Assembly: GCA_051294905.1 (NCBI GenBank)
Contig: CM119376.1
Coordinates: 13,640,001-13,704,000, forward strand
DNA length: 64,000 nt
Source of the DNA: Botryllus schlosseri
Lineage: Eukaryota
Reading direction: 5' to 3'
Part shown: positions 1 to 64,000 of the stretch, piece after piece
Position numbering within the stretch: the first letter of the stretch is position 1
How the letters are laid out: every line of letters begins with the position of its first letter
Program-made: the position numbers and the translations under genes
Notes under the pieces: model-generated
The model's input: the letters and a program-made list of their open reading frames with translations, nothing else
The model's database searches: none
What the model was told of the DNA's origin: nothing

Positions 1-250
1 GAGATGCCTATACCGAAAAGGGTTACCGTGTGAGAGGCTCCATAAGACACAACGGCACCGTGCGAGAGATGCCTATACTTGAAAGTACGACTCACCAACA
101 CACGAGTTTTCGAGGCACCGTGTGAGAGATACCTATGCCGAAAAGGGTTACCGTGTGAGAGGCTCCATAAGACACAATGGCACCGTGCGAGAGATAGGGG
201 GGGTCAAAAGGGTCACCGTGCCAACACGAGTTTCGAGGCACCGTGCGAGC
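1..250. repeat. Short tandem array, ~125-bp period with internal ACCGTGYGAGA sub-repeats (in the intron upstream of the PNP last exon)
   Basis: GAGATRCCTATRCCGAAAAGGGTTACCGTGTGAGAGGCTCCATAAGACACAAYGGCACCGTGCGAGAGAT occurs at 1 and 126; the (C)ACCGTG core recurs about every 30 bp. Confidence 0.75.
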
Positions 251-384
251 GGGCCCATAAGAACCAATAGCCGCTCACGACCGATCTACATAACTACTAT
301 TGGGGTAGCAATTCGCAAGTTGAGTTTTTGACTTGCTAGTCACCTTAAATCAAGATCCGTCCAAGTCCATGATTTTGTTCCTAG

Positions 385-587
385 GCATGAGTACCGTACA
401 AGAAATGATCGCGGTTGCGCACTGCGGCATGGAAGCGTGCGTGGTATCGCTCATTACCGATTACTGCATCATCGATTACGATACAGACGACAAGGTAGAC
501 GGAGAAGAAGTGATCGCGGTTGGGCAAGAACGAGCCGCCGATATGAGAAAGTTGATCACGGCTTTTGTCAAGAGGCTGTCAATTTGA
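385..587 (+). CDS. PNP: Purine nucleoside phosphorylase (trimeric PNP family), terminal coding exon; upstream exons lie outside the window
   Basis: Acceptor ttttgttcctAG at 383-384, phase 1. (G)MSTVQEMIAVAHCGMEACVVSLITDYCIIDYDTDDKVDGEEVIAVG aligns without gaps to human PNP G218-V260 (GMSTVPEVIVARHCG...SLITN...DYESLEKANHEEV). Stop TGA at 585-587. Confidence 0.9.
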
Positions 588-1424
588 TGCTTGATACTGC
601 CTTTGAAATGTTTTTTGCAATTGGTTGCTTTGAGCGTTTTTTCACGACTCTGACATCGGCCAATCGTTTCGACACCTTCCGATCTTTTCATTGTATCGCA
701 ATTTTTGTGGTGTATTGAACTGATAAAAATTGATAATAAACCGAACGAAAAAAAACAGAACACACACTCCACAATTACATCCAACACAGCTCAACGAAAA
801 ATGTCTGACACACGGGATTTTAAATTATGGTGAATAAAATTCCTCTCCGCGTCGCATTTGTATGCTACTGTCTGCTCCTACTCAGATTGCAAGAGCGGGA
901 CTATTCGCTGCCGACTGCCGGCAACAGAGCATATCATATCAAAAGGTGTGGCCATCCAGCAACAGTCATTTTGACCAAGGTTTTGTCGCCGCTAATGCTT
1001 TTGGCACGGCATTTTATCAGCGGTATGTTGCCGAAAACTTTACATCTTCGGGCCCCGGCGCAGAAGGGGTTGGCATCGAAATGAATTCGTCTTGTAGGCC
1101 TGAACTCGCTCGTTGCATACTCCTACACTAGTTAATCCCAACGGTCTTTGAAAATTCTTTCCAGAGAGAAAAAAACAGTCGGAAAAATCTAATCATGAGT
1201 TCAAAATGAAAAATTGGTAGATTCTCATGATCTAAGTCATATTTTCTGCGTGTGTCGCTTTTTGGCTATAGTAACCAACACAGTGAGCTTGGATCTGTAA
1301 AAAACACTTTATTATGTTGCTGCGTGGACTAAATAACCATATAGGATATATAAAATGAACCGGAAATTTCCTTACCATCATGCTTGTTCATTAGCATGCT
1401 TTGCTATGCAGCCTATATGCGTAC

Positions 1425-1992
1425 CAGGGTTGTAATGACTCGAGTCATGACTCGACTCAAGTCAGACTCAGTCACCATTTTCTGATGACTCGACTTGACT
1501 CGAGTCATTTTCTCAAAACACAGAAAGGACTCGACTTGACTCGAGTCAATCTGTGCATTTACTCGACTTGGACTCGAGTCAATGCGCATGACTCGAACCA
1601 AGTCATGTGACTCGTGACCCAGACGGCCAAGACCGACATTTCATTGTAATTTCAAAAAACAATAAAGTAACCACCCAATTTGGATTTCGTCTATTGGTAC
1701 TGGTAATTTAAAATGCGACCAAAAACTGTTGAAAGTGAGGAAAATTAGTATATTATAAATGCGAACCATTCGATATCACCAAACACAGTTATAAAAGTGG
1801 GTTTAACAAGACTGTAACGGGAAACTGAGCAGTCAACACAATGACTTGGACTCGGACTCGAACCTCTGCTCGATGACTTGGACGCTGACTTGAATCGATA
1901 GGTGATGAATTGAAATGACTCGACTTGACTCGAGTCAAAACTCTAAAAGATTGACTTGTGACTCGGAACTTTGTGACTTGGTCAAAACCCTG
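1425..1992 (+). mobile_element. hAT-type MITE, family A (GACTCGAGTC-rich), copy 1
   Basis: Termini CAGGGTTG...AAAACCCTG; exact 8-bp TSD ATGCGTAC (1417-1424 and 1993-2000); many subterminal GACTCGAGTC palindromes. Confidence 0.9.
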
Positions 1993-4900
1993 ATGCGTAC
2001 CTCACATGCGTAATCCAGACTCCTAGTAAAGACAATGCAGAAAATTACGTCATTACAAATAAAATGACAAGAAGTCACCAAACCTTCTTTGTTGCCATAT
2101 TATCACATTATGCATTTACACGGTCTGTGTTTCAAATTGTTACGTACCCGTTTCCAAATCCCTTATTCACAAAACAAGTCAATCGGTGCCCGTGATTTCT
2201 ATTGGTCATCATCACCCATAAAGGATGTCAAAAAAAAATCCAAAAGTTGAAATTCAAAGAATAAGGTTCGGAACACTAAATATTTGTTTACTGAAGTCAC
2301 GAGTAAACGCGTCTTTTTATTGGTTAGTGCTCAGCACGTCGTTCATTGACAAAATCACGAAGACATATACACTCGGTCGGCGTATTTCGGAAGAACGGCA
2401 AGCTTGGCTCAACAACAAGGCCATTTCTCCAATCTGCACACTGCTCGATATGTGTTGAATATGTTGATCGAAAACCACGATGTCCAATTGTCCATAGGCA
2501 ATATTTGGAAGTGAAGAAATGCCAATTTGGAATCGTGTCCGTCTTTTAGTTTAGTATGCTTTGGAAATTTCAATATAAGTAATTATACCAACGGACCTGC
2601 TCAAATATTTCCTAGCTAGACAATACCTCACTCAGCTCTAGCGGTAAAACTGAGTGCGTGGGTTGAGAGAGGATACAAAAACATAGCAATAGGCCTATGT
2701 AGCCTAATTACCAGTATTATTGACCGATTGAATCATGGAAAAATTCCACGCTTTGCGCGATTAGGACCTGAAACGGTACCAATTAGCGTATAAAAGGAAT
2801 CTCGCTCAGAAGTAGTGTTAAAAACGATCAGTATCCGGATGGGGGTCAGATTTATGAAGTTTGGTTTATTGATATATGGGGCCCAAGACCAACGTTTTCG
2901 GGGGCTGCCGAAGTGCTGCTTCGGTCATCCCAAATAGGCCTACGTAGGCTATACATTGTTTTGGTAAAAAATAACCGTCACTTTCTCATTCCTCAATATC
3001 AACACATCCACTGAGCACCATTTAGTGTAATTCACTGCTGCTTTCAGTTTAGAAATAAAATCAATACGATGGAGAATACAGCCAAACTTTCTGACTCGGC
3101 CCGCCAACATATTTTCTGCTTCTCATTTGGCCCGCGGAGAAAAACAATTGCCCACCTCTGAGGCCGAGGTGGATGTCAGTCTAAAAAGACCGCAACTGCG
3201 CGTCTTTCGGCATCCTACTGTATCTGTTCATTACATCGCATTGCACATATTGTGTGTGTCTTGTTCAGATGAAAATATAACTCATCGATTATATTGGTAT
3301 TGATATTATTAACTGACTATATACGGCTTGTGAGAGACAACGTTATTGCCAAAGCTTCGATTAATGGGCGTGGTAAGGCAATCAACCTTTTACAATTGGG
3401 TCGCAACTACAAAAGTCAAGGACTGCCCTTAAATTTCCTATTAGGTTAGTTTGAATTATCCACGTCAAAAAATAACAATTATTTACGAAGTTCCTCCGCA
3501 TTCATCCGAAATTTTTCAGTCGCACTAGTGCGAATACGGACGTTCAAGCGATTTTTTTCGTACAAAACCACTAAATTCAAGCAAAAAGTGGGTAAGGCGG
3601 GAGTCGAGCGAAAGTGGTGGCCTTTTTTAGTCAACTCCACGAATTTTCCAGCAAAAACAGCAAAATCGGCTGTTTTCAGTCTTCATTAACTATAACATTT
3701 CTTATTTGTTAAATGTGTCCTCCTTTCCCGATTCCAAAATATGGTAACCCTAGGATTACGCTATCATTGTCACTGGATGCGGATTTTGTAATATAAAGTT
3801 TTGGACGTACGTCTCAATGGTACAAGTCTACTTCGAAACTGGTTAAAAGTAGCCTACAACTCGTTTTAGACAATTTATACGTGGAAGCTGCGGAGACTTT
3901 CATACAATTTCGGTAAATTCCGACAGTGCAAGCGATACATAAGATATGCTATTATAGCAAACATCAAAGTCGCATTTCTTTCAACGATCACAATCAAATT
4001 ACCGTTTATCAAGAGGACTTCGGAAGTTTCGCGCCTTGCAGTAGCTTTTATGGAACCACGTACATCCAGTAAATTTCCAATATTTTAGTTATTGTAATTA
4101 CATTTAGGTTTAATTTTGATTTTCAAAGGTTCAACGGTCCGCGAGGTCAAAATGTTGAGAAATACTGATTTAGAGAACTATCGTCCTGAAAAGAATCGAC
4201 ACTCAGATATCATATTTCACTGAGCCATAACCTATTCGAAAATAAATCTTACCATTTTGTTCGCGCATCCGAATCAGACGCCCAATTTTCATACTTCATT
4301 GCTGAAAAAATCGTATGGAATTTTGCTTCGTAAGTAACCCTGGCACCGTAAGTATTTTAATAAGACCGGTCACGGCCACATCGATTCTCTTTAATGCTCA
4401 ATACGTCACGCGGTCACGGGATTCGTAATATTACGAGACGTGAATTTCGCTTTCGTCATCTGTGTTTGGTTGCCCAAGGGACGAGGTCATTTCGGATGAG
4501 TGCGGGTGCGTTTCCAGCCGATGATGATGTCGAACTATTTTTTGTTACGTCACACTGTTTGGTTGTGCTACAATGGCTGTCAATTTGCCTGAGATTATTA
4601 TTTTGAAATATTACATCGAGTGTAGCGTCAAAGAAGGAACGTATTGGTCGATCGCCCTATTCTACAGCATAACCGTTGATTGCGTAATAAGCCTTCTATA
4701 TTCTAATTCGACAACGAAAACTCGGTGGTGATTTAGTGAACAGCTCGGCGCGATTAATTTTTTGAATTCGTGAAACAACAGTAGTCAGTTTGTAATCACG
4801 TTTTTTGCGATCTTTTTAAAGTTGTCAACGAAGTCGTAGTAAATCAAGCTAAATTCATGGAAATTGATTGAATTTGGTTGTGTAGCTATCCATCTATACG

Positions 4901-6212
4901 CTTTTAGTCACAGCTATAGCCTAGCTAGAGTAGACGATAAGAGTAGAGAGTTGAGGTAATTCCAGTGAGACAGAATGTATTCGTCCTATTTTTCATAATA
5001 CAATGATTCTATTAATGATATATAGATGTTGTTATTATATGTCAGTGTAGTGGTAGAGCTATAGTTAAGGTGGAGCTCACCTCAGCGGATCGGTAGTGGT
5101 ACGGATATATTCTCAATAGAATAGTGCTTAATTACTTGTCTAGTTGTATTGGTCTAGCCGCCATGATGGTTTCGAACTGTTCACTACCAGTATAGCTTTA
5201 TCTCATATTTTCAAATTGAAATTTTGTGATCCAATATTAAGGCTCAATCTTTTTCATCTTTTGATCTTGATCTTTTTGCTGAAAAAACATAGCCTATTAT
5301 ACTATAGCTTTTGCATGCGATGTACCATGAAAAAAACATGAATTATGCCATTACGAAAGAAATACAATGGATTTAAAAACGGACTAATATTTGTTACGGT
5401 ACATGAATATTATTGTGAAACACGGAACAAATGGTAGGCTATAGAACCACAAACATGTTAACGTGAATTGATGCGATAATATGGCGATATGTAACCATTT
5501 GCAGTGTTGGAGTAAAATGAGCTGGTGCTGTATAAAATATGATGCTCATGTGCATATTGCATAATAAGAAAAACTAACAACACTAAAAATAGGCTGATTT
5601 GAGGTAAACATGTTGATGAACGCGGTCTATATATAACCGTGCTTCTACTGTTCCACAACAATTATAGATATGCTTATAGCTTATCTGCATCACTCTTACC
5701 ATTTTTGAATCACAACAGGTTATCCTTGGCCAAAAGACAGCCTTTTAGCATGGCTTCAACTATCCAATCCCTGCTCTGCATGGAATAATTCTCTTTGAAG
5801 ACAACAGAGCCATGACGTTCTTTGTAAGCAACGGATTATCAGCCAACGCCGCTGTGTTAACTTACAAAAAAGGTTCTGCTTCTGTCGTCTCTTCATCCTT
5901 CGTCTCTGTTTACTACGAGAAGAGTTTCAACATTGATGCTACTTCTCTGGACGGGGGCTGTGTAACCGACTACGGACTGGAAATCGACTCTGCTTATTGA
6001 ATATACCCTATACTATGTAAGTGTAGTTTAAATTATTAAATGACTTGAAGATGTGTTTTGTGGTTTGGAAAAGATAATCCACTCAAAATAATACCAAATG
6101 GTATAATGAGAGTAGATATGCAGTAACAGTGGCTCCATTGCCATTTGTATTCCCATCAAGTAGGCGTGTTCAATCGATCATAGAAGCTGTAGCCCTTCAT
6201 GGGGATTCCAAG

Positions 6213-6639
6213 TAGGCTTACCATACGTCCTCTTTTAAGAGGATTTGTCCTCTTTTTTGACTTTTTTGAAAGTGTCCTCGGAGGACGGCCTTTTGTCCTC
6301 TTTTTTGAAAATTTAGGTCAGATTTAGAGCAAATTGAGAGTGCTATGCCGTAAATTGGTACAGAAGTGACGTTCCGGAGGTTTTTTCGGAGCGAAAAACG
6401 CTATATCGAGCTCCGAGCGGAAAGATGACCTTTTTTTAGTCATCCACCTAGCAATGCGGAGAAAAAAACGGTATTTTGAGCTCTGAGCGCGAAGTGATGA
6501 CTTTTTTTTTTTTTTTCTAGTCAACCGGTCACAAAGTGGGAAAAAGTCACCGGTTTTTGAGAATTCTACTCCAGTTTTGCAAGTCTCAAATTTCTGAAAA
6601 ATTGTCCTCTTTTTAGATTTCCAAAATATGGTAAGCCTA
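6213..6639. mobile_element. hAT-type MITE, family D (TAGGCTTACCATA TIR)
   Basis: TIRs TAGGCTTACCATA / TATGGTAAGCCTA; exact 8-bp TSD ATTCCAAG (6205-6212 and 6640-6647); related pieces near 3751, 22470, 24375, 36079 and 36453. Confidence 0.9.
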
Positions 6640-7000
6640 ATTCCAAGTAGGTTGCTGGTTCTTATCAGATTATACCGTTGATTGAAATTCATTTCGATTT
6701 TTGTAGGTTTATGAAACTTTGAAATCCGTTTTACCAGACAGTAGCCTCTATGTTTTGAACATGGCGTAACTTCGAAGTTAATTTGATATTTCACAATTAT
6801 AGTCTTCAGATCTAAACTGGCACAGGATTGAAAGGCTTATGTGTTGTGTTTGACAGATTTGATATTTTCTGCATCTACATCTATATCTGTCAGTCTATCA
6901 CCTAGTATTAACTGCTATACCATCCGTTTTTCGATTCCTTCAAGTCTATAATATTTACTGATTATCTTATGTCTTTTTCAGTGACCGGCGTATCAGGACC

Positions 7001-10000
7001 ATGACCAATTCAGGTCTCTATCCTGTCCAGACTTGGTTGTTGGCAGTTCTCGATGATTTGGGAATCGACGGTGTTATTTACAGCCGCCACGTATTAGACT
7101 TGCTTATCAGCTCCAAGCATTCATTTGACTACCGCTTGGACGAAAAGGAGCAAAGTATCTTTTCAAAAATTGCTCCTTCCACGACCAAAAAGTAAGTGGC
7201 ATCGATATCCTTAGACTTTATGCCATGATTCTGTTAAGCCTGGTTAATGTTCAATTCATTACACGATTCAAAATTCTCACTGAATTTAAATTGAACTCCG
7301 CTACCCCTAATATTCATCTTTTTCTCGCCGTTGACTTAGTTACAAATTTTGAATGATGTTTGAATGGTATTTTCCTCTAGCCTTGTAGTGTTTTGGATGG
7401 CAGTCATCAAACTGTTTGAGCTATATTAGACATAATGAGAAAATGTGATTTCCATGATTATTGTCATTTGTTTGTAGATTTGTATATGGATGAGTATTTC
7501 CTATTCTACAACTAGACTGAAGATATCTTGCATTCTTCATTATTAGAAATACTATCATGTTTTAAGCCATATGATGATTCCAAATGCTTTTATTGCTATA
7601 ATTGGGTAGTATTGTGACATATTGCTTGGTATGATTATATTGCCACGTGCTATTATTGCTTAAACACTTGATTCAAATGCCTTGAGGCTTCCCAATTGAT
7701 GAACTCAAAAACTCGTAACCATTTCTCTTTACTTTGTACACCTAATACCTACGACTGACGATAGACATTGAAAATTCAACACATAGATTGTAATTTCAGT
7801 TTTTTTTTCAGTGTGAATATTTGACACAATTGTTTATCTTCGTTATCACTTATGACTATTAGGCCCAGTTGTCAGCGTTCTTCTGTAATCTTGGCACACT
7901 TTCCCGCGATGTGGCAATTACGCCAATTAGTTCCATGTATATTTTCCATTCAACAAATCAATTTGATGTTGTTGATTAGTCTTTACTTATTCCGCAACCT
8001 TGTTTTGTCACTTCCTGAATTCCCGGGATTTAAGCAATTTGCAGATTTGCTATCATAGTGACACTGCCATGAGTTTATTGTGCTGTTGATGTGTCAAAAC
8101 CATGGGTGTATCCAGGAGTAATTATTGGGGGGCGGGCTTCACTTTCATTTAGCCTACTAATTATAACTATCGTCTATATCAGGGGCATCAAACTCAAATG
8201 TGTTCATGGGCCAATTTCCTAGTTTTAAAGACACCGTGTGCTGCAGAATCAATAATATTTAATGTCTTCTCAAGTAGGCAAGTAGAACTTATTTTACGGG
8301 ACCTTGCAGACTGACATTACACAGCCATCGTGAAAATCTGATTCACTATTTTGGCAATTCACGCCTGACATGAAAAAAAATTACATTTTTAAATATTTGA
8401 ATAGAATTGTTGCTGTGCTTGCTTTCGGCGCGGGCCGCACAAACTATTCTCCGCGTGTTTGAGACCCCTGGTCTATAACGATAATGTGCGCACGCGAGGA
8501 TTGCCACACCCCAATTGTTTTACTTGCAGTCAACACAAGGTTCATTTTATTGACTTTGTTACTCAATTTTCAATTCCTTTGGCATTAATATTGCGCCTCA
8601 AGCCTATTTTAATAGCAGTCAGTACCAGTAAGTTACCAAACAGCCGGGAGTGTGATTACTGACAGCCAAATGTTTGACATCAATTTTGGGATTTTCTAAA
8701 GTGGGGTTACAACTGCTAGAAATGCCACTGATCAAAACCAAACTTTGGTACTGAACTATATCTGCGTGAAGTAATTGGTAAATGTTGACCAGACTGCGAT
8801 TGTTTTCAAGGAAAAGGAAATACTCGCGTAGATCCAGCTCTTTCTCTTCCTGCGAAGAAATTCTGTGGAAAAAGGAAGTTGCCGTTTCATGCTTACTCTC
8901 CGCCACTGAAACCAAAGTGGATTCTCGCGAGATGGAAGCGGCAATCCAGCTTGTCGTAGATGAGCTTTACAGCAAGCTTTCAGGGCTCAATTTGACCTCG
9001 GGTATGTGCTTGTCATTTGCATGCGTCGTTGTGGTGCAAGTTTAATCATATTTACTAGATTTCGGCTTATCATGTCTGACTACAGAGTATGCGTATTGAA
9101 CAACAGGGAGAAGTATGATCCCAAATATAAACGTATAATCAATTATTCATTTATTCTATATAAAATCATCCCTATTTCCATGATTATAGCCTATGCACCA
9201 GATTATGTTTTGGTAGGTCAATGGTCGGTGAGAGGCTGTTGGACTTTGTTCTTAGTAGGCTTACTTGATTAAAATGCAAGGTTCTTGTTGTTTGTGTCGC
9301 CGCTGAGATTACGTAACTCAACAGACTAGTTTCACAACATGAGCGATGATAATGCAAATAATGTGTTTGTGGTCAATCTTAATGCCGAATCATGATTTTA
9401 CGACTGTCTGGAGTGAAGATAATCCTGAAAATATTATGATCAATTCAATGGCACCTCAAGGATTTCTGTCAATGCTTTTTCTTTGTAGTTTGTTGTGGCA
9501 TTTGTTTTGTGTGGGGGCAATGTTGTATTGTTGTATGTTGACTTCTTGTGCTGAAAGATATGAGAGAATACCGGGTTTGAATGTAATATCAGATTGATAA
9601 CTTATTGGATGTGAAAATGTTGACTGATCACCTCAACTTTGGTTAGGTAACTCTTTATGTGACTGGCATATAATAATTTAACAACAGCTGCTATTATGAG
9701 AAACATTCGTATCCTGTATCTGTTTGTTTATATATCTTTTAACGTTGAATTGTCCTCTCTTATACTTATGTGATAGTCATGTTGTCTTGTATGTCTTTAT
9801 GAAATAATAATTTTTATTCCTGGGGTTTACATCTTACCTGCGTAGACTTCTACCAATGTCCACACAACCAAATTACTCCTACAATATGTCGTTGTTGTTT
9901 TTGTAGATGGTAAAAGCACTGTTTCTGATGGAGATAGTCCATTGAATAACAACAAATCTCTCAACAACAAATCTCGTGGTCAGCTTAAAAAGAAGAAACA

Positions 10001-13000
10001 TAACAAAGAGAACTACGAAGATGCTTTTCCATCACTTGCCGGTAGCAAATTATCTCCCGACCTCCGAAACTCCTTTGACGAATCCGTATGGTGCAAAGCA
10101 GATAAGGATAACAACCCCAAGTGAGTGATGAAGATGAGATATAGAAAAAGTTGACAAGATGTTGAAAAATTATAATTTCGTGTGCCTTGAATAGGCCGAG
10201 GTAATGTTGTGAAGGTAGTAAATGGAGAATCTCTTTTCGATGGCTACTGGTTACAATGCATCGTGCTATGTGATTGATTTATTACTCACACATCCTATCA
10301 GTAGGAGGAAATATCACACCATCATGATATGTGAGCTTATTGATTTGATGGCAATCGTTAGTTGGTGTGAACCCGCTTGAGCTTTCAACTCTCCTGTGTT
10401 GATTGATCACAATGATCAGGTCAAAGAACATCTGATCCCATTTCCTTGATGGTATATGTGTGATCCTTCACGTTCGCTTCACAATAATTGCATACCTATC
10501 TGACTACAGTTCCATTTACTTTGTGTTTCTCTTGCGGGGAAACGTATTCAATACCTTGTAGATTTTAATCAACTAGCAGCGCATGAAAGTCTTGAAATTG
10601 AAATCAGCCGTTATCGTTTGCCGTGAACATTCGTTCGCGGTAGTCCTGGCAGGTCATGCGTGAAAGAATGCATTTCAAATTTGGATGATTTGGATACCTG
10701 TATGAGTAATGAGCATACGCTGTGTGTTTCGTATTTCAATTTTGCGACCGAAGTATAAAATGCATGGCCAACGAACTAGTGTCCACCAGACATTGGCCGA
10801 TTACTACATCGATGTAATCGGTTGCGATTACGATCACCTTTAAATTGCACGATTATAATTACAGCATAATCTAAAAGTAGTCGATTAAGATTGCATTGAA
10901 AAGTAATCACGACCTCGACTATATTCAATATTGCTTCCTCAAACTTGATACAGCGCACTGTTCGACTCTCACAGATGTTCAGTTGTACGTAAATGTGTGG
11001 AGTTGAGTAATCGTTCTTTTACAAGGAAATCGATTTGACATGTAAAATAATGGATAATGTCGAAAAATTTCCAGCTGGAGTTGTTCCCAACGTGAGCGAT
11101 ATCACCTCCCAGAAGGCAATTTTGACAACAAGGGGGCGACTGGGGGGCGAAAATGTTAGAACGTCCTGCGAGATGTATTTAATTAACACATTAACACGGT
11201 CAATAAATGCACGTAGATACGGCTTTTTCTGCATATGACGCAAAATAAGGTCAAAACCGGTTTTACAACCATCCACCTCTTCGGAAAAACGGCCCCTTTT
11301 CAGTAAATTCACCAACGATCAGAATATGTGAATAAATTTCCCGATTATTCGGCCTCTTTTTCTGATCGGTAAATGTGCGGGGTGATTGATAAGGGGGCGA
11401 TGAGTCGAAAAGGTTGGGAACCACTGAGCTAGATCATCATCTCATCCTCTTCCGCAGGTCTGGATTGGATCCGAATACCAATGTGAAAGAGCGCCCTTAC
11501 CCTCTCGACGTCCTCACCCAAAACAAAAGCCCTCGCCGACTAAAAACCGGCGGTACCTTACGCAGGCCCCGCGTCAGAGAAAACCCCAATGCCCGACACC
11601 CTCCCAAACGATCTCCGGGTTACTACCCGCGTTACCCGAGAAAACGTCGCACCCCGAGAGAATTCAAATCGACAGGATTCGAGGCGAAAACGTCGCCTTC
11701 TGCGACTGCTCAAAAGCAACCGTTGAGGCAAAGAAACCGCGTTCGCACGCAGCTGAAATTCGACTCGAACGGAGATAAAAACGCGCAGGGAAAGGGTAAC
11801 GTCACGAGAAAACGTAGGAAAGGAACTCGGAACGCTGGCAACTTGGCGCGATTCGATGCTAATTACAACGGATACGGCAACGTGCTTGACACTGAAGATT
11901 TCTCCGCGACGCATTATGCTCACCTGCCTTCGTGGATGGAGACTACGCTTATTGACGTGTCCCAGCTCTCTTCTGCGTCTAGACCGCAGGAAACGCGTTA
12001 TTCGAGCAGCAGCGACGATTCCATTTACGGCGAAGAGATCGAGTCGGAAATGCCCTTTTCGAAGCAGTGGTATCGGGACCCGGTCACCGGGTTGCTGACG
12101 TACCGACCGTTGAAGTCCCCGGGCGGAAACACGGAATCGGCCGAAACGAAGCAGGCCGCCGGACAGCCATCCGCCGCCGAGGTGTGGATGTGGTGCCCTT
12201 CCCCGACTTTGTGGGAGGACGGGTCCAGGTCGCCAGTCAGCCGGCTGGAATCGGTGTACAAGAAGGAGCTGCGTTCGTTCGGCACGGAGAAGCACGCCGA
12301 CAATCTGTCTGGACGGATTTGGGAAGAGTACAAGCCCATCTTCATGGAGTTGAACGACATGTCGTCCGAGGACGAGCCAGACCAGTTCTCGGGTCACATC
12401 TTGAACCACTTCGTTTCGCACCGTGTCCGACGGTCCCCGGAGTTACAGGCGCGGATCGAAAGACACCTGGAACTGTTGATGGCTTCGAGCTTGGACACCG
12501 AATGTACGCCGACCGGCCCGGGCCACTTAACCGGACCAAACATATGGAAGTACTCGCCGAAGAAAGCCGATTGGCCAGACCCCGACGAGATCGTGCGACG
12601 GGCCAGGCTGCTGGAAGAGCTGTCTGAAATGATGGATAAGGGTCGCTTCGGGTATCGGTGTGTTGGTCGTGAAAAAAAGGATGAAGTCTGGGGTGGGGAG
12701 GTCGAGCCTAGCGGGCAGGGTGGCGATGATAGTGAAACAATGACCAACGCCCTGGTCAATGCGCTGTTTAGCGATTCCGGATTCGATCTGCTCACGGTGC
12801 TGTCAATGCAGCATGCCAGGCCGCCGTCTGAAGCCGATGTAGATTTACCTCCGTCAGTATCACTCGAGTCGCTGTTATTCTCGAGTCGTATCGAGCGATT
12901 TCCGCAGACCAGGGGAGCGGCGTGGCCGTCAGACTGGACACAGGATTGGCAGCGTCGTTGTGACTCGCCGGCGGACGACTGGTCTTCCTTGACCGACCTG

Positions 13001-16000
13001 GACGAGGTTTTTCGGTCGATGGCCCTGGAAGACTTGGACGATCAGCGTTGGAAGTCGAAAGAGAGCAAAACCGTTTTGGATTCTGTGACGGAGAATCAGG
13101 TTTGGAAGACTTCGCTACGTATCGGCAACTCGTGGCAGAACATATCAGGAATTCGGCCGGTCAACGTCATCTACAGCGAGAACGAGAGTGGGCTGCATCG
13201 TGAGGAGACGCTGGTGCCGTCCGCCGATACGCACTTCAGGTGGGTTATCTGCCGTAGTGATGCAGTACTTGTAATTATCCGGAGCTATCCACTTAGTCGG
13301 GTGGTTATGATAGAACACTGCCGTTTTTACGCGACAGTTCTTAGTTTTTTCGGTAAAACTACATCTACATCAGGGGCGGGCAACTTCTCCAGACGGCAGT
13401 CCTTATATGTGAAAATGAAGTACTTGGCGGGCCGGATTCCTAAATCGACAGCAGTAAACGCGTATTTATCCACCTGACAAGGATTGATCGTATTTAATGT
13501 AAACTATGAGTTTGAAGCATAGAGACCAAAGAAGTATTCATTGAATTTTGTACCGCAATGTACTTCAATAGCTGTTGAAGTCAATGAGCCATATGTGGTC
13601 GATCAAAGTCGTGTACAGGTTATTTGAACTTTGGCTACATATTAAGGATGGTGTGAACGTGAGGTTCACGTTCGCGTTCTGTGTGTGAACCTCGGAAATT
13701 TAAAGGTTCACGTTCACAAACGAACCTTGGTAGGTTCTGCACTGTGAACCTTTCTCATATATTACAATTTTGACTTCATTATAACATATTTGGTTTAAAT
13801 TTATTGCATTTCAACTGCGGGCCACTCTAAATTAATGGCGCTGGAAACATACAGAAAATCTACACTAAACGAGCATGCACCTTGACAATCTCAAAAACTT
13901 CACTGGTTTCTGTTCCAAAAGTTTGCTCGAAATATCCAGCTTTCCGTTTGTGAGTATTTAGTGACTCTCTGCTGTGAGCTTGACCCGCAATCACACAACA
14001 TCAAGAGCGTAGTACACTACATGTAGGTATAGTAAGCGAATGATGCTTATTCAACCAATCAATAAAATTGATATCGTTGTCTGATGTAAAAAATCTAGCA
14101 GGCGTACGGGGTCAATCTTGATTTGATATGTTTATTGTATCATAAAAAACAAATCCGTGTGATTGGGGTAATGGCTACTGCTGTAGTGTATAACTTGTTA
14201 ATGGGGTAATATCGGTAGTAAGTATAGAAATCCGTTTTGCACCCTGCTCATTATCAATGTAGCAATACTCCGGCGCCGAATACATTGTCCGTTCTGGCCT
14301 AGACCGTTAAGACGTAAGCATATATTCCCTTGCAAGTACTCGTCGAAAATGTTGGCAAAGCGATGAAAGACTTTATGACTTTATGGGATTATTATATCAT
14401 ATGATTGCCCCAGTTGATACATTTGGCGACGTTTATAACACCAATATGTACTTCAGCATTGTGTCATTATGTGACCCGAGTCGTCGCTAGGTATCGTGTA
14501 AATTAATATAGGCTATCACTTCACTGAAATGTAGGGTTGGAATTAGCAAAATGACGTCACGTAACGTCATGAGGTTCACGTTCGCGTTCACACAGAACCT
14601 TTCAAAAAGGTTCGCGTTAACACGAACCTGAACCTTTTAGAGGTTCGCACCATCCCTACTACATATCTCTAAATAATAACTAACAATCACTACTATTTGT
14701 GTCCGAAAAATGGAACTTCAGAATAACTCGCAGTCACCATAATTTGACATAGTAAGCGAGTTGTGGAGAATTGCGGAAGACTTTGACCGCCGGCCATATT
14801 ACCATTTAAGGCCGTAAACTGTCGGCGGACCGCTCAAAATCACGTCGCGGGCCGTATGTCGCCCGTCAGCGATATAGATTAGTTACTTTTTCCTTAGAAA
14901 CCGCTACTTTTACTTAATTTACAACGTTCCTTCTACTTAAGTGCCAACGATGGTTACTTTTTAGGCAAAATTAGACGTAAGAATATTTTCTGTTTTGTTC
15001 ACTTGGAATTCGCTATTTCTACTTGTACTTGGTAGGAATTAGCGATGTTACTTACACTTGAGTAGCGTAGCCTATGACCTTATCATTGGAGTTGCATTAC
15101 TAAGGAATAACGCAAATTATTCAGTGAGAAGAGGTAGAAAGCTAACGATGATGAAACTGATTTAGAAAAGCCTTGGGTTCTCTGTTAGTTCCATTCGGTG
15201 AAGGTTAGGCTACTACACGAAGTCGTGATAGCAATGTATCTCGCGTAAAAGTATCTAATGGAATAACTTTCTCTTTGGGGCAGTTCCCTTGTTCAATGAG
15301 TTTACCACCTATCTCTCTTAAATGGTTCTTTAAATACTATCGGAATGTTCTCCATGACTCTCAATAGTTTGGTATGGGCGAATTTATTTGCGGAACTGCG
15401 GCTGGTTGCTGTATTTAATCAGTTGCCGTCTGATTTTGTTCTGGGTGACTGGGCATGTTTCAATTTGTGAGGCTCTCTGGTTAATAAGTTACTAGCACCA
15501 TGATCTATCTCAGCTGTACAGGGGGTGGTAAATGACTGTCTATATCTGTGCGGCTTTTGGGATTCTGAATTCTCAGTCATATTCCAGCATGCTACAAGTG
15601 TTTCAGCGCTTAACATCAATTGATTGTATGATATTATATATTGGTTACCTTGCTGTTGGTAATAGACGGCTGCAACCCAAATATTCATGGCGATGCCAAG
15701 GGCAAGATGTGTTGAAAGTTAATAGGATGTACTGTAAACTTCCTCGTAGTGGCTACGAGTTCAACCTTCTTGTGCATTTTGGACTGAGGTGTGAATAATG
15801 AATGGCATACCTCTCTATTGTTGACGCTACAATGGGACGCTTGTTCTGTTGTTGTAGTGACTTTTATTCAACACTTGCCCGACCAGCTACCTTGGAAACA
15901 CAGCTAATGAATACATTGTCATTACAGGCCCATCAGTACGTCCATCGGCGACATTACTCCAGACAGCGATGCTCATTTGACGATTGGTATGTTTTGTTAC

Positions 16001-19000
16001 TACATGCCCATGGATTGACGATTTAATTAACAAAAGGATAGAGTATGACTGCTTGCCTTTGTAATGAATAATTCAGTGTCCGCAGAACCTTTGATGTTGT
16101 ACATGTGGGACGTCATCCCTTTTTACAGCATCTTAGCTGTTATATTTTTAAACGTAGATACAGAACCTGTATTCTGAGACTGAAACTATACTATTATTTA
16201 CTACAAGGCTTGGTCAATACATCACAATGTGTGCTATTCCCCCTGAGGCAAGATTAAGATGGACTTTGTAACAATGCATTGTAGCATTTTTACTCACTCC
16301 ATCATGCTTATCTAAAAAGCTCTGTAATATAGCTGTCACTATGAAATTCATCCAATGATGTGGCAATCTGAATGGTTAATTATTACATATTTAGTATGAA
16401 ATTACTGGATTTCTTCGCCTGATCATAATTCAACTAGTGTGACTACTGTGAGGATAGATGAAATCAAACAGTTCATTGATGCTTATCGTAGCATGATTTG
16501 GTGATCTGTGCTTCGGCGAAAGGGAGAATAATGTTAAACTTCCTTTGCGTATTCAAGGAGTTCTTAACCTGTCTTCCCTGGAACACCAGAGGTTCCTTGA
16601 TCTAGTCTCTCAGGGGTTGCATAGAGGTCATGACACACGCTCAACTGATGCATTTGATTTGTGATGACACGCTTCTCTCTCTGATCATTGGTTGCGGGTA
16701 ATTAGGCTCGAGCTGTAGTGTGGTGGTGCGTCATGTGCAGTGGCGTACGCAAGAAAGGTTAGGGTTCAAAATCTTTCTTGAAATGCCAATTCTCAAGTTT
16801 TCACCACTAAAAGTTGATTGTCGGAATATTCACGAAAAGTCAAACGTTAACCATATCTTTTTTTGCAGAAGCTCTTTACACAGCGCAACTTGAGGGTGCT
16901 GGGGCCGTTTTCCACACAATACATGATGGAGCAGACAACAAAAGTAAGGTTTTAACAACGCATACCCGGTCTGATTATGCATGCGTTATGCGTCACTCTC
17001 GATGATATTGTGCAGCGTTCTTGTAATGTTCCTCGTTTTCGGTGTCAGCGTCGCATTGTGATGAATAATGGTTCAGGATTAGCAGGAAACGATGTGACAC
17101 TTATGTGTCACGCGTGGTAGCGTTTCTTGAAAGATTGCTGAGCGTGTGTTCACAGATGTTGATATTGAAATGATGAGCCAATCTTTCGGATACAGTTCTT
17201 TCCTGTTCTCACGGTGAGACATTCATGATTGTGCTCTGATGTGAATTTGTGTAAAGATTCATCGCAATTACGTCAAGCGCAAGGCTTACCTCGATGGCTT
17301 GGACCCATCAATAATACATGTTATTTGCAATGTTCATATACTCCGCTGGTTTGCAATTCCAGCATGTGCTGTGTTGCGGTGTAGGGTGTACTATCATCAG
17401 CCCTCGCAATTAAAATCGAGACAAATTGCCTGAAATGACCATTTCCCATGTATACTTGAGTTTTAGAGCCGTCTATGTAGCGTCCCCTTTTAGAAGTGAA
17501 ATTTCTACATTGCCATTAATGAGGATTTATAGTCTATGCACGTAAATGATATATTCCCACTTTCCCAGTCATTTGGAAATGAAATGTTCCACTGCCAACA
17601 TCAAATGCCTTTTTCTCGACGACCAATTTTATGATCAATTACGACCAATTGTGACCTTCAATCTAGGAAATAGCTCACCAACTGATGATACAAGAACTTG
17701 AGCTGGCGATCTAACAGGCAAATGTTTTTTGTGTAAGGTTGGATTTGACACTAATGTCTTAATCCAACCTACTACCCATCCAAGCCTGATCTTCCTTACA
17801 ACCCAAATATCGGACCCACTGCATTGTAGCATCCAAGCCAGTGGTTCGCGACTTCTTTGGATTATTGACCCGATTTGTTATGCATTATTTTTTCCACAAT
17901 GCAAACTCAATTGAAGGGAATTTATATCATTTATTCGCAGCCATTGTGTGATGACTGACGTTTTTTGCTTATTATTACCGTCCAAATGGATTTTACGATA
18001 GGCCTTTATTTACAAAAAGGCTAAGCATAAATAAGTGGGTAATCCCGCGAGCCGCCAAGTTTTTCAACGTAGGCTTTCTAGTTGGAGACACAAATAGTAT
18101 TGTAACACACAGCCGAGTATTTGGTGGTTACATTGTATTGGGTAGGTCTACAGTACAATTGGGAGCAGCTTTACGAAAATTAATTCCGTAACTGCTTGAA
18201 ATTTGTGTGAGACTTTCAAGGTATTGGATGAATTTTATCTAAAGCAATCCTGTGACAAGTTGAAGCATCCGCATGTTGGCTATATTTGTAGGGTACCCTC
18301 CTGTGTAATTATCCCATCTGAACTGATTTATTGATGAAGTGGATGGAGATTCCATCACTGCACGCTCTGTGATGTGAAGACAAGATTATTGTTTTTCAAA
18401 AGACACGGTCTGTAGAGTTGGATCAAGGGGTGTATCACGGGCGCTTAGTCCGAAGACATCACTACTTTCGCTCGATTGCCTCTAGTTTTTGAGATATTGT
18501 TTCTTCCTACATATACCATGAAAAGTAGGAAAGTATGCTAATGAGTAGCATAGATCAATAAAAGCTACAGCCATATGACGCAGCTATTTAATTTCGCCTA
18601 ATGTTCAGTTGCTTGGCAAAAATTTTTGTGGAGAGGTAAATAATGCCATGTATTAGTTTATATCATCTCCCATCCATGAGTAACATAAGTTTTGTATCTC
18701 ACTGATAAGACTATAGTTAGTTTTATCTTGAAAGTGATCTGTTAGATATCAGAGATTGGTAACATTATGCTCTACAGACTGGTTTCAAAATGACTTTTCT
18801 TTCGTGGACTGGTCTTCAAAAACACGGCGAATTTTCAACATTGAACATTGATCGCAACATACCCAAGACACTATGCGGGCACTAGAGGGTGCCCAGTAAG
18901 CCAGTAACACACACGTTTCGATTAACAAGATTTATTACATTTTTTTAAATAAATTTATCAGTGGTTTTGGGTTTGACGACAATGCAAATGTATATAAACT

Positions 19001-20072
19001 TTTTGCGGACCATAGGTTGCCAACCATTGTGTTAAAGGCTATTTGGCTGAATATACAGCTTGTGCTAACTCATCTTGAGATGAAAAATTATGTCAAATGA
19101 CAGGTATCTCATATCGACGGTTAACCGATTCCAAAGGTCCCCTATGTCAACTAAAACATATAGAAATTCTCTGATATCTTGGAAACTAGAACCAGTTTGC
19201 AAAAATCATTAGATTTTTAAGCTCAGCACCCCTGATAAACCGCTCACTGGTACCAGACTAAAACAAACCAAAATATTATTTTGCAAGCAGCACTCCTTCC
19301 AGAATTTACACTTCACCCGGGGCAGTACAGTCTGTCCTACGTCCTGGAAATTGCACAGTCCTGTTCTACGCAGCTATAGCTATGAGTACAGGAAAACATT
19401 GTCTTCGTGCCAACATTTTCAATCTCATTTCGATAACGCTTGAAGAGAACGGCCACAAATTTCACTCTAGCATAATGTATGATAGACCCGAGGTCGACCT
19501 AGTTACCCACAGCTTGGACTAATCTAAGCAAACTGTGTACTAAAATATTGCTAGCATCGATCTATGTAAAAACTTGAGAGGTAACACTGGTAACAGTTAT
19601 TGTTATATCGTACCAACTTTAACAGTATCAATAGCATAGTAGAGAGCAATATCGGAAGGGAGGCACAGCTTGAGACGACATGACTGGTCCAGATATCGAT
19701 TCACAAAGTTAAACGATCACAATTGAATGATTGTCAGTTGTATTGATGGCTTGGCAACACATAATGTTTTGCGACCCCATACCCTACGTCTATAATGTTT
19801 ATTGTCTCTTAAGAAGTCATGTCTTATGTGCTTCTTCTTTAACTGTGGGAATATGAACCCACCTTGATGCCAGATGAATTTCAACATATGGTCTCTTACT
19901 TTTAGAACCTGTCGACTTGGTGACATCTGAAGACTTGACAGTCGCGAACGAGTACTGCAAGATGGGCAAGGACAAGTCGATGCAGACTTCGTTTGAAATG
20001 GCAGTGCAGCATCACATTCCGAGTTGCCAGCAATTCGTGTTACCCCGGCCACCGAAAGCCAACTCCAGATAA
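7001..20072 (+). CDS. KIAA0232: KIAA0232-like uncharacterised protein, ~892 aa; join(7001-7191,8811-9001,9907-10120,11458-13239,15928-15986,16869-16943,19906-20072)
   Basis: All introns are GT-AG and phase-consistent (2679 nt). Motifs match human KIAA0232 in order: PVQTWL..LGIDGVIYSRHVLDLL, KKEVAVSCLLSA..LVVDELYSKL, YEDAFPSL, WYRDP, THFRPIS, GKDKSMQTS. Exon 16869-16943 is supported by phase and splice sites only. Confidence 0.85.
8180..8470. mobile_element. hAT-Charlie-like MITE in KIAA0232 intron 1
   Basis: CAGGGGCATCAAAC...GTTTGAGACCCCTG termini; near-perfect 8-bp TSD GTCTATAT/GTCTATAA. Confidence 0.8.
11078..11426. mobile_element. Degenerate Charlie-like MITE just upstream of KIAA0232 exon 4
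   Basis: Right end AAAAGGTTGGGAACCACTG; degenerate left end GAGTTGTTCCCAAC; no clean TSD. Confidence 0.45.
13371..14871. mobile_element. Older Charlie-like MITE hosting a nested MITE
   Basis: Left end CAGGGGCGGGCAAC with GCGGGCCG subterminal motif; degenerate right end GCGGGCCGTATGTCGCCCGTCAGCG; flanks ATCTACAT/ATATAGAT match only partly. Confidence 0.45.
13643..14658. mobile_element. hAT-type MITE (TAGGGATGGTG TIR, GGTTCRCGTTC subterminal repeats)
   Basis: TAAGGATGGTGTGAAC...GTTCGCACCATCCCTA; exact 8-bp TSD CTACATAT (13635-13642 and 14659-14666). Confidence 0.9.
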
Positions 20073-23000
20073 AGCAACCTGAAAAACGTTTCGAAACGAA
20101 AATTGTAAATCGTTCCGAAGAACCTCGCTGTGAATATGTAACATATATAATATTCGGTTATTTAAATTGCCGTGACAGTAAAAAAATTGGAAAAAAAATT
20201 GGTCATGTATTACGGTAAATATTTATGAACTCGATGCTTGTGTACCATATTTTCTTCTGTTGTTTTGGTATTTTAAAAGTGAATGTGTTATTATATCCGC
20301 CCTATCCCACCTCCGCACGGTTGATCTAATCCGTTTAATTGTTCTGATATCACTGACCGCCAGCCGTTACAGAGTTCTTTGAAATTTAAATTGACAAATC
20401 CTTCTAATTCCAGGCACGCATTATTCTATAGATTGACGGAACGCACCAATTTCCTATCCCCTTACATGCAATTTGAGAATTCAAAGTCCCATCAATTTTG
20501 ACATCGACTACGGCGAGGTGGATAGTTTAGCTGTATTTGGACTTATTTATTATCACTTAGTTTTCATCTCATCAAAACGATATAAAAAAAAGTATAAAAC
20601 CGAAAACCACAAAAATTTCCTATAGTATGAACAAAACTGGTATTGTATAGTGTCAAACAAAGACTTTGGCGGAAATATTGCGAGTTGTTTGTAATCACAT
20701 GTTTTTTTTCTTGATAAACGGAAAGTCTGTGAAGCTATCCCTCGAAGATGGTTCGCAAATGTTACCGTTATTTATTTAGTCATTGAAACTATTTAAGACC
20801 ATCAATGATTTTCCGATTGGGAATCTAAACTCTACGAGTGCATTTGTGTTGTTTGTTTTGTGATGTGAACCCCTAAATTATACCCCAGGATTGCTAGGGT
20901 CAGATAATTTACTTTCTAGTACTACAACTACATTGAAATCTGGTAAATTAGCTGTTTTGTTCAAACACTACTGTTATGTTTTAGGTCCAAACTGGAATTA
21001 ACCGTATTCAGAGTTAACCTCTTCTGTTAGAATTCATTCTTGCTGTACAATCAAGATATGCACAAAGTTTGTTTGATTTTAAATACCACTTGGTAGGGGA
21101 ATTTGACACTATCTAACGTTCAGATTTTGCCACGGTTGTTCATTGGAATTGAAATTGAATGACCGCGCGAGTAGTGAAAGACATATTTCAACGTCTCTTA
21201 GTACTGTATGCAATAGTTTGTTGTCGCAGATGTCAGTGTTATTTTGCGTCTTTGTCATGTTATTTATTAATTTCGACTAGCTCTCTCACAAGCCTCGACG
21301 CTGTGGCATTCTGGTGGAGTTGCATGTGTGTCGACCAAGATTTCACTGGTGTTGCAGGGTAGTGGTGGTTGATTTGTGTTCATGATTTATGATTGATATC
21401 TATATATGGTATGCTATCGTTAATTACCCATACTTGGAGTTTTCCATTTCAATTCGTACAAGTTGTACGGGTTGTGTGAGCATGTCGGAATTGACAGGCT
21501 GAAAATTGGGGAATGTGACGTTTCGATTCACCTAATTCTGGGGCTGGTTCTATTCCGATCTCTACAAAGATAAACTATTCAAGAATTCGATTAGACTATT
21601 GAGATAAACTAGCGCCTGAGCTGAATATAAAAATGTGTATTCAACATTGTTATATATCGAACTTTGCCTGTTTTCGCATTGATGCGCAAAGTCCATTGAA
21701 ATAATATGCCTTCAACGCAGCAGTATCGGCACTGTTTTCATTGCAATGAATGAGTCAGGTGGAAAGGCTTAAAATGCCAATTTGACCTCTATTTGGATAC
21801 TGTTGTGACGTATTTGCTATTGACACGATTGATGTTGACAAAATTTTGCTGTTCGTGTGCTTTTGCATGTCGAAATTTGCTGAACTAAATTTCTAGCCTT
21901 TCCGCCTCTTGTCATTTCATGTTTAAGTTGATGTGAATACTGTTGAATAAAGTTGAACGTAAAACTTCGGGAGTTTTTATGTGAAGTGCGAAAGTGTCCT
22001 TCATGTAAGGGGGTATCAGTCTTGATGCAGAATAGTAGCAATAGCCACGCAAGAATTGCTGGTTTTGGATTAGGCCCGGTTACTGTCAAACTGGGCGGCG
22101 AAGCCATGTCTAGTATGCTTACATTTCAGGATGAAAAACAAGTCTCAAAGCCTTATTTATATTAGTGGTGGCAGGCTGTGTTGTAGGTATTTGGTATATT
22201 TTATTATCTGGAAAAGAGAACGCTTCACAAATCGCAAAAGTTATGAAAACGGGTAATTTGAAAATTTGGACTGGAAATGCTGCTGTTAACTAAAAAAGGT
22301 CATTTTTCAAAATCGACTCGTGTTAGATGCGCTCTAAGGTCCAGATTTGCCGACATTTACGGCGTTTTTCAGTTCTGGCTGTCAAAGCTATAAAGGAGGA
22401 CGAATTGCCAAAAAGGAGTACATTTGGGCGTCCTCGGAGAACATTTTCGATTTCTTGAAAAAGAAGGAGGTATGTTAACCCTAGACATTTATGTCGTTTG
22501 TCTTTCTATTCTCTAGGGATCATATCAGGTTTGCAGCTTGAAAGCACTCAATATCGTGTCGGCTATTCGGGTTTGATCGAAAATATGCATATGCAGAGTC
22601 GATGTGATTTTTCGCTAATGTCAGAACACAGTGCATTGTGCGTTGCATTTTTCTTCGTCTCAATCAGTCGGCCCAGGGCCCCTGGTTCATCTCGTCCAGC
22701 GGTACCTGACTTCTGGTGTTCTACGATAACGACGTCAACGATACGCCACAAATGCTGGTATGGATGATTGCACACTGTGCCTACCACAGGCGGCGCTAAT
22801 TCTAAGAAAGTTGGTGAATGAAAAGCGACAGAAGGATAATGGCGATGCTTACTACGGAGCGCCTCTTATTGCCATGTTGTTTCATGTTTTTTCGTAGTGC
22901 GTAGTGCAGCTGATGATTGGCGAAGTAGTGTGTAGCGGTGTCGTTTGCACTATCGTTTATGGCGTTTTTAGATTTTATTATAGTATTTAAGGAGTACTTT

Positions 23001-23293
23001 TGGTTATTTTCGAAGACAATATTGCGACATGACATGGTGGTACTACGCTATAGCGTACGGCGTATGATCACGCTACACAGCGGTATGCGTATATCTATTC
23101 AGTCGTGTGGTCACATTGTGTCCGCTTCTCCCGTGCCTGCGTGCCTCTCGCTCAGCAAGAAAGTAGTCAGCGAATCTATAGGGATGAAAGTAATGGATCA
23201 ATGGACCATCCACTACAGTAAATTATACTCTCATTCTGCCATGTACAACTATTGTACGTGGTCAATTTGAATCTGATTATACACAGTTCATGC

Positions 23294-23341
23294 ATGGCGC
23301 CGTACTTTGTGCGATTAGTGGGACAATCGAGTGAGAATGAT
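23294..23341 (+). CDS. Candidate first coding exon of RPP38 (MAPYFVRLVGQSSEND)
   Basis: ATG at 23294, 16 codons, then a perfect GTAAGT donor (phase 0). Resembles the human RPP38 N-terminal PYIIRWSALESED and joins in frame to the acceptor at 27162-27163. Short match that could be chance. Confidence 0.3.
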
Positions 23342-26300
23342 GTAAGTAAAAATGTCACAGTGAAAGAGTACAAGAGTAACCTAACCCACCAGTGGACTGA
23401 ATGCGTGTAAATGAATATTATGTAGCTTTAGATTTATTAATTTTAATAATTTATAGAGAGAACAATCGATTACATTCCTAAACACTCTGTAACTGCATGA
23501 TAACATGACTGATTCGAATCGGAGTGTTAAGCTTGGAATCGACTATACGGTATATAATGAAATTACCTAAAAAAGTTGACCAAATGACTGTACTCGACTC
23601 GGGTGCAGATGCCGAGATGCCGTCATTTGTTGGGATCCCTGTCGTGTCCCAGTATGTTACTGTCTGTATCTAAAACAGTGGACCGAATAAAGAGTGATGT
23701 AATTTGTCGCTTCTTCGGTTTTCCCAGACGTTGCTTGGTGACTGTCAGCATAACTACTTCTCATTTAAATCATAATCACCATATGGAAGTCTGATAACCA
23801 GGGCTCCGGCTGCGTAGTCGCAGTTTCGCTAATTTTTCTTGAATAGAGTTGTGAGTCGCAGAACTATTTTGAAATTCCGCATTTGAGTTGAGTACAGGAA
23901 GCGCAACGAGCTGGAATCTAAGACAAAGTTTGTTAAAATGCTATACTTCGATATCAAGTGAACTGCTTCAGAATGTTTGTGAAAATCGCCAATTGAATAA
24001 AATAGGATTTGCATGTATCGTAAAACCTGTAAAAAAGTTATTACTGTTATTAGTAACATTATGGATGAAATCATATTTTCCTGCAATTCAAGTGCATGGA
24101 CAAATTTCAAGCTGTATCTTTGCGTCTAACGCAAAATTACTTGTCGCGTCGCTAATTCGTGTTGTCTTAAAAACTATGCATTATTACCGTTAAAGAGCAG
24201 TTACATCGCCTGGTTGCTGTGACAATATAACTCGTTACATTGATGCAAATCCATTTAGTCAACCAACCACGAGGTGGGAAGGATTTTCACTTTTTCAGAA
24301 TTTTCCTCCAGTATTGCAAGTCTGAAAATTTTTAAAAAGTGTCCTTTTTCAGATTCCTGAAATATGGTAACCCTAATTAACCGCACAAATAATTCATACC
24401 ATTTCATGTGAATTGCTCTCGTCAGGTTTCTGCAGATTGGGATCAATTCAGTTTTTGAACCGATTTGATATCTCCAAATTGTCTGCTGAGATAGTGTAGC
24501 AATCGTGTTGTGCTGAAATGGTTATGACCAATAAACCTCCGATCTTGTGCGATATTATCGTCATAACTGTAGCCAGCCCCACTCAGGTTCGCATTTGAAA
24601 CAGCATTACTTGAAGCTAAATTCTGTAATCGGAGAAGTGCCTGATCCTGCCTACGCTGCTAACACTAATAATGGTTTCGAATAAACATTATTAACGTATT
24701 TAATTTTTATCAGTGAACTTTACTACTATAGTTCGGAACGTTCACTTAACTTTCAAAGTACACAGAAACTTTTCGCAGACCGGCATCAGTCCGCGGACCA
24801 GCGGTTAAAGACCGCTGATGTATAGGAGCCACCTAAGAAGCCTTATAATTTCCCCACTATTCCGTTTATGTATTTCTAATGAATTTCACCAGACAGGTAG
24901 TACGATATTGTAGTTTATGTTCATACAGCATAATTTTACTTAAATTTACATCCGTTACATCTTCATCGAAGCTGCCTTGATAATAAACAATCGGCTATCA
25001 TTGCTCTTTGTTTTCTCTCCATACCTCTGTGTCGGCACTGCAATGTAATTTCTAGAATTGCTTTTGCAGATATAGTGAGGTTATGATCATGGAGCGTTGT
25101 TCTCTTGAGCAGAATGCCTCCTAAGCTAGCCCCAAGCAAAAAGAATAGTGGAGGAAAGCTGATTCTGAAAAGAAGTCTTCAACAGCCTTATACATTATCC
25201 TGGTGAGTGGGATGTGCATCACTGTCGTACAGAAATCAGTTATTTGTCAGTTAGTGCAATTTGCAATGCAATTGATTCCGAGAACCTAGCTACACAATTT
25301 CTTATAAAGGCGAGTAATACATAATATATATATGATCAACATGAGGAACTTGAAAATATTGAATTTAAGTGATGAATTAAAGGACTTCTATTGATTCAAT
25401 CGACGATGATAGTGCGTTTTTTAATATCAATTGTAAAAATGTTGGTACTGGGTCGCTGGTATATGCCTAGTATACAAACCAGCGTCAGTTAATCAGTTAT
25501 TTTGTGCAAAAATCAGCTTTGGTTATGAGCCATCAATTGAATGAAAATGAATGACTTGAGCTTCTTAAATCTAAATGATTTGTTTCCACTCGGGTACAAG
25601 ACCGTAATATTTTTACCAAATCTGCTTGGAGAGCAGGCTTGTTGTAAATTACTTCCAATACAACTAGCTAGTTGCATTTTTTAATTATGGGGGATGCCGT
25701 CACGCATTGCAAAGACAACTTATCGAACCAGACGCACCACATCTCCTTAACTGGGACCTATAATGTTTCGTCCCTTATCATATCCTATCAGAAATAGTGC
25801 TCACCTGTATTGAATTTGGGCACTTATAATTTTATAAACATGGTTCTTCGTATTTTTATCTTTGAAATTTCACTACCGGTATTCCTATTTTTACAGCGAT
25901 GACCTATATTTGATGTGAATGGGAATCTTGATCGTACAAGTCAGTCCTTCCAATGCTAAACTAAAAATGAGATTCCTTGAAATGACTATGCTTATTTATT
26001 GGCTGAGGGTACTTGTGTAGAAAATGTCACCAATTGTTTATTTTCATTTAAAGGATAATCGCCAGGTTTGCTATTCATTATGTCAATTAGTGATGTGGTG
26101 TGATATTGTACTCGACTACGTTAGCCTTCAGGGAAATATTTGAGCAGTATATGTGCTGGAAATATATTCAACCTCATGCTCTCTGTTATCTGTATATTGA
26201 TATATTGCTCCATTTCCAGGCCATCACTGCCGAAAGGCGTCAATTCCTTCATCCTGAAAGAGCTTGTAGAGTAAGTGTTCGAGTGTTGTAGCATGTTGTA

Positions 26301-27163
26301 TGGGTGTAATCCATGTATTCCTATATCTATTGTCTATCTGAATAGTTGAAGGCCTTTCAAGATTGTTTCAGCTATTTGTCTACCAAATAACATTCAAGTT
26401 TGTAATTTGTGGCCATGATATGAATGGCCTGAATGGGTTCAGATTTAAACTCTTTCATATCTTCACTGAAATGCATGGTGAATTTCCTTTCCCTCTATCT
26501 CGGTATCATTCCCAACTCTTACTTTCATGCAGTATTTAGCATCAAAGTCAATGACAGTTTCTCTAAACTGGTGAGATGTTATCAACTATCGTAATGTAGG
26601 ATTAATGGGGTACATTGTGTGTTCTATATTGTTAATAAATTTCTCTCGAATTTGGAAAGTGAGTCAGGTCACTTCATGTACCTGAAGAGCTTCTTGTAAT
26701 GTGTTGTCGCTCACAAGGAGCGTAGCCTGTAGATTACAAGCTGCAGAAATGAAAGCACCTAGTGTTATATCCTTGAAAGAATCCAGTAAGCTGTTTGGAT
26801 AATTGCTATTTCATATGTTTGATACTAAGGTAATCATTTTCTGTCATTCTGGTGGGAATGCTGTAAAATTGACCTGGCCAATGCACACACCAATGCTGCT
26901 TTTTACGTGGTATTCATGTATGTGATTTGTGTTGATTTTGAATGCAAATATGATAACAATATTTAAGAATGCGTCTGGTTTAATTATTTTCATCTCGCAT
27001 TTTAATGCTACATACAGGATGTACCACTTCCGGCGGACCTAAAAATTGCATCTGAATATGTAACAATAACTTTGTAATATCAAATAAGAGAAGGTATATT
27101 TCACATATGAACTCGCACGAGGCACGACGTTCATAAATACGAAATGCGGTGTTTACTACACAG

Positions 27164-29088
27164 GAACTTGACTCATATATTTTACCACCTGTCGACTCTC
27201 AGTTCCGTAACAATGGCGCTCCTGCATCTGCAACTGACGCCCGGTATGGGAATAACGTCCTTGAAATAAAGAGTCTTTCACTTCGATTCAGGTATTTGAA
27301 GCAGCATCCCGAGTTGAAGAAAGTGAAATCTGCAGGAAAACGTAAGAGAGAAGAAACGCTGTCAGAATCGGAAACACAAGCAAAATCTTTCAAGTAGGTT
27401 ATGCGAAGGAATTTTTCTTTTTTGACTTGTTTCAAGTTGTGGCCAGGTCACCAGCTTGTTCCCTTTTCTTGCAGTGTCATTCGTACGATCTAATCCAAAC
27501 TAAGCACTATGGTACTTGCCTGTGTAAAGCGAGTCATTGGTATGACTGGCAATGTTGTTCTCACTGTTTAGCAAAATCTAATCGGCTACTGCAGTTGTGA
27601 TGATCTTGTGAGCTGATATTGTCTTTGCGAACCATAAACGGAAAGGTCATGATTCAACTCTCTTTTCCAAACTTTTGAACTTTGCGAGATGGTTCCAGAG
27701 ATTGTGCAGTGCTCAATAGTACAATTTCGATTGGGCTCAAGTTTGATGAATGATGATGGTCTTGATACATCAGATTACATCTTTTGATTTTCTCTGGAGG
27801 TGGATTTGGATGAGAGGACCAGAATTTTTTTAAAGGTTATCTATGTATTCGTTGTGACATATAATAACCTAGCTGGCGAATCACGCATCCATGATGTTAT
27901 CACAAAACATGGATCAACTAGTAGTAGCCTACATGGTGTACTTCATAATTGGTCAAGTTTGGCAACAATCTCCTAGTAGCAACAAAAGCATTTTGTATTC
28001 GAGGAGCAGAAAATATCTCGTCAAATGTATGGCGCGCATGAACTGAACATTCATATAACACTAACTCAATGGAACCAATGACTTCCTGGCAGTTCTCTCA
28101 TTGACTTGGGACACAATATGCTTTCCCTTTATCCAACGGAACCAATCCTATACCTCTCTTGTCATCTTGCGAGATAGTGTCATCATCTGTTATTATTTTT
28201 GAGAAATTGTTATGTTGATTTTTACTGTTACTTACCAAGTTCACCACGCCTATATTATGATTCAAGAAATGCCGTACCTGTATTTAAAATAATCTCTGAA
28301 CACAGAAATATATTTTTGATTAACGTGAACTTGTTTTTATACATCCAGTATTAGTCCTTCACTGAAGTATTCAGAATGGCACTAATTGCTGCTATAAATC
28401 TAATGTGGTTTCTTCAAGGTGTCGGTCCTATGATTGTTTCAATTCAGCTGAGTAGTGATTAAGACGAACAGCACTAATCCACAAAGTTATCTGCGATATC
28501 TGAACCACTGATTACAGCGGCAGTCAATAATATTACGGCTGCTCGAACTTTGATCATACATCTTTCTCGAATTAATCTGAAAACGTTTCCTTGCGTTTTA
28601 GATCACCGATTGTTTCCGGAATCAACATCGTCACAAAAAAGTTAGAACGTGGAGAGCTGGACTTGGCTTTAGTTTGTAAGAGCGCGAAACCGGCTTTGTT
28701 GACTCAGCATCTAATTCCTTTGTCGGCTACAAGATATACTCCAGCCGCTAGCGTTGCCGGGCTCAGCGAAAAGCTATCGTTCGAACTCAATTTGAAATCG
28801 GTGTTGGCCGTCGGCATCAGCGCGAAAGACTGCCCCGAGATTAGTAAATTAATTACGAAAATTACAGAAAAACTGCCTCCAATTGAGGTACCTTGGCTGC
28901 CTGGCATACCGACAGTTGGAGATTCAGAGCTTGCTGAGTCAGAGCATGGGAAGGACAGCGGCTCGTTTAATCTGAACCGTGGAGATTCTTTCTTACCTAC
29001 AACAGTTTGCGTTAACAAAAGCGCCTCTGGGAACAAACGGAAGATATCGCGCGCTGCGAAGGCCGAGAATGACGGACACGCGGCGTAG
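27164..29088 (+). CDS. RPP38: Ribonuclease P/MRP protein subunit p38 (L7Ae fold); exons 27164-27243 (tentative), 27292-27393, 28602-29088; start exon uncertain
   Basis: Last exon [39 protein letters not shown]...[21 protein letters not shown]...LPPIEVPWL matches human RPP38 AIGVNEVTRALERRELLLVLVCKSVKPAMITSHLIQLS...VPRLSERI...LKCVLALA...VPSLSVPWL. Splice 27393/28602 is phase-consistent. Stop TAG at 29086-29088. Confidence 0.85.
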
Positions 29089-32000
29089 AGTCAAGGTCTA
29101 CACCCTCAACGAGGACAAGCAGTGGGACGACAAGGGCACGGGGCACGTGTCGTACACGTTGGACGCGCGTGTTCACAGCACGACGTTGATCGTACGCGCA
29201 GAGCAGGACGGCTCGACTTTGCTGGAGTCTAAAATCTTGCCGGACACGGCGTATCAGAAACAGCAGGAGACTCTCATCGTCTGGTCGGAGAGCGACAACA
29301 CGGACTTGGCTTTGAGCTTTCAAGAGAAGCCGGGGTGCGACGAGATATGGGAAAGGATTTGTCAGGTACGTTTGTGCCAATAAAATATTCCAAACACTTT
29401 TGGTTGATGTTGTGTCTGAAATCTCTTCCACGGTAATGGTGTTCCCATGGTCGGTCGACATATATAAGGTTATAAGCGTCCGACACAAGCACGTGTCGGT
29501 TCAAGTTGAGGTTTGAGTTTTGGTAAGGGTTTATTTCAGGGTTATGGTTAGTTTTGGGATTATAAAGTCACATGCTCAACTGTCATTTTTCACTGTGCCG
29601 CATACTCGACTGTCGGGCATACCTGGTCGAGAAAATGGGGAGTATGAACATTTTCCAAATTCCCCAAGGTAGCATCGATTTATTTGGGTCAAGTACGTGT
29701 TTAAATGCCGATAAAACAAGGATAAGGTAAGTTTCCTGGTGTTGACGAACTGGCAGACATGGTATAAGCCGGTGTAAGCTCCACTCTCTCGCGTCACATA
29801 CACATTATAAAATCTGATTCATCAACACATCGGATTGGGTATTTCAGAGAGCTCCGATCCCGGCTTGTTCAGTAAGGTTATTAATTAAAAAATCAAAGTC
29901 TACACGTTTGCTACCCCCAGAATAAAGGCGGACGACCTGTCCGAGAGTCGCCACTCCCTGGTTCCCAACTAAATATCTACGCTATCAAGGAGTCGTGTCA
30001 CTAAATATCATGTATTGCGTGCAGGTTCAAGGCAAAGACCCGTCAGTCAACATAACGCAAGACGTCACCGATGACGCTGAGGATGAAACGGGGATGGACG
30101 GCGGGTCTGATCTTGGTCTCAGCTCTAACGAGCCCGTCGAGCTGCCACCCTGCGAGTTGAACCGGCTTGAAGAGATCGAAAACATCTTCAATTCGTGCCT
30201 GCCCAACATGGCCCGTCGCGAAAAGCTTGCCGTCGCAGTCGAGAGCGCCGACTACATACCCAAGCTGCTGTCGCTGTTCAGCATGAACGAGGACCTCGAA
30301 AATATCGAGGGGCTGCATCACCTGCACGAGATTTTCAAAGTGCTCTTTATGCTGAACAAGAACGGCATATTCGAGATGCTGTTCAGCGAGAAGAACATCG
30401 TCAACACGATCGGGTGTCTGGAGTATGACCCGGCGCTGCCCGAACGGCGGCGGCACCGGGAGTACCTGACCAGGGAGGCGAAGTTCAAGGAGGTGCTCCC
30501 GATCACTAATTTGGAGCTGAAGAAGAAGATTCATCAGACTTTCCGCGTGCAGTACATTCAGGATATCATCCTGCCGACGCCGTCGGTTTTCGAAGAGAAC
30601 CTGCTTTCTACTTTGAATTCTTTCATCTTTTTCAACAAGGTGAGTGTGTGATTGTCGGAGGGTTGTTGTCGACGTGACGTATTGTACGCGCAGATCAGCG
30701 TTCAGTGGACTGGTAGCAGTGAATTTGTTATTTTCTAATCGAAAAATCCTGCTGATTTTCAAATCCACATTCTGAAATCATGTCCAGCATTGACTTAAAT
30801 TCATAAAACAGTGGTGACAAGGAGACGGAAAATGATCTCCTGAATCCAGTCCAGAAAAGATCGTTAATCCAAATTTGACTAAAATTTTCAAATCCTATTT
30901 TTCAACTTCGAACCAGTCGGTGGCGTACACCATGTTTTATGTGTTACACTGTGGTTTCGAGCGGCCGTGAGTACCTGTCGCTTGTCCAACATCCTGCTTT
31001 CAGTGGCTAATCTGCATTTTTTGACGTTTTCTGGCCGTCGTTTTGGGCTCTGTGTATTCCAGGGTTGTGATGACGCGAGGCACAATTTTCTGATGACTCG
31101 AGTCATTTTCGCAAAATTCAGAAACGACTCGACTCGAGTCAATCTGTGTTTTGACTCGACTTGGACTCGAGTCATTGCGCATGACTCGAGATTTAGACGG
31201 CCAGGGCCGACATTTCATTGTAATTTCAAAGAATAGTGAAGTTACCACACTATTAGGCTATGATTTCGTCTATTGGTAATGGTACTTGAAAATGCGACCA
31301 GAAACTGCTAAAAGTGACGAAAATTAGTATAATATCAATGCGAACCATTCGATGTCACCAAACAGGGTTATATAAAGTGGGTTAACAAGATTTTAACTAG
31401 AAACTGAGCAGTCAACACAATGACTTGGACTCGAACTCAACCCTCTGATCGCTAACTTGGACTCTGACTTGACACGGTGGTGAATCGAAAATGACGCCAC
31501 TTGACTCGAGTCGAAACTATAAAAGTGAGACTGACTCGTGACTCGGGGGCCTGCCACTTGGTTACAGCCCCGGTGTATTCAATTTGATAGCTACCTATAT
31601 CTTTACTGTGTCTAAAATTGCAAGCCTAAAATGCCGTTTTTCCGTCCGACGTCTAATCGCGGCTCGTTCCCAGGTCGAGATTGTCAGCACGGTCCAAGAG
31701 GACGAAACCTTCCTCCGCACACTGTTCGAGCAGCTCAAAGACGAGTCCCAGACGGACGCCCGCCGCACCGAGCTGGCCGGCTTCCTACGCGAACTGTGCA
31801 ATTTCTCGCAGTCGCTGCAGCTCGCCAACCGCGAGGACTACTTTCGGACTATCTCCGAGCTCGGCGTGCTCCAAGTCGTCGAGTCCGTGCTGGCCTCGGA
31901 CGACACGAGACTCCGGCAGTTGGGCGTCGACGTATTCACCCACGTCGTAGAGTACAGCCCGTCGATGGTGCGTGATTTTGCTCACGGCGAAATGCGCGAC

Positions 32001-33248
32001 CAACCGGGCAACGACGACGAACTGCTGATAAACCTTGTGATAGAGCAGATGATATGCGACCCAGACCCGGAGCTTAGCGGTGCCATGCAACTCATGGAGA
32101 TTTTGAGGATACTCCTCGATCCAGAGAACATGATGGCCAGCAAAAACGAAAAGACAGAGTTTCTCAGCTTTTTCTACTACCACTGCATGCACGTGCTGAT
32201 GGCGCCGCTGTTAGCAAACACATCCGACGACAAACCGGGCAAAGCCGATTACCAGACGGCACACTTACTCAGCTTGATACTCGAGCTCATCACTTTCTCG
32301 GTAGAGCACCACGCCTATCATGTCAAGAACTACATCCTGAACAAAGACCTGCTGCGTAGGATACTGGTACTGCTGCATTCAAAGCATCGCTTTTTGGCGC
32401 TGGCGACTCTGAGATTTTTGAGGAAAATCGTAGGCATGGCGGATGAACTGTATTATCGTTATATCGTCAAAGGGGACTTGCTTGAACCAGTGGTGGCTGT
32501 CTTGTTCCGGTCTGGAAATCGGTATAACCTCCTCAATTCCGCGGCGCTCGAGCTTTTTGAGTATATCCGGGCGGAAAACATTAAACCCTTGATCGCCTAC
32601 ATCGCCGAGATGCACATGGGACGCTTGTGCGATATCGACTACGTCAAGACTTTTGTCGGGATACAGCAGCGGTACGAGATTCATAAGGACCGGATGAACA
32701 GGTTAGGCGAGGCCAGTGACTCGGTTACTGTGCCGGACCAGAGTAGATTCAGGCGAGACGAGCGTGCGCCTGACGAAGACGAGGAAAACTGGTTTGAGAC
32801 GGAGGACGAGGCAAATGATATCTTCCTGACTTTGAACAACGCCAGCGAGGAACACGAGATACTCAAAGTGAACATCGACAAGATTTTGGACGGCGACAAG
32901 GACGCAGAGGCGTCTGCGGATGACAACGGTTTTAAGATGGCCGCAATCGCAGCAGAACGCGCGCAGGCCAAAATCTCGATCAACTTGAACGGGATTAAAA
33001 CCAACGGCGACGCCGATAAATCTACCTCACCTCAGCCCGCCCCGGTAAAAACCGGGCTCGTGGGACTTGTCGACTACGATGAGAGTGATGACGAAGACGG
33101 GGAAACGGAAAACAGCGGGCAGAGTCCGCTGCAAAAAGAAGACGAATCCGCAGGCGCCGCGAAACGAACTGAACCGTCGGACGTAGCTAACGATGTCGAG
33201 GTGACCGCGAAAAAACCGAAGCTGCAAACGGTCGGCTCTGGCGATTGA
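29069..33248 (+). CDS. PPP4R3: Protein phosphatase 4 regulatory subunit 3 (SMEK/Psy2), 828 aa; join(29069-29365,30025-30639,31674-33248)
   Basis: [31 protein letters not shown]1-like N-terminus; ICQ|VQGKDP and FFNK|VEIV junctions are GT-AG phase 0; SMK-1 region; conserved FRRDERA and LVGLVDY motifs. Confidence 0.95.
29379..29420 (+). promoter_or_regulatory. Polyadenylation signal plus GU-rich downstream element inside PPP4R3 intron 1 (putative RPP38 3' end)
   Basis: AATAAA at 29379-29384, 13 nt after the donor, followed by TTTTGGTTGATGTTGTGTCTG from ~29399. Confidence 0.55.
31060..31572 (+). mobile_element. hAT-type MITE family A, copy 2 (PPP4R3 intron 2)
   Basis: CAGGGTTGTGA...ACAGCCCCG; exact 8-bp TSD GTGTATTC (31052-31059 and 31573-31580); colinear with 1425-1992. 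Confidence 0.9.
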
Positions 33249-33561
33249 TTGATCAGTGGGTTCGAAACGCCAACGCCCGCATTGAGCTCGGCGGTTTGTT
33301 TGATCGGCGGTCCTCGCGTTCGAATATTTTTACCACAACGACGCCTTTTGCCTGTCGCGTCCTCGAGCAAAATTGTGTGACGCAAAAAATAGTGAGCGGT
33401 GAGCTGTTTTCAGGAGGAGTTTTACGAGATAATCTGCGTCCGTACTGCCGTTTTTGAATGGGATCGAATTTGTGTGCGCGATGAATTTGCGAGGTGGCAG
33501 GGTCCTGTCGTACGTAGCAAATGGATTTGATTTCGTTACCTTCCGTGTACTGCCTCGCAGG

Positions 33562-33885
33562 TAGGGCTGCGCGCAACAATTCGAGTCGAGTGAGACGATT
33601 TTGTCAAACGCTGGAATTGTACGTTAATAGGTATATTATCAATGACGATTCTCGTTTTTGAACTTTGTTGTTCATGCCAAAATACAAATATTGACTTACT
33701 GTCATGGAGAATGACATTTCTGTGATGTAGTGACCAGCCTGGAGCACTGTTAAAAAGCGCGATGACATAGGTGCGGTCAAAACTAGCGATATTTTCTTCG
33801 TAAAGGTGGAAGTCTGTTGTAACATCATAAGTGAAACTTGACTGGAAGCCCAATACTCGATTCGGAATCGACTCGCTCAGCCCTA
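33562..33885. mobile_element. MITE-like element with TAGGGCTG...CAGCCCTA termini
   Basis: 8-bp inverted termini with GAGTCGA/TCGACTC subterminal motifs; no TSD seen. Confidence 0.5.
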
Positions 33886-33889
33886 CTTG

Positions 33890-34100
33890 TCGCGAGGTGA
33901 CTTCCCCGAAATTTTACAAGCCTTCGGAGACAGCTCAACATATCAGCTGTCTCGTGTAGTGGCTCAATTGCTGCGTGTAACGAAGTTTCCGCATTTTCGC
34001 AAGTACAACCTCTCGCATCTGGTACGTCCCTGGACTGTCATGTTCCAAGCTTTGTACATTGGTTTTTTAAATGTGTTTAGATTAGTTATGAGATGCCGCT
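33890..34100 (-). pseudogene. Decayed hAT transposase C-terminal (dimerisation) domain
   Basis: Minus strand reads PGT..CERLYLRKCGNFVTR with a frameshift and stops, resembling the hATC motif PATS..SERxFSxAGNIVT. Confidence 0.45.
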
Positions 34101-35079
34101 CTCTCTCTATGATAAGATGCTACGTTTTGAGAGTGAAGTATACTGCTGGTTTATTGATATTTTTGTCTTAGGACCATCGTTTTCGTGTCCTGTCCAATTG
34201 CGCCTGACTCTGTTACCAGGCGAGATACGTAATACCATAACATGGCAGCTTTTCAATGGATTTGGTGTTTCGGTAACAGCGTTGAATGACACGTTGATAT
34301 GGAGATTCGTCGCTTATCATCTTCATCATGCATTGGCTACACGTAACTATCAACCATCTCACTTTCAACGCTTGTTTTTATTCAAAACCATTGGAATGCA
34401 CTGCTGCCCAAGAATTCAACAGCAATGCAATGTCACACTGTACCGGTAGTACTTCCAACGTAAAATCATTCTTGACAACGCTAGCAAAGCGCAAATCATT
34501 GATAAAAGAAATTCTCACCTTAGTTCTCGTTGAAAGTTGTTGAGAAATAATAACTTCTGTAAAACGCCCGTTACGATCCCTCGGTCCATCTCTGCCTGCT
34601 ATCTTTTCCTTAAACCCGACGAGTTTTCACTGTTTAAACCTCCGAGTTAAACGCACGCAAGTTTATGTCGCAGATGTAGAAATTTTGTAATTTTTCAATC
34701 ATTAACGTTAGTTACTAAGCATCGAGAGTTACACTTGCCAAGTGACTCGATAGGCTTCAACTTGTTTGTTAGGTGTGATTTACGCGACGTGAAGGTATGT
34801 CTTTATTGGATTTTTTTTATTGTACCTCGCTGAACACTTGTTATCTGATTTTCTGGTTGGTATTCGTGGAAATATGGTGGGTCCTGGTGGACTGGCTCGT
34901 GGTTGAAGTGCGCGATCCTATGCTCATCTCGTTCTGAATACCTTTCGTGTCTGTTTTTTGTTACTTTGTTCTGCTCTCTGAACTTCCTTAATTCCGATGG
35001 TTGTACAATAAATTAGCCTAATGCCATTTTGCTGTCTTTCTTTAGAGTGGCGATCATGAAATGAGCCTTTTGAAACTTG

Positions 35080-35337
35080 GCGAGCGAGATAGTGTAATGT
35101 TTATGTGTCCAGCTTCTCGATCGGTAGATCGTGGGTTCGATCCCCGGCCGGGTCATACCAAAGACTTGAAAATTGGTATCCGCAGCTATCCTGCTAGGCG
35201 CTCAGCAATCATGGAGAGCATGAAGGAGAAAAAGAAACGGGTGCGCAGATTAGATGACCTCACGGCCGTATCGCAACTACGTCGTCAAAGCATCTCAATG
35301 GTGCAGGCAAAAAAGAATAACATCTCTCTCTCTCTCT
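35080..35337 (+). mobile_element. tRNA-derived SINE (MetaSINE-like), copy 1
   Basis: A-box-like TAGTGTAATG, B-box GGTTCGATCCC, central GGGTCATACCAAAGACT..AAAATTGGTATCCGCAGCTATCCTGCTAGGCGCTCAGCA, and a (CT)n tail; four copies in the window. Confidence 0.85.
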
Positions 35338-36090
35338 GCTTGCAATCTGCAAGGAATTTATTGAGGAATTCATCAGCATACTGACAATAGTGAATTCAAA
35401 GTGAATGTACATGTGCATTGTGCAAATTCTCAGGCATGTCCGGTCATGATAGTACTGCTCCATGTACATTGTACAATGTAGTACAAGATTGATGTTTAAG
35501 AAAACAATCCGAACACTCCAGACATTGCTAGGTTGCCTAGAATCACACTCCACAACTAAATTTGGTCAAGTCCAAATAGTACAAGAGAAGCCATGATATA
35601 TATCAATGAAGCGAAGTTATTTCTTTCAAGGATATATGGTGGGAAACTCCGTCACTTTGCCTTGACCAATTGACCAAGCATCGTGTTTCAGGCGTGCCCG
35701 AAGGAACTGTGATATGTTTTTAAACGTTTTCATCTTGAGAAAGGCAGCGCCTGGATGAAGAAATTGCAAACCAGTAACTGAGGTCCAGTTTTACAGGCTC
35801 CGTGAAAGGTGAATGTAGTAACTACATTATTCGTAGGTATAAGATCGTCCCATATATTTTTATGTCCTTTGTAAACTAGGATGAGAGTAGGAGTGGCCAG
35901 TGGGTGAAAGTGAAGACCTTATATAATCAATTAGACGAGATGGTTGGTACTGGACTCGTCATCAGCTTCCGAAACTTTCGCAACATGGGGACTAATAGGG
36001 GACCGAGTTGATGCGAGTTTGAGCCCCTGGTCAACTTCATTGCGACCTGTTAAAGCGATAGTGATATAAGTCTTGAATTAGGGCTACCAT

Positions 36091-36284
36091 CAATGTTCCT
36101 TTTAATTTTTGGCAAGTCTGCGCAGACTCGCCAACTCACTGCGCAGATCCTTGGACAACAGTGCGTAACGACTAAAAAACAGGTCATCAATTCGGATTTT
36201 TTTAGCGCAACTTGGATTTTCTGTGCGCAGAGACAGTGTCAGCACTGCGCATTTGCGCCCGCGTAAAGCTTAGACGGAACATTG
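36091..36284. mobile_element. Small hAT-type MITE inserted into the TIR of a family-D element starting at 36079
   Basis: CAATGTTCC...GGAACATTG; exact 8-bp TSD GCTACCAT (36083-36090 and 36285-36292); removing it restores TAGGGCTACCATG. Confidence 0.85.
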
Positions 36285-36452
36285 GCTACCATGCCCTCCT
36301 TTGGGAGGATTTGTCGTCCTTTTAAAGGAAATCGAAAATGTCCTCTATTTTGGAAATCCGTCCTCCTTTATAGCTTTGATAGTCAGTGTAGGGAGACGCG
36401 AAATCTGTAATGCGGTCCTTCGAGCGAGTCATTTGGCCCATAGCAGTATAGG

Positions 36453-36750
36453 TAGGGTTACAATACGTCCTCTTTTAAGAGGATTTGTCCTCTTTTTTGA
36501 CTTTTTTGAAAGTGTCCTCGGAGGACGCCTTTTTTTCCTTTTTTTAAAGATTTTGTCCACTTTTTGAAAATTTAGGTCAGATTTAGAGCAAATTGCGAGT
36601 GATATACCGTAAATTACCACAGAAGTGACGCTCCGGTGGGTATTTCGAAGTGAAAAACTGTGATTTTAGCTCTGAGCGAAAAGTTGACCTTTTTTTAGTC
36701 ATCCACCTAGCAATGTGGAGAGAAAAACAAGTCGAGCATTTTTAGTCAAC
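36453..36750 (+). mobile_element. Family-D MITE, left portion
   Basis: TAGGGTTACAATACGTCCTCTTTTAAGAGGATTTGTCC... nearly identical to 6213-6500. Confidence 0.75.
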
Positions 36751-36779
36751 ACGACAAGATTCTCGTACAAATGTTGTAA

Positions 36780-37620
36780 TCTGGGGGGCTTCGCCCCCAG
36801 ACCCACCTCAGGCTATTCGCTGTTTACCGCTGCTTATCATGTAAATTGGGTGTCCGTTTTGTGGGTCAGCTTTTCTCGCCTAAACGCGCCAAGCGCGAAA
36901 ATTTTCTATAATTCATCATTGAATCAGGAATTTTATTCAAATTGCCATCAATTTTTATTCTGTCTCTGATGCTCACGTAATCAGATTTACCGGTATAGCT
37001 GAGTGCAGTGTGCTTGAAAAGGTACGACCCCTCAATAATGATTAAACATCTTCGGGTGTGTCCCCATTCGCAGGAACGGAACAGCACTTCGTCAGGCCCC
37101 AAAAATCTTGGATCTAGGCTCCCATAGATTGATAAACCGAGCCCCATCACGTTGTATTGCTTTTTGCCACAAAATTAAAGTACTGTTCAAAGTTCAATGA
37201 GCCAGCGCCAGGCGCGAACATTTTCGATAGTTCGTGATAAAATGGAAATGGTCAATAAGATCGGGAATTAACGTATGTGTATTGCTATCAATTTCTTATC
37301 CTCTCTGCTCACGTAATCGGATTCACCGGGAGATCTGAGTGAGGTGTCTTGGAAACTGTTAGGCCCGTAAATAATAATTAAACATCTTCGGGCAGGCGGA
37401 CCCGTTGGTATGACTTCGATCGTTACATGATGTTATTTCGTGACCTCCTGACTGCTATATCAAAAAATATAGAATCGCCCAAACGTACTAAACTAAAAGA
37501 CGCACACGATTTCAAATTGGTATTTCTTCACTATCATATATTTTTTCCCTGCGAGATGGTATTTGTCTTGTTAGGTACAGATTTCCAAGACAGGAACATT
37601 CGACGCCTAAGGACGATTAA
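36780..37620 (+). repeat. Interspersed repeat family C with internal ~330-bp tandem units
   Basis: Unit CTCACGTAATCAGATTTACCGG..GCTGAGTGAGG...AATAATAATTAAACATCTTCGGG occurs twice here; homologous segments near 2860-2940 (minus), 47676-47910 and 56734-59810. Confidence 0.75.
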
Positions 37621-38034
37621 ACCTGTATGTATTTTGTCTATATAACGAAGTTTTCGGCCAAGGTTTTCTCGCTGCCGATCGTCCCGGCACACTTTTTGGA
37701 GTCGCATATGTTACATGGCCTAAAACTTTATAAGTCTCGGTCCGTCGTGGCGCGGTAATGACCAACGCCGATATGCCCATTTCTATAAATCTTGCGTATT
37801 TTTTCGTAGGGTAAGAGTACCCGGCCAATATTCAAGAAATCTGGCATCTTGAAATCGCGGCTTGCGCGAAATTTTTTTGAAAAAGTTGCATAAATTTTCA
37901 AAATATACTCTATAATTTATGCTAATTCACGAAATAATTTTGGGTCCCCCTTCGAGCTCCCCCCCCCCAATCGGGTGTTTGGGGTGCGGCAGTTACGGTC
38001 CTGCGCCTAGGCCAAGGTGGGTGTCTGATTCCAT

Positions 38035-38301
38035 AGAGAGAGAGAGAGAGAGATATGATATTATTTTTCGCCTGCACCATCGATATGCTTTGACGACGGA
38101 GTTGCGATACGGCCCCATGAGGTCATCTAGTCTGCGCCCCCGTTTTTTTTTCTCCTCCATGCTATCCGCGATTGCTGAGCGCCTAGCAGGATAGCTGCGG
38201 ATACCTATTTTCGAGTCTTTGGTATGACCCGGCCGGGGATCGAATCCACGACCTACCGCTCGAGAAGCCGGACGCATAACCATTACACTATCTCGCTCGG
38301 C
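38035..38301 (-). mobile_element. tRNA-derived SINE (MetaSINE-like), copy 2, ~360 bp upstream of the PCNA ATG
   Basis: Reverse complement of 35080-35337, with an (AG)n tail on the plus strand. Confidence 0.85.
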
Positions 38302-38460
38302 AGACTACTCCAAGTCGCTTCGACACCTTCGTATATTTTCATTGTATCGCATTTTTGTGGTGTATTGAACTGATAAAAATTGATACTAAACTTATGATGA
38401 TGATGGGACGAGATTTGAGATCATATTATGGATGTACGAATCAGACAGCTGACGTATGTA

Positions 38461-38636
38461 CCCGCCCATTACTCCAACTACGACCTCTCTGATTGGCTCT
38501 TACTGTTTGGCGCTTCATTCAGCTTCACTAGTTTTTTAGACGCGCGAAAACTGTCGGTTTTGCTCTGCGCGCTTCATTCATTCTGAGAACGCTGTTGCTG
38601 CCGTAGACGCTCTGATTGTTTTTCGACGCGCCCAAA
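38461..38636 (+). promoter_or_regulatory. PCNA proximal promoter: GC box, CCAAT box, E2F-type sites
   Basis: CCCGCCC at 38461, ATTGG at 38492, GCGCGAAAA at 38542-38550, GCGCCCAAA at 38628-38636; PCNA is a canonical E2F target. Confidence 0.55.
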
Positions 38637-38645
38637 GTACGATAA

Positions 38646-39449
<804 letters not shown>

Positions 39450-40289
39450 GACAACTGAAAAAAACACTAGCGTTGACATTCTTCTTACATGCTCTTTTCT
39501 GTGTTTTTTTTTTAAACAGGATTATTCTGTCTTTTTTCCTGTATAAATCTCAACCTACGGCAGTTTCCGATTTTCGTTTGTCCGGCCGCATCATGCTGTA
39601 CATTTATTGTGCACTGGCACTCGTCTGAATTTTTTTGGCTTTATCTGAAATGCATATAGCAAAGCAACATTCTTAGTAATTATGAACTGAGTGTCAAAGT
39701 ATTTTTCGGTCATGTTGACAAAATGTCTTTCAAATCGAAATTTAACATTAGGTGATAACGAATTGTTTTGCCTTGTTTATATTGGAATAAAATACTCCTT
39801 GTTTATATGAGTCTTGTCTTAGTGAGTATAAATAGTAAAAACAGGTATGCAAATTATGGTAATGATGATTACAGCATTCGAGTGTGAACAATTACACCAA
39901 TTGATGTTTGTTTGAACAGTTACAGATGAAATACATATTTTCTGACTGAAATGGTAAAAGCCCGGTTTGATTTCAACCCATGTCGGCATATATCCAGTTC
40001 ATGTAATTTTCCCTTGTTGCCTACGAGGTATAGTATGCGCTTGTAGAGCAACGATGTCAGTTATTGAGTGTGTTTTTAGACAAAATTGTCAGTGGTGTTA
40101 TGCAAGTGGAAGTAATATATGAATTCTTCATTGTGTAGTGTAGAAGCAGCAGAAGTCAGATGACGTGGTTGCTGGAAATGCCTAGTTCTGTCTGGTTGAC
40201 GGACCAGAATGACGATGGAGTGATTGCACGCAATAGTCACAAATTGATTGTGTCGCTAGCCAGACAGAGAATGCTATATTTTGCCAGAG

Positions 40290-40759
40290 GCATTTTTACA
40301 GTCCACCATATTCTTTATTAACGTTTACTAATCGCGCAAAGTGTTTACACCGTATCCTATACAACTTCTCCGTATCGCTTTTCGACTCAACTACGGGCCA
40401 TATAATATGGGGAATGGCGCCGTACCATGCTATTTTTCCATTTCCATATCAATACTATCATTTTCATCCCATGATGTGGACGAATGCTTATGTTATCGAA
40501 AATTGGATACCTGCTGGTGTGCATCAATATGAATGAAGCTCGTCACCTATCGCATAGCTCAATTTGCACCTTTTTACAACCCATGTAAACGAATTAGGAT
40601 CGTTTTCATAGCTACTCACTTGAGTACTTATAAAGTCAGTCAATTCTACTTCAAGTAGTTTTAGGTTGTTTATGGAAGTACTTCTACTCGTACTTGAGTA
40701 GATTTTTTTTGTCGCTACTTCTACTTGAGTTGATGTCACGACTACTTTGACCACCTCCG
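40290..40759 (+). mobile_element. hAT-type family B element, right half, between PCNA and TOPBP1
   Basis: Colinear with 57560-58007 plus 59151-59254; ends TTTGACCACCTCCG; represents the empty site for the MITE at 58008. Confidence 0.75.
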
Positions 40760-41355
40760 AGTAGAAGTGGTTCACAAGTATGTAAGTAGGTATTCTACGC
40801 TTAGTTTTGCCTACAAAACTGTCAAGTAGAAGTAGTCTAAAACCATAACTACTTGACAAGTAGTGTGAGTAGGCAAAATCTACTTCAAAAAGTAAAAGTA
40901 CTTCATCATTTGCCCACTCAATAAGAATTTTCAATGTGACAAATTGAAATAACAATCTGGCACTGTTGGATGGAATATCTCAATATCAGCTTTTGTTAGT
41001 AAAGAAGCTGTGTTTCAATTTTGATCCAGGTTATATCCAAGTTAAATCTAGCACCTGAATCCACAAGTAATTTCCATCTTCTCTGCATTCCACAACACGA
41101 GTCATTTTCTAACTGAAAGTTCTTTAGCTCGACTAAAAAGATTGTTGCTACCTCGTCAAAGGTCCCTATAGCCGATGCATAATCTATCGCAGTAAGAACT
41201 AGGTAGTCTCTCCAAATAATACAGTTAACTACAATAATAATACTTTGTATATTTGAAAAGAATCAAAATAAATCGACTCAAACGATCAACTAGACCTTGA
41301 TATAAATATAATGATGCGGTGCCAGTAGAAACACTTGCTAATTTAAATAATGCCG

Positions 41356-44300
41356 CTATGATTGCTGGGTATTCTCACAGTCTTTGAGTATGGCTGCAGC
41401 CTGTGGAACATAATACGGCTGAGGGGATGGCGGTGGATTTTTCAACAGGAAATCTCCGATATAGGTAGGGTCGCAGATATGAACCCTATGCTTGCGTATC
41501 AAGCACTTCATGAGGTCTGACGACAGAGATTTTGTTCGATCCAGATCGATGAATATGTGGGTGATTTCAGAACCCAGTTCAGACGATATTCCTGAATGTT
41601 CGATAACTTTTGCCGAGCCGCATTTAAGCACCCGCTCGAAACCTTTCTGTTGCCTACTGTTCACATCAAGCAAAACCGACCATCCAGAAAACGCGCCTCG
41701 CGGAGAGCTTGCTTCTTCTGAGTCGCCCAGACTCTTGCGCCATCGGTAGGCAGCTAGCGGTATCAAACTTTGCAGCGCTTCAGGGCTGTTCGTGAGCTTG
41801 GCCGTATCTGGGTTTTCGGGGTTCCCGTACTCATATGGGTCTTCGTTTACAAAATTTCCTACCTGTTGGCACTCATCTAGATATTTAGGATGTAAAATAC
41901 GCCTCCCGCACGCCAAGGCTGAGAGATATTTTTCGCTTCGCCCAGGTCTCGGAACCAACAGATGAGTACATTTAAGTTCGAATGTCGCCGTTTCTATTAG
42001 ATTTGCTCCCAATTTCGAGACGACAGTGGTGTATTTGTCTTTGTCGTTAGACATCGATGACATCATAAAGAACATATCGGAAGGAATTCTCGGAATATCA
42101 ATGGTTGTCTCATTGTTCTCAGTCGTTTCGTCTTGACAAGACTCGTCCTTTCTCATGAGCCTCAACATTTCTTCCCTGCCGGTCGGGTCATCCCAACTGA
42201 CTTGCACGTCCTGCGAAAGTTCGGTAGCATTATTATCCCTGGTTAAATTAGATTGGAGGGTTGACACTCGTCTTTGAGCAGGCGACGAAACATGGGATTT
42301 ACTAACACTCAAGCGATGAGCTTTAACATCTTTGTTTCCGCTGGTTTCCGCCATGATATTGGCGAGTTTCCTTTGCAGCATGTCCCTGCATTCCTGAGAA
42401 TCAATCGGCTCGTCCGCGTCCTTTTTGGCACGTTTCCGCCGTGGCGTTGAATCGTCGTTATCTGACGTTTCTGAATTGCTGGAGACGCGAGTCGACAAAC
42501 GGGTTCTGTTTTGGGAAGACCGTAATTTCTGCGATTGCGATTCCATTTGAATGGACTTGTTGGGATCGTACACGTGAGGGTACATCGTCTCGTCTAGTCT
42601 GGTTTCGGCGATAACGCACGACTCGATCCAATACGGCGACACTATCACTTTCCCGTCCGTTTTGGCAGTGCAAAATTCTTTGTTCTTGTCTTTGAGTCGT
42701 CCTTGAAACAAGAAGTGAGTACACGCGTTATCGTACACCCAGCGAAACTCGCCGGAATGAGCAGTCACTACTTTGGACAGATTCGAGAAGTCCTTGTGCA
42801 GTTTTGACGACAGCGCAATCACAAGGCCCTCAAATATATTAGATATATTCTTCCCATCTTCGACATTTTCATTTTTTGTATTCTCTTTATCCGAGGTAGG
42901 CGAGGACGTATCAGTTACATGTTTTCCCAACCTGCCGTCCAAATTTTCGATGAGATAATCCGGTATCTTTTCCACGGCCGCATCGAGGCATCGCGACATA
43001 ATCTCACTCAGTGGCGTGTCCGGATTTTTTCTCGCCTCGTCCTTAACTTTGCTACGCTGCTCGGCCGGCGTTTTCAGAAGCTCAAACACCTCCGTCAAAT
43101 CGAACGACATGTTCCCGCCTATGCTTCCCTTTTTCATGAACTTACTAGGAGTCTCCAGATCGTCATGTATTCTCTTGTAGCGGGTCGATACCGGAGTTTC
43201 CGCGTTTTTCATGGCCTCGTCGAGAGCCCGTTTCCTTAGATCTTTCTTAATCTCCATTTTCTCTCGAATTCTGTTCACGACACTCGGAGCGCGTGGTATC
43301 GGAGGGAACTCTGAATCCCATCCCGTGTAACCAACTGCTTTGCGATGATCTGCCCTTCTGTTTGTTACATTTTCAGTAGATTTGGCACAACCCGTCGACA
43401 CCGAACTATCACTGTGCTCCGAGACGACGAAGTCTTCTTCCTTTTGTTTCAAACCCGTTCTTGCGCTTTCATAAATCCAATCCTCGTTTACGATAGGAAT
43501 ACCCCATTTCGTGCAGCCCACAAATTTCTCCCCACCAGGTTTGTGTATTATCAAATGAGTAGTTCTCTTCAAATCTGTCATATCTCTTCTCGCTACTAGA
43601 TCTTGTGAAACACCTCCCAATTCAATAATCAACCGAGACAAAGAATTACGCTCCGCATCTCTATACTTACTCAAGCACGCCACGACTCCAGCCAATGGTT
43701 TTGAATTGGCAGGTACTGAAAATGGAGTGAACATGGGATGATTTGTTGCTGGTACGAGCTCATTTTCTTGGGTGCAGTACTGTATCCAGAATATGGTAAC
43801 TACTTCGGCAGCAGTTTTATCAACGAGCCAGCCCGTAAGCGGCACAACAGCATAGTCTGCAATTCTTTTGCTGTCCACTGGAAGCAGAGATCCTCCATTC
43901 GATTCGATATCAGACATCAAAGATTTTGATTCAGCGCCGGCAAATCCAACAACAAAAAAGGTATTTCCTGAAAATATTCCACTGTAAGTCATGTCAGAGA
44001 CCATGGTTGTCATATCGTTAGCAGTGGTTTCCTCATCCCCTTCATTTTCTGAAATGTTACGCTTTGACATTGTAGAGTTTTCCGGATACGGAATACCCAC
44101 ATTATCTTGATCTGTTGTCTCGTTAGCATACTGCGAAAGTACGGTATCATCATCTTCAGGCATGAGAAAAGGTAACATTGAGCCATCGTGTACAGAAACT
44201 TTCTGTTTGGCATCAACCTTTTTTACAGTATCCACATCATTCATCGTGATTTCATCTTCCGTAATCGCGTGCGTTCTTGTTTCCTCGTAATCCGAAGGTA

Positions 44301-45678
44301 GAATTGAAGTCTGCCAGTAATCTTTGTCAGGCATGATCTTGCCGTGAGCTAGCGAGTCTATCACCCAGTCCTGGCCGACAACGTTTAAATCCGGATTATC
44401 CGAACTCATGGTCAATATTTCGTGCTTCGTAGCACCGGAAATTCTGGCGGGATCACCCACCACCACTTTGTCTACGCTGGTGGACAACTGTGCCCGTTTG
44501 ACAGCACCGGCCAAGCTCAACAATTTTCCCATTTTTTCTTCTTCTTGGTAAGAAAATCCGACCAAATAAACGTGGACTCCATCCAGAACGTCAATGTATT
44601 TGTTATTGTTAATCTGCATTGATAGCAACCGATTCCCACCACCTACAGCTCTACTTCTTGACATCATTGACGTGTCATTTAAAGCAGAAGCCACCGTATC
44701 ATTCACTGTCGACGGGTCGATATTACTCAAATCTACCATTGATGACAAATTTCCATTGTCCGGCGGCTTATCTGGCGTCGACTGATGGTGAGCTGTCTTC
44801 TGAGAAACGTTAGCAGGGACTTTAACGGGATATTTGAGATTATCAAGGCAAAATCCCTTGTCGATACTGTCGTACAGCCAATCGATGTTCACAACTTTTA
44901 CGCCAAACTTTTGAGCCATCATAAACTTTTGACCTTCGGGCTTATTCACTATGAGATGAGTCGTGTAGTTGAGTTTCATGGCGCCGGAATATTCTCCCCC
45001 GAATTTCGTCACCAATTTTTGCACTTTCGTCTTGTCGGCGGCGCTAAATCCGGTCAGACAAATTTTACAGCCGTGAAAAAGTGGGCACAGGAACTCCTCC
45101 CACTTCCCATCTTTGGCACACACGTACTTGGACACTCCAGCTTTCCACAAATGCTGTATCCATTCCTTGGTCATGATCTTTATATTGTAATTCGTGGCAG
45201 TGAGATATTTGACAGAGCCAACGTGTCCAACGACTAGATGGGTCACACTTAAATCCAGAGGTTTTGCTACTTCTCCGCCCATCATTTGAACCATGTTTGT
45301 GAGTTTGATTCTTTCATCGTGGAGAATATTGGAAAAACAAATAACCGTGCCAAACATGGTCAGTGTAGCGATTGGATAACTCATATTTTTATGTAGCTGT
45401 ATTCCATGCTTCAGTAAAGTCAGCATGCACTGAGATCCCAAAATCGGGTATCCATGATTGACTAAATTTTGGACAATGTTCTCCACCTCTTCTGTCCCTT
45501 GGAGCGGATCTACTACATACACAATCTCCTCTTGGAACATTGAAATCTTGTTTGCCTCTTCAGCTGTCGTCCATACACAATTGATGCCCTTTTTCTTTGT
45601 TAAATCATGAACGAGAAAGAGGTTTTCTTTCCCTTCATCAGAAAAGGAAAGGCACCTGACCTGATTTCCAGCTTCCAT
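41356..45678 (-). CDS. TOPBP1: DNA topoisomerase II-binding protein 1 (multi-BRCT ATR activator), 1440 aa from ATG 45678, single coding exon
   Basis: Tandem BRCT domains (e.g. LFHGCKICLTGF..YTTHLIV..WLYDS; IFEGLVIALS..W; CTHLLVPRPGRSEKYLSALACG); ATR-activation motif QVSWDDPTGREE (human IIWDDPTAREE); acceptor tttcatAG just upstream of the ATG. The ORF-track start at 45693 is a GTG. Confidence 0.95.
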   Translation of the reverse strand: MEAGNQVRCLSFSDEGKENLFLVHDLTKKKGINCVWTTAEEANKISMFQEEIVYVVDPLQGTEEVENIVQNLVNHGYPILGSQCMLTLLKHGIQLHKNMSYPIATLTMFGTVICFSNILHDERIKLTNMVQMMGGEVAKPLDLSVTHLVVGHVGSVKYLTATNYNIKIMTKEWIQHLWKAGVSKYVCAKDGKWEEFLCPLFHGCKICLTGFSAADKTKVQKLVTKFGGEYSGAMKLNYTTHLIVNKPEGQKFMMAQKFGVKVVNIDWLYDSIDKGFCLDNLKYPVKVPANVSQKTAHHQSTPDKPPDNGNLSSMVDLSNIDPSTVNDTVASALNDTSMMSRSRAVGGGNRLLSMQINNNKYIDVLDGVHVYLVGFSYQEEEKMGKLLSLAGAVKRAQLSTSVDKVVVGDPARISGATKHEILTMSSDNPDLNVVGQDWVIDSLAHGKIMPDKDYWQTSILPSDYEETRTHAITEDEITMNDVDTVKKVDAKQKVSVHDGSMLPFLMPEDDDTVLSQYANETTDQDNVGIPYPENSTMSKRNISENEGDEETTANDMTTMVSDMTYSGIFSGNTFFVVGFAGAESKSLMSDIESNGGSLLPVDSKRIADYAVVPLTGWLVDKTAAEVVTIFWIQYCTQENELVPATNHPMFTPFSVPANSKPLAGVVACLSKYRDAERNSLSRLIIELGGVSQDLVARRDMTDLKRTTHLIIHKPGGEKFVGCTKWGIPIVNEDWIYESARTGLKQKEEDFVVSEHSDSSVSTGCAKSTENVTNRRADHRKAVGYTGWDSEFPPIPRAPSVVNRIREKMEIKKDLRKRALDEAMKNAETPVSTRYKRIHDDLETPSKFMKKGSIGGNMSFDLTEVFELLKTPAEQRSKVKDEARKNPDTPLSEIMSRCLDAAVEKIPDYLIENLDGRLGKHVTDTSSPTSDKENTKNENVEDGKNISNIFEGLVIALSSKLHKDFSNLSKVVTAHSGEFRWVYDNACTHFLFQGRLKDKNKEFCTAKTDGKVIVSPYWIESCVIAETRLDETMYPHVYDPNKSIQMESQSQKLRSSQNRTRLSTRVSSNSETSDNDDSTPRRKRAKKDADEPIDSQECRDMLQRKLANIMAETSGNKDVKAHRLSVSKSHVSSPAQRRVSTLQSNLTRDNNATELSQDVQVSWDDPTGREEMLRLMRKDESCQDETTENNETTIDIPRIPSDMFFMMSSMSNDKDKYTTVVSKLGANLIETATFELKCTHLLVPRPGRSEKYLSALACGRRILHPKYLDECQQVGNFVNEDPYEYGNPENPDTAKLTNSPEALQSLIPLAAYRWRKSLGDSEEASSPRGAFSGWSVLLDVNSRQQKGFERVLKCGSAKVIEHSGISSELGSEITHIFIDLDRTKSLSSDLMKCLIRKHRVHICDPTYIGDFLLKNPPPSPQPYYVPQAAAILKDCENTQQS

Positions 45679-47296
45679 CACGGTTTCTAACACTATGAAA
45701 TTCTACAGCAGTTATTTCTAAATTATGTGAAGAAATAATACAATATTAGGATTGCTATCTTTGTGATCATGTTGACTGTAGCAAATTGACAGGCTACCTA
45801 CTTCCCCTATAGTCCCCCATGTTCGATACTCTGTCCAGTGTTTTACCGTGTACCTCAAATACCCCAGGCTATAAAATCTAGGTTCATTTTTTGAAATAAA
45901 TCCTGTGTGATGAGAGCTTATCTGCATAGAATAATCAAGTTATGAAACAGAAAGTTCTACGTGACGTTGCCACCAATTCTACTCTGGCAAATACCGTGCC
46001 CATTTTTATATCAATCCTGGTATTAACGATGTACGAATGTAAACAATCTAAAGGGGGAGCAAATAGGAATATTAAGTTGATTTACATAACACTTGAGTAG
46101 TCTCGAGAAAAATGTTTCCCCTGATAAAAAAAAAACACCATAAATTATGCTCACTTCGGCAATCTTAAGTCGATCAATGGGACAACTTACATAGGGCTCA
46201 TAAGTCATGGTCATACATATATTAAAAACATAGATATAGGGCCTACTGTCGACTCCACTATAAATTCGGGCACTGGATAGCCCGGACAATCACTTCATTC
46301 GGAAAAATGCACGGGAACGAAACAAAAGTAAAAATTGCACATTAAAAACTCGACCACTTCAACAGACAATTCTATTCTCCGCTAACTCAGACACAGGGTC
46401 GCTATTCCTATCGTTATAGGATATGACACAATAAACAGTACTTCATTCGTTTCATCACAAGATGAGTCATTAGGTTATGGCGAAAAAACGTTGATCCATA
46501 CATTAACAATCACAATAAACACTTATAAGGCCGTGCCAGTGCCATCAGCCTTAGTCGCTTTGAGTTCGGTGAACGCTATATATGATGTGTTTTACACGGT
46601 AATATGTAATAGTATGTAGTGATTCTTTAATCGTTGGGTATCGAGAGACAATACAACTAACCTGAAGGTATAAGTTTTGCCCCTCCTACCGGCGGTACCG
46701 GGTATTGCCGGTAGGGTCTCGTATACCATAAGCACGACCCTGACATTATGGTGACCGACCTTAGTTTGAAAGTCGCAACTGACCTTATTTTGCATGCAAT
46801 CACACCAACCTTCGTCGGTTGGGAATTATTACAAGAAGAGATTTCCATGCACATGATGCATCTGCCTTCAGAGCCCAAATCCTTAAATTGTATATACACC
46901 AAGGCGCGAAATGTTTTGAATCACTGATCCGTGTCTTGTCAAAAGGGTTCAGTTTTCCATGATGTGAATGTGTCAGTTGAGCTCAATTTTCAATAAGAAT
47001 TCAAAACACCGCAAGACTGCGATACTATAACCTTTATAAGGCCTTTATAAAGGCTATGGCGATACAATGAAAAGATAGGACGGTGTCGTAAAGACTTGGA
47101 GTAGTCTTTGAAATCAGACACCCATCATCAGAGGTGGTCAATAGTCAAGAAAGCTACTCAAGTAGAAGCAGAAGTAGTGACGAAAAATTCGACTCAAGTA
47201 CGAGCAGCAGTACTTCTCCCATAAGCAACCTAAAACTACTTGAAGTAGAAGTAGAATTGACTGACTTTAAATCTACTCAAGTAAGTATAAGTAGTT

Positions 47297-47558
47297 GAGA
47301 GAGAGAGATATGGTATTCTTTTTCGCCTGCACCATCGAGATGCTTTGACGACGGAGATGCGATACGGCCTTTATAGTAAGGTCATCTAGTCTGCACCCCC
47401 GGTTTTTTTTCTCCTCCATGCTATCCGTGATTGCTGAGCGCCTAGCAGGATAGCCGCGGATACCAGTTTTCGAGTCTTTGGTCTGACCCGGCCGGGGATC
47501 GAACCCACGACCTACCGATCGAGAAGCCGGACGCACAACCATTACACTATCTCGCTCG
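47297..47558 (-). mobile_element. tRNA-derived SINE (MetaSINE-like), copy 3
   Basis: Reverse complement of copy 1; inserted in the family B element. Confidence 0.85.
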
Positions 47559-47930
47559 AAATTCGTTCACAGGGATTGTCAAAAGCTGCAAATTGAGCTA
47601 TGCGAAAGGTGCCGAGCTTGATTGATATTGGTGCATACTAGGAGGTATCATGGGATGAAAATGATAGTATTTATATGGGCCGGGCCGTAACAGCACTTCG
47701 TCAGCCCCCCCCCCCCAAAAAAAAAAACTTCGGTCTTGGGCCCCCCACCCACCCCACCCATAAGGTTATAGACCAAACATATTCACTGGGAGTTTATTTA
47801 GTTAGTCAGCTTTTGTTGCCTACGCGCGCGATGCGCGGGAAATTTCTAGAATTAATGATTTCATCGGTTATTCTTATCAATTTTTATCTTCTCTCTGCTC
47901 ACGTAATCAGAGGGTGTCGTTGATTTGTAC

Positions 47931-48135
47931 ATGTCGCCAATGTCGCCAATGTCACCAATGTCACCAATGTCGCCAATGTCGACGTCTATCTATTTTGTCA
48001 ATGTCGCCAATGTCGCCAATGTCGCCAATGTCACCAATGTCACCAATGTCACCAATGTCGGCTATGTCACCAATGTCGCCAATGCCGACATTGCCGACAA
48101 TGCCGCCATTGCCGACAATTCCGACATTGCCGACG
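47931..48135. repeat. 9-bp minisatellite (ATGTCRCCA)n followed by near-inverted units (TTGCCGACA)n
   Basis: Direct reading of the array; TTGCCGACA is the reverse complement of TGTCGGCAA. Confidence 0.9.
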
Positions 48136-49651
48136 ATACCGCTCGGGGGCCGAAACTAGGGTAATGTAATGACAGGATTTTTGGTGACTCGACTTGAATC
48201 AATCTCATTGGTATTGACTTGACCTGCACTCGGCTACTCAAGCACTTCGACTATCTCGCTACATACTACGCGATTCTTGACGGGAAGACCTGAAGATTGC
48301 ATGGTCACAAACGCAAATTATTTATAACTAATCATATTATTTATATTATTAGGCCTACGTTGAATTGAATGAACGTCGAAGTCTTTATACATTCCAGTGT
48401 AGGATTCGCGAGGAAAATACACGACCGGGCGTGGGTACGCTGGCAAAAAAGTACACCATTTCGCATTCCATTGGTGTCATCAAGTGGTAGCTGTGTCGAG
48501 CGATTCGAAGATGATCACAAGAACTCCACCAAAACGTAGTGGAAGTAAGCCTGGCCAATATCCCAGATCAGCCATCAAGCAAAAAACGAAGAAAAAACAC
48601 TCGTGATCGTGATCATTGATTGTTGTTAGTTGCTGTACAGACACAGCTACCACTTGATGTGTGTTGTTGAATAAAATCAGTTTCGTTTGGCTATATGGAA
48701 TTGTATTATTTTTGAACAAGCTAGGGGTTCATATAAAACAGGGCTAGTTCTAGTTCTATAGTGCGCTTTTTGAAAATCCAGTAGTTTCCCAGCAAACACA
48801 TTACGGCAAGCGGTTATCCGTCGGATAACTTGTCCTTTGGCCCAGATTCATCCTAGTGCCATCCGGTTGCACCGAGCGTGTCGACTCCTGGTGTTATCCA
48901 GTGGGTGACCACTGACCATCCAACTAGTCATTTCTGAGTCACTTCCTGGCCACTGTAGGGACAAAGTCCGGTTGGGACCGATATCCATAGACTATCCACT
49001 GATCAACCCTCTGAATACTAGCTAGCTCCTGAACCTGCATATTTCCTTACCACAGGTTAGGCGACGCACAAATACACTTACACAAGATTGATTTTCAGGC
49101 AAAAAGCTTATATTATCGAATTGTCAACAATAAAAACTAAGCAGCAACGAGTAAAATTAACAACGGCTCTAAATCACGTCAAAATCAATCACTCACTCAA
49201 GTTCAAGACATACAATAAAGCAACAGGTGGACTCAAAAATATCACAAGCAGTCGATCAATTAATCAATCAGGCTAAAAATAGGATGACTACGAAGTATGT
49301 ACACTGGGAGGATTACAGAATGCCACACATACACAACTTATCAGAAATACCAGAGGTTGGCAAGTTTTGAAAATCATTATAGGCAATAATAAAAACTGCA
49401 GCAAAGTAAAGCACAGCATTGAGTCAAAGCAACAATAATTGTCAATCAATCAAGGTAAAGAAGCATGCACACTAGAAGGATTACAGAATACGACACACGG
49501 ACAAGTGTTGAAAAATTATGATAGGTCGAAGTATTGCCTAGAATTCTGCCTATGAGAATAAAACAAGACACGCACTGCATTACACATGCACATTAGGCTG
49601 TCTATAGAAACGATGTTCACCAAATTTGGTTCAATTCCAACCAGTGGAAGT

Positions 49652-49788
49652 GGAGTTATTGCCGTCGAAAAATTTGGATTTCAATAAAATAGTATTTACG
49701 GTGAGCACAACAATAATAAATAAACAAAGAATCGGTCACCGTAATTACTATTTTATTCAAACCCAAATTTTTCGACGGCAATAACTCC
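49652..49788. repeat. 137-bp near-perfect hairpin / miniature inverted repeat
   Basis: GGAGTTATTGCCGTCGAAAAATTTGGATTTCAATAAAATAGTA..TTACGGTGA is inverted as TCACCGTAA..TACTATTTTATTCAAACCCAAATTTTTCGACGGCAATAACTCC. Confidence 0.85.
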
Positions 49789-52700
49789 GCATTTTTGAAG
49801 AGCCCTAATGCGCATACACAAATGTATCAGAAAAACAGAGGCTGGCAAGTTTTGAAAATCATTATGCCAACAAGACATAGCGATACATTCAAAATTGCAG
49901 TGCAGTAAAAAAAGCACAGCATCGAGTCGAAGCAACAACTGTCAAATCAAGTTGCAAAATTACGTTCACTATATGAGAATACCATAGGAAAAAAATTCAA
50001 AGTGGCAGGTTGAAGTTCTTCAATGACAGTAAAAAGACATGCACCGTTGCACACAAGGGAAATATCCGTTGATATTTAAGAATTAAGATGGCAAGTTTTG
50101 AAGGTGAAGAGGTAATACGAATGGAGATACAAAAAAAAAACAGGATGTTTTATTCTGGTCAATTGCTCGTTACGACATCCTCTATGTGCAGATCTGTCAC
50201 ACATTGAGCAAGGTGCAGTATAACAAACAAAGCACTTCTACTCGGGTTTCGCCTACTTGAACTGCATGTTTTTTCACTACTTCTACTTAGGTTTGTCAGA
50301 CATAACCAGTTAGATAGCTCCTAGAATGTAGTAAATAGTGAATGCAATTTAGAAATCGCACTATAATTGGAGTGCCATTATATATTTTTCGCGTACATCC
50401 TGCAGTTTTGAAAGCGGCCTCTACCAACTGCAGTAACCTGCAAGTGTGCGACTCGTTCTACTTTTGGAAAATACTCAAGTAGTCACAATTTCAGATCCAC
50501 CTTTACTTGAGCAGCAAGGATGACTCACTTTCACCCCTTTTTGATCGTATATACCGTGTCTAGAGCGGATGAAAATAATAATCAGCAGATTCAACTGTAA
50601 CTTGTAAAAAATTCCACAGCAAGCAATGCACACTTGCAACCAACAATCTCTCTAGCTGGAAATATCTTCAATCTTCATACAGGTTCAACTTGCAACGAGG
50701 TCAAAAGTTGGTATGAGGGAAATGACTTTATACTGCATCCTCTTCCTTGTTTGCGTAAGACTGAGACAGGATACGGACTTGTTCTGCATTCTTGTCCTAA
50801 AATAATTAGCAAGAAAATCATTACAAGCGAACATGAAACGATCCTTCAAAATGCTACCAATTCCGAACGCCTAGCAAAATTCATTCAAACACTGACAAAG
50901 TACAGCATACTATGCATAAACGCACAAATCATGAATATTAAAATTTATGATCATTATGGAACAGTGGACACTAGGGGTGTTCAAAAAAAACTTTTTTCAA
51001 ATTTGATTGGCTTAGCTGGCAAATCATTAGGTTACCTAAATTACCTTGCACAAAAAATTTGACTCATTTCAATTCGCAGATGCTGAGGTCATCCAATTAG
51101 AAATTTCCATCATTTTTCAAATAATAGTATTTACGGTGGAAAATTTCACCACTCCGACATGATCAAAATGCCTAAGATGTAGGGATGCTTTCTCCCACTC
51201 ATTTCCATCTTTACAGGGGCCTATGGTAGAGTTTGGATGAAGACATCGCCAGTTGACGAATAAAAGATATGACACGGATTAGCTGGAAATTAGTAGACTT
51301 CATTGAAATAGCTAATAGACACGTTCAAATGATGGTGATATACTTTGCAAATAAACTACTTTTCACACTAATATTAACGACCACGAAAATGAAAAAAAAA
51401 ACTGACACATAGGTAAAACAAGGGTAAATATATGAGTATGGTCATGGTCATAGGCGCCGAGTTACGGGGTGGCACCCCATTCAATATGCTGAAACGCCCG
51501 CCGTCTGCGATTTCAAATTTTCGTATATCTCTATTGTCTAGTCATCTCGATACGACATCAGCGCTGTCAATGAGCAAGTCCGTGATATCGCGTAAATGCC
51601 AACAATTTACCATTAACCGATACACACGCAAATAATTGAATACGCAGCTTCGTAGGCGGCGACAAACTAATGCTTGAAACGCCCCAATAAATTGTAACCC
51701 GGGATTTCGACATGCATTTGTCGTGTTGTCAGACTAGGTTCCGACCCATTGTGCTGTATTCAAGTTGGTGAATTACTGATTAGATGCGCCAGGTGAGGCC
51801 TACAATATTCGTATCGTAGGCCTCGGATGCGTGCTTTTTCGACTGCTATCATCTGTAGGCTACTAATTCTTGTCTGGTTTATACACTCGCATTTCCTCAA
51901 TGTCACGTGTCGGTGTTTGATTCGTTGATAATACTGCGTATTGTGCAGTGCAAGGCGTTGAATTACGTTGTCAAATAGTGATGCAACACGAGGTTTTCTG
52001 TGGCGTAAATTCTGAATTTATTCGATTAGTTCGAACGGGAACCTTCTATTTTCCAATACAATAAACTTCATTGCTGGACGGACTGGAGCTCAACCATATC
52101 GCGGATCGAATTTCAAACCATTTAGCGCGTCCGCATGCACGCTATAATCGCTGGCATGAAATATCACGTGCTCCAGGCTATGCCTGATATCGTTACCAGC
52201 CTTAACTATCGAGTCTACAGCAGGACTGGTGCATGTGATAACATCGCTGGCCTAAACTATAGCATCTGCTACAGACATCATATGATTTGCCTGCTATCTC
52301 TACTTATTTGATTGTTATGTTATACTGGCTTAAGACTGCCAGCGTCAAATTGAATAAACCTGAATCTGCGCAATTGGCCACGAACAGACGCAAACGAACG
52401 TAATTGATTCGCGCTAATACTGAAACATCAGAAGATGCATGTACTTAACCGTAATAAATGATGCTAACTTGGTAAATTTGAAGAAATTTCAAACCCCTCC
52501 CTTGTTTCATCTGGTCACCCTATGTAGAAATAGAAGTCGGCGCCTATGAGTATGGTTATGCAATATAACCATTATCCCCTCTGCGCAATATATTAAGACA
52601 ATCAATATTGCACCTACCTCGTACTGCTGATTTCTGTTTTTGGATGGTGCATGGCGCAACACCGATCTGACTTCAATCTCGTAGTCCTTTTCCGGAACAG

Positions 52701-53102
52701 TCGTAGGAATATTGCAACAAGCACCTAAACAGGAAGATTATAGTAAACAATTTATAGAGACGACAACTAGTTCAACCTACGATATATAATATATTGTATA
52801 AACTCAGTGCAAACAGACCTTTTTTCCCAGTTCTGCCCAACTTTATCAGTTGCCACTCTATTGGGAAACTCATGCTACTCAATTAAATATACCATATACT
52901 CACCATTTCCAGTAGGAAATTCCCAGCAGAATGAACCTAGACGACTCTCCAGGAAGGGCTACTTGCTGAGACAACGTATCTGAACAGATAAATAACAGTC
53001 AGTGGCAACTCAAACACGCAATAACGGGCATGGGTTGATTAAACGCAGTCAAATAATGGTAATCTTATAGCTGGTGAACAGAGCGCAAAATTTCATAAAA
53101 CA

Positions 53103-53765
53103 GGTCTCAATATAAAGCTACTTTCGCACTGATTCAGAAAATATAAATTAAAATCTGGTACGGGCACTAAAACCCCCCCGAAAATTGCTTTTAAAATCTG
53201 CATTGTTTCTAACAAAGGTAGCGGCAGTAGACAATGACAAATCAAATGTCTAGAACTGATTGTGACATCATTGAACGCCTTGGCGAAGTCGTGCTGAATA
53301 TATATTACAATGAAATTCAAGAACCGCTGTGCCGAATGGAACAAACTGTTTTGTAGATCGGTCTATTGCGTACCAAGAAATACGCGTTGATAGTAAATTC
53401 TACGATATATGTTCAAGCTTTTGTGCTATAATTTATACTTATCCAAAATTTTGAATGCGCGACGACGCATAAAATACACAAACTATTCATATTACGACTT
53501 ATTTGCGCTACAGCCATTGATACGACGCGCTATACTCTGAGAATCACGGGGAACACGGCAAGCGACTTCGCCAAGGCGCCCAGCCGCCCAATGATGTCAC
53601 AATCAGTACGAGACATTGAACGGTCATTGTCTACCGACGTTACCATTGATAGAAAAAATACCGACTTTGGCCTTTCGAGGGCGATTTCCGGGGCGTTCCA
53701 GTGCCCGGACCAGATTTTAATTTCTATTTTCAGAGTCAGTGCGAAAGTAGCTTTCGATTGAGACC
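53103..53765. mobile_element. Foldback-type MITE with ~190-bp imperfect inverted arms, nested in the CACTA-like element
   Basis: GGTCTCAAT..AAAGCTACTTTCGCACTGA..AAATTAAAATCTGGT.CGGGCACT and TGTGACATCATTG..CGCCTTGGCGAAGTCG are mirrored at 53563-53765. Confidence 0.75.
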
Positions 53766-56551
53766 CGTCTAATTAAATTGTTCATTCTGGTCCCCAGCTT
53801 TAGCATTAACGCCGAGTTATCAAATTGGAAGTTTCTACAGTCATCATTGCATGAGCTTAGCATAGAAAATTTCAAATAATTCATAACTTACATACGGTAT
53901 ACCCAGCTCAGCTTTCTAGACTATAAGAGTTAAATAATTTTTTTACAAATCAAACGGTCATAACTGCAGATGCTGTTTTGATACCACATGGAGGAAATAA
54001 GCTCTAACCTGCATTTGGTAAATTGGTGATGCACTGTCCGTAAAATCATGACATTACTGGCAGATTTCTTCCTTCACTTTTCTTCAAGATGCTGAGATTT
54101 TTTTCGAACTGTTTCGCCCGAGCTGCAGCAAGATCAGTATCACTGGCCGGGTGTGAATCCCGGTACGTTTAGCGTAATATATTTGGTGTGCAGTATCACA
54201 CCGTGAGAACAGTTAGTAGAATCTTTGGTGTGCACGAGACACCGATTCCATATTGGATCACTGGTATCAGTGGAACATGTGCGTTTTCTTTGAATCTTCT
54301 CGTGACCACCCGAATCAGACCTTGAATCGGAATCATATTTGGTAGATCTTCGTATCCGTCGTCTTTTCCCCGCATCCGATGCCGAGCTATCCAAGTTAGT
54401 ATTGCAATACTCAAACCATAGCGCTGGGTAGAATTGAATATCGGTACTTCAATACTATACAATTTTGAAGCCAAGCATTAATATCATGATTGAAATACCA
54501 GCAATCACGACTCTTGAGTAGGGATGTCTATCACTCAATTTGGGTTACGGGTCTCATTCAAAAATTCTGATAGCTTGCGGTCAGTCAAGTGTTACCTTCC
54601 AATCCATTTCCAGTTATTAATCACAAAACAGTAACTCTTACCTTATGTTGATCAAGAAATCAGGTTTGGTTACAATAAAAGGACGTACTATAACAGTATC
54701 AACTCTAAACCTACCTACCTACCTACCAACCTACCTACCTATACCGAACATCCGTCATAATAGCTCTTTAATACTATATAGGGATTCAATAACCAAGCGC
54801 ATTTTCGTTGTGCACATACGCCACTTCTGACTATAACCGTATCATTATCATTGACTGACTACACTGCTACAACCAGTGGTTATGGTTAAGTAATCACCGA
54901 GCTAAGTGGCACACAGCAAATGTCGAAAATGCTTCTCGCCGCTGACAACAATTCACTTCAAACAATCACGGTTCAAACTTCCCAGACGAAAATTTGAATC
55001 ACGTGAACTGGACTCGCTGCGCAATGCGCCACTGCGCATATGGATGAAAAAGGCTAATGATCTCATTCACTTCACGCATGGCGCGACGCACGAGGAAAGC
55101 TCGTCAATCGTTGAGTGGTATTCAGTGGGGTAACATCACTTAGCTATATAACATCGGTAAAACATTATGAGGTACAAAAATTGTAATTGTCAAATTGTAA
55201 AGTTTATTACATGCTCGAAATAAAAGTACGAAAGAGAATGTACCATTATCGAAGTCGATAATAGAGTATACCAATATTCAATATACCAGCATATAATGCC
55301 TGTAAATTATATGGCGATCAAGTCAGATTCACTGTGCGCAGTCGCCATTTCTGCCGACCCATTGAACGCATTCTAGTGAAAAACGCTAAACATCTCACGG
55401 CATGACGCACGCGAAAAGTTCGTAACATCTTTCTGTATTGCGAATGTTCACCGCAGGAACAAACAGTAACATGACAGCTAAAAGGGCACAGAAATGGCAA
55501 TGTTTAAAAGCTTGAAATGTAGGCCCGACAGTGAATATTGACCGTTCAATGCCAGCATGCATAATCCGGTTACGTGACGTCGCTATGAAGAATCACGTCC
55601 AGTGACGATTTTCCTTCAAATTCTATTGAAATATTTTGAAATACTGAAATGTGTGCAATTTGTGCATATCAGCGTCGGGAGTTATTGAGAGGTTGACTTT
55701 ATAGCTGAAACAAAATGGAGCTATCCTCACACTGTCCGAATATGATATCCATTGGAATTCTGATTCGCGCTTTCAGTGGACTATCCCGAATATCGGTATG
55801 TAAACGTGCGATTATCTTTCGAACTGTACTCTTGAAACATTTTGAAAGGATGAAATATGTGCCCTTATCAGCAAGAACTTGAGTGGTTGACTTTTTAGCT
55901 GATACAACATTGAAATATCCGCACACTGTCAGATTATGATATCCATTGGAAATTGAATTGGGACTTTTAGTGGACTATCCGAAATGATTTTCTGTATGTA
56001 TGTCCTAGGATATCCGAACTGGACATTTTCCAACTTGGATAGCCAAGTATTAGCCCACGTCTGTCCAACCGGACACTGGGACACTCGGACACTGCTTGGA
56101 TAGCCCTAGGCAATTATGTGTTTGCTGGGTTATACAAGTCTGATGGCAACAAAGAAGGTTTGTCACTACATGGCACTTATAGCTACACTGACTTCATTTT
56201 AAATCTGGATTACTCATACGACGCACGTTGGCCATTTATATATGAATTTCGTCAATAATATTGATATAGTTGCACATTTTATATCATACATTTATCGTTT
56301 CTCCAACCATTTGATCGATTTACAGATAGAGCTTATGGGAGGGGCCGGTGTCTTTGAACATTTAGCGCAAGTAATTGATATAATGATGAATCGGGTGGGC
56401 GCAGCATTGTTATCACTTTGTTGCAAGTTGTTATTACTTGACCTCCCATCAGGTTTGTCACAAAAGTCAAAATATATTGGAATTCTCTAAACGTACGAAA
56501 AAAATTGTGAGACACACACGATTCCAAAGGTCTTTTTTTTATTTAAAGAAA

Positions 56552-56758
56552 AATTTGGCACTTACCACCTGTTGGTCTTTTACACCACGGACAATAAAGG
56601 CGTAAGTAGAAATGAAAAGCAGATTTGCCGGTTTCAGATTTGCCGGTAGAGCTGAATTTGGCACTTACCACCTGTTGGTCTTTTACACCACGGACAATAA
56701 AGGCGTAAGTAGAAATGAAAAGCAGATTTGCCGGTAATCAGATTTGCCGGTAGAGCTG
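56552..56758. repeat. Recent 103-bp tandem duplication
   Basis: AATTTGGCACTTACCACC...GTAGAGCTG at 56552 and 56655, almost identical. Confidence 0.9.
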
Positions 56759-58007
56759 AGTGAGGTGTGTTTGAAAAGGTAGGACCACTCAATAATAATT
56801 AAACATCTTCGGGCGTATACCCGTTGGCAGAGGTGGTCAGTAACGAAGTACTTCTACTTTTCCGAAGTACTCAAGTAGTTTCCCGCTACTTCTGCTACTT
56901 ACACAAGTAGATCTGATTTTCTCTACTTCTACTTCTACTTCGTAATATTTTGTGATCTACTGACTTACTTTTCGCTATTTTCAGTTTGTCAAGTAGAAGT
57001 AGTCTAATCCTCCAATAAGAAAGACAGCTTGAGAAATTTTGGTGCTGTTTTCACGGAGTACCAACATTTAATTTTCATCTAAGTCAAGTGAAGCCCAGAA
57101 CTTTTGTTGCGCTTCGCGCACAGTAGTTATGGAGTGACAAATATGTTTACGCGAAAGTATACGGTGACTATAATTTATGTACCGAATTGCGTTGTTGCGC
57201 TCATACGGCATTGTCGCCCATATCAAATATTTCATCACAGCAAATATCTCCCGCCATAACGCTTGAAACTACCGTTTCACAATCTGGTAATTACCTATCG
57301 TATCGTAATCTAGCAGCCCCTGACGTGTGCTAATCTGGAAAGTTACACCTGTTTTAGCAGACCACCTTTGAAACTTTCTGCACAAAAGACATGGAATGTA
57401 TTTTCCTCTTTTTAAACGTGGTATTTGAATTTCTCTTTCAATTCCGAGAATCATACTTTGAGTTTTAATTACTTTCAGTTCTTTTTTCTGCAGAACAATC
57501 ATGTTGGAAGCATAAAAGCAAGTATAGTAATGCCTCCATTTTCCGAAAATAAGCTGCACTATATGGTAATTTTACGATCCACCATATTTTTTAATAACTT
57601 GGGCCTATACTAATCGCGCAAAGTGTTGAAACCGCATCTGATACAATTTCTCTGTTTTGCTCTTCGCCTAAACTAGGAGCCTTAAAATATGGGGTAGGCC
57701 GCCATGTAATGATATTTTCTAAAACGGGGTGTTCGAGTAAACAAAGGGTTAGGATCACATATTCATATCAATACTATAATCTGCATCCCATGATGCGGAC
57801 GCATGCTTGTTCTGTCGAAAATTGATACCTCCTCTCGTGGTATGCAATATGCATCAATGCGAATCACATTCCCGGCACCTTCCGCATAGCTAAATTTGCA
57901 GGTTTGACAGTCCATGCAAACGAATTGCGACCCTTTTCAAAACTACTCACTTACTTGAGTAGATTTAAAGTCAGTCAATTCTACTTCTTACTTGAAGTGG
58001 TTTGAAG

Positions 58008-59150
58008 CAGTGCTGGGATCAAGTCACTATACCTTCGAGTCACGAGTCATCTCGAGTCATTGCACATTTTGACTCCAGTCAAGTCAAGTCAATCGATTTT
58101 CGAAGGTGACTCGAGTCAAGTCAAGTCACGAGTCAAGTCACATTTCAAGTCAAATTGCCTTTTCGAAGTATGAGGCATGCCTACGCCATTGCATTTTGCT
58201 AGCTGTCTGAAATACAGATTGACTGGTCATTGATTTTGAACCGATGAACGAATATGAAGTTAAATATACACGTAAGACGGCGCTGTATCGCTTACATTTA
58301 AGTAGAAATGCTAAACTACGCAAGTATAATTGCATAGCCTCAGTTCATAGTTACCAGCCAAAATAGAGAAACGAATTGATAAGAGAGAGAGAGAGAGAGA
58401 GAGATGATATTCTTTTTCGCCTGCACCATCGAGATGCTTTTGACGACGGAGTGAGTGAGGTCATCTAGTCTGCGCCCCCGTTTTTTTCTCCTCCATGCTA
58501 TCCGTGATTGCTGAGCGCCTAGCAGGATAGCTGCGGATACCAATTTTCGAGTCTTTGGTATGACCCGGCCGTGGATCGAACTCACGACCTTACCGCTCGA
58601 GAAGCCGGACGCTTAACCATTACACTATCTCGCTCGGCATTACCCATTTACAAATGGATGATACAATTCGAGCCTGCACCAATCGTCGAGGACTATATAA
58701 ACTATCTTTGAATTTAATTTCAATAAAACAAACGGTTTGGTTCAGGTACAGAGAACAGTAATATACATTTTTTTTATTAAAATACTTTACTATACTAGTT
58801 TACGACAGAGTAAGCTGTAAGCTTCGATCACTTCGTAAGCGGTCAATATATTTGTGAGAGAGCAATGGGGAGGCTCAGTAAAACGCACGATCATTGAATG
58901 ATTGGTCGCTCTCACGGGTTACACCAGCGTTTCGCGAACAATCCGATTGCAAGATACAGTGATTTTTATCGACATCGATTGTTTGATGACTTGAAATTGA
59001 CTCGTGAATTTTCCTTCGAGTCACGATCCACATTTCTGATACGCCGAGTCAAGTCAAGTCAAGTCATTTTAACAAAGTGACTCGAGTCAAGTCAATGCAG
59101 ACGAAAAAGGTGACTCGAGTCAAGTCATGACTCGAGTCATCCCAACACTG
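58008..59150 (-). mobile_element. hAT-type MITE family A, copy 3, nested in family B
   Basis: CAGTGCTGGGAT...ATCCCAACACTG; exact 8-bp TSD GTTTGAAG (58000-58007 and 59151-59158); GACTCGAGTC repeats. Confidence 0.9.
58382..58638 (-). mobile_element. tRNA-derived SINE (MetaSINE-like), copy 4, nested in MITE A
   Basis: Reverse complement of copy 1 with a long (AG)n tail. Confidence 0.85.
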
Positions 59151-61201
59151 GTTTGAAGTTGCTTATGAAATAAGTACTTCTACTCGTACTTGAATAGATT
59201 TCTGCGTCGCTACTTCTACTTGAGTAGCTTTCTTGACTACTTTGACCACCTCTGCCCGTTGGCAGAAACGAAACAGCACCTCGTCAGGCCCCAAAAAACG
59301 TGGGTCTTTGGCTCCCATAGGGTGATAAAACGACCCCCCCATCAAGTTGTTCGCGTTTGTCACGAAATTATCTGTACTGTAGGCTATTGTGAGCCAGCGC
59401 GAAGCGCGAAAATCTTCGATAATTTATGATAATATCGGGCAATCAGATCGGCGATTGCATAAATATTATGCTCTCAATTTATTGTCCTCTCTACTCACGT
59501 AGGCTAATTAGATTTACCGGTAGAGCTGAGTGAAGTGTCTTGAAAACGGGAGGGCCTGTAAATAATGATTAAACATCTTCGGGCTGGCGGACCCGTTGAT
59601 ATGACTTCGTTACATGATGTTATTTCGTGACTTCCAGTCTGCTATATCAAAAAATATAGAATCGCCCAAACGTGGGCTTCTAAACTAAGAGACGCACACG
59701 ATTTCAAATTGGTATTTCGTCACTGACATAAAAATTTTCCCAGCGGGATGGTAGGCCTATTTGTCTTGTGAGGTTCAGATTGCAAAGACAGGAATATTCG
59801 GCGCCGGTCATTTATATTTATATTTTTTTCTGCTCCAATATATTTGAAGATATTTGGTGGAAAGCAGAAAATGTATTTCATGACTTTAGTTCAGAAAGTT
59901 TCAAAGGTGGAATGTTAAAACAGCTGTTAAACTAAAAAAGTCAGAGTCCACTTTGTCAGAATAGGACACGCCATGGACTGCTAAATTACGATATGATAAG
60001 TAAATGGTAGTTTCAAACGTTCTGATGATCCGATACTGTGATGAAATATTTCACATGGGCGAAGGGCGACAATGCGGTGTGAACGGAACCACGCCAACCC
60101 GCTACCTAAAATATATTCACCGATACTTTCGTGAAATCATAATGGTTATTCTGTATCCAGTGAGCGCGAAGCGCCACGAAAATTCTGGGCTTAACTCAAC
60201 TCTTCTGAAAATTAAACGTTGATAGTCCGTGAAAACAGCCCCAAAATTCTTCAGGTCATCTTCCTGATAGGAGGAATAAACTACTTCTACTTGACAAACT
60301 GAAAATAGCGAAAAGTAAGTAAGTAGATCACAAAATATTACGAAATAGAAGTAGCGAAAATCATATCTACTTGAGTAAGTACCCGAAGTAGAGAAAAACT
60401 ACTGGAGTACTTCGAAAAAGTAGAAGTACTTCTTTACTTGCCACCTTTGCCCATCATTGGCGTGTGCATTTTGCATCATCAGGACCCGAGCTATCGAGTT
60501 TGTTTTCGAATATCTACTAGTCGCTTTTCGAATGCTTTTTAGGGTAGTCCAACCAGATAATAAAATTGATCAAATTGCCAGTGCACCGGATTTTTCGCGG
60601 ACCAGAATATGAAATGCTCAGCTCACTTACTGATCGCGTTCCTTCGCGCAATGACATACATACAATATACATGTATATATACCATTGCCCCACTCACAGG
60701 AAGTTATATCAGTAAGTGTATAAAAGCATTATGGTTATATCATTGACGCAAACCAGTCAAAGTTGGAAATTAGAAACCAGCTTTCCACGCCGGATGTTCT
60801 AATCAAATCCTGCTTTTTTAAGCCCCTTGTCTTGTCTGTCTCCTTGTCACACTTGGCTTCATTCAGCGACCGCCGTCGTAGTGCGCTGGGCTTCGTTTCT
60901 GAAAGCGGAGTGCTATCAGTAAAGCGCACTGCGTAGGCTATATTAGTACAGACAGGCTCATATGTTTGGGCATGTCGAACCATTTGGTTGTTCTTTTTCT
61001 CATCACTAGGTTCTGGTCTTACATCAAATCGTGGAATCGTCGCAGCTTGACCTACCGCACTCAAATTGAATTCATTGTTATCTGTTAATTGTCACAGGTT
61101 GCGTCAGGTTAGGTTCTTATACTTAATAGACAACTGATTTAGGTTGGATCAGCGTACTTGTGAGTGTGACCGTTTATTGAAGAAAATTTTACTTATCTCA
61201 A

Positions 61202-61639
61202 ATGGCGGGTGGCATACCAGGAATGATGGATGTAAATGCAATCAAGACAGAAGTCCAACCAGTGATGATGTCTCAAGGTCCATCAAGTAGCCATCAACAA
61301 AGTGTAGACGATGATAAAATACTGAGCAAACACAGACTTAACGAACTAGTAAAGGAGATTGATCCTAATGAACAGCTTGATGATGATGTGGAAGATATGT
61401 TGATGCAAATTGCCGATGATTTCATTGAAAACATAGTAAGTGCTGGTTGTGATTTAGCCAAACACAGAAACGGGACTGTATTGGAAGTTAAAGATTTAAA
61501 ATTGCATTTGGAGAATCGATGGAACATCTCAGTACCAGGCTATTGCACTGATGAAATAAGGTCATTCAAGAAACCGTCCATCACGGAAGCTCATAAACAA
61601 AGACTAGCACTTATTCGGAAAGTATCCAAAAAATCATGA
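61202..61639 (+). CDS. TAF12: TFIID subunit 12 (histone fold), 145 aa, single coding exon
   Basis: ILSKHRLNELVKEIDPNEQLDDDVEDMLMQIADDFIE...LAKHR...LEVKDLKLHLE..WN..VPGY...EAHKQRLALIRK; AATAAA at 61649. Confidence 0.95.
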   Translation: MAGGIPGMMDVNAIKTEVQPVMMSQGPSSSHQQSVDDDKILSKHRLNELVKEIDPNEQLDDDVEDMLMQIADDFIENIVSAGCDLAKHRNGTVLEVKDLKLHLENRWNISVPGYCTDEIRSFKKPSITEAHKQRLALIRKVSKKS

Positions 61640-62401
61640 AATGATGAAAATAAAACCATAATACTCATACTACTTATTATTTAGCAATGTCAATTTCCTT
61701 TGAGACTGCTTAAGATGCTATCGAGGGACATTCATCTGGTTCTGCCCATGATGTAGGATACTTCTTGACTTGAATATGTCAGTTACTTAATAATATTCGC
61801 TTGTTGGACTGGACCTTCTTAGCTTAGCGTGTACATTATTTATTTCAGCGGCATCTAATGAAACGTTAAGTATAATTATTTCCACTTCTGTGTATCTAAA
61901 GTATTCTGAATGGAGTACCTTTGCCAGAGAGATATGATGTATCTTTGTTCTTGTTACCTTACCGACCAATTTCGTCATTTTTCGGCTGGTATTTCAACTA
62001 TATACGGAAAATATTTTGGATGCAAGGACATTTCCAAAGAAGTTCTAGAAATGACTGTTTCAGCCTAAATTTTCAAGCATTCCCACTGTTCACCATAGCA
62101 CGTCCGGTTAAGGCTTTTTGGTGTATTTTTCTTGTCCAATGTCCGCTTACAATATGTGTATTTACAGTGTGCACTTTGTGCTGGCACTGCATAGTGCATA
62201 CAACCTACATATTTCAAGAATTTTGAAAATATTTTGCAGCATAGATTGTGCATTGAAAAAAGATTGTCTTGTAATTAGCCTTTTGTGGATGTGCTATATA
62301 ATTAATTTTATGATATAACTACTCAGCCCAAAATACTCATGTTGATGTAACTGCTATCACAATTTTTGTATCTTGCAGATAAATTATTCACATACCTGTA
62401 G

Positions 62402-63229
62402 ATGATGTCTCATCTTCCAATTCCTGGCAAAGGGAAATTTTATGATCTGCATATACCTTACGATGAAAATGAGAGACATATTGAATCGACGGTTGAGACT
62501 TTGAAAGATTTAGGATATTCCGTGTGCGCTTTCTCCAAGTACATTGAATCGAACTCGGGTAAAAAAGAAGGAAAAAAGAATAAACGACAGTTGCCAGAAG
62601 CTCCAACGAAAAGAGACTTTGACGGAATTGTGCAGCTGACCAGAGCTACTATTGAATTGAGTGAAATTGATGATCAGATCACAGTTCGAGACATTGCGAC
62701 TGGTGGGAAATTTGACATCATTGCAGTCGAACCCAAGACCGAGAAACTATTTTTATCGGCTTGCACACAGCTCGCTGTAGACATAATCAGCATCGATTGT
62801 ACTGAGAAACCATCTTTCTTTTTCCGTAAACATCAAGTGCACGCGGCAATAGCGAGAGGAATACACTTCGAATTCAATTATGCACCTATGATTCGCAATC
62901 CGATAATCAGAAGATATACAACCACAACTGCGATGCGTTTGCTGGAGTGCTGTCAATCGAAAAATATCATCTTATCCAGCAAGGCTTTGCAGCCGTTGGA
63001 GCTGCGTGGGCCTTTTGATGTTTCGAATTTGGGAATGTTGTTTTCGATGAGGGAGAGCTGCGTTCCGCATGTAGTGTCGCACAACTGTCGGTGCGTGGTA
63101 GTTCATAGTTTTGTAAGGAAAACCGCTAAGGGTGCTATATATGTTGAAAAACTAGAAAATACTGGGGAGGATGACGATTGTTTCGTTGAAAGTGCTGCAA
63201 AAAGACCGAAACTTGAAATAAGCACATAA
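62402..63229 (+). CDS. RPP30: Ribonuclease P/MRP protein subunit p30, 275 aa, single coding exon
   Basis: FYDLHI..LGYSVCAF...QLTRATI...FDIIAVEPKTEKLFLSAC..VDIISID...AIARGIHFEFNYAPMIR...KNIILSSKA..PLELRGPFDVSNLG; acceptors at 62377-62378 and 62400-62401. Confidence 0.95.
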   Translation: MMSHLPIPGKGKFYDLHIPYDENERHIESTVETLKDLGYSVCAFSKYIESNSGKKEGKKNKRQLPEAPTKRDFDGIVQLTRATIELSEIDDQITVRDIATGGKFDIIAVEPKTEKLFLSACTQLAVDIISIDCTEKPSFFFRKHQVHAAIARGIHFEFNYAPMIRNPIIRRYTTTTAMRLLECCQSKNIILSSKALQPLELRGPFDVSNLGMLFSMRESCVPHVVSHNCRCVVVHSFVRKTAKGAIYVEKLENTGEDDDCFVESAAKRPKLEIST

Positions 63230-64000
63230 ATTTGCTATGCATTTTCAATGTGCCTAAGCAATCATACTATACACTTTGTGGCGTTGTTTTGTATGGCGCT
63301 AGCATGCCTGCTGTTTTCTCGTACTGCCTTTATGCTTATAGTCCTGCTCTTTCATTTTATTTTTCAAATTTCCAATGGTCCAATTGTGTGTCTTGACTTT
63401 CCAGATAGGCGTGGACCTCTTGTGAGCTAGACCTGCATTCCTTCTTTGAATAAATGGAATGTTTTACGTATTCATTGAATCAGGCAAAAATAACAGTGCA
63501 ATTGAATTCGCAGAAAAGGTATCGAGAATCATCATGATATCAATTTCTTGTCTCATGATGTTTTCTGAATTGCGGTTCCATTATGAGTCAACCTTGTAAC
63601 CTGTTATATCCTGTTTCTTAGAGGCATACTTTTATGACATTGTGTGTATGGTTCGCAGCATGCCTCTGTTTCTTTATCATCAGTGCCACTCCTAAGAGGC
63701 TTATTGTTCTCTGTTGCAGCGTGATCAAGTCTTCCAAATCTTTCTTTAGGTTGGCTTGCTCCTATCGGACTACTAAAAGATGGTCATTAACATTCAAGTG
63801 GCCTACGCAATGGTTCTGAAATGTCGTGTGGCCCTTTGGCCAAAAAGTTTGACGGCCCCTGACATAGGCCATGTGGTCTAACAGCCCACTAATCTATTTG
63901 CGCAAAGCTCTTGTTCTGTGGCATCATCGAAAACAGCTTAGTTCAGGATAACAGGGGACCACATGCTTCGTGCGGATGGGAATTGTCAAATGTAGAAATC

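What the first reader, a model, noticed from the sequence alone, without database searches (positions are those of the whole stretch)
28981..29420. RPP38 and PPP4R3 are overlapping same-strand genes: one locus, two mRNAs
Seen in sequence: the conserved PPP4R3 start ([14 protein letters not shown] at 29069) lies inside the RPP38 reading frame, whose TAG is at 29086-29088. The two CDSs therefore overlap by 20 nt in different frames, with no intergenic DNA. PPP4R3 exon 1 would be the 3' UTR of RPP38. Established: ascidians have SL trans-splicing and operons, but cistrons usually abut rather than overlap in coding sequence. Inference: a dual-use exon resolved by competing RNA processing (splicing versus cleavage/polyadenylation), coupling an RNase P/MRP subunit to the PP4 phosphatase.
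Basis: partly seen in the sequence, partly recalled or inferred. Interest (0 to 1): 0.85.

Follow-up and report, generated by a model that had tools for sequence, protein, structure and literature searches.

The report
RPP38-PPP4R3 two-protein sea-squirt mRNA
In this sea squirt the end of the RNase P subunit gene RPP38 does overlap the start of the phosphatase-regulator gene PPP4R3 by 20 bases. The pair is linked across tunicates, and RPP38 is almost free of ATG triplets, so it looks like one messenger RNA from which ribosomes make both proteins.

Summary
RPP38 has four exons (CDS 25114-29088, TAG at 29086-88). The conserved PPP4R3 start is ATG 29069. The two CDSs overlap by 20 nt in different frames. 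Contigs from two independent runs match this stretch without indels.

The overlap is the extreme of a conserved junction with no room for UTRs. In eight other tunicate loci, RPP38 sits directly upstream of PPP4R3. The distance from stop to ATG is -8, +1, +2, +2, +3, +5, +10 and +146 nt; a ninth has about 28 nt between called genes.

The new finding is that the RPP38 coding sequence is an AUG desert. It holds 1-2 ATGs in about 700 nt, against 8.5-11.6 expected, in five full-length species. No tunicate RPP38 examined has an internal Met. The leftover ATGs open 3-9-codon mini-ORFs. A strong-context uATG lies exactly 25 nt upstream in four species and opens an 11-codon uORF that ends just past the RPP38 ATG.

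In the window species a spliced contig carrying the spliced leader runs through both ORFs.

My best reading (about 0.55) is one polycistronic mRNA read by leaky scanning and reinitiation.

The parts
25070..25202 (+). RPP38 exon 1. Its 5' end is a trans-splice acceptor (AG at 25068-69) that receives the spliced leader. The RPP38 ATG is at 25114.
   Evidence: In one search, X15 contig record 11 starts with the non-genomic leader TTGGAGTATTTGGTTGTATTA joined at 25068. An 18-mer of that leader occurs 595 times in the genome, against 2 for the control. All 8 copies inspected share (A)TTGGAGTATTTGGTTGTATTAA(G). The intron junction 25202/26220 is seen in X23 reads and in X1 and X15 contigs.
25083..25124 (+). 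Upstream ORF (MIMERCSLEQNAS*). Its second uATG (25089) has a strong context (A-3, G+4). Its stop lies 8 nt past the RPP38 ATG, so the uORF overlaps the RPP38 CDS by 11 nt.
   Evidence: A strong-context uATG at exactly -25, opening an 11-codon uORF with the same overlap, is present in the window, L002, L004 and Styela clava.
25114..29088 (+). RPP38 gene. CDS exons are 25114-25202, 26220-26270, 27292-27393 and 28602-29088, giving 242 aa. The CDS holds no internal Met codon and only one ATG triplet in any frame before the PPP4R3 start.
   Evidence: ATG statistics are. dN/dS is.
28946..28975 (+). Mini-ORF (MGRTAARLI*) in the +1 frame. It holds the only ATG inside the RPP38 CDS, in a strong context, and ends 93 nt before the PPP4R3 ATG.
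   Evidence: A 9-codon mini-ORF sits at the homologous E-H/N-G codons in L002, L005, L004 and Styela clava.
28986..29005 (+). Candidate internal trans-splice acceptor, ttctttcttacctacaacAG, which is the SFLPTT codons. It lies 63 nt before the PPP4R3 ATG. No use of it has been seen.
   Evidence: The sequence is. Similar pyrimidine tracts followed by AG occur in L002 and L005 but not in L003. No read supports its use.
29069..29088 (+). The 20-nt overlap of the two CDSs. The PPP4R3 ATG is at 29069 and the RPP38 TAG at 29086-88, with frames offset by +1.
   Evidence: Contigs show no indel here.
29069..33248 (+). PPP4R3 gene. CDS exons are 29069-29365, 30025-30639 and 31674-33248, giving 828 aa with 19 internal Met.
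   Evidence: Pfam matches are. The junctions 29365/30025 and 30639/31674 come from contigs.
29379..29384 (+). AATAAA 14 nt into PPP4R3 intron 1. It is a candidate poly(A) signal for an RPP38-only mRNA under the rival model.
   Evidence: Styela clava has AATAAA 7 nt into the same intron. L003 has none. No poly(A)-tailed read was seen.

Best explanation
RPP38 and PPP4R3 form an old tunicate transcription unit. Its main functional product is one spliced, spliced-leader-capped polycistronic mRNA, ordered as short uORF, RPP38, then PPP4R3.

Proposed mechanism (inferred). Most scanning ribosomes start at the strong uATG 25 nt before the RPP38 ATG and translate 11 codons. They stop 8 nt past the RPP38 ATG and so bypass it. 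They then resume scanning through an RPP38 coding sequence that selection has kept almost free of AUGs. The one remaining AUG opens a 9-codon mini-ORF that ends about 100 nt upstream of PPP4R3. The ribosomes then start at the PPP4R3 AUG. A minority that leak past the uATG, or step back after uORF termination, make RPP38. Ribosomes finishing RPP38 terminate within 20 nt of the PPP4R3 AUG and may reinitiate there.

The 20-nt overlap itself is a by-product of this UTR-less junction. The RPP38 stop has drifted. A relative (L014) stops at AAT GAC TGA, where the window reads AAT GAC GGA. A change that is synonymous for PPP4R3 Thr2 (ACT to ACG) would therefore move the stop to the next TAG.

Shown: the gene structures, the overlap, the spliced-leader acceptor, RNA continuity across the junction, the conserved linkage, the AUG desert and the uORF. 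Inferred: that the mature translated mRNA is bicistronic, and the paths ribosomes take.
For: 1. AUG desert. ATG triplets between the RPP38 ATG and the PPP4R3 ATG number 1 in the window, 1 in L002, 2 in L004, 1 in Styela clava and 2 in L025. Dinucleotide shuffles give 9.0, 8.5, 11.5, 11.0 and 11.6, and none of 1000-2000 shuffles was as low. The L005 last exon has 1 against 6.8 (2 of 1000). Codon-order shuffles that keep the zero-Met composition expect 5.3-7.0 (fraction as low 0.003-0.07).
2. All seven tunicate RPP38 sequences have 0 internal Met. The three vertebrate-type sequences checked have 2-5.
3. Controls are not depleted. These are PPP4R3 CDSs, PCNA, RPP38 introns, two vertebrate-type RPP38 CDSs, and eIF4E upstream of Notchless in the same genome. 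RPP38 has 1.4 ATG per kb against 12.9-24 for the other CDSs in the window. Only 0.2% of all 705-nt windows in the 64 kb have 1 ATG or fewer.
4. The residual ATGs open 3-9-codon ORFs that end 93-187 nt before the PPP4R3 ATG in the four species where this was measured.
5. The architecture is conserved in four species. The uATG sits at exactly -25 in a strong Kozak context, the RPP38 ATG context is only adequate (A-3, C+4), and the PPP4R3 ATG has A at -3. L025 also has an overlapping uORF.
6. The junction leaves no room for UTRs in nine of ten loci.
7. X15 contig record 11 (4350 nt) runs from the spliced leader through spliced RPP38 into spliced PPP4R3. L002 and L004 are spliced RNA contigs holding both ORFs.
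8. In the X23 run, whose reads include template-switch-tagged 5' ends, reads fall on RPP38 exons 1-4 and none on PPP4R3 exons 1-2. This is weak evidence.
9. Synonymous sites are saturated between species (pS 0.75) while dN/dS is 0.07-0.2. The desert has therefore persisted through long divergence in a gene that is still coding.
10. Precedent. An AUG-poor upstream cistron marks leaky-scanning bicistronic mRNAs in green algae and in Drosophila stoned and Snapin (PMC11892635).
Against: 1. There are no long reads, 5'/3' end maps or ribosome data. De Bruijn contigs can merge overlapping mRNAs or derive from precursors, and short spliced-leader or poly(A) branches are probably clipped during assembly.
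2. In X1 the contig covering RPP38 plus PPP4R3 exon 1 has mean depth 15.4, against 50.4 for the rest of PPP4R3. That fits extra PPP4R3-only transcripts as well as it fits 3' bias.
3. Back-translating the window protein with local codon usage gives 1.3 ATGs, and synonymous shuffles are not significant. The depletion is therefore written in the amino-acid sequence and could partly reflect composition.
4. The mini-ORF AUG has a strong context and would cost efficiency.
5. A ribosome stopping at the RPP38 stop sits upstream of PPP4R3 exon junctions, which would normally invite nonsense-mediated decay.
6. One ascidian (L003, junction TAAAGaATG) has a tight junction but no out-of-frame ATG depletion in its last exon (5 against 6.2). 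Tight spacing alone therefore does not require this mechanism.
Confidence: 0.55

Rival explanations
1. Mutually exclusive RNA processing. Each primary transcript yields one of two products. One is an RPP38 mRNA whose 3' UTR is PPP4R3 exon 1, cleaved and polyadenylated just inside PPP4R3 intron 1 after AATAAA 29379-84. The other is a PPP4R3 mRNA made by spliced-leader trans-splicing at an acceptor inside the last RPP38 codons, for example 29005|29006 or 29067|29068.
For: Ascidian operons are normally resolved by trans-splicing, and Satou et al. already proposed mutual exclusivity for operons without intercistronic DNA (PMC1488885). A good pyrimidine tract followed by AG lies 63 nt before the ATG and recurs in L002 and L005. 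AATAAA lies 14 nt into intron 1 here and 7 nt into the same intron in Styela clava. In X1 the contig breaks exactly at the exon 1 donor, so an intron-continuing branch exists, and depth differs (15.4 against 50.4). Single-cell X21 reads fall on 28643-29430. An RPP38 mRNA ending in intron 1 would escape nonsense-mediated decay.
Against: The model does not explain why the whole RPP38 CDS, exons 1-3 included, is kept free of AUGs in six species, nor why a strong uORF that bypasses the RPP38 AUG is conserved. No spliced-leader-tagged or poly(A)-tailed read was seen at the proposed sites, although depth was too low to count as absence. L003 has no AATAAA in intron 1. Intron 1 depth in X1 is no higher near the donor than deeper in the intron. 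The two models can coexist.
Confidence: 0.3
2. PPP4R3 has its own promoter inside the RPP38 gene, in intron 3 or exon 4. The two genes would then overlap but be transcribed independently.
For: Six X23 reads (2 start positions) carry the template-switch oligo tail AGAGTACATGGG joined to + strand sequence near 28020-28044 in RPP38 intron 3. This suggests an RNA 5' end there. The L014 PPP4R3 contig begins only 97 nt upstream of the ATG.
Against: A leader starting at about 28020 would carry hundreds of intronic bases; intron 3 holds 29 ATGs in 1208 nt. The reads may be copies of one or two molecules, or fragments of pre-mRNA. The model does not explain the AUG desert in RPP38 exons 1-3. Contigs are continuous from the spliced leader at 25070.
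Confidence: 0.05
3. A canonical Ciona-type operon junction. The RPP38 mRNA would be polyadenylated at the G of the acceptor AG that also receives the spliced leader for PPP4R3, with no shared sequence between the two mRNAs.
For: This is the rule for nearly all Ciona operons (PMC1488885 and PMC2760879). L003 (TAA-AG|A-ATG) could work this way.
Against: Every AG upstream of ATG 29069 lies upstream of the RPP38 stop at 29086-88, so the upstream product would lack a stop codon. The same holds for L002, L004, L005, L014 and Styela clava.
Confidence: 0.03

Closest known systems
Ciona operons without intercistronic DNA (Satou et al. 2006, PMC1488885; Satou et al. 2008, PMC2760879)
   Same: Both involve same-strand neighbouring genes in a tunicate, one spliced leader, no spacer DNA, detectable dicistronic RNA, and no functional relation between the two genes. 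Mutual exclusivity of upstream and downstream mRNA formation was already discussed for these operons.
   Different: In Ciona the two mRNAs abut, with poly(A) added at the acceptor G. Here the stop and start codons themselves abut or overlap, so the mRNAs cannot merely abut. In addition, the upstream cistron is an AUG desert preceded by a bypass uORF. To my knowledge neither feature has been described for Ciona operons.
Caenorhabditis elegans SL1-type operons (cited in PMC1488885 and PMC7986045)
   Same: They have no intercistronic region, and 3' end formation of the upstream gene competes with trans-splicing of the downstream gene.
   Different: Those operons keep a 3' UTR with AAUAAA upstream of the trans-splice site. 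No coding overlap and no AUG-depleted upstream ORF have been reported for them.
Leaky-scanning bicistronic mRNAs: Drosophila stoned and Snapin, and green-algal bicistronic loci (PMC11892635)
   Same: The upstream ORF is deficient in AUGs in all frames, the inter-ORF distance is short, the ORF1 start is suboptimal or bypassed, the two proteins are unrelated, and the arrangement is conserved over long divergence.
   Different: Here the organism has spliced-leader trans-splicing and could resolve the pair. ORF1 is long (230-242 codons). The bypass seems to use a conserved overlapping uORF rather than only a weak Kozak context. In two species the two ORFs overlap.
Human RPP14/HsHTD2 bicistronic mRNA (reviewed in PMC4705651)
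   Same: An RNase P protein subunit is the upstream cistron of a conserved bicistronic mRNA that also encodes an unrelated protein.
   Different: It involves a different subunit (Rpp14, not Rpp38) and a different partner. The second ORF lies in the 3' UTR rather than abutting, and the mechanism was not investigated. The resemblance is probably coincidental.

Membership tests
RPP38 (RNase P/MRP protein subunit p38, L7Ae-fold) | Sequence homology to RPP38 across the L7Ae-like core | tested here: met
   Styela clava RPP38-like at 4.6e-33 and mammalian RPP38 at 3e-16; a profile of the ascidian and vertebrate sequences recovers mammalian RPP38 at about 1e-85. The Pfam L7Ae match is only 19.3 bits against a cut-off of 22.1.
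PPP4R3 / SMEK (PP4 regulatory subunit 3) | N-terminal EVH1-like domain followed by the PP4R3 armadillo-type domain | tested here: met
   EVH1_PP4R3 at 2.8e-21 and PP4R3 at 4.7e-62; 65-82% identity to annotated PPP4R3 proteins; an 828-aa CDS.
Ciona-type SL-resolved operon | Same-strand genes less than 100 nt apart with no intercistronic DNA | tested here: met
   The distance from stop to start is -20 nt.
Ciona-type SL-resolved operon | The downstream mRNA carries the spliced leader at an acceptor at the gene boundary | tested here: inconclusive
   only 26 and 12 raw reads were laid and none lay at the junction. Contigs cannot show clipped leader branches.
Ciona-type SL-resolved operon | The upstream mRNA is polyadenylated at the G of the downstream acceptor AG | tested here: not met
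   All AGs upstream of ATG 29069 precede the RPP38 stop at 29086-88, so such an mRNA would have no stop codon.
Ciona-type SL-resolved operon | Dicistronic transcripts are detectable | tested here: met
   X15 record 11 and X1 record 3, plus L002 and L004 in relatives.
Leaky-scanning / reinitiation bicistronic mRNA | The upstream ORF and the inter-ORF region are depleted of AUG in all frames | tested here: met
   1-2 ATGs against 8.5-11.6 expected in five full-length species, with controls not depleted.
Leaky-scanning / reinitiation bicistronic mRNA | The ORF1 start is suboptimal or bypassed, and the ORF2 start is in a good context | tested here: met
   the RPP38 ATG has A at -3 and C at +4. A strong uATG at -25 opens a uORF ending past the RPP38 ATG. 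The PPP4R3 ATG has A at -3.
Leaky-scanning / reinitiation bicistronic mRNA | Both ORFs lie on one mature, capped, polyadenylated cytoplasmic mRNA | tested here: inconclusive
   Spliced, leader-bearing contigs span both ORFs, but contigs do not prove single molecules or cytoplasmic location.
Leaky-scanning / reinitiation bicistronic mRNA | ORF2 translation responds to upstream AUGs and to the ORF1 start context | not testable with these tools
   This needs reporter assays or ribosome profiling.

The most novel reading that the evidence does not exclude
Tunicates have kept, since before the split of the ascidian lineages sampled here, an operon that is not resolved by trans-splicing. Instead it is translated as a true polycistronic mRNA. 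A conserved 11-codon uORF shunts ribosomes past the RPP38 start. A 230-242-codon RPP38 ORF scrubbed of AUGs serves as the leader of PPP4R3. Stop and start codons are kept within a few nucleotides, or overlapping, so that terminating ribosomes can also reinitiate. If other tight stop-to-ATG pairs in this genome behave alike (MED9-ACTR5 and ZNHIT1 with its downstream ORF were noted), this would be a second, translational mode of operon expression in chordates.
Probability: 0.45. Interest if true: 0.78.

Novelty: new variant of a known kind. Interest (0 to 1): 0.62.

Why it matters
Tunicate operons are assumed to be resolved into monocistronic mRNAs by the spliced leader. How the many operons without intercistronic DNA are resolved has been an open question since 2006 (PMC1488885).

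This locus cannot follow the standard rule, because the stop codon of one gene lies inside the other. It also carries the sequence signature of ribosomes scanning through the first gene, namely an AUG desert and a bypass uORF, and that signature is conserved across deeply diverged tunicates. This gives a concrete and easily tested case for translational polycistrony in an invertebrate chordate.

It also gives a simple computable signature for finding more cases: a tight stop-to-ATG junction combined with an AUG-poor upstream ORF.

There is a practical side. Gene predictors will tend to fuse, truncate or drop one member of such pairs. Expression counts that assign reads in PPP4R3 exon 1 or the RPP38 tail to a single gene will be wrong.

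Tried and rejected
- Assembly indel. Rejected: two independent contigs match 28602-29362 with no gaps.
- Fusion protein by readthrough or frameshift. Rejected: the frame offset between the RPP38 stop and the PPP4R3 ATG differs among species (0, +1 and +2). No joint links RPP38 exon 4 to PPP4R3 exon 2.
- Pseudogene. Rejected: the ORF is intact and dN/dS is 0.07-0.2.
- Conserved RNA structure at the junction, such as an IRES or a TURBS-like element. RNAalifold on seven species gives -0.7 kcal/mol and essentially no covariation.
- Rfam scan of 24500-35500. Only a far sub-threshold SCARNA7-like hit in intron 2.
- Synonymous-codon nulls for the ATG depletion. Not significant. The depletion sits in the amino-acid sequence, so I do not claim codon-choice avoidance.
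- Raw reads. X23 and X21 gave only 26 and 12 reads, so no 5' or 3' ends could be mapped at the junction. Read laying allows one call, so this could not be repeated.
- Ciona locus. The Ciona PPP4R3 protein (P0028) is not on record as a locus, so the Ciona arrangement is unknown.
- The P0003 contig has no DNA available, so only the called gene coordinates are known.
- Generality in this genome. The MED9 last exon has 0 ATGs against 1.5 expected, which is inconclusive. The ZNHIT1 junction was seen but not analysed. eIF4E upstream of Notchless is not ATG-depleted, but that pair is about 780 nt apart.
- The bacterial-type promoter and terminator scan is irrelevant to a eukaryote.
- The profile search for more tunicate RPP38 proteins returned mostly mammals. 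The search of the representative-protein library was what found L025 and L026.

Full report
**What is there.** The + strand ORF 28591..29088 ends with TAG at 29086-88. An ATG at 29069 opens [21 protein letters not shown]... in the +1 frame, with no upstream in-frame ATG. The downstream gene is PPP4R3: exon 1 matches EVH1_PP4R3 at 2.8e-21 and exon 2 matches PP4R3 at 4.7e-62. Its CDS is 29069-29365, 30025-30639 and 31674-33248, giving 828 aa. The upstream ORF is the last exon of RPP38. The best named hits are Styela clava 'ribonuclease P protein subunit p38-like' (4.6e-33) and mammalian RPP38 (3e-16).

tblastn with relatives located three further exons. Reads and contigs confirm the GT..AG junctions 25202/26220, 26270/27292 and 27393/28602. 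The CDS is 25114-25202, 26220-26270, 27292-27393 and 28602-29088, giving 242 aa.

**Is it real?** Contigs of two runs from different studies cover 28602-29362/7 with four substitutions and no gaps, so there is no assembly indel. RPP38 is under purifying selection. dN/dS is 0.07 against L002, 0.20 for L002 against L005, and 0.12 for Styela against L004, while synonymous sites between the window and its relatives are saturated (pS 0.75-0.83).

**Transcription unit.** X15 contig record 11 (4350 nt, mean depth 77) begins with 21 non-genomic bases, TTGGAGTATTTGGTTGTATTA. These are joined at the AG acceptor 25068-69. The contig then runs through spliced RPP38, across the overlap, and on through spliced PPP4R3 exons.

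An 18-mer of that leader occurs 595 times in the 495-Mb genome, against 2 for the reversed control. Eight of eight copies inspected share (A)TTGGAGTATTTGGTTGTATTAA(G). It resembles the Ciona leader ATTCTATTTGAATAAG (PMC7986045). Earlier notes of this scan independently describe the same leader in retroelements and SINE heads. RPP38 is therefore trans-spliced at 25070, and RNA continuous across the junction exists. The tool rightly warns that a contig spanning two genes does not prove a single molecule.

**Comparative anatomy of the junction.** RPP38 lies immediately upstream of PPP4R3 in every tunicate locus I could fetch. Distances from the RPP38 stop to the PPP4R3 ATG are as follows.

| Locus | Source | Stop to ATG (nt) |
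|---|---|---|
| Window | this genome | -20 |
| L014 | RNA contig; RPP38 ends AAT GAC TGA inside the first PPP4R3 codons | -8 |
| L005 | contig | +1 |
| L002 | spliced RNA contig holding both ORFs | +2 |
| L004 | spliced RNA contig holding both ORFs | +2 |
| L003 | TAA AG A ATG | +3 |
| Styela clava | NCBI genome | +5 |
| L025 | NCBI genome GCA_961645235.1 | +10 |
| P0003 contig | no DNA available; distance between called genes | about 28 |
| L026 | TARA Oceans scaffold, presumably a pelagic tunicate | about +146 |

RPP38 identities among these run from 37 to 70%, so the linkage is old. The frame relation between the two ORFs varies, which excludes a readthrough or frameshift fusion. The overlap in the window is the extreme of a conserved UTR-less junction. 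Where L014 reads AAT GAC TGA the window reads AAT GAC GGA. A change that is silent for PPP4R3 Thr2 (ACT to ACG) is enough to shift the RPP38 stop to the next TAG; this step is an inference.

**Why the standard operon rule cannot apply.** In Ciona, operon genes abut. Poly(A) is added to the G of the AG that precedes the trans-splice site of the downstream gene (PMC1488885; PMC2760879). Here, and in L002, L004, L005, L014 and Styela, every AG upstream of the PPP4R3 ATG lies upstream of the RPP38 stop. An RPP38 mRNA ending at such an AG would have no stop codon. Any RPP38-coding RNA must therefore run into PPP4R3 codons, and any PPP4R3-coding RNA must begin inside RPP38 codons. Only L003 (TAA-AG|A-ATG) could obey the Ciona rule.

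**The AUG desert.** Between the RPP38 ATG and the PPP4R3 ATG (about 700 nt), ATG counts against dinucleotide-preserving shuffles are as follows.

| Sequence | ATGs observed | Shuffle mean | Shuffles as low |
|---|---|---|---|
| Window | 1 | 9.0 | 0 of 2000 |
| L002 | 1 | 8.5 | 0 of 2000 |
| L004 | 2 | 11.5 | 0 of 2000 |
| Styela clava | 1 | 11.0 | 0 of 1000 |
| L025 | 2 | 11.6 | 0 of 1000 |
| L005, last exon only | 1 | 6.8 | 2 of 1000 |

None of the seven tunicate RPP38 sequences has an internal methionine, whereas the three vertebrate-type sequences checked have 2-5. Shuffling codon order, which keeps the Met-free composition, still predicts 5.3-7.0 ATGs (fraction as low 0.003-0.07).

Controls behave normally.

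| Control sequence | ATGs observed | Shuffle mean |
|---|---|---|
| PPP4R3 CDS, window exons 1-2 | 9 | 10.7 |
| PPP4R3 CDS, window large exon | 22 | 21.8 |
| PPP4R3 CDS, L002 | 48 | 45.4 |
| PPP4R3 CDS, L004 | 18 | 16.6 |
| PPP4R3 CDS, L014 | 81 | 68.8 |
| PCNA | 18 | 16.7 |
| RPP38 intron 1 | 29 | 29.0 |
| RPP38 intron 3 | 29 | 28.8 |
| Vertebrate-type RPP38 CDS, L015 | 12 | 15.1 |
| Vertebrate-type RPP38 CDS, L016 | 4 | 6.7 |
| eIF4E upstream of Notchless, same genome | 11 | 11.6 |

Within the window, RPP38 has 1.4 ATG per kb against 12.9-24 for other CDSs. Only 0.2% of all 705-nt windows on either strand have 1 ATG or fewer.

There is an honest limit. Synonymous shuffles, and back-translation with local codon usage (1.3 ATGs expected), are not significant. 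The depletion is therefore encoded in the amino-acid sequence, through absence of Met and few ATG-capable dipeptides, and not in codon choice. L003 is the exception among ascidians. It has no in-frame Met, but its last exon holds 5 out-of-frame ATGs against 6.2 expected.

**Conserved start-site layout.** In the window, L002, L004 and Styela clava the mRNA reads as follows.

- Acceptor.
- About 20 nt.
- A uATG at exactly -25 in a strong context (A-3, G+4).
- An 11-codon uORF whose stop ends 11 nt past the A of the RPP38 ATG.
- The RPP38 ATG in a merely adequate context (A-3, C+4).
- One strong-context ATG at +550 to +592 opening a 9-codon mini-ORF, at the E-H/N-G codons. L004 has one extra weak ATG.
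- The PPP4R3 ATG at +701 to +725.

L025 also has an overlapping uORF, and its two residual ATGs are in weak contexts and open 3- and 6-codon ORFs. In the four species above the mini-ORFs end 93-187 nt before the PPP4R3 ATG. In window coordinates the uORF is 25083-25124 and the mini-ORF is 28946-28975.

**Interpretation.** An upstream cistron stripped of AUGs is the recognised signature of bicistronic mRNAs whose second ORF is reached by scanning ribosomes. Examples are the green-algal loci and Drosophila stoned and Snapin (PMC11892635). The conserved strong uORF ending just past the RPP38 AUG would make most ribosomes skip RPP38 and resume scanning. The desert would then deliver them to PPP4R3.

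RPP38, a low-abundance RNase P/MRP subunit, would be made by the minority that leak past the uATG or step back after termination. Post-termination 40S subunits can move a short way in either direction, as noted in PMC11892635. The stop-start proximity at both junctions (uORF/RPP38 and RPP38/PPP4R3) fits that picture. I put this at about 0.55.

The ribosome paths, and the claim that the mature cytoplasmic mRNA is bicistronic, are inferred and not shown. Weak extra support comes from X23, a run whose reads include template-switch-tagged 5' ends. Its reads fall on RPP38 exons but none falls on PPP4R3 exons 1-2.

**The rival.** It has points in its favour.

- A good pyrimidine tract followed by AG at 28986-29005 lies 63 nt before the ATG, and is also present in L002 and L005.
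- AATAAA lies 14 nt into PPP4R3 intron 1 here and 7 nt into it in Styela clava.
- The X1 contig breaks exactly at the exon 1 donor.
- X1 depth is unequal, at 15.4 for RPP38 plus exon 1 against 50.4 for the rest of PPP4R3.
- An RPP38 mRNA ending in intron 1 would avoid nonsense-mediated decay.

It does not explain the AUG desert in exons 1-3 or the bypass uORF, and no leader-tagged or poly(A) read was seen. With 26 and 12 raw reads, that absence means nothing. I give this model about 0.3, and both routes may coexist.

An internal promoter is hinted at by six template-switch-tagged reads near 28020-28044 in intron 3. It is unlikely as the main route (0.05).

**Evolutionary sketch (inference).** The pair may have begun as an ordinary spliced-leader-resolved operon. 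L026 has a 146-nt spacer, and L003 has a Ciona-like TAA-AG|A-ATG junction with no out-of-frame depletion. In several ascidian lineages it may then have shifted toward translation of the unresolved RNA. The Met-free state of RPP38 in all tunicates sampled suggests the constraint is old.

**Known and new.** Tunicate operons without spacers, and the idea of mutually exclusive maturation, are known. AUG-poor upstream cistrons and bicistronic translation are known in flies, algae and a few mammalian genes. One of these is, curiously, another RNase P subunit, RPP14/HTD2 (PMC4705651). I found no report of coding overlap, or of an AUG-desert upstream cistron with a bypass uORF, in a tunicate operon. 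I rate it a new variant of a known kind. There is no sign of a functional link between RNase P/MRP and PP4.

**Limits.**

- There is no long-read, end-mapping or ribosome data.
- Contigs cannot show single molecules.
- The species are phylogenetically related, so the per-species shuffle results are not independent tests.
- The Ciona locus could not be fetched.
- Attempts to test other tight pairs in this genome were inconclusive.

Noticed in passing
window 28020-28250 (RPP38 intron 3): Six X23 reads (2 start positions) carry a template-switch-oligo tail (AGAGTACATGGG) joined to + strand sequence here, marking an RNA 5' end inside the intron. The reads carry the same 5-nt deletion allele at 28039 as the X15 contig. 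This could be an intronic transcript, a minor internal start site, or a pre-mRNA fragment.
   Followed up: partly
window 27248-27291: Just upstream of the RPP38 exon 3 acceptor, and in frame with exon 3, lies a degenerate copy of the exon 2 peptide ([14 protein letters not shown] against GVNSFILKELVE). It looks like a relic of an exon duplication, or of an older unsplit exon, now intronic.
   Followed up: no
window 26908-27027 (RPP38 intron 2): A weak SCARNA7-like Rfam match (25.2 bits against a gathering score of 65, E 0.009). X15 contigs cover 26275-27068 at depth 9-11, higher than the other RPP38 introns. It may be chance or an unrecognised intronic small RNA.
   Followed up: no
G000 genome-wide; loci L006-L013: The spliced-leader sequence occurs about 600 times, dispersed, with unrelated upstream DNA and variable downstream sequence. 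Only about half of 8 copies keep a GT donor. Several carry an AGCTYTGGACC...GGTC motif 45-75 nt downstream that resembles the Ciona Sm-site and hairpin. Many copies are probably retro-copies or SINE heads rather than working SL RNA genes.
   Followed up: partly
L017:1499-1745 (G000:C14, about 15304164-15304410): The MED9 last exon ends with TGA at 1721-23. An out-of-frame ATG overlaps that stop (TGATG). The ACTR5 start (MENANEQSKYYFED...) follows 18 nt later. This is another junction of the operon type with almost no spacer. The exon has 0 ATGs against 1.5 expected, which is inconclusive.
   Followed up: partly
L023 (G000:C13:7896269-7899352, minus strand): The ZNHIT1 C-terminal exon (...ETRCLKWTI*) is followed after 9 nt by an in-frame ATG opening a coiled-coil ORF (MAETTLQELVEKNKFLEEELQ...). 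This is a third very tight stop-to-ATG junction in this genome.
   Followed up: no
window 38658-39449 (+) and 41356-45693 (-): An intronless PCNA gene (263 aa) and a single 1445-codon ORF, probably TOPBP1 (named by eye; no search was run), lie downstream of PPP4R3. Single-exon housekeeping genes fit the high share of single-exon genes reported for tunicate operon regions.
   Followed up: no
window 35061-35384, 37993-38283, 47273-47542: A repeated element appears at least three times in both orientations and gives ORFs such as ...SVGRGFDPRPGHTKDSKIGIRSYPARRSAI.... It is a dispersed repeat family of unknown type.
   Followed up: no
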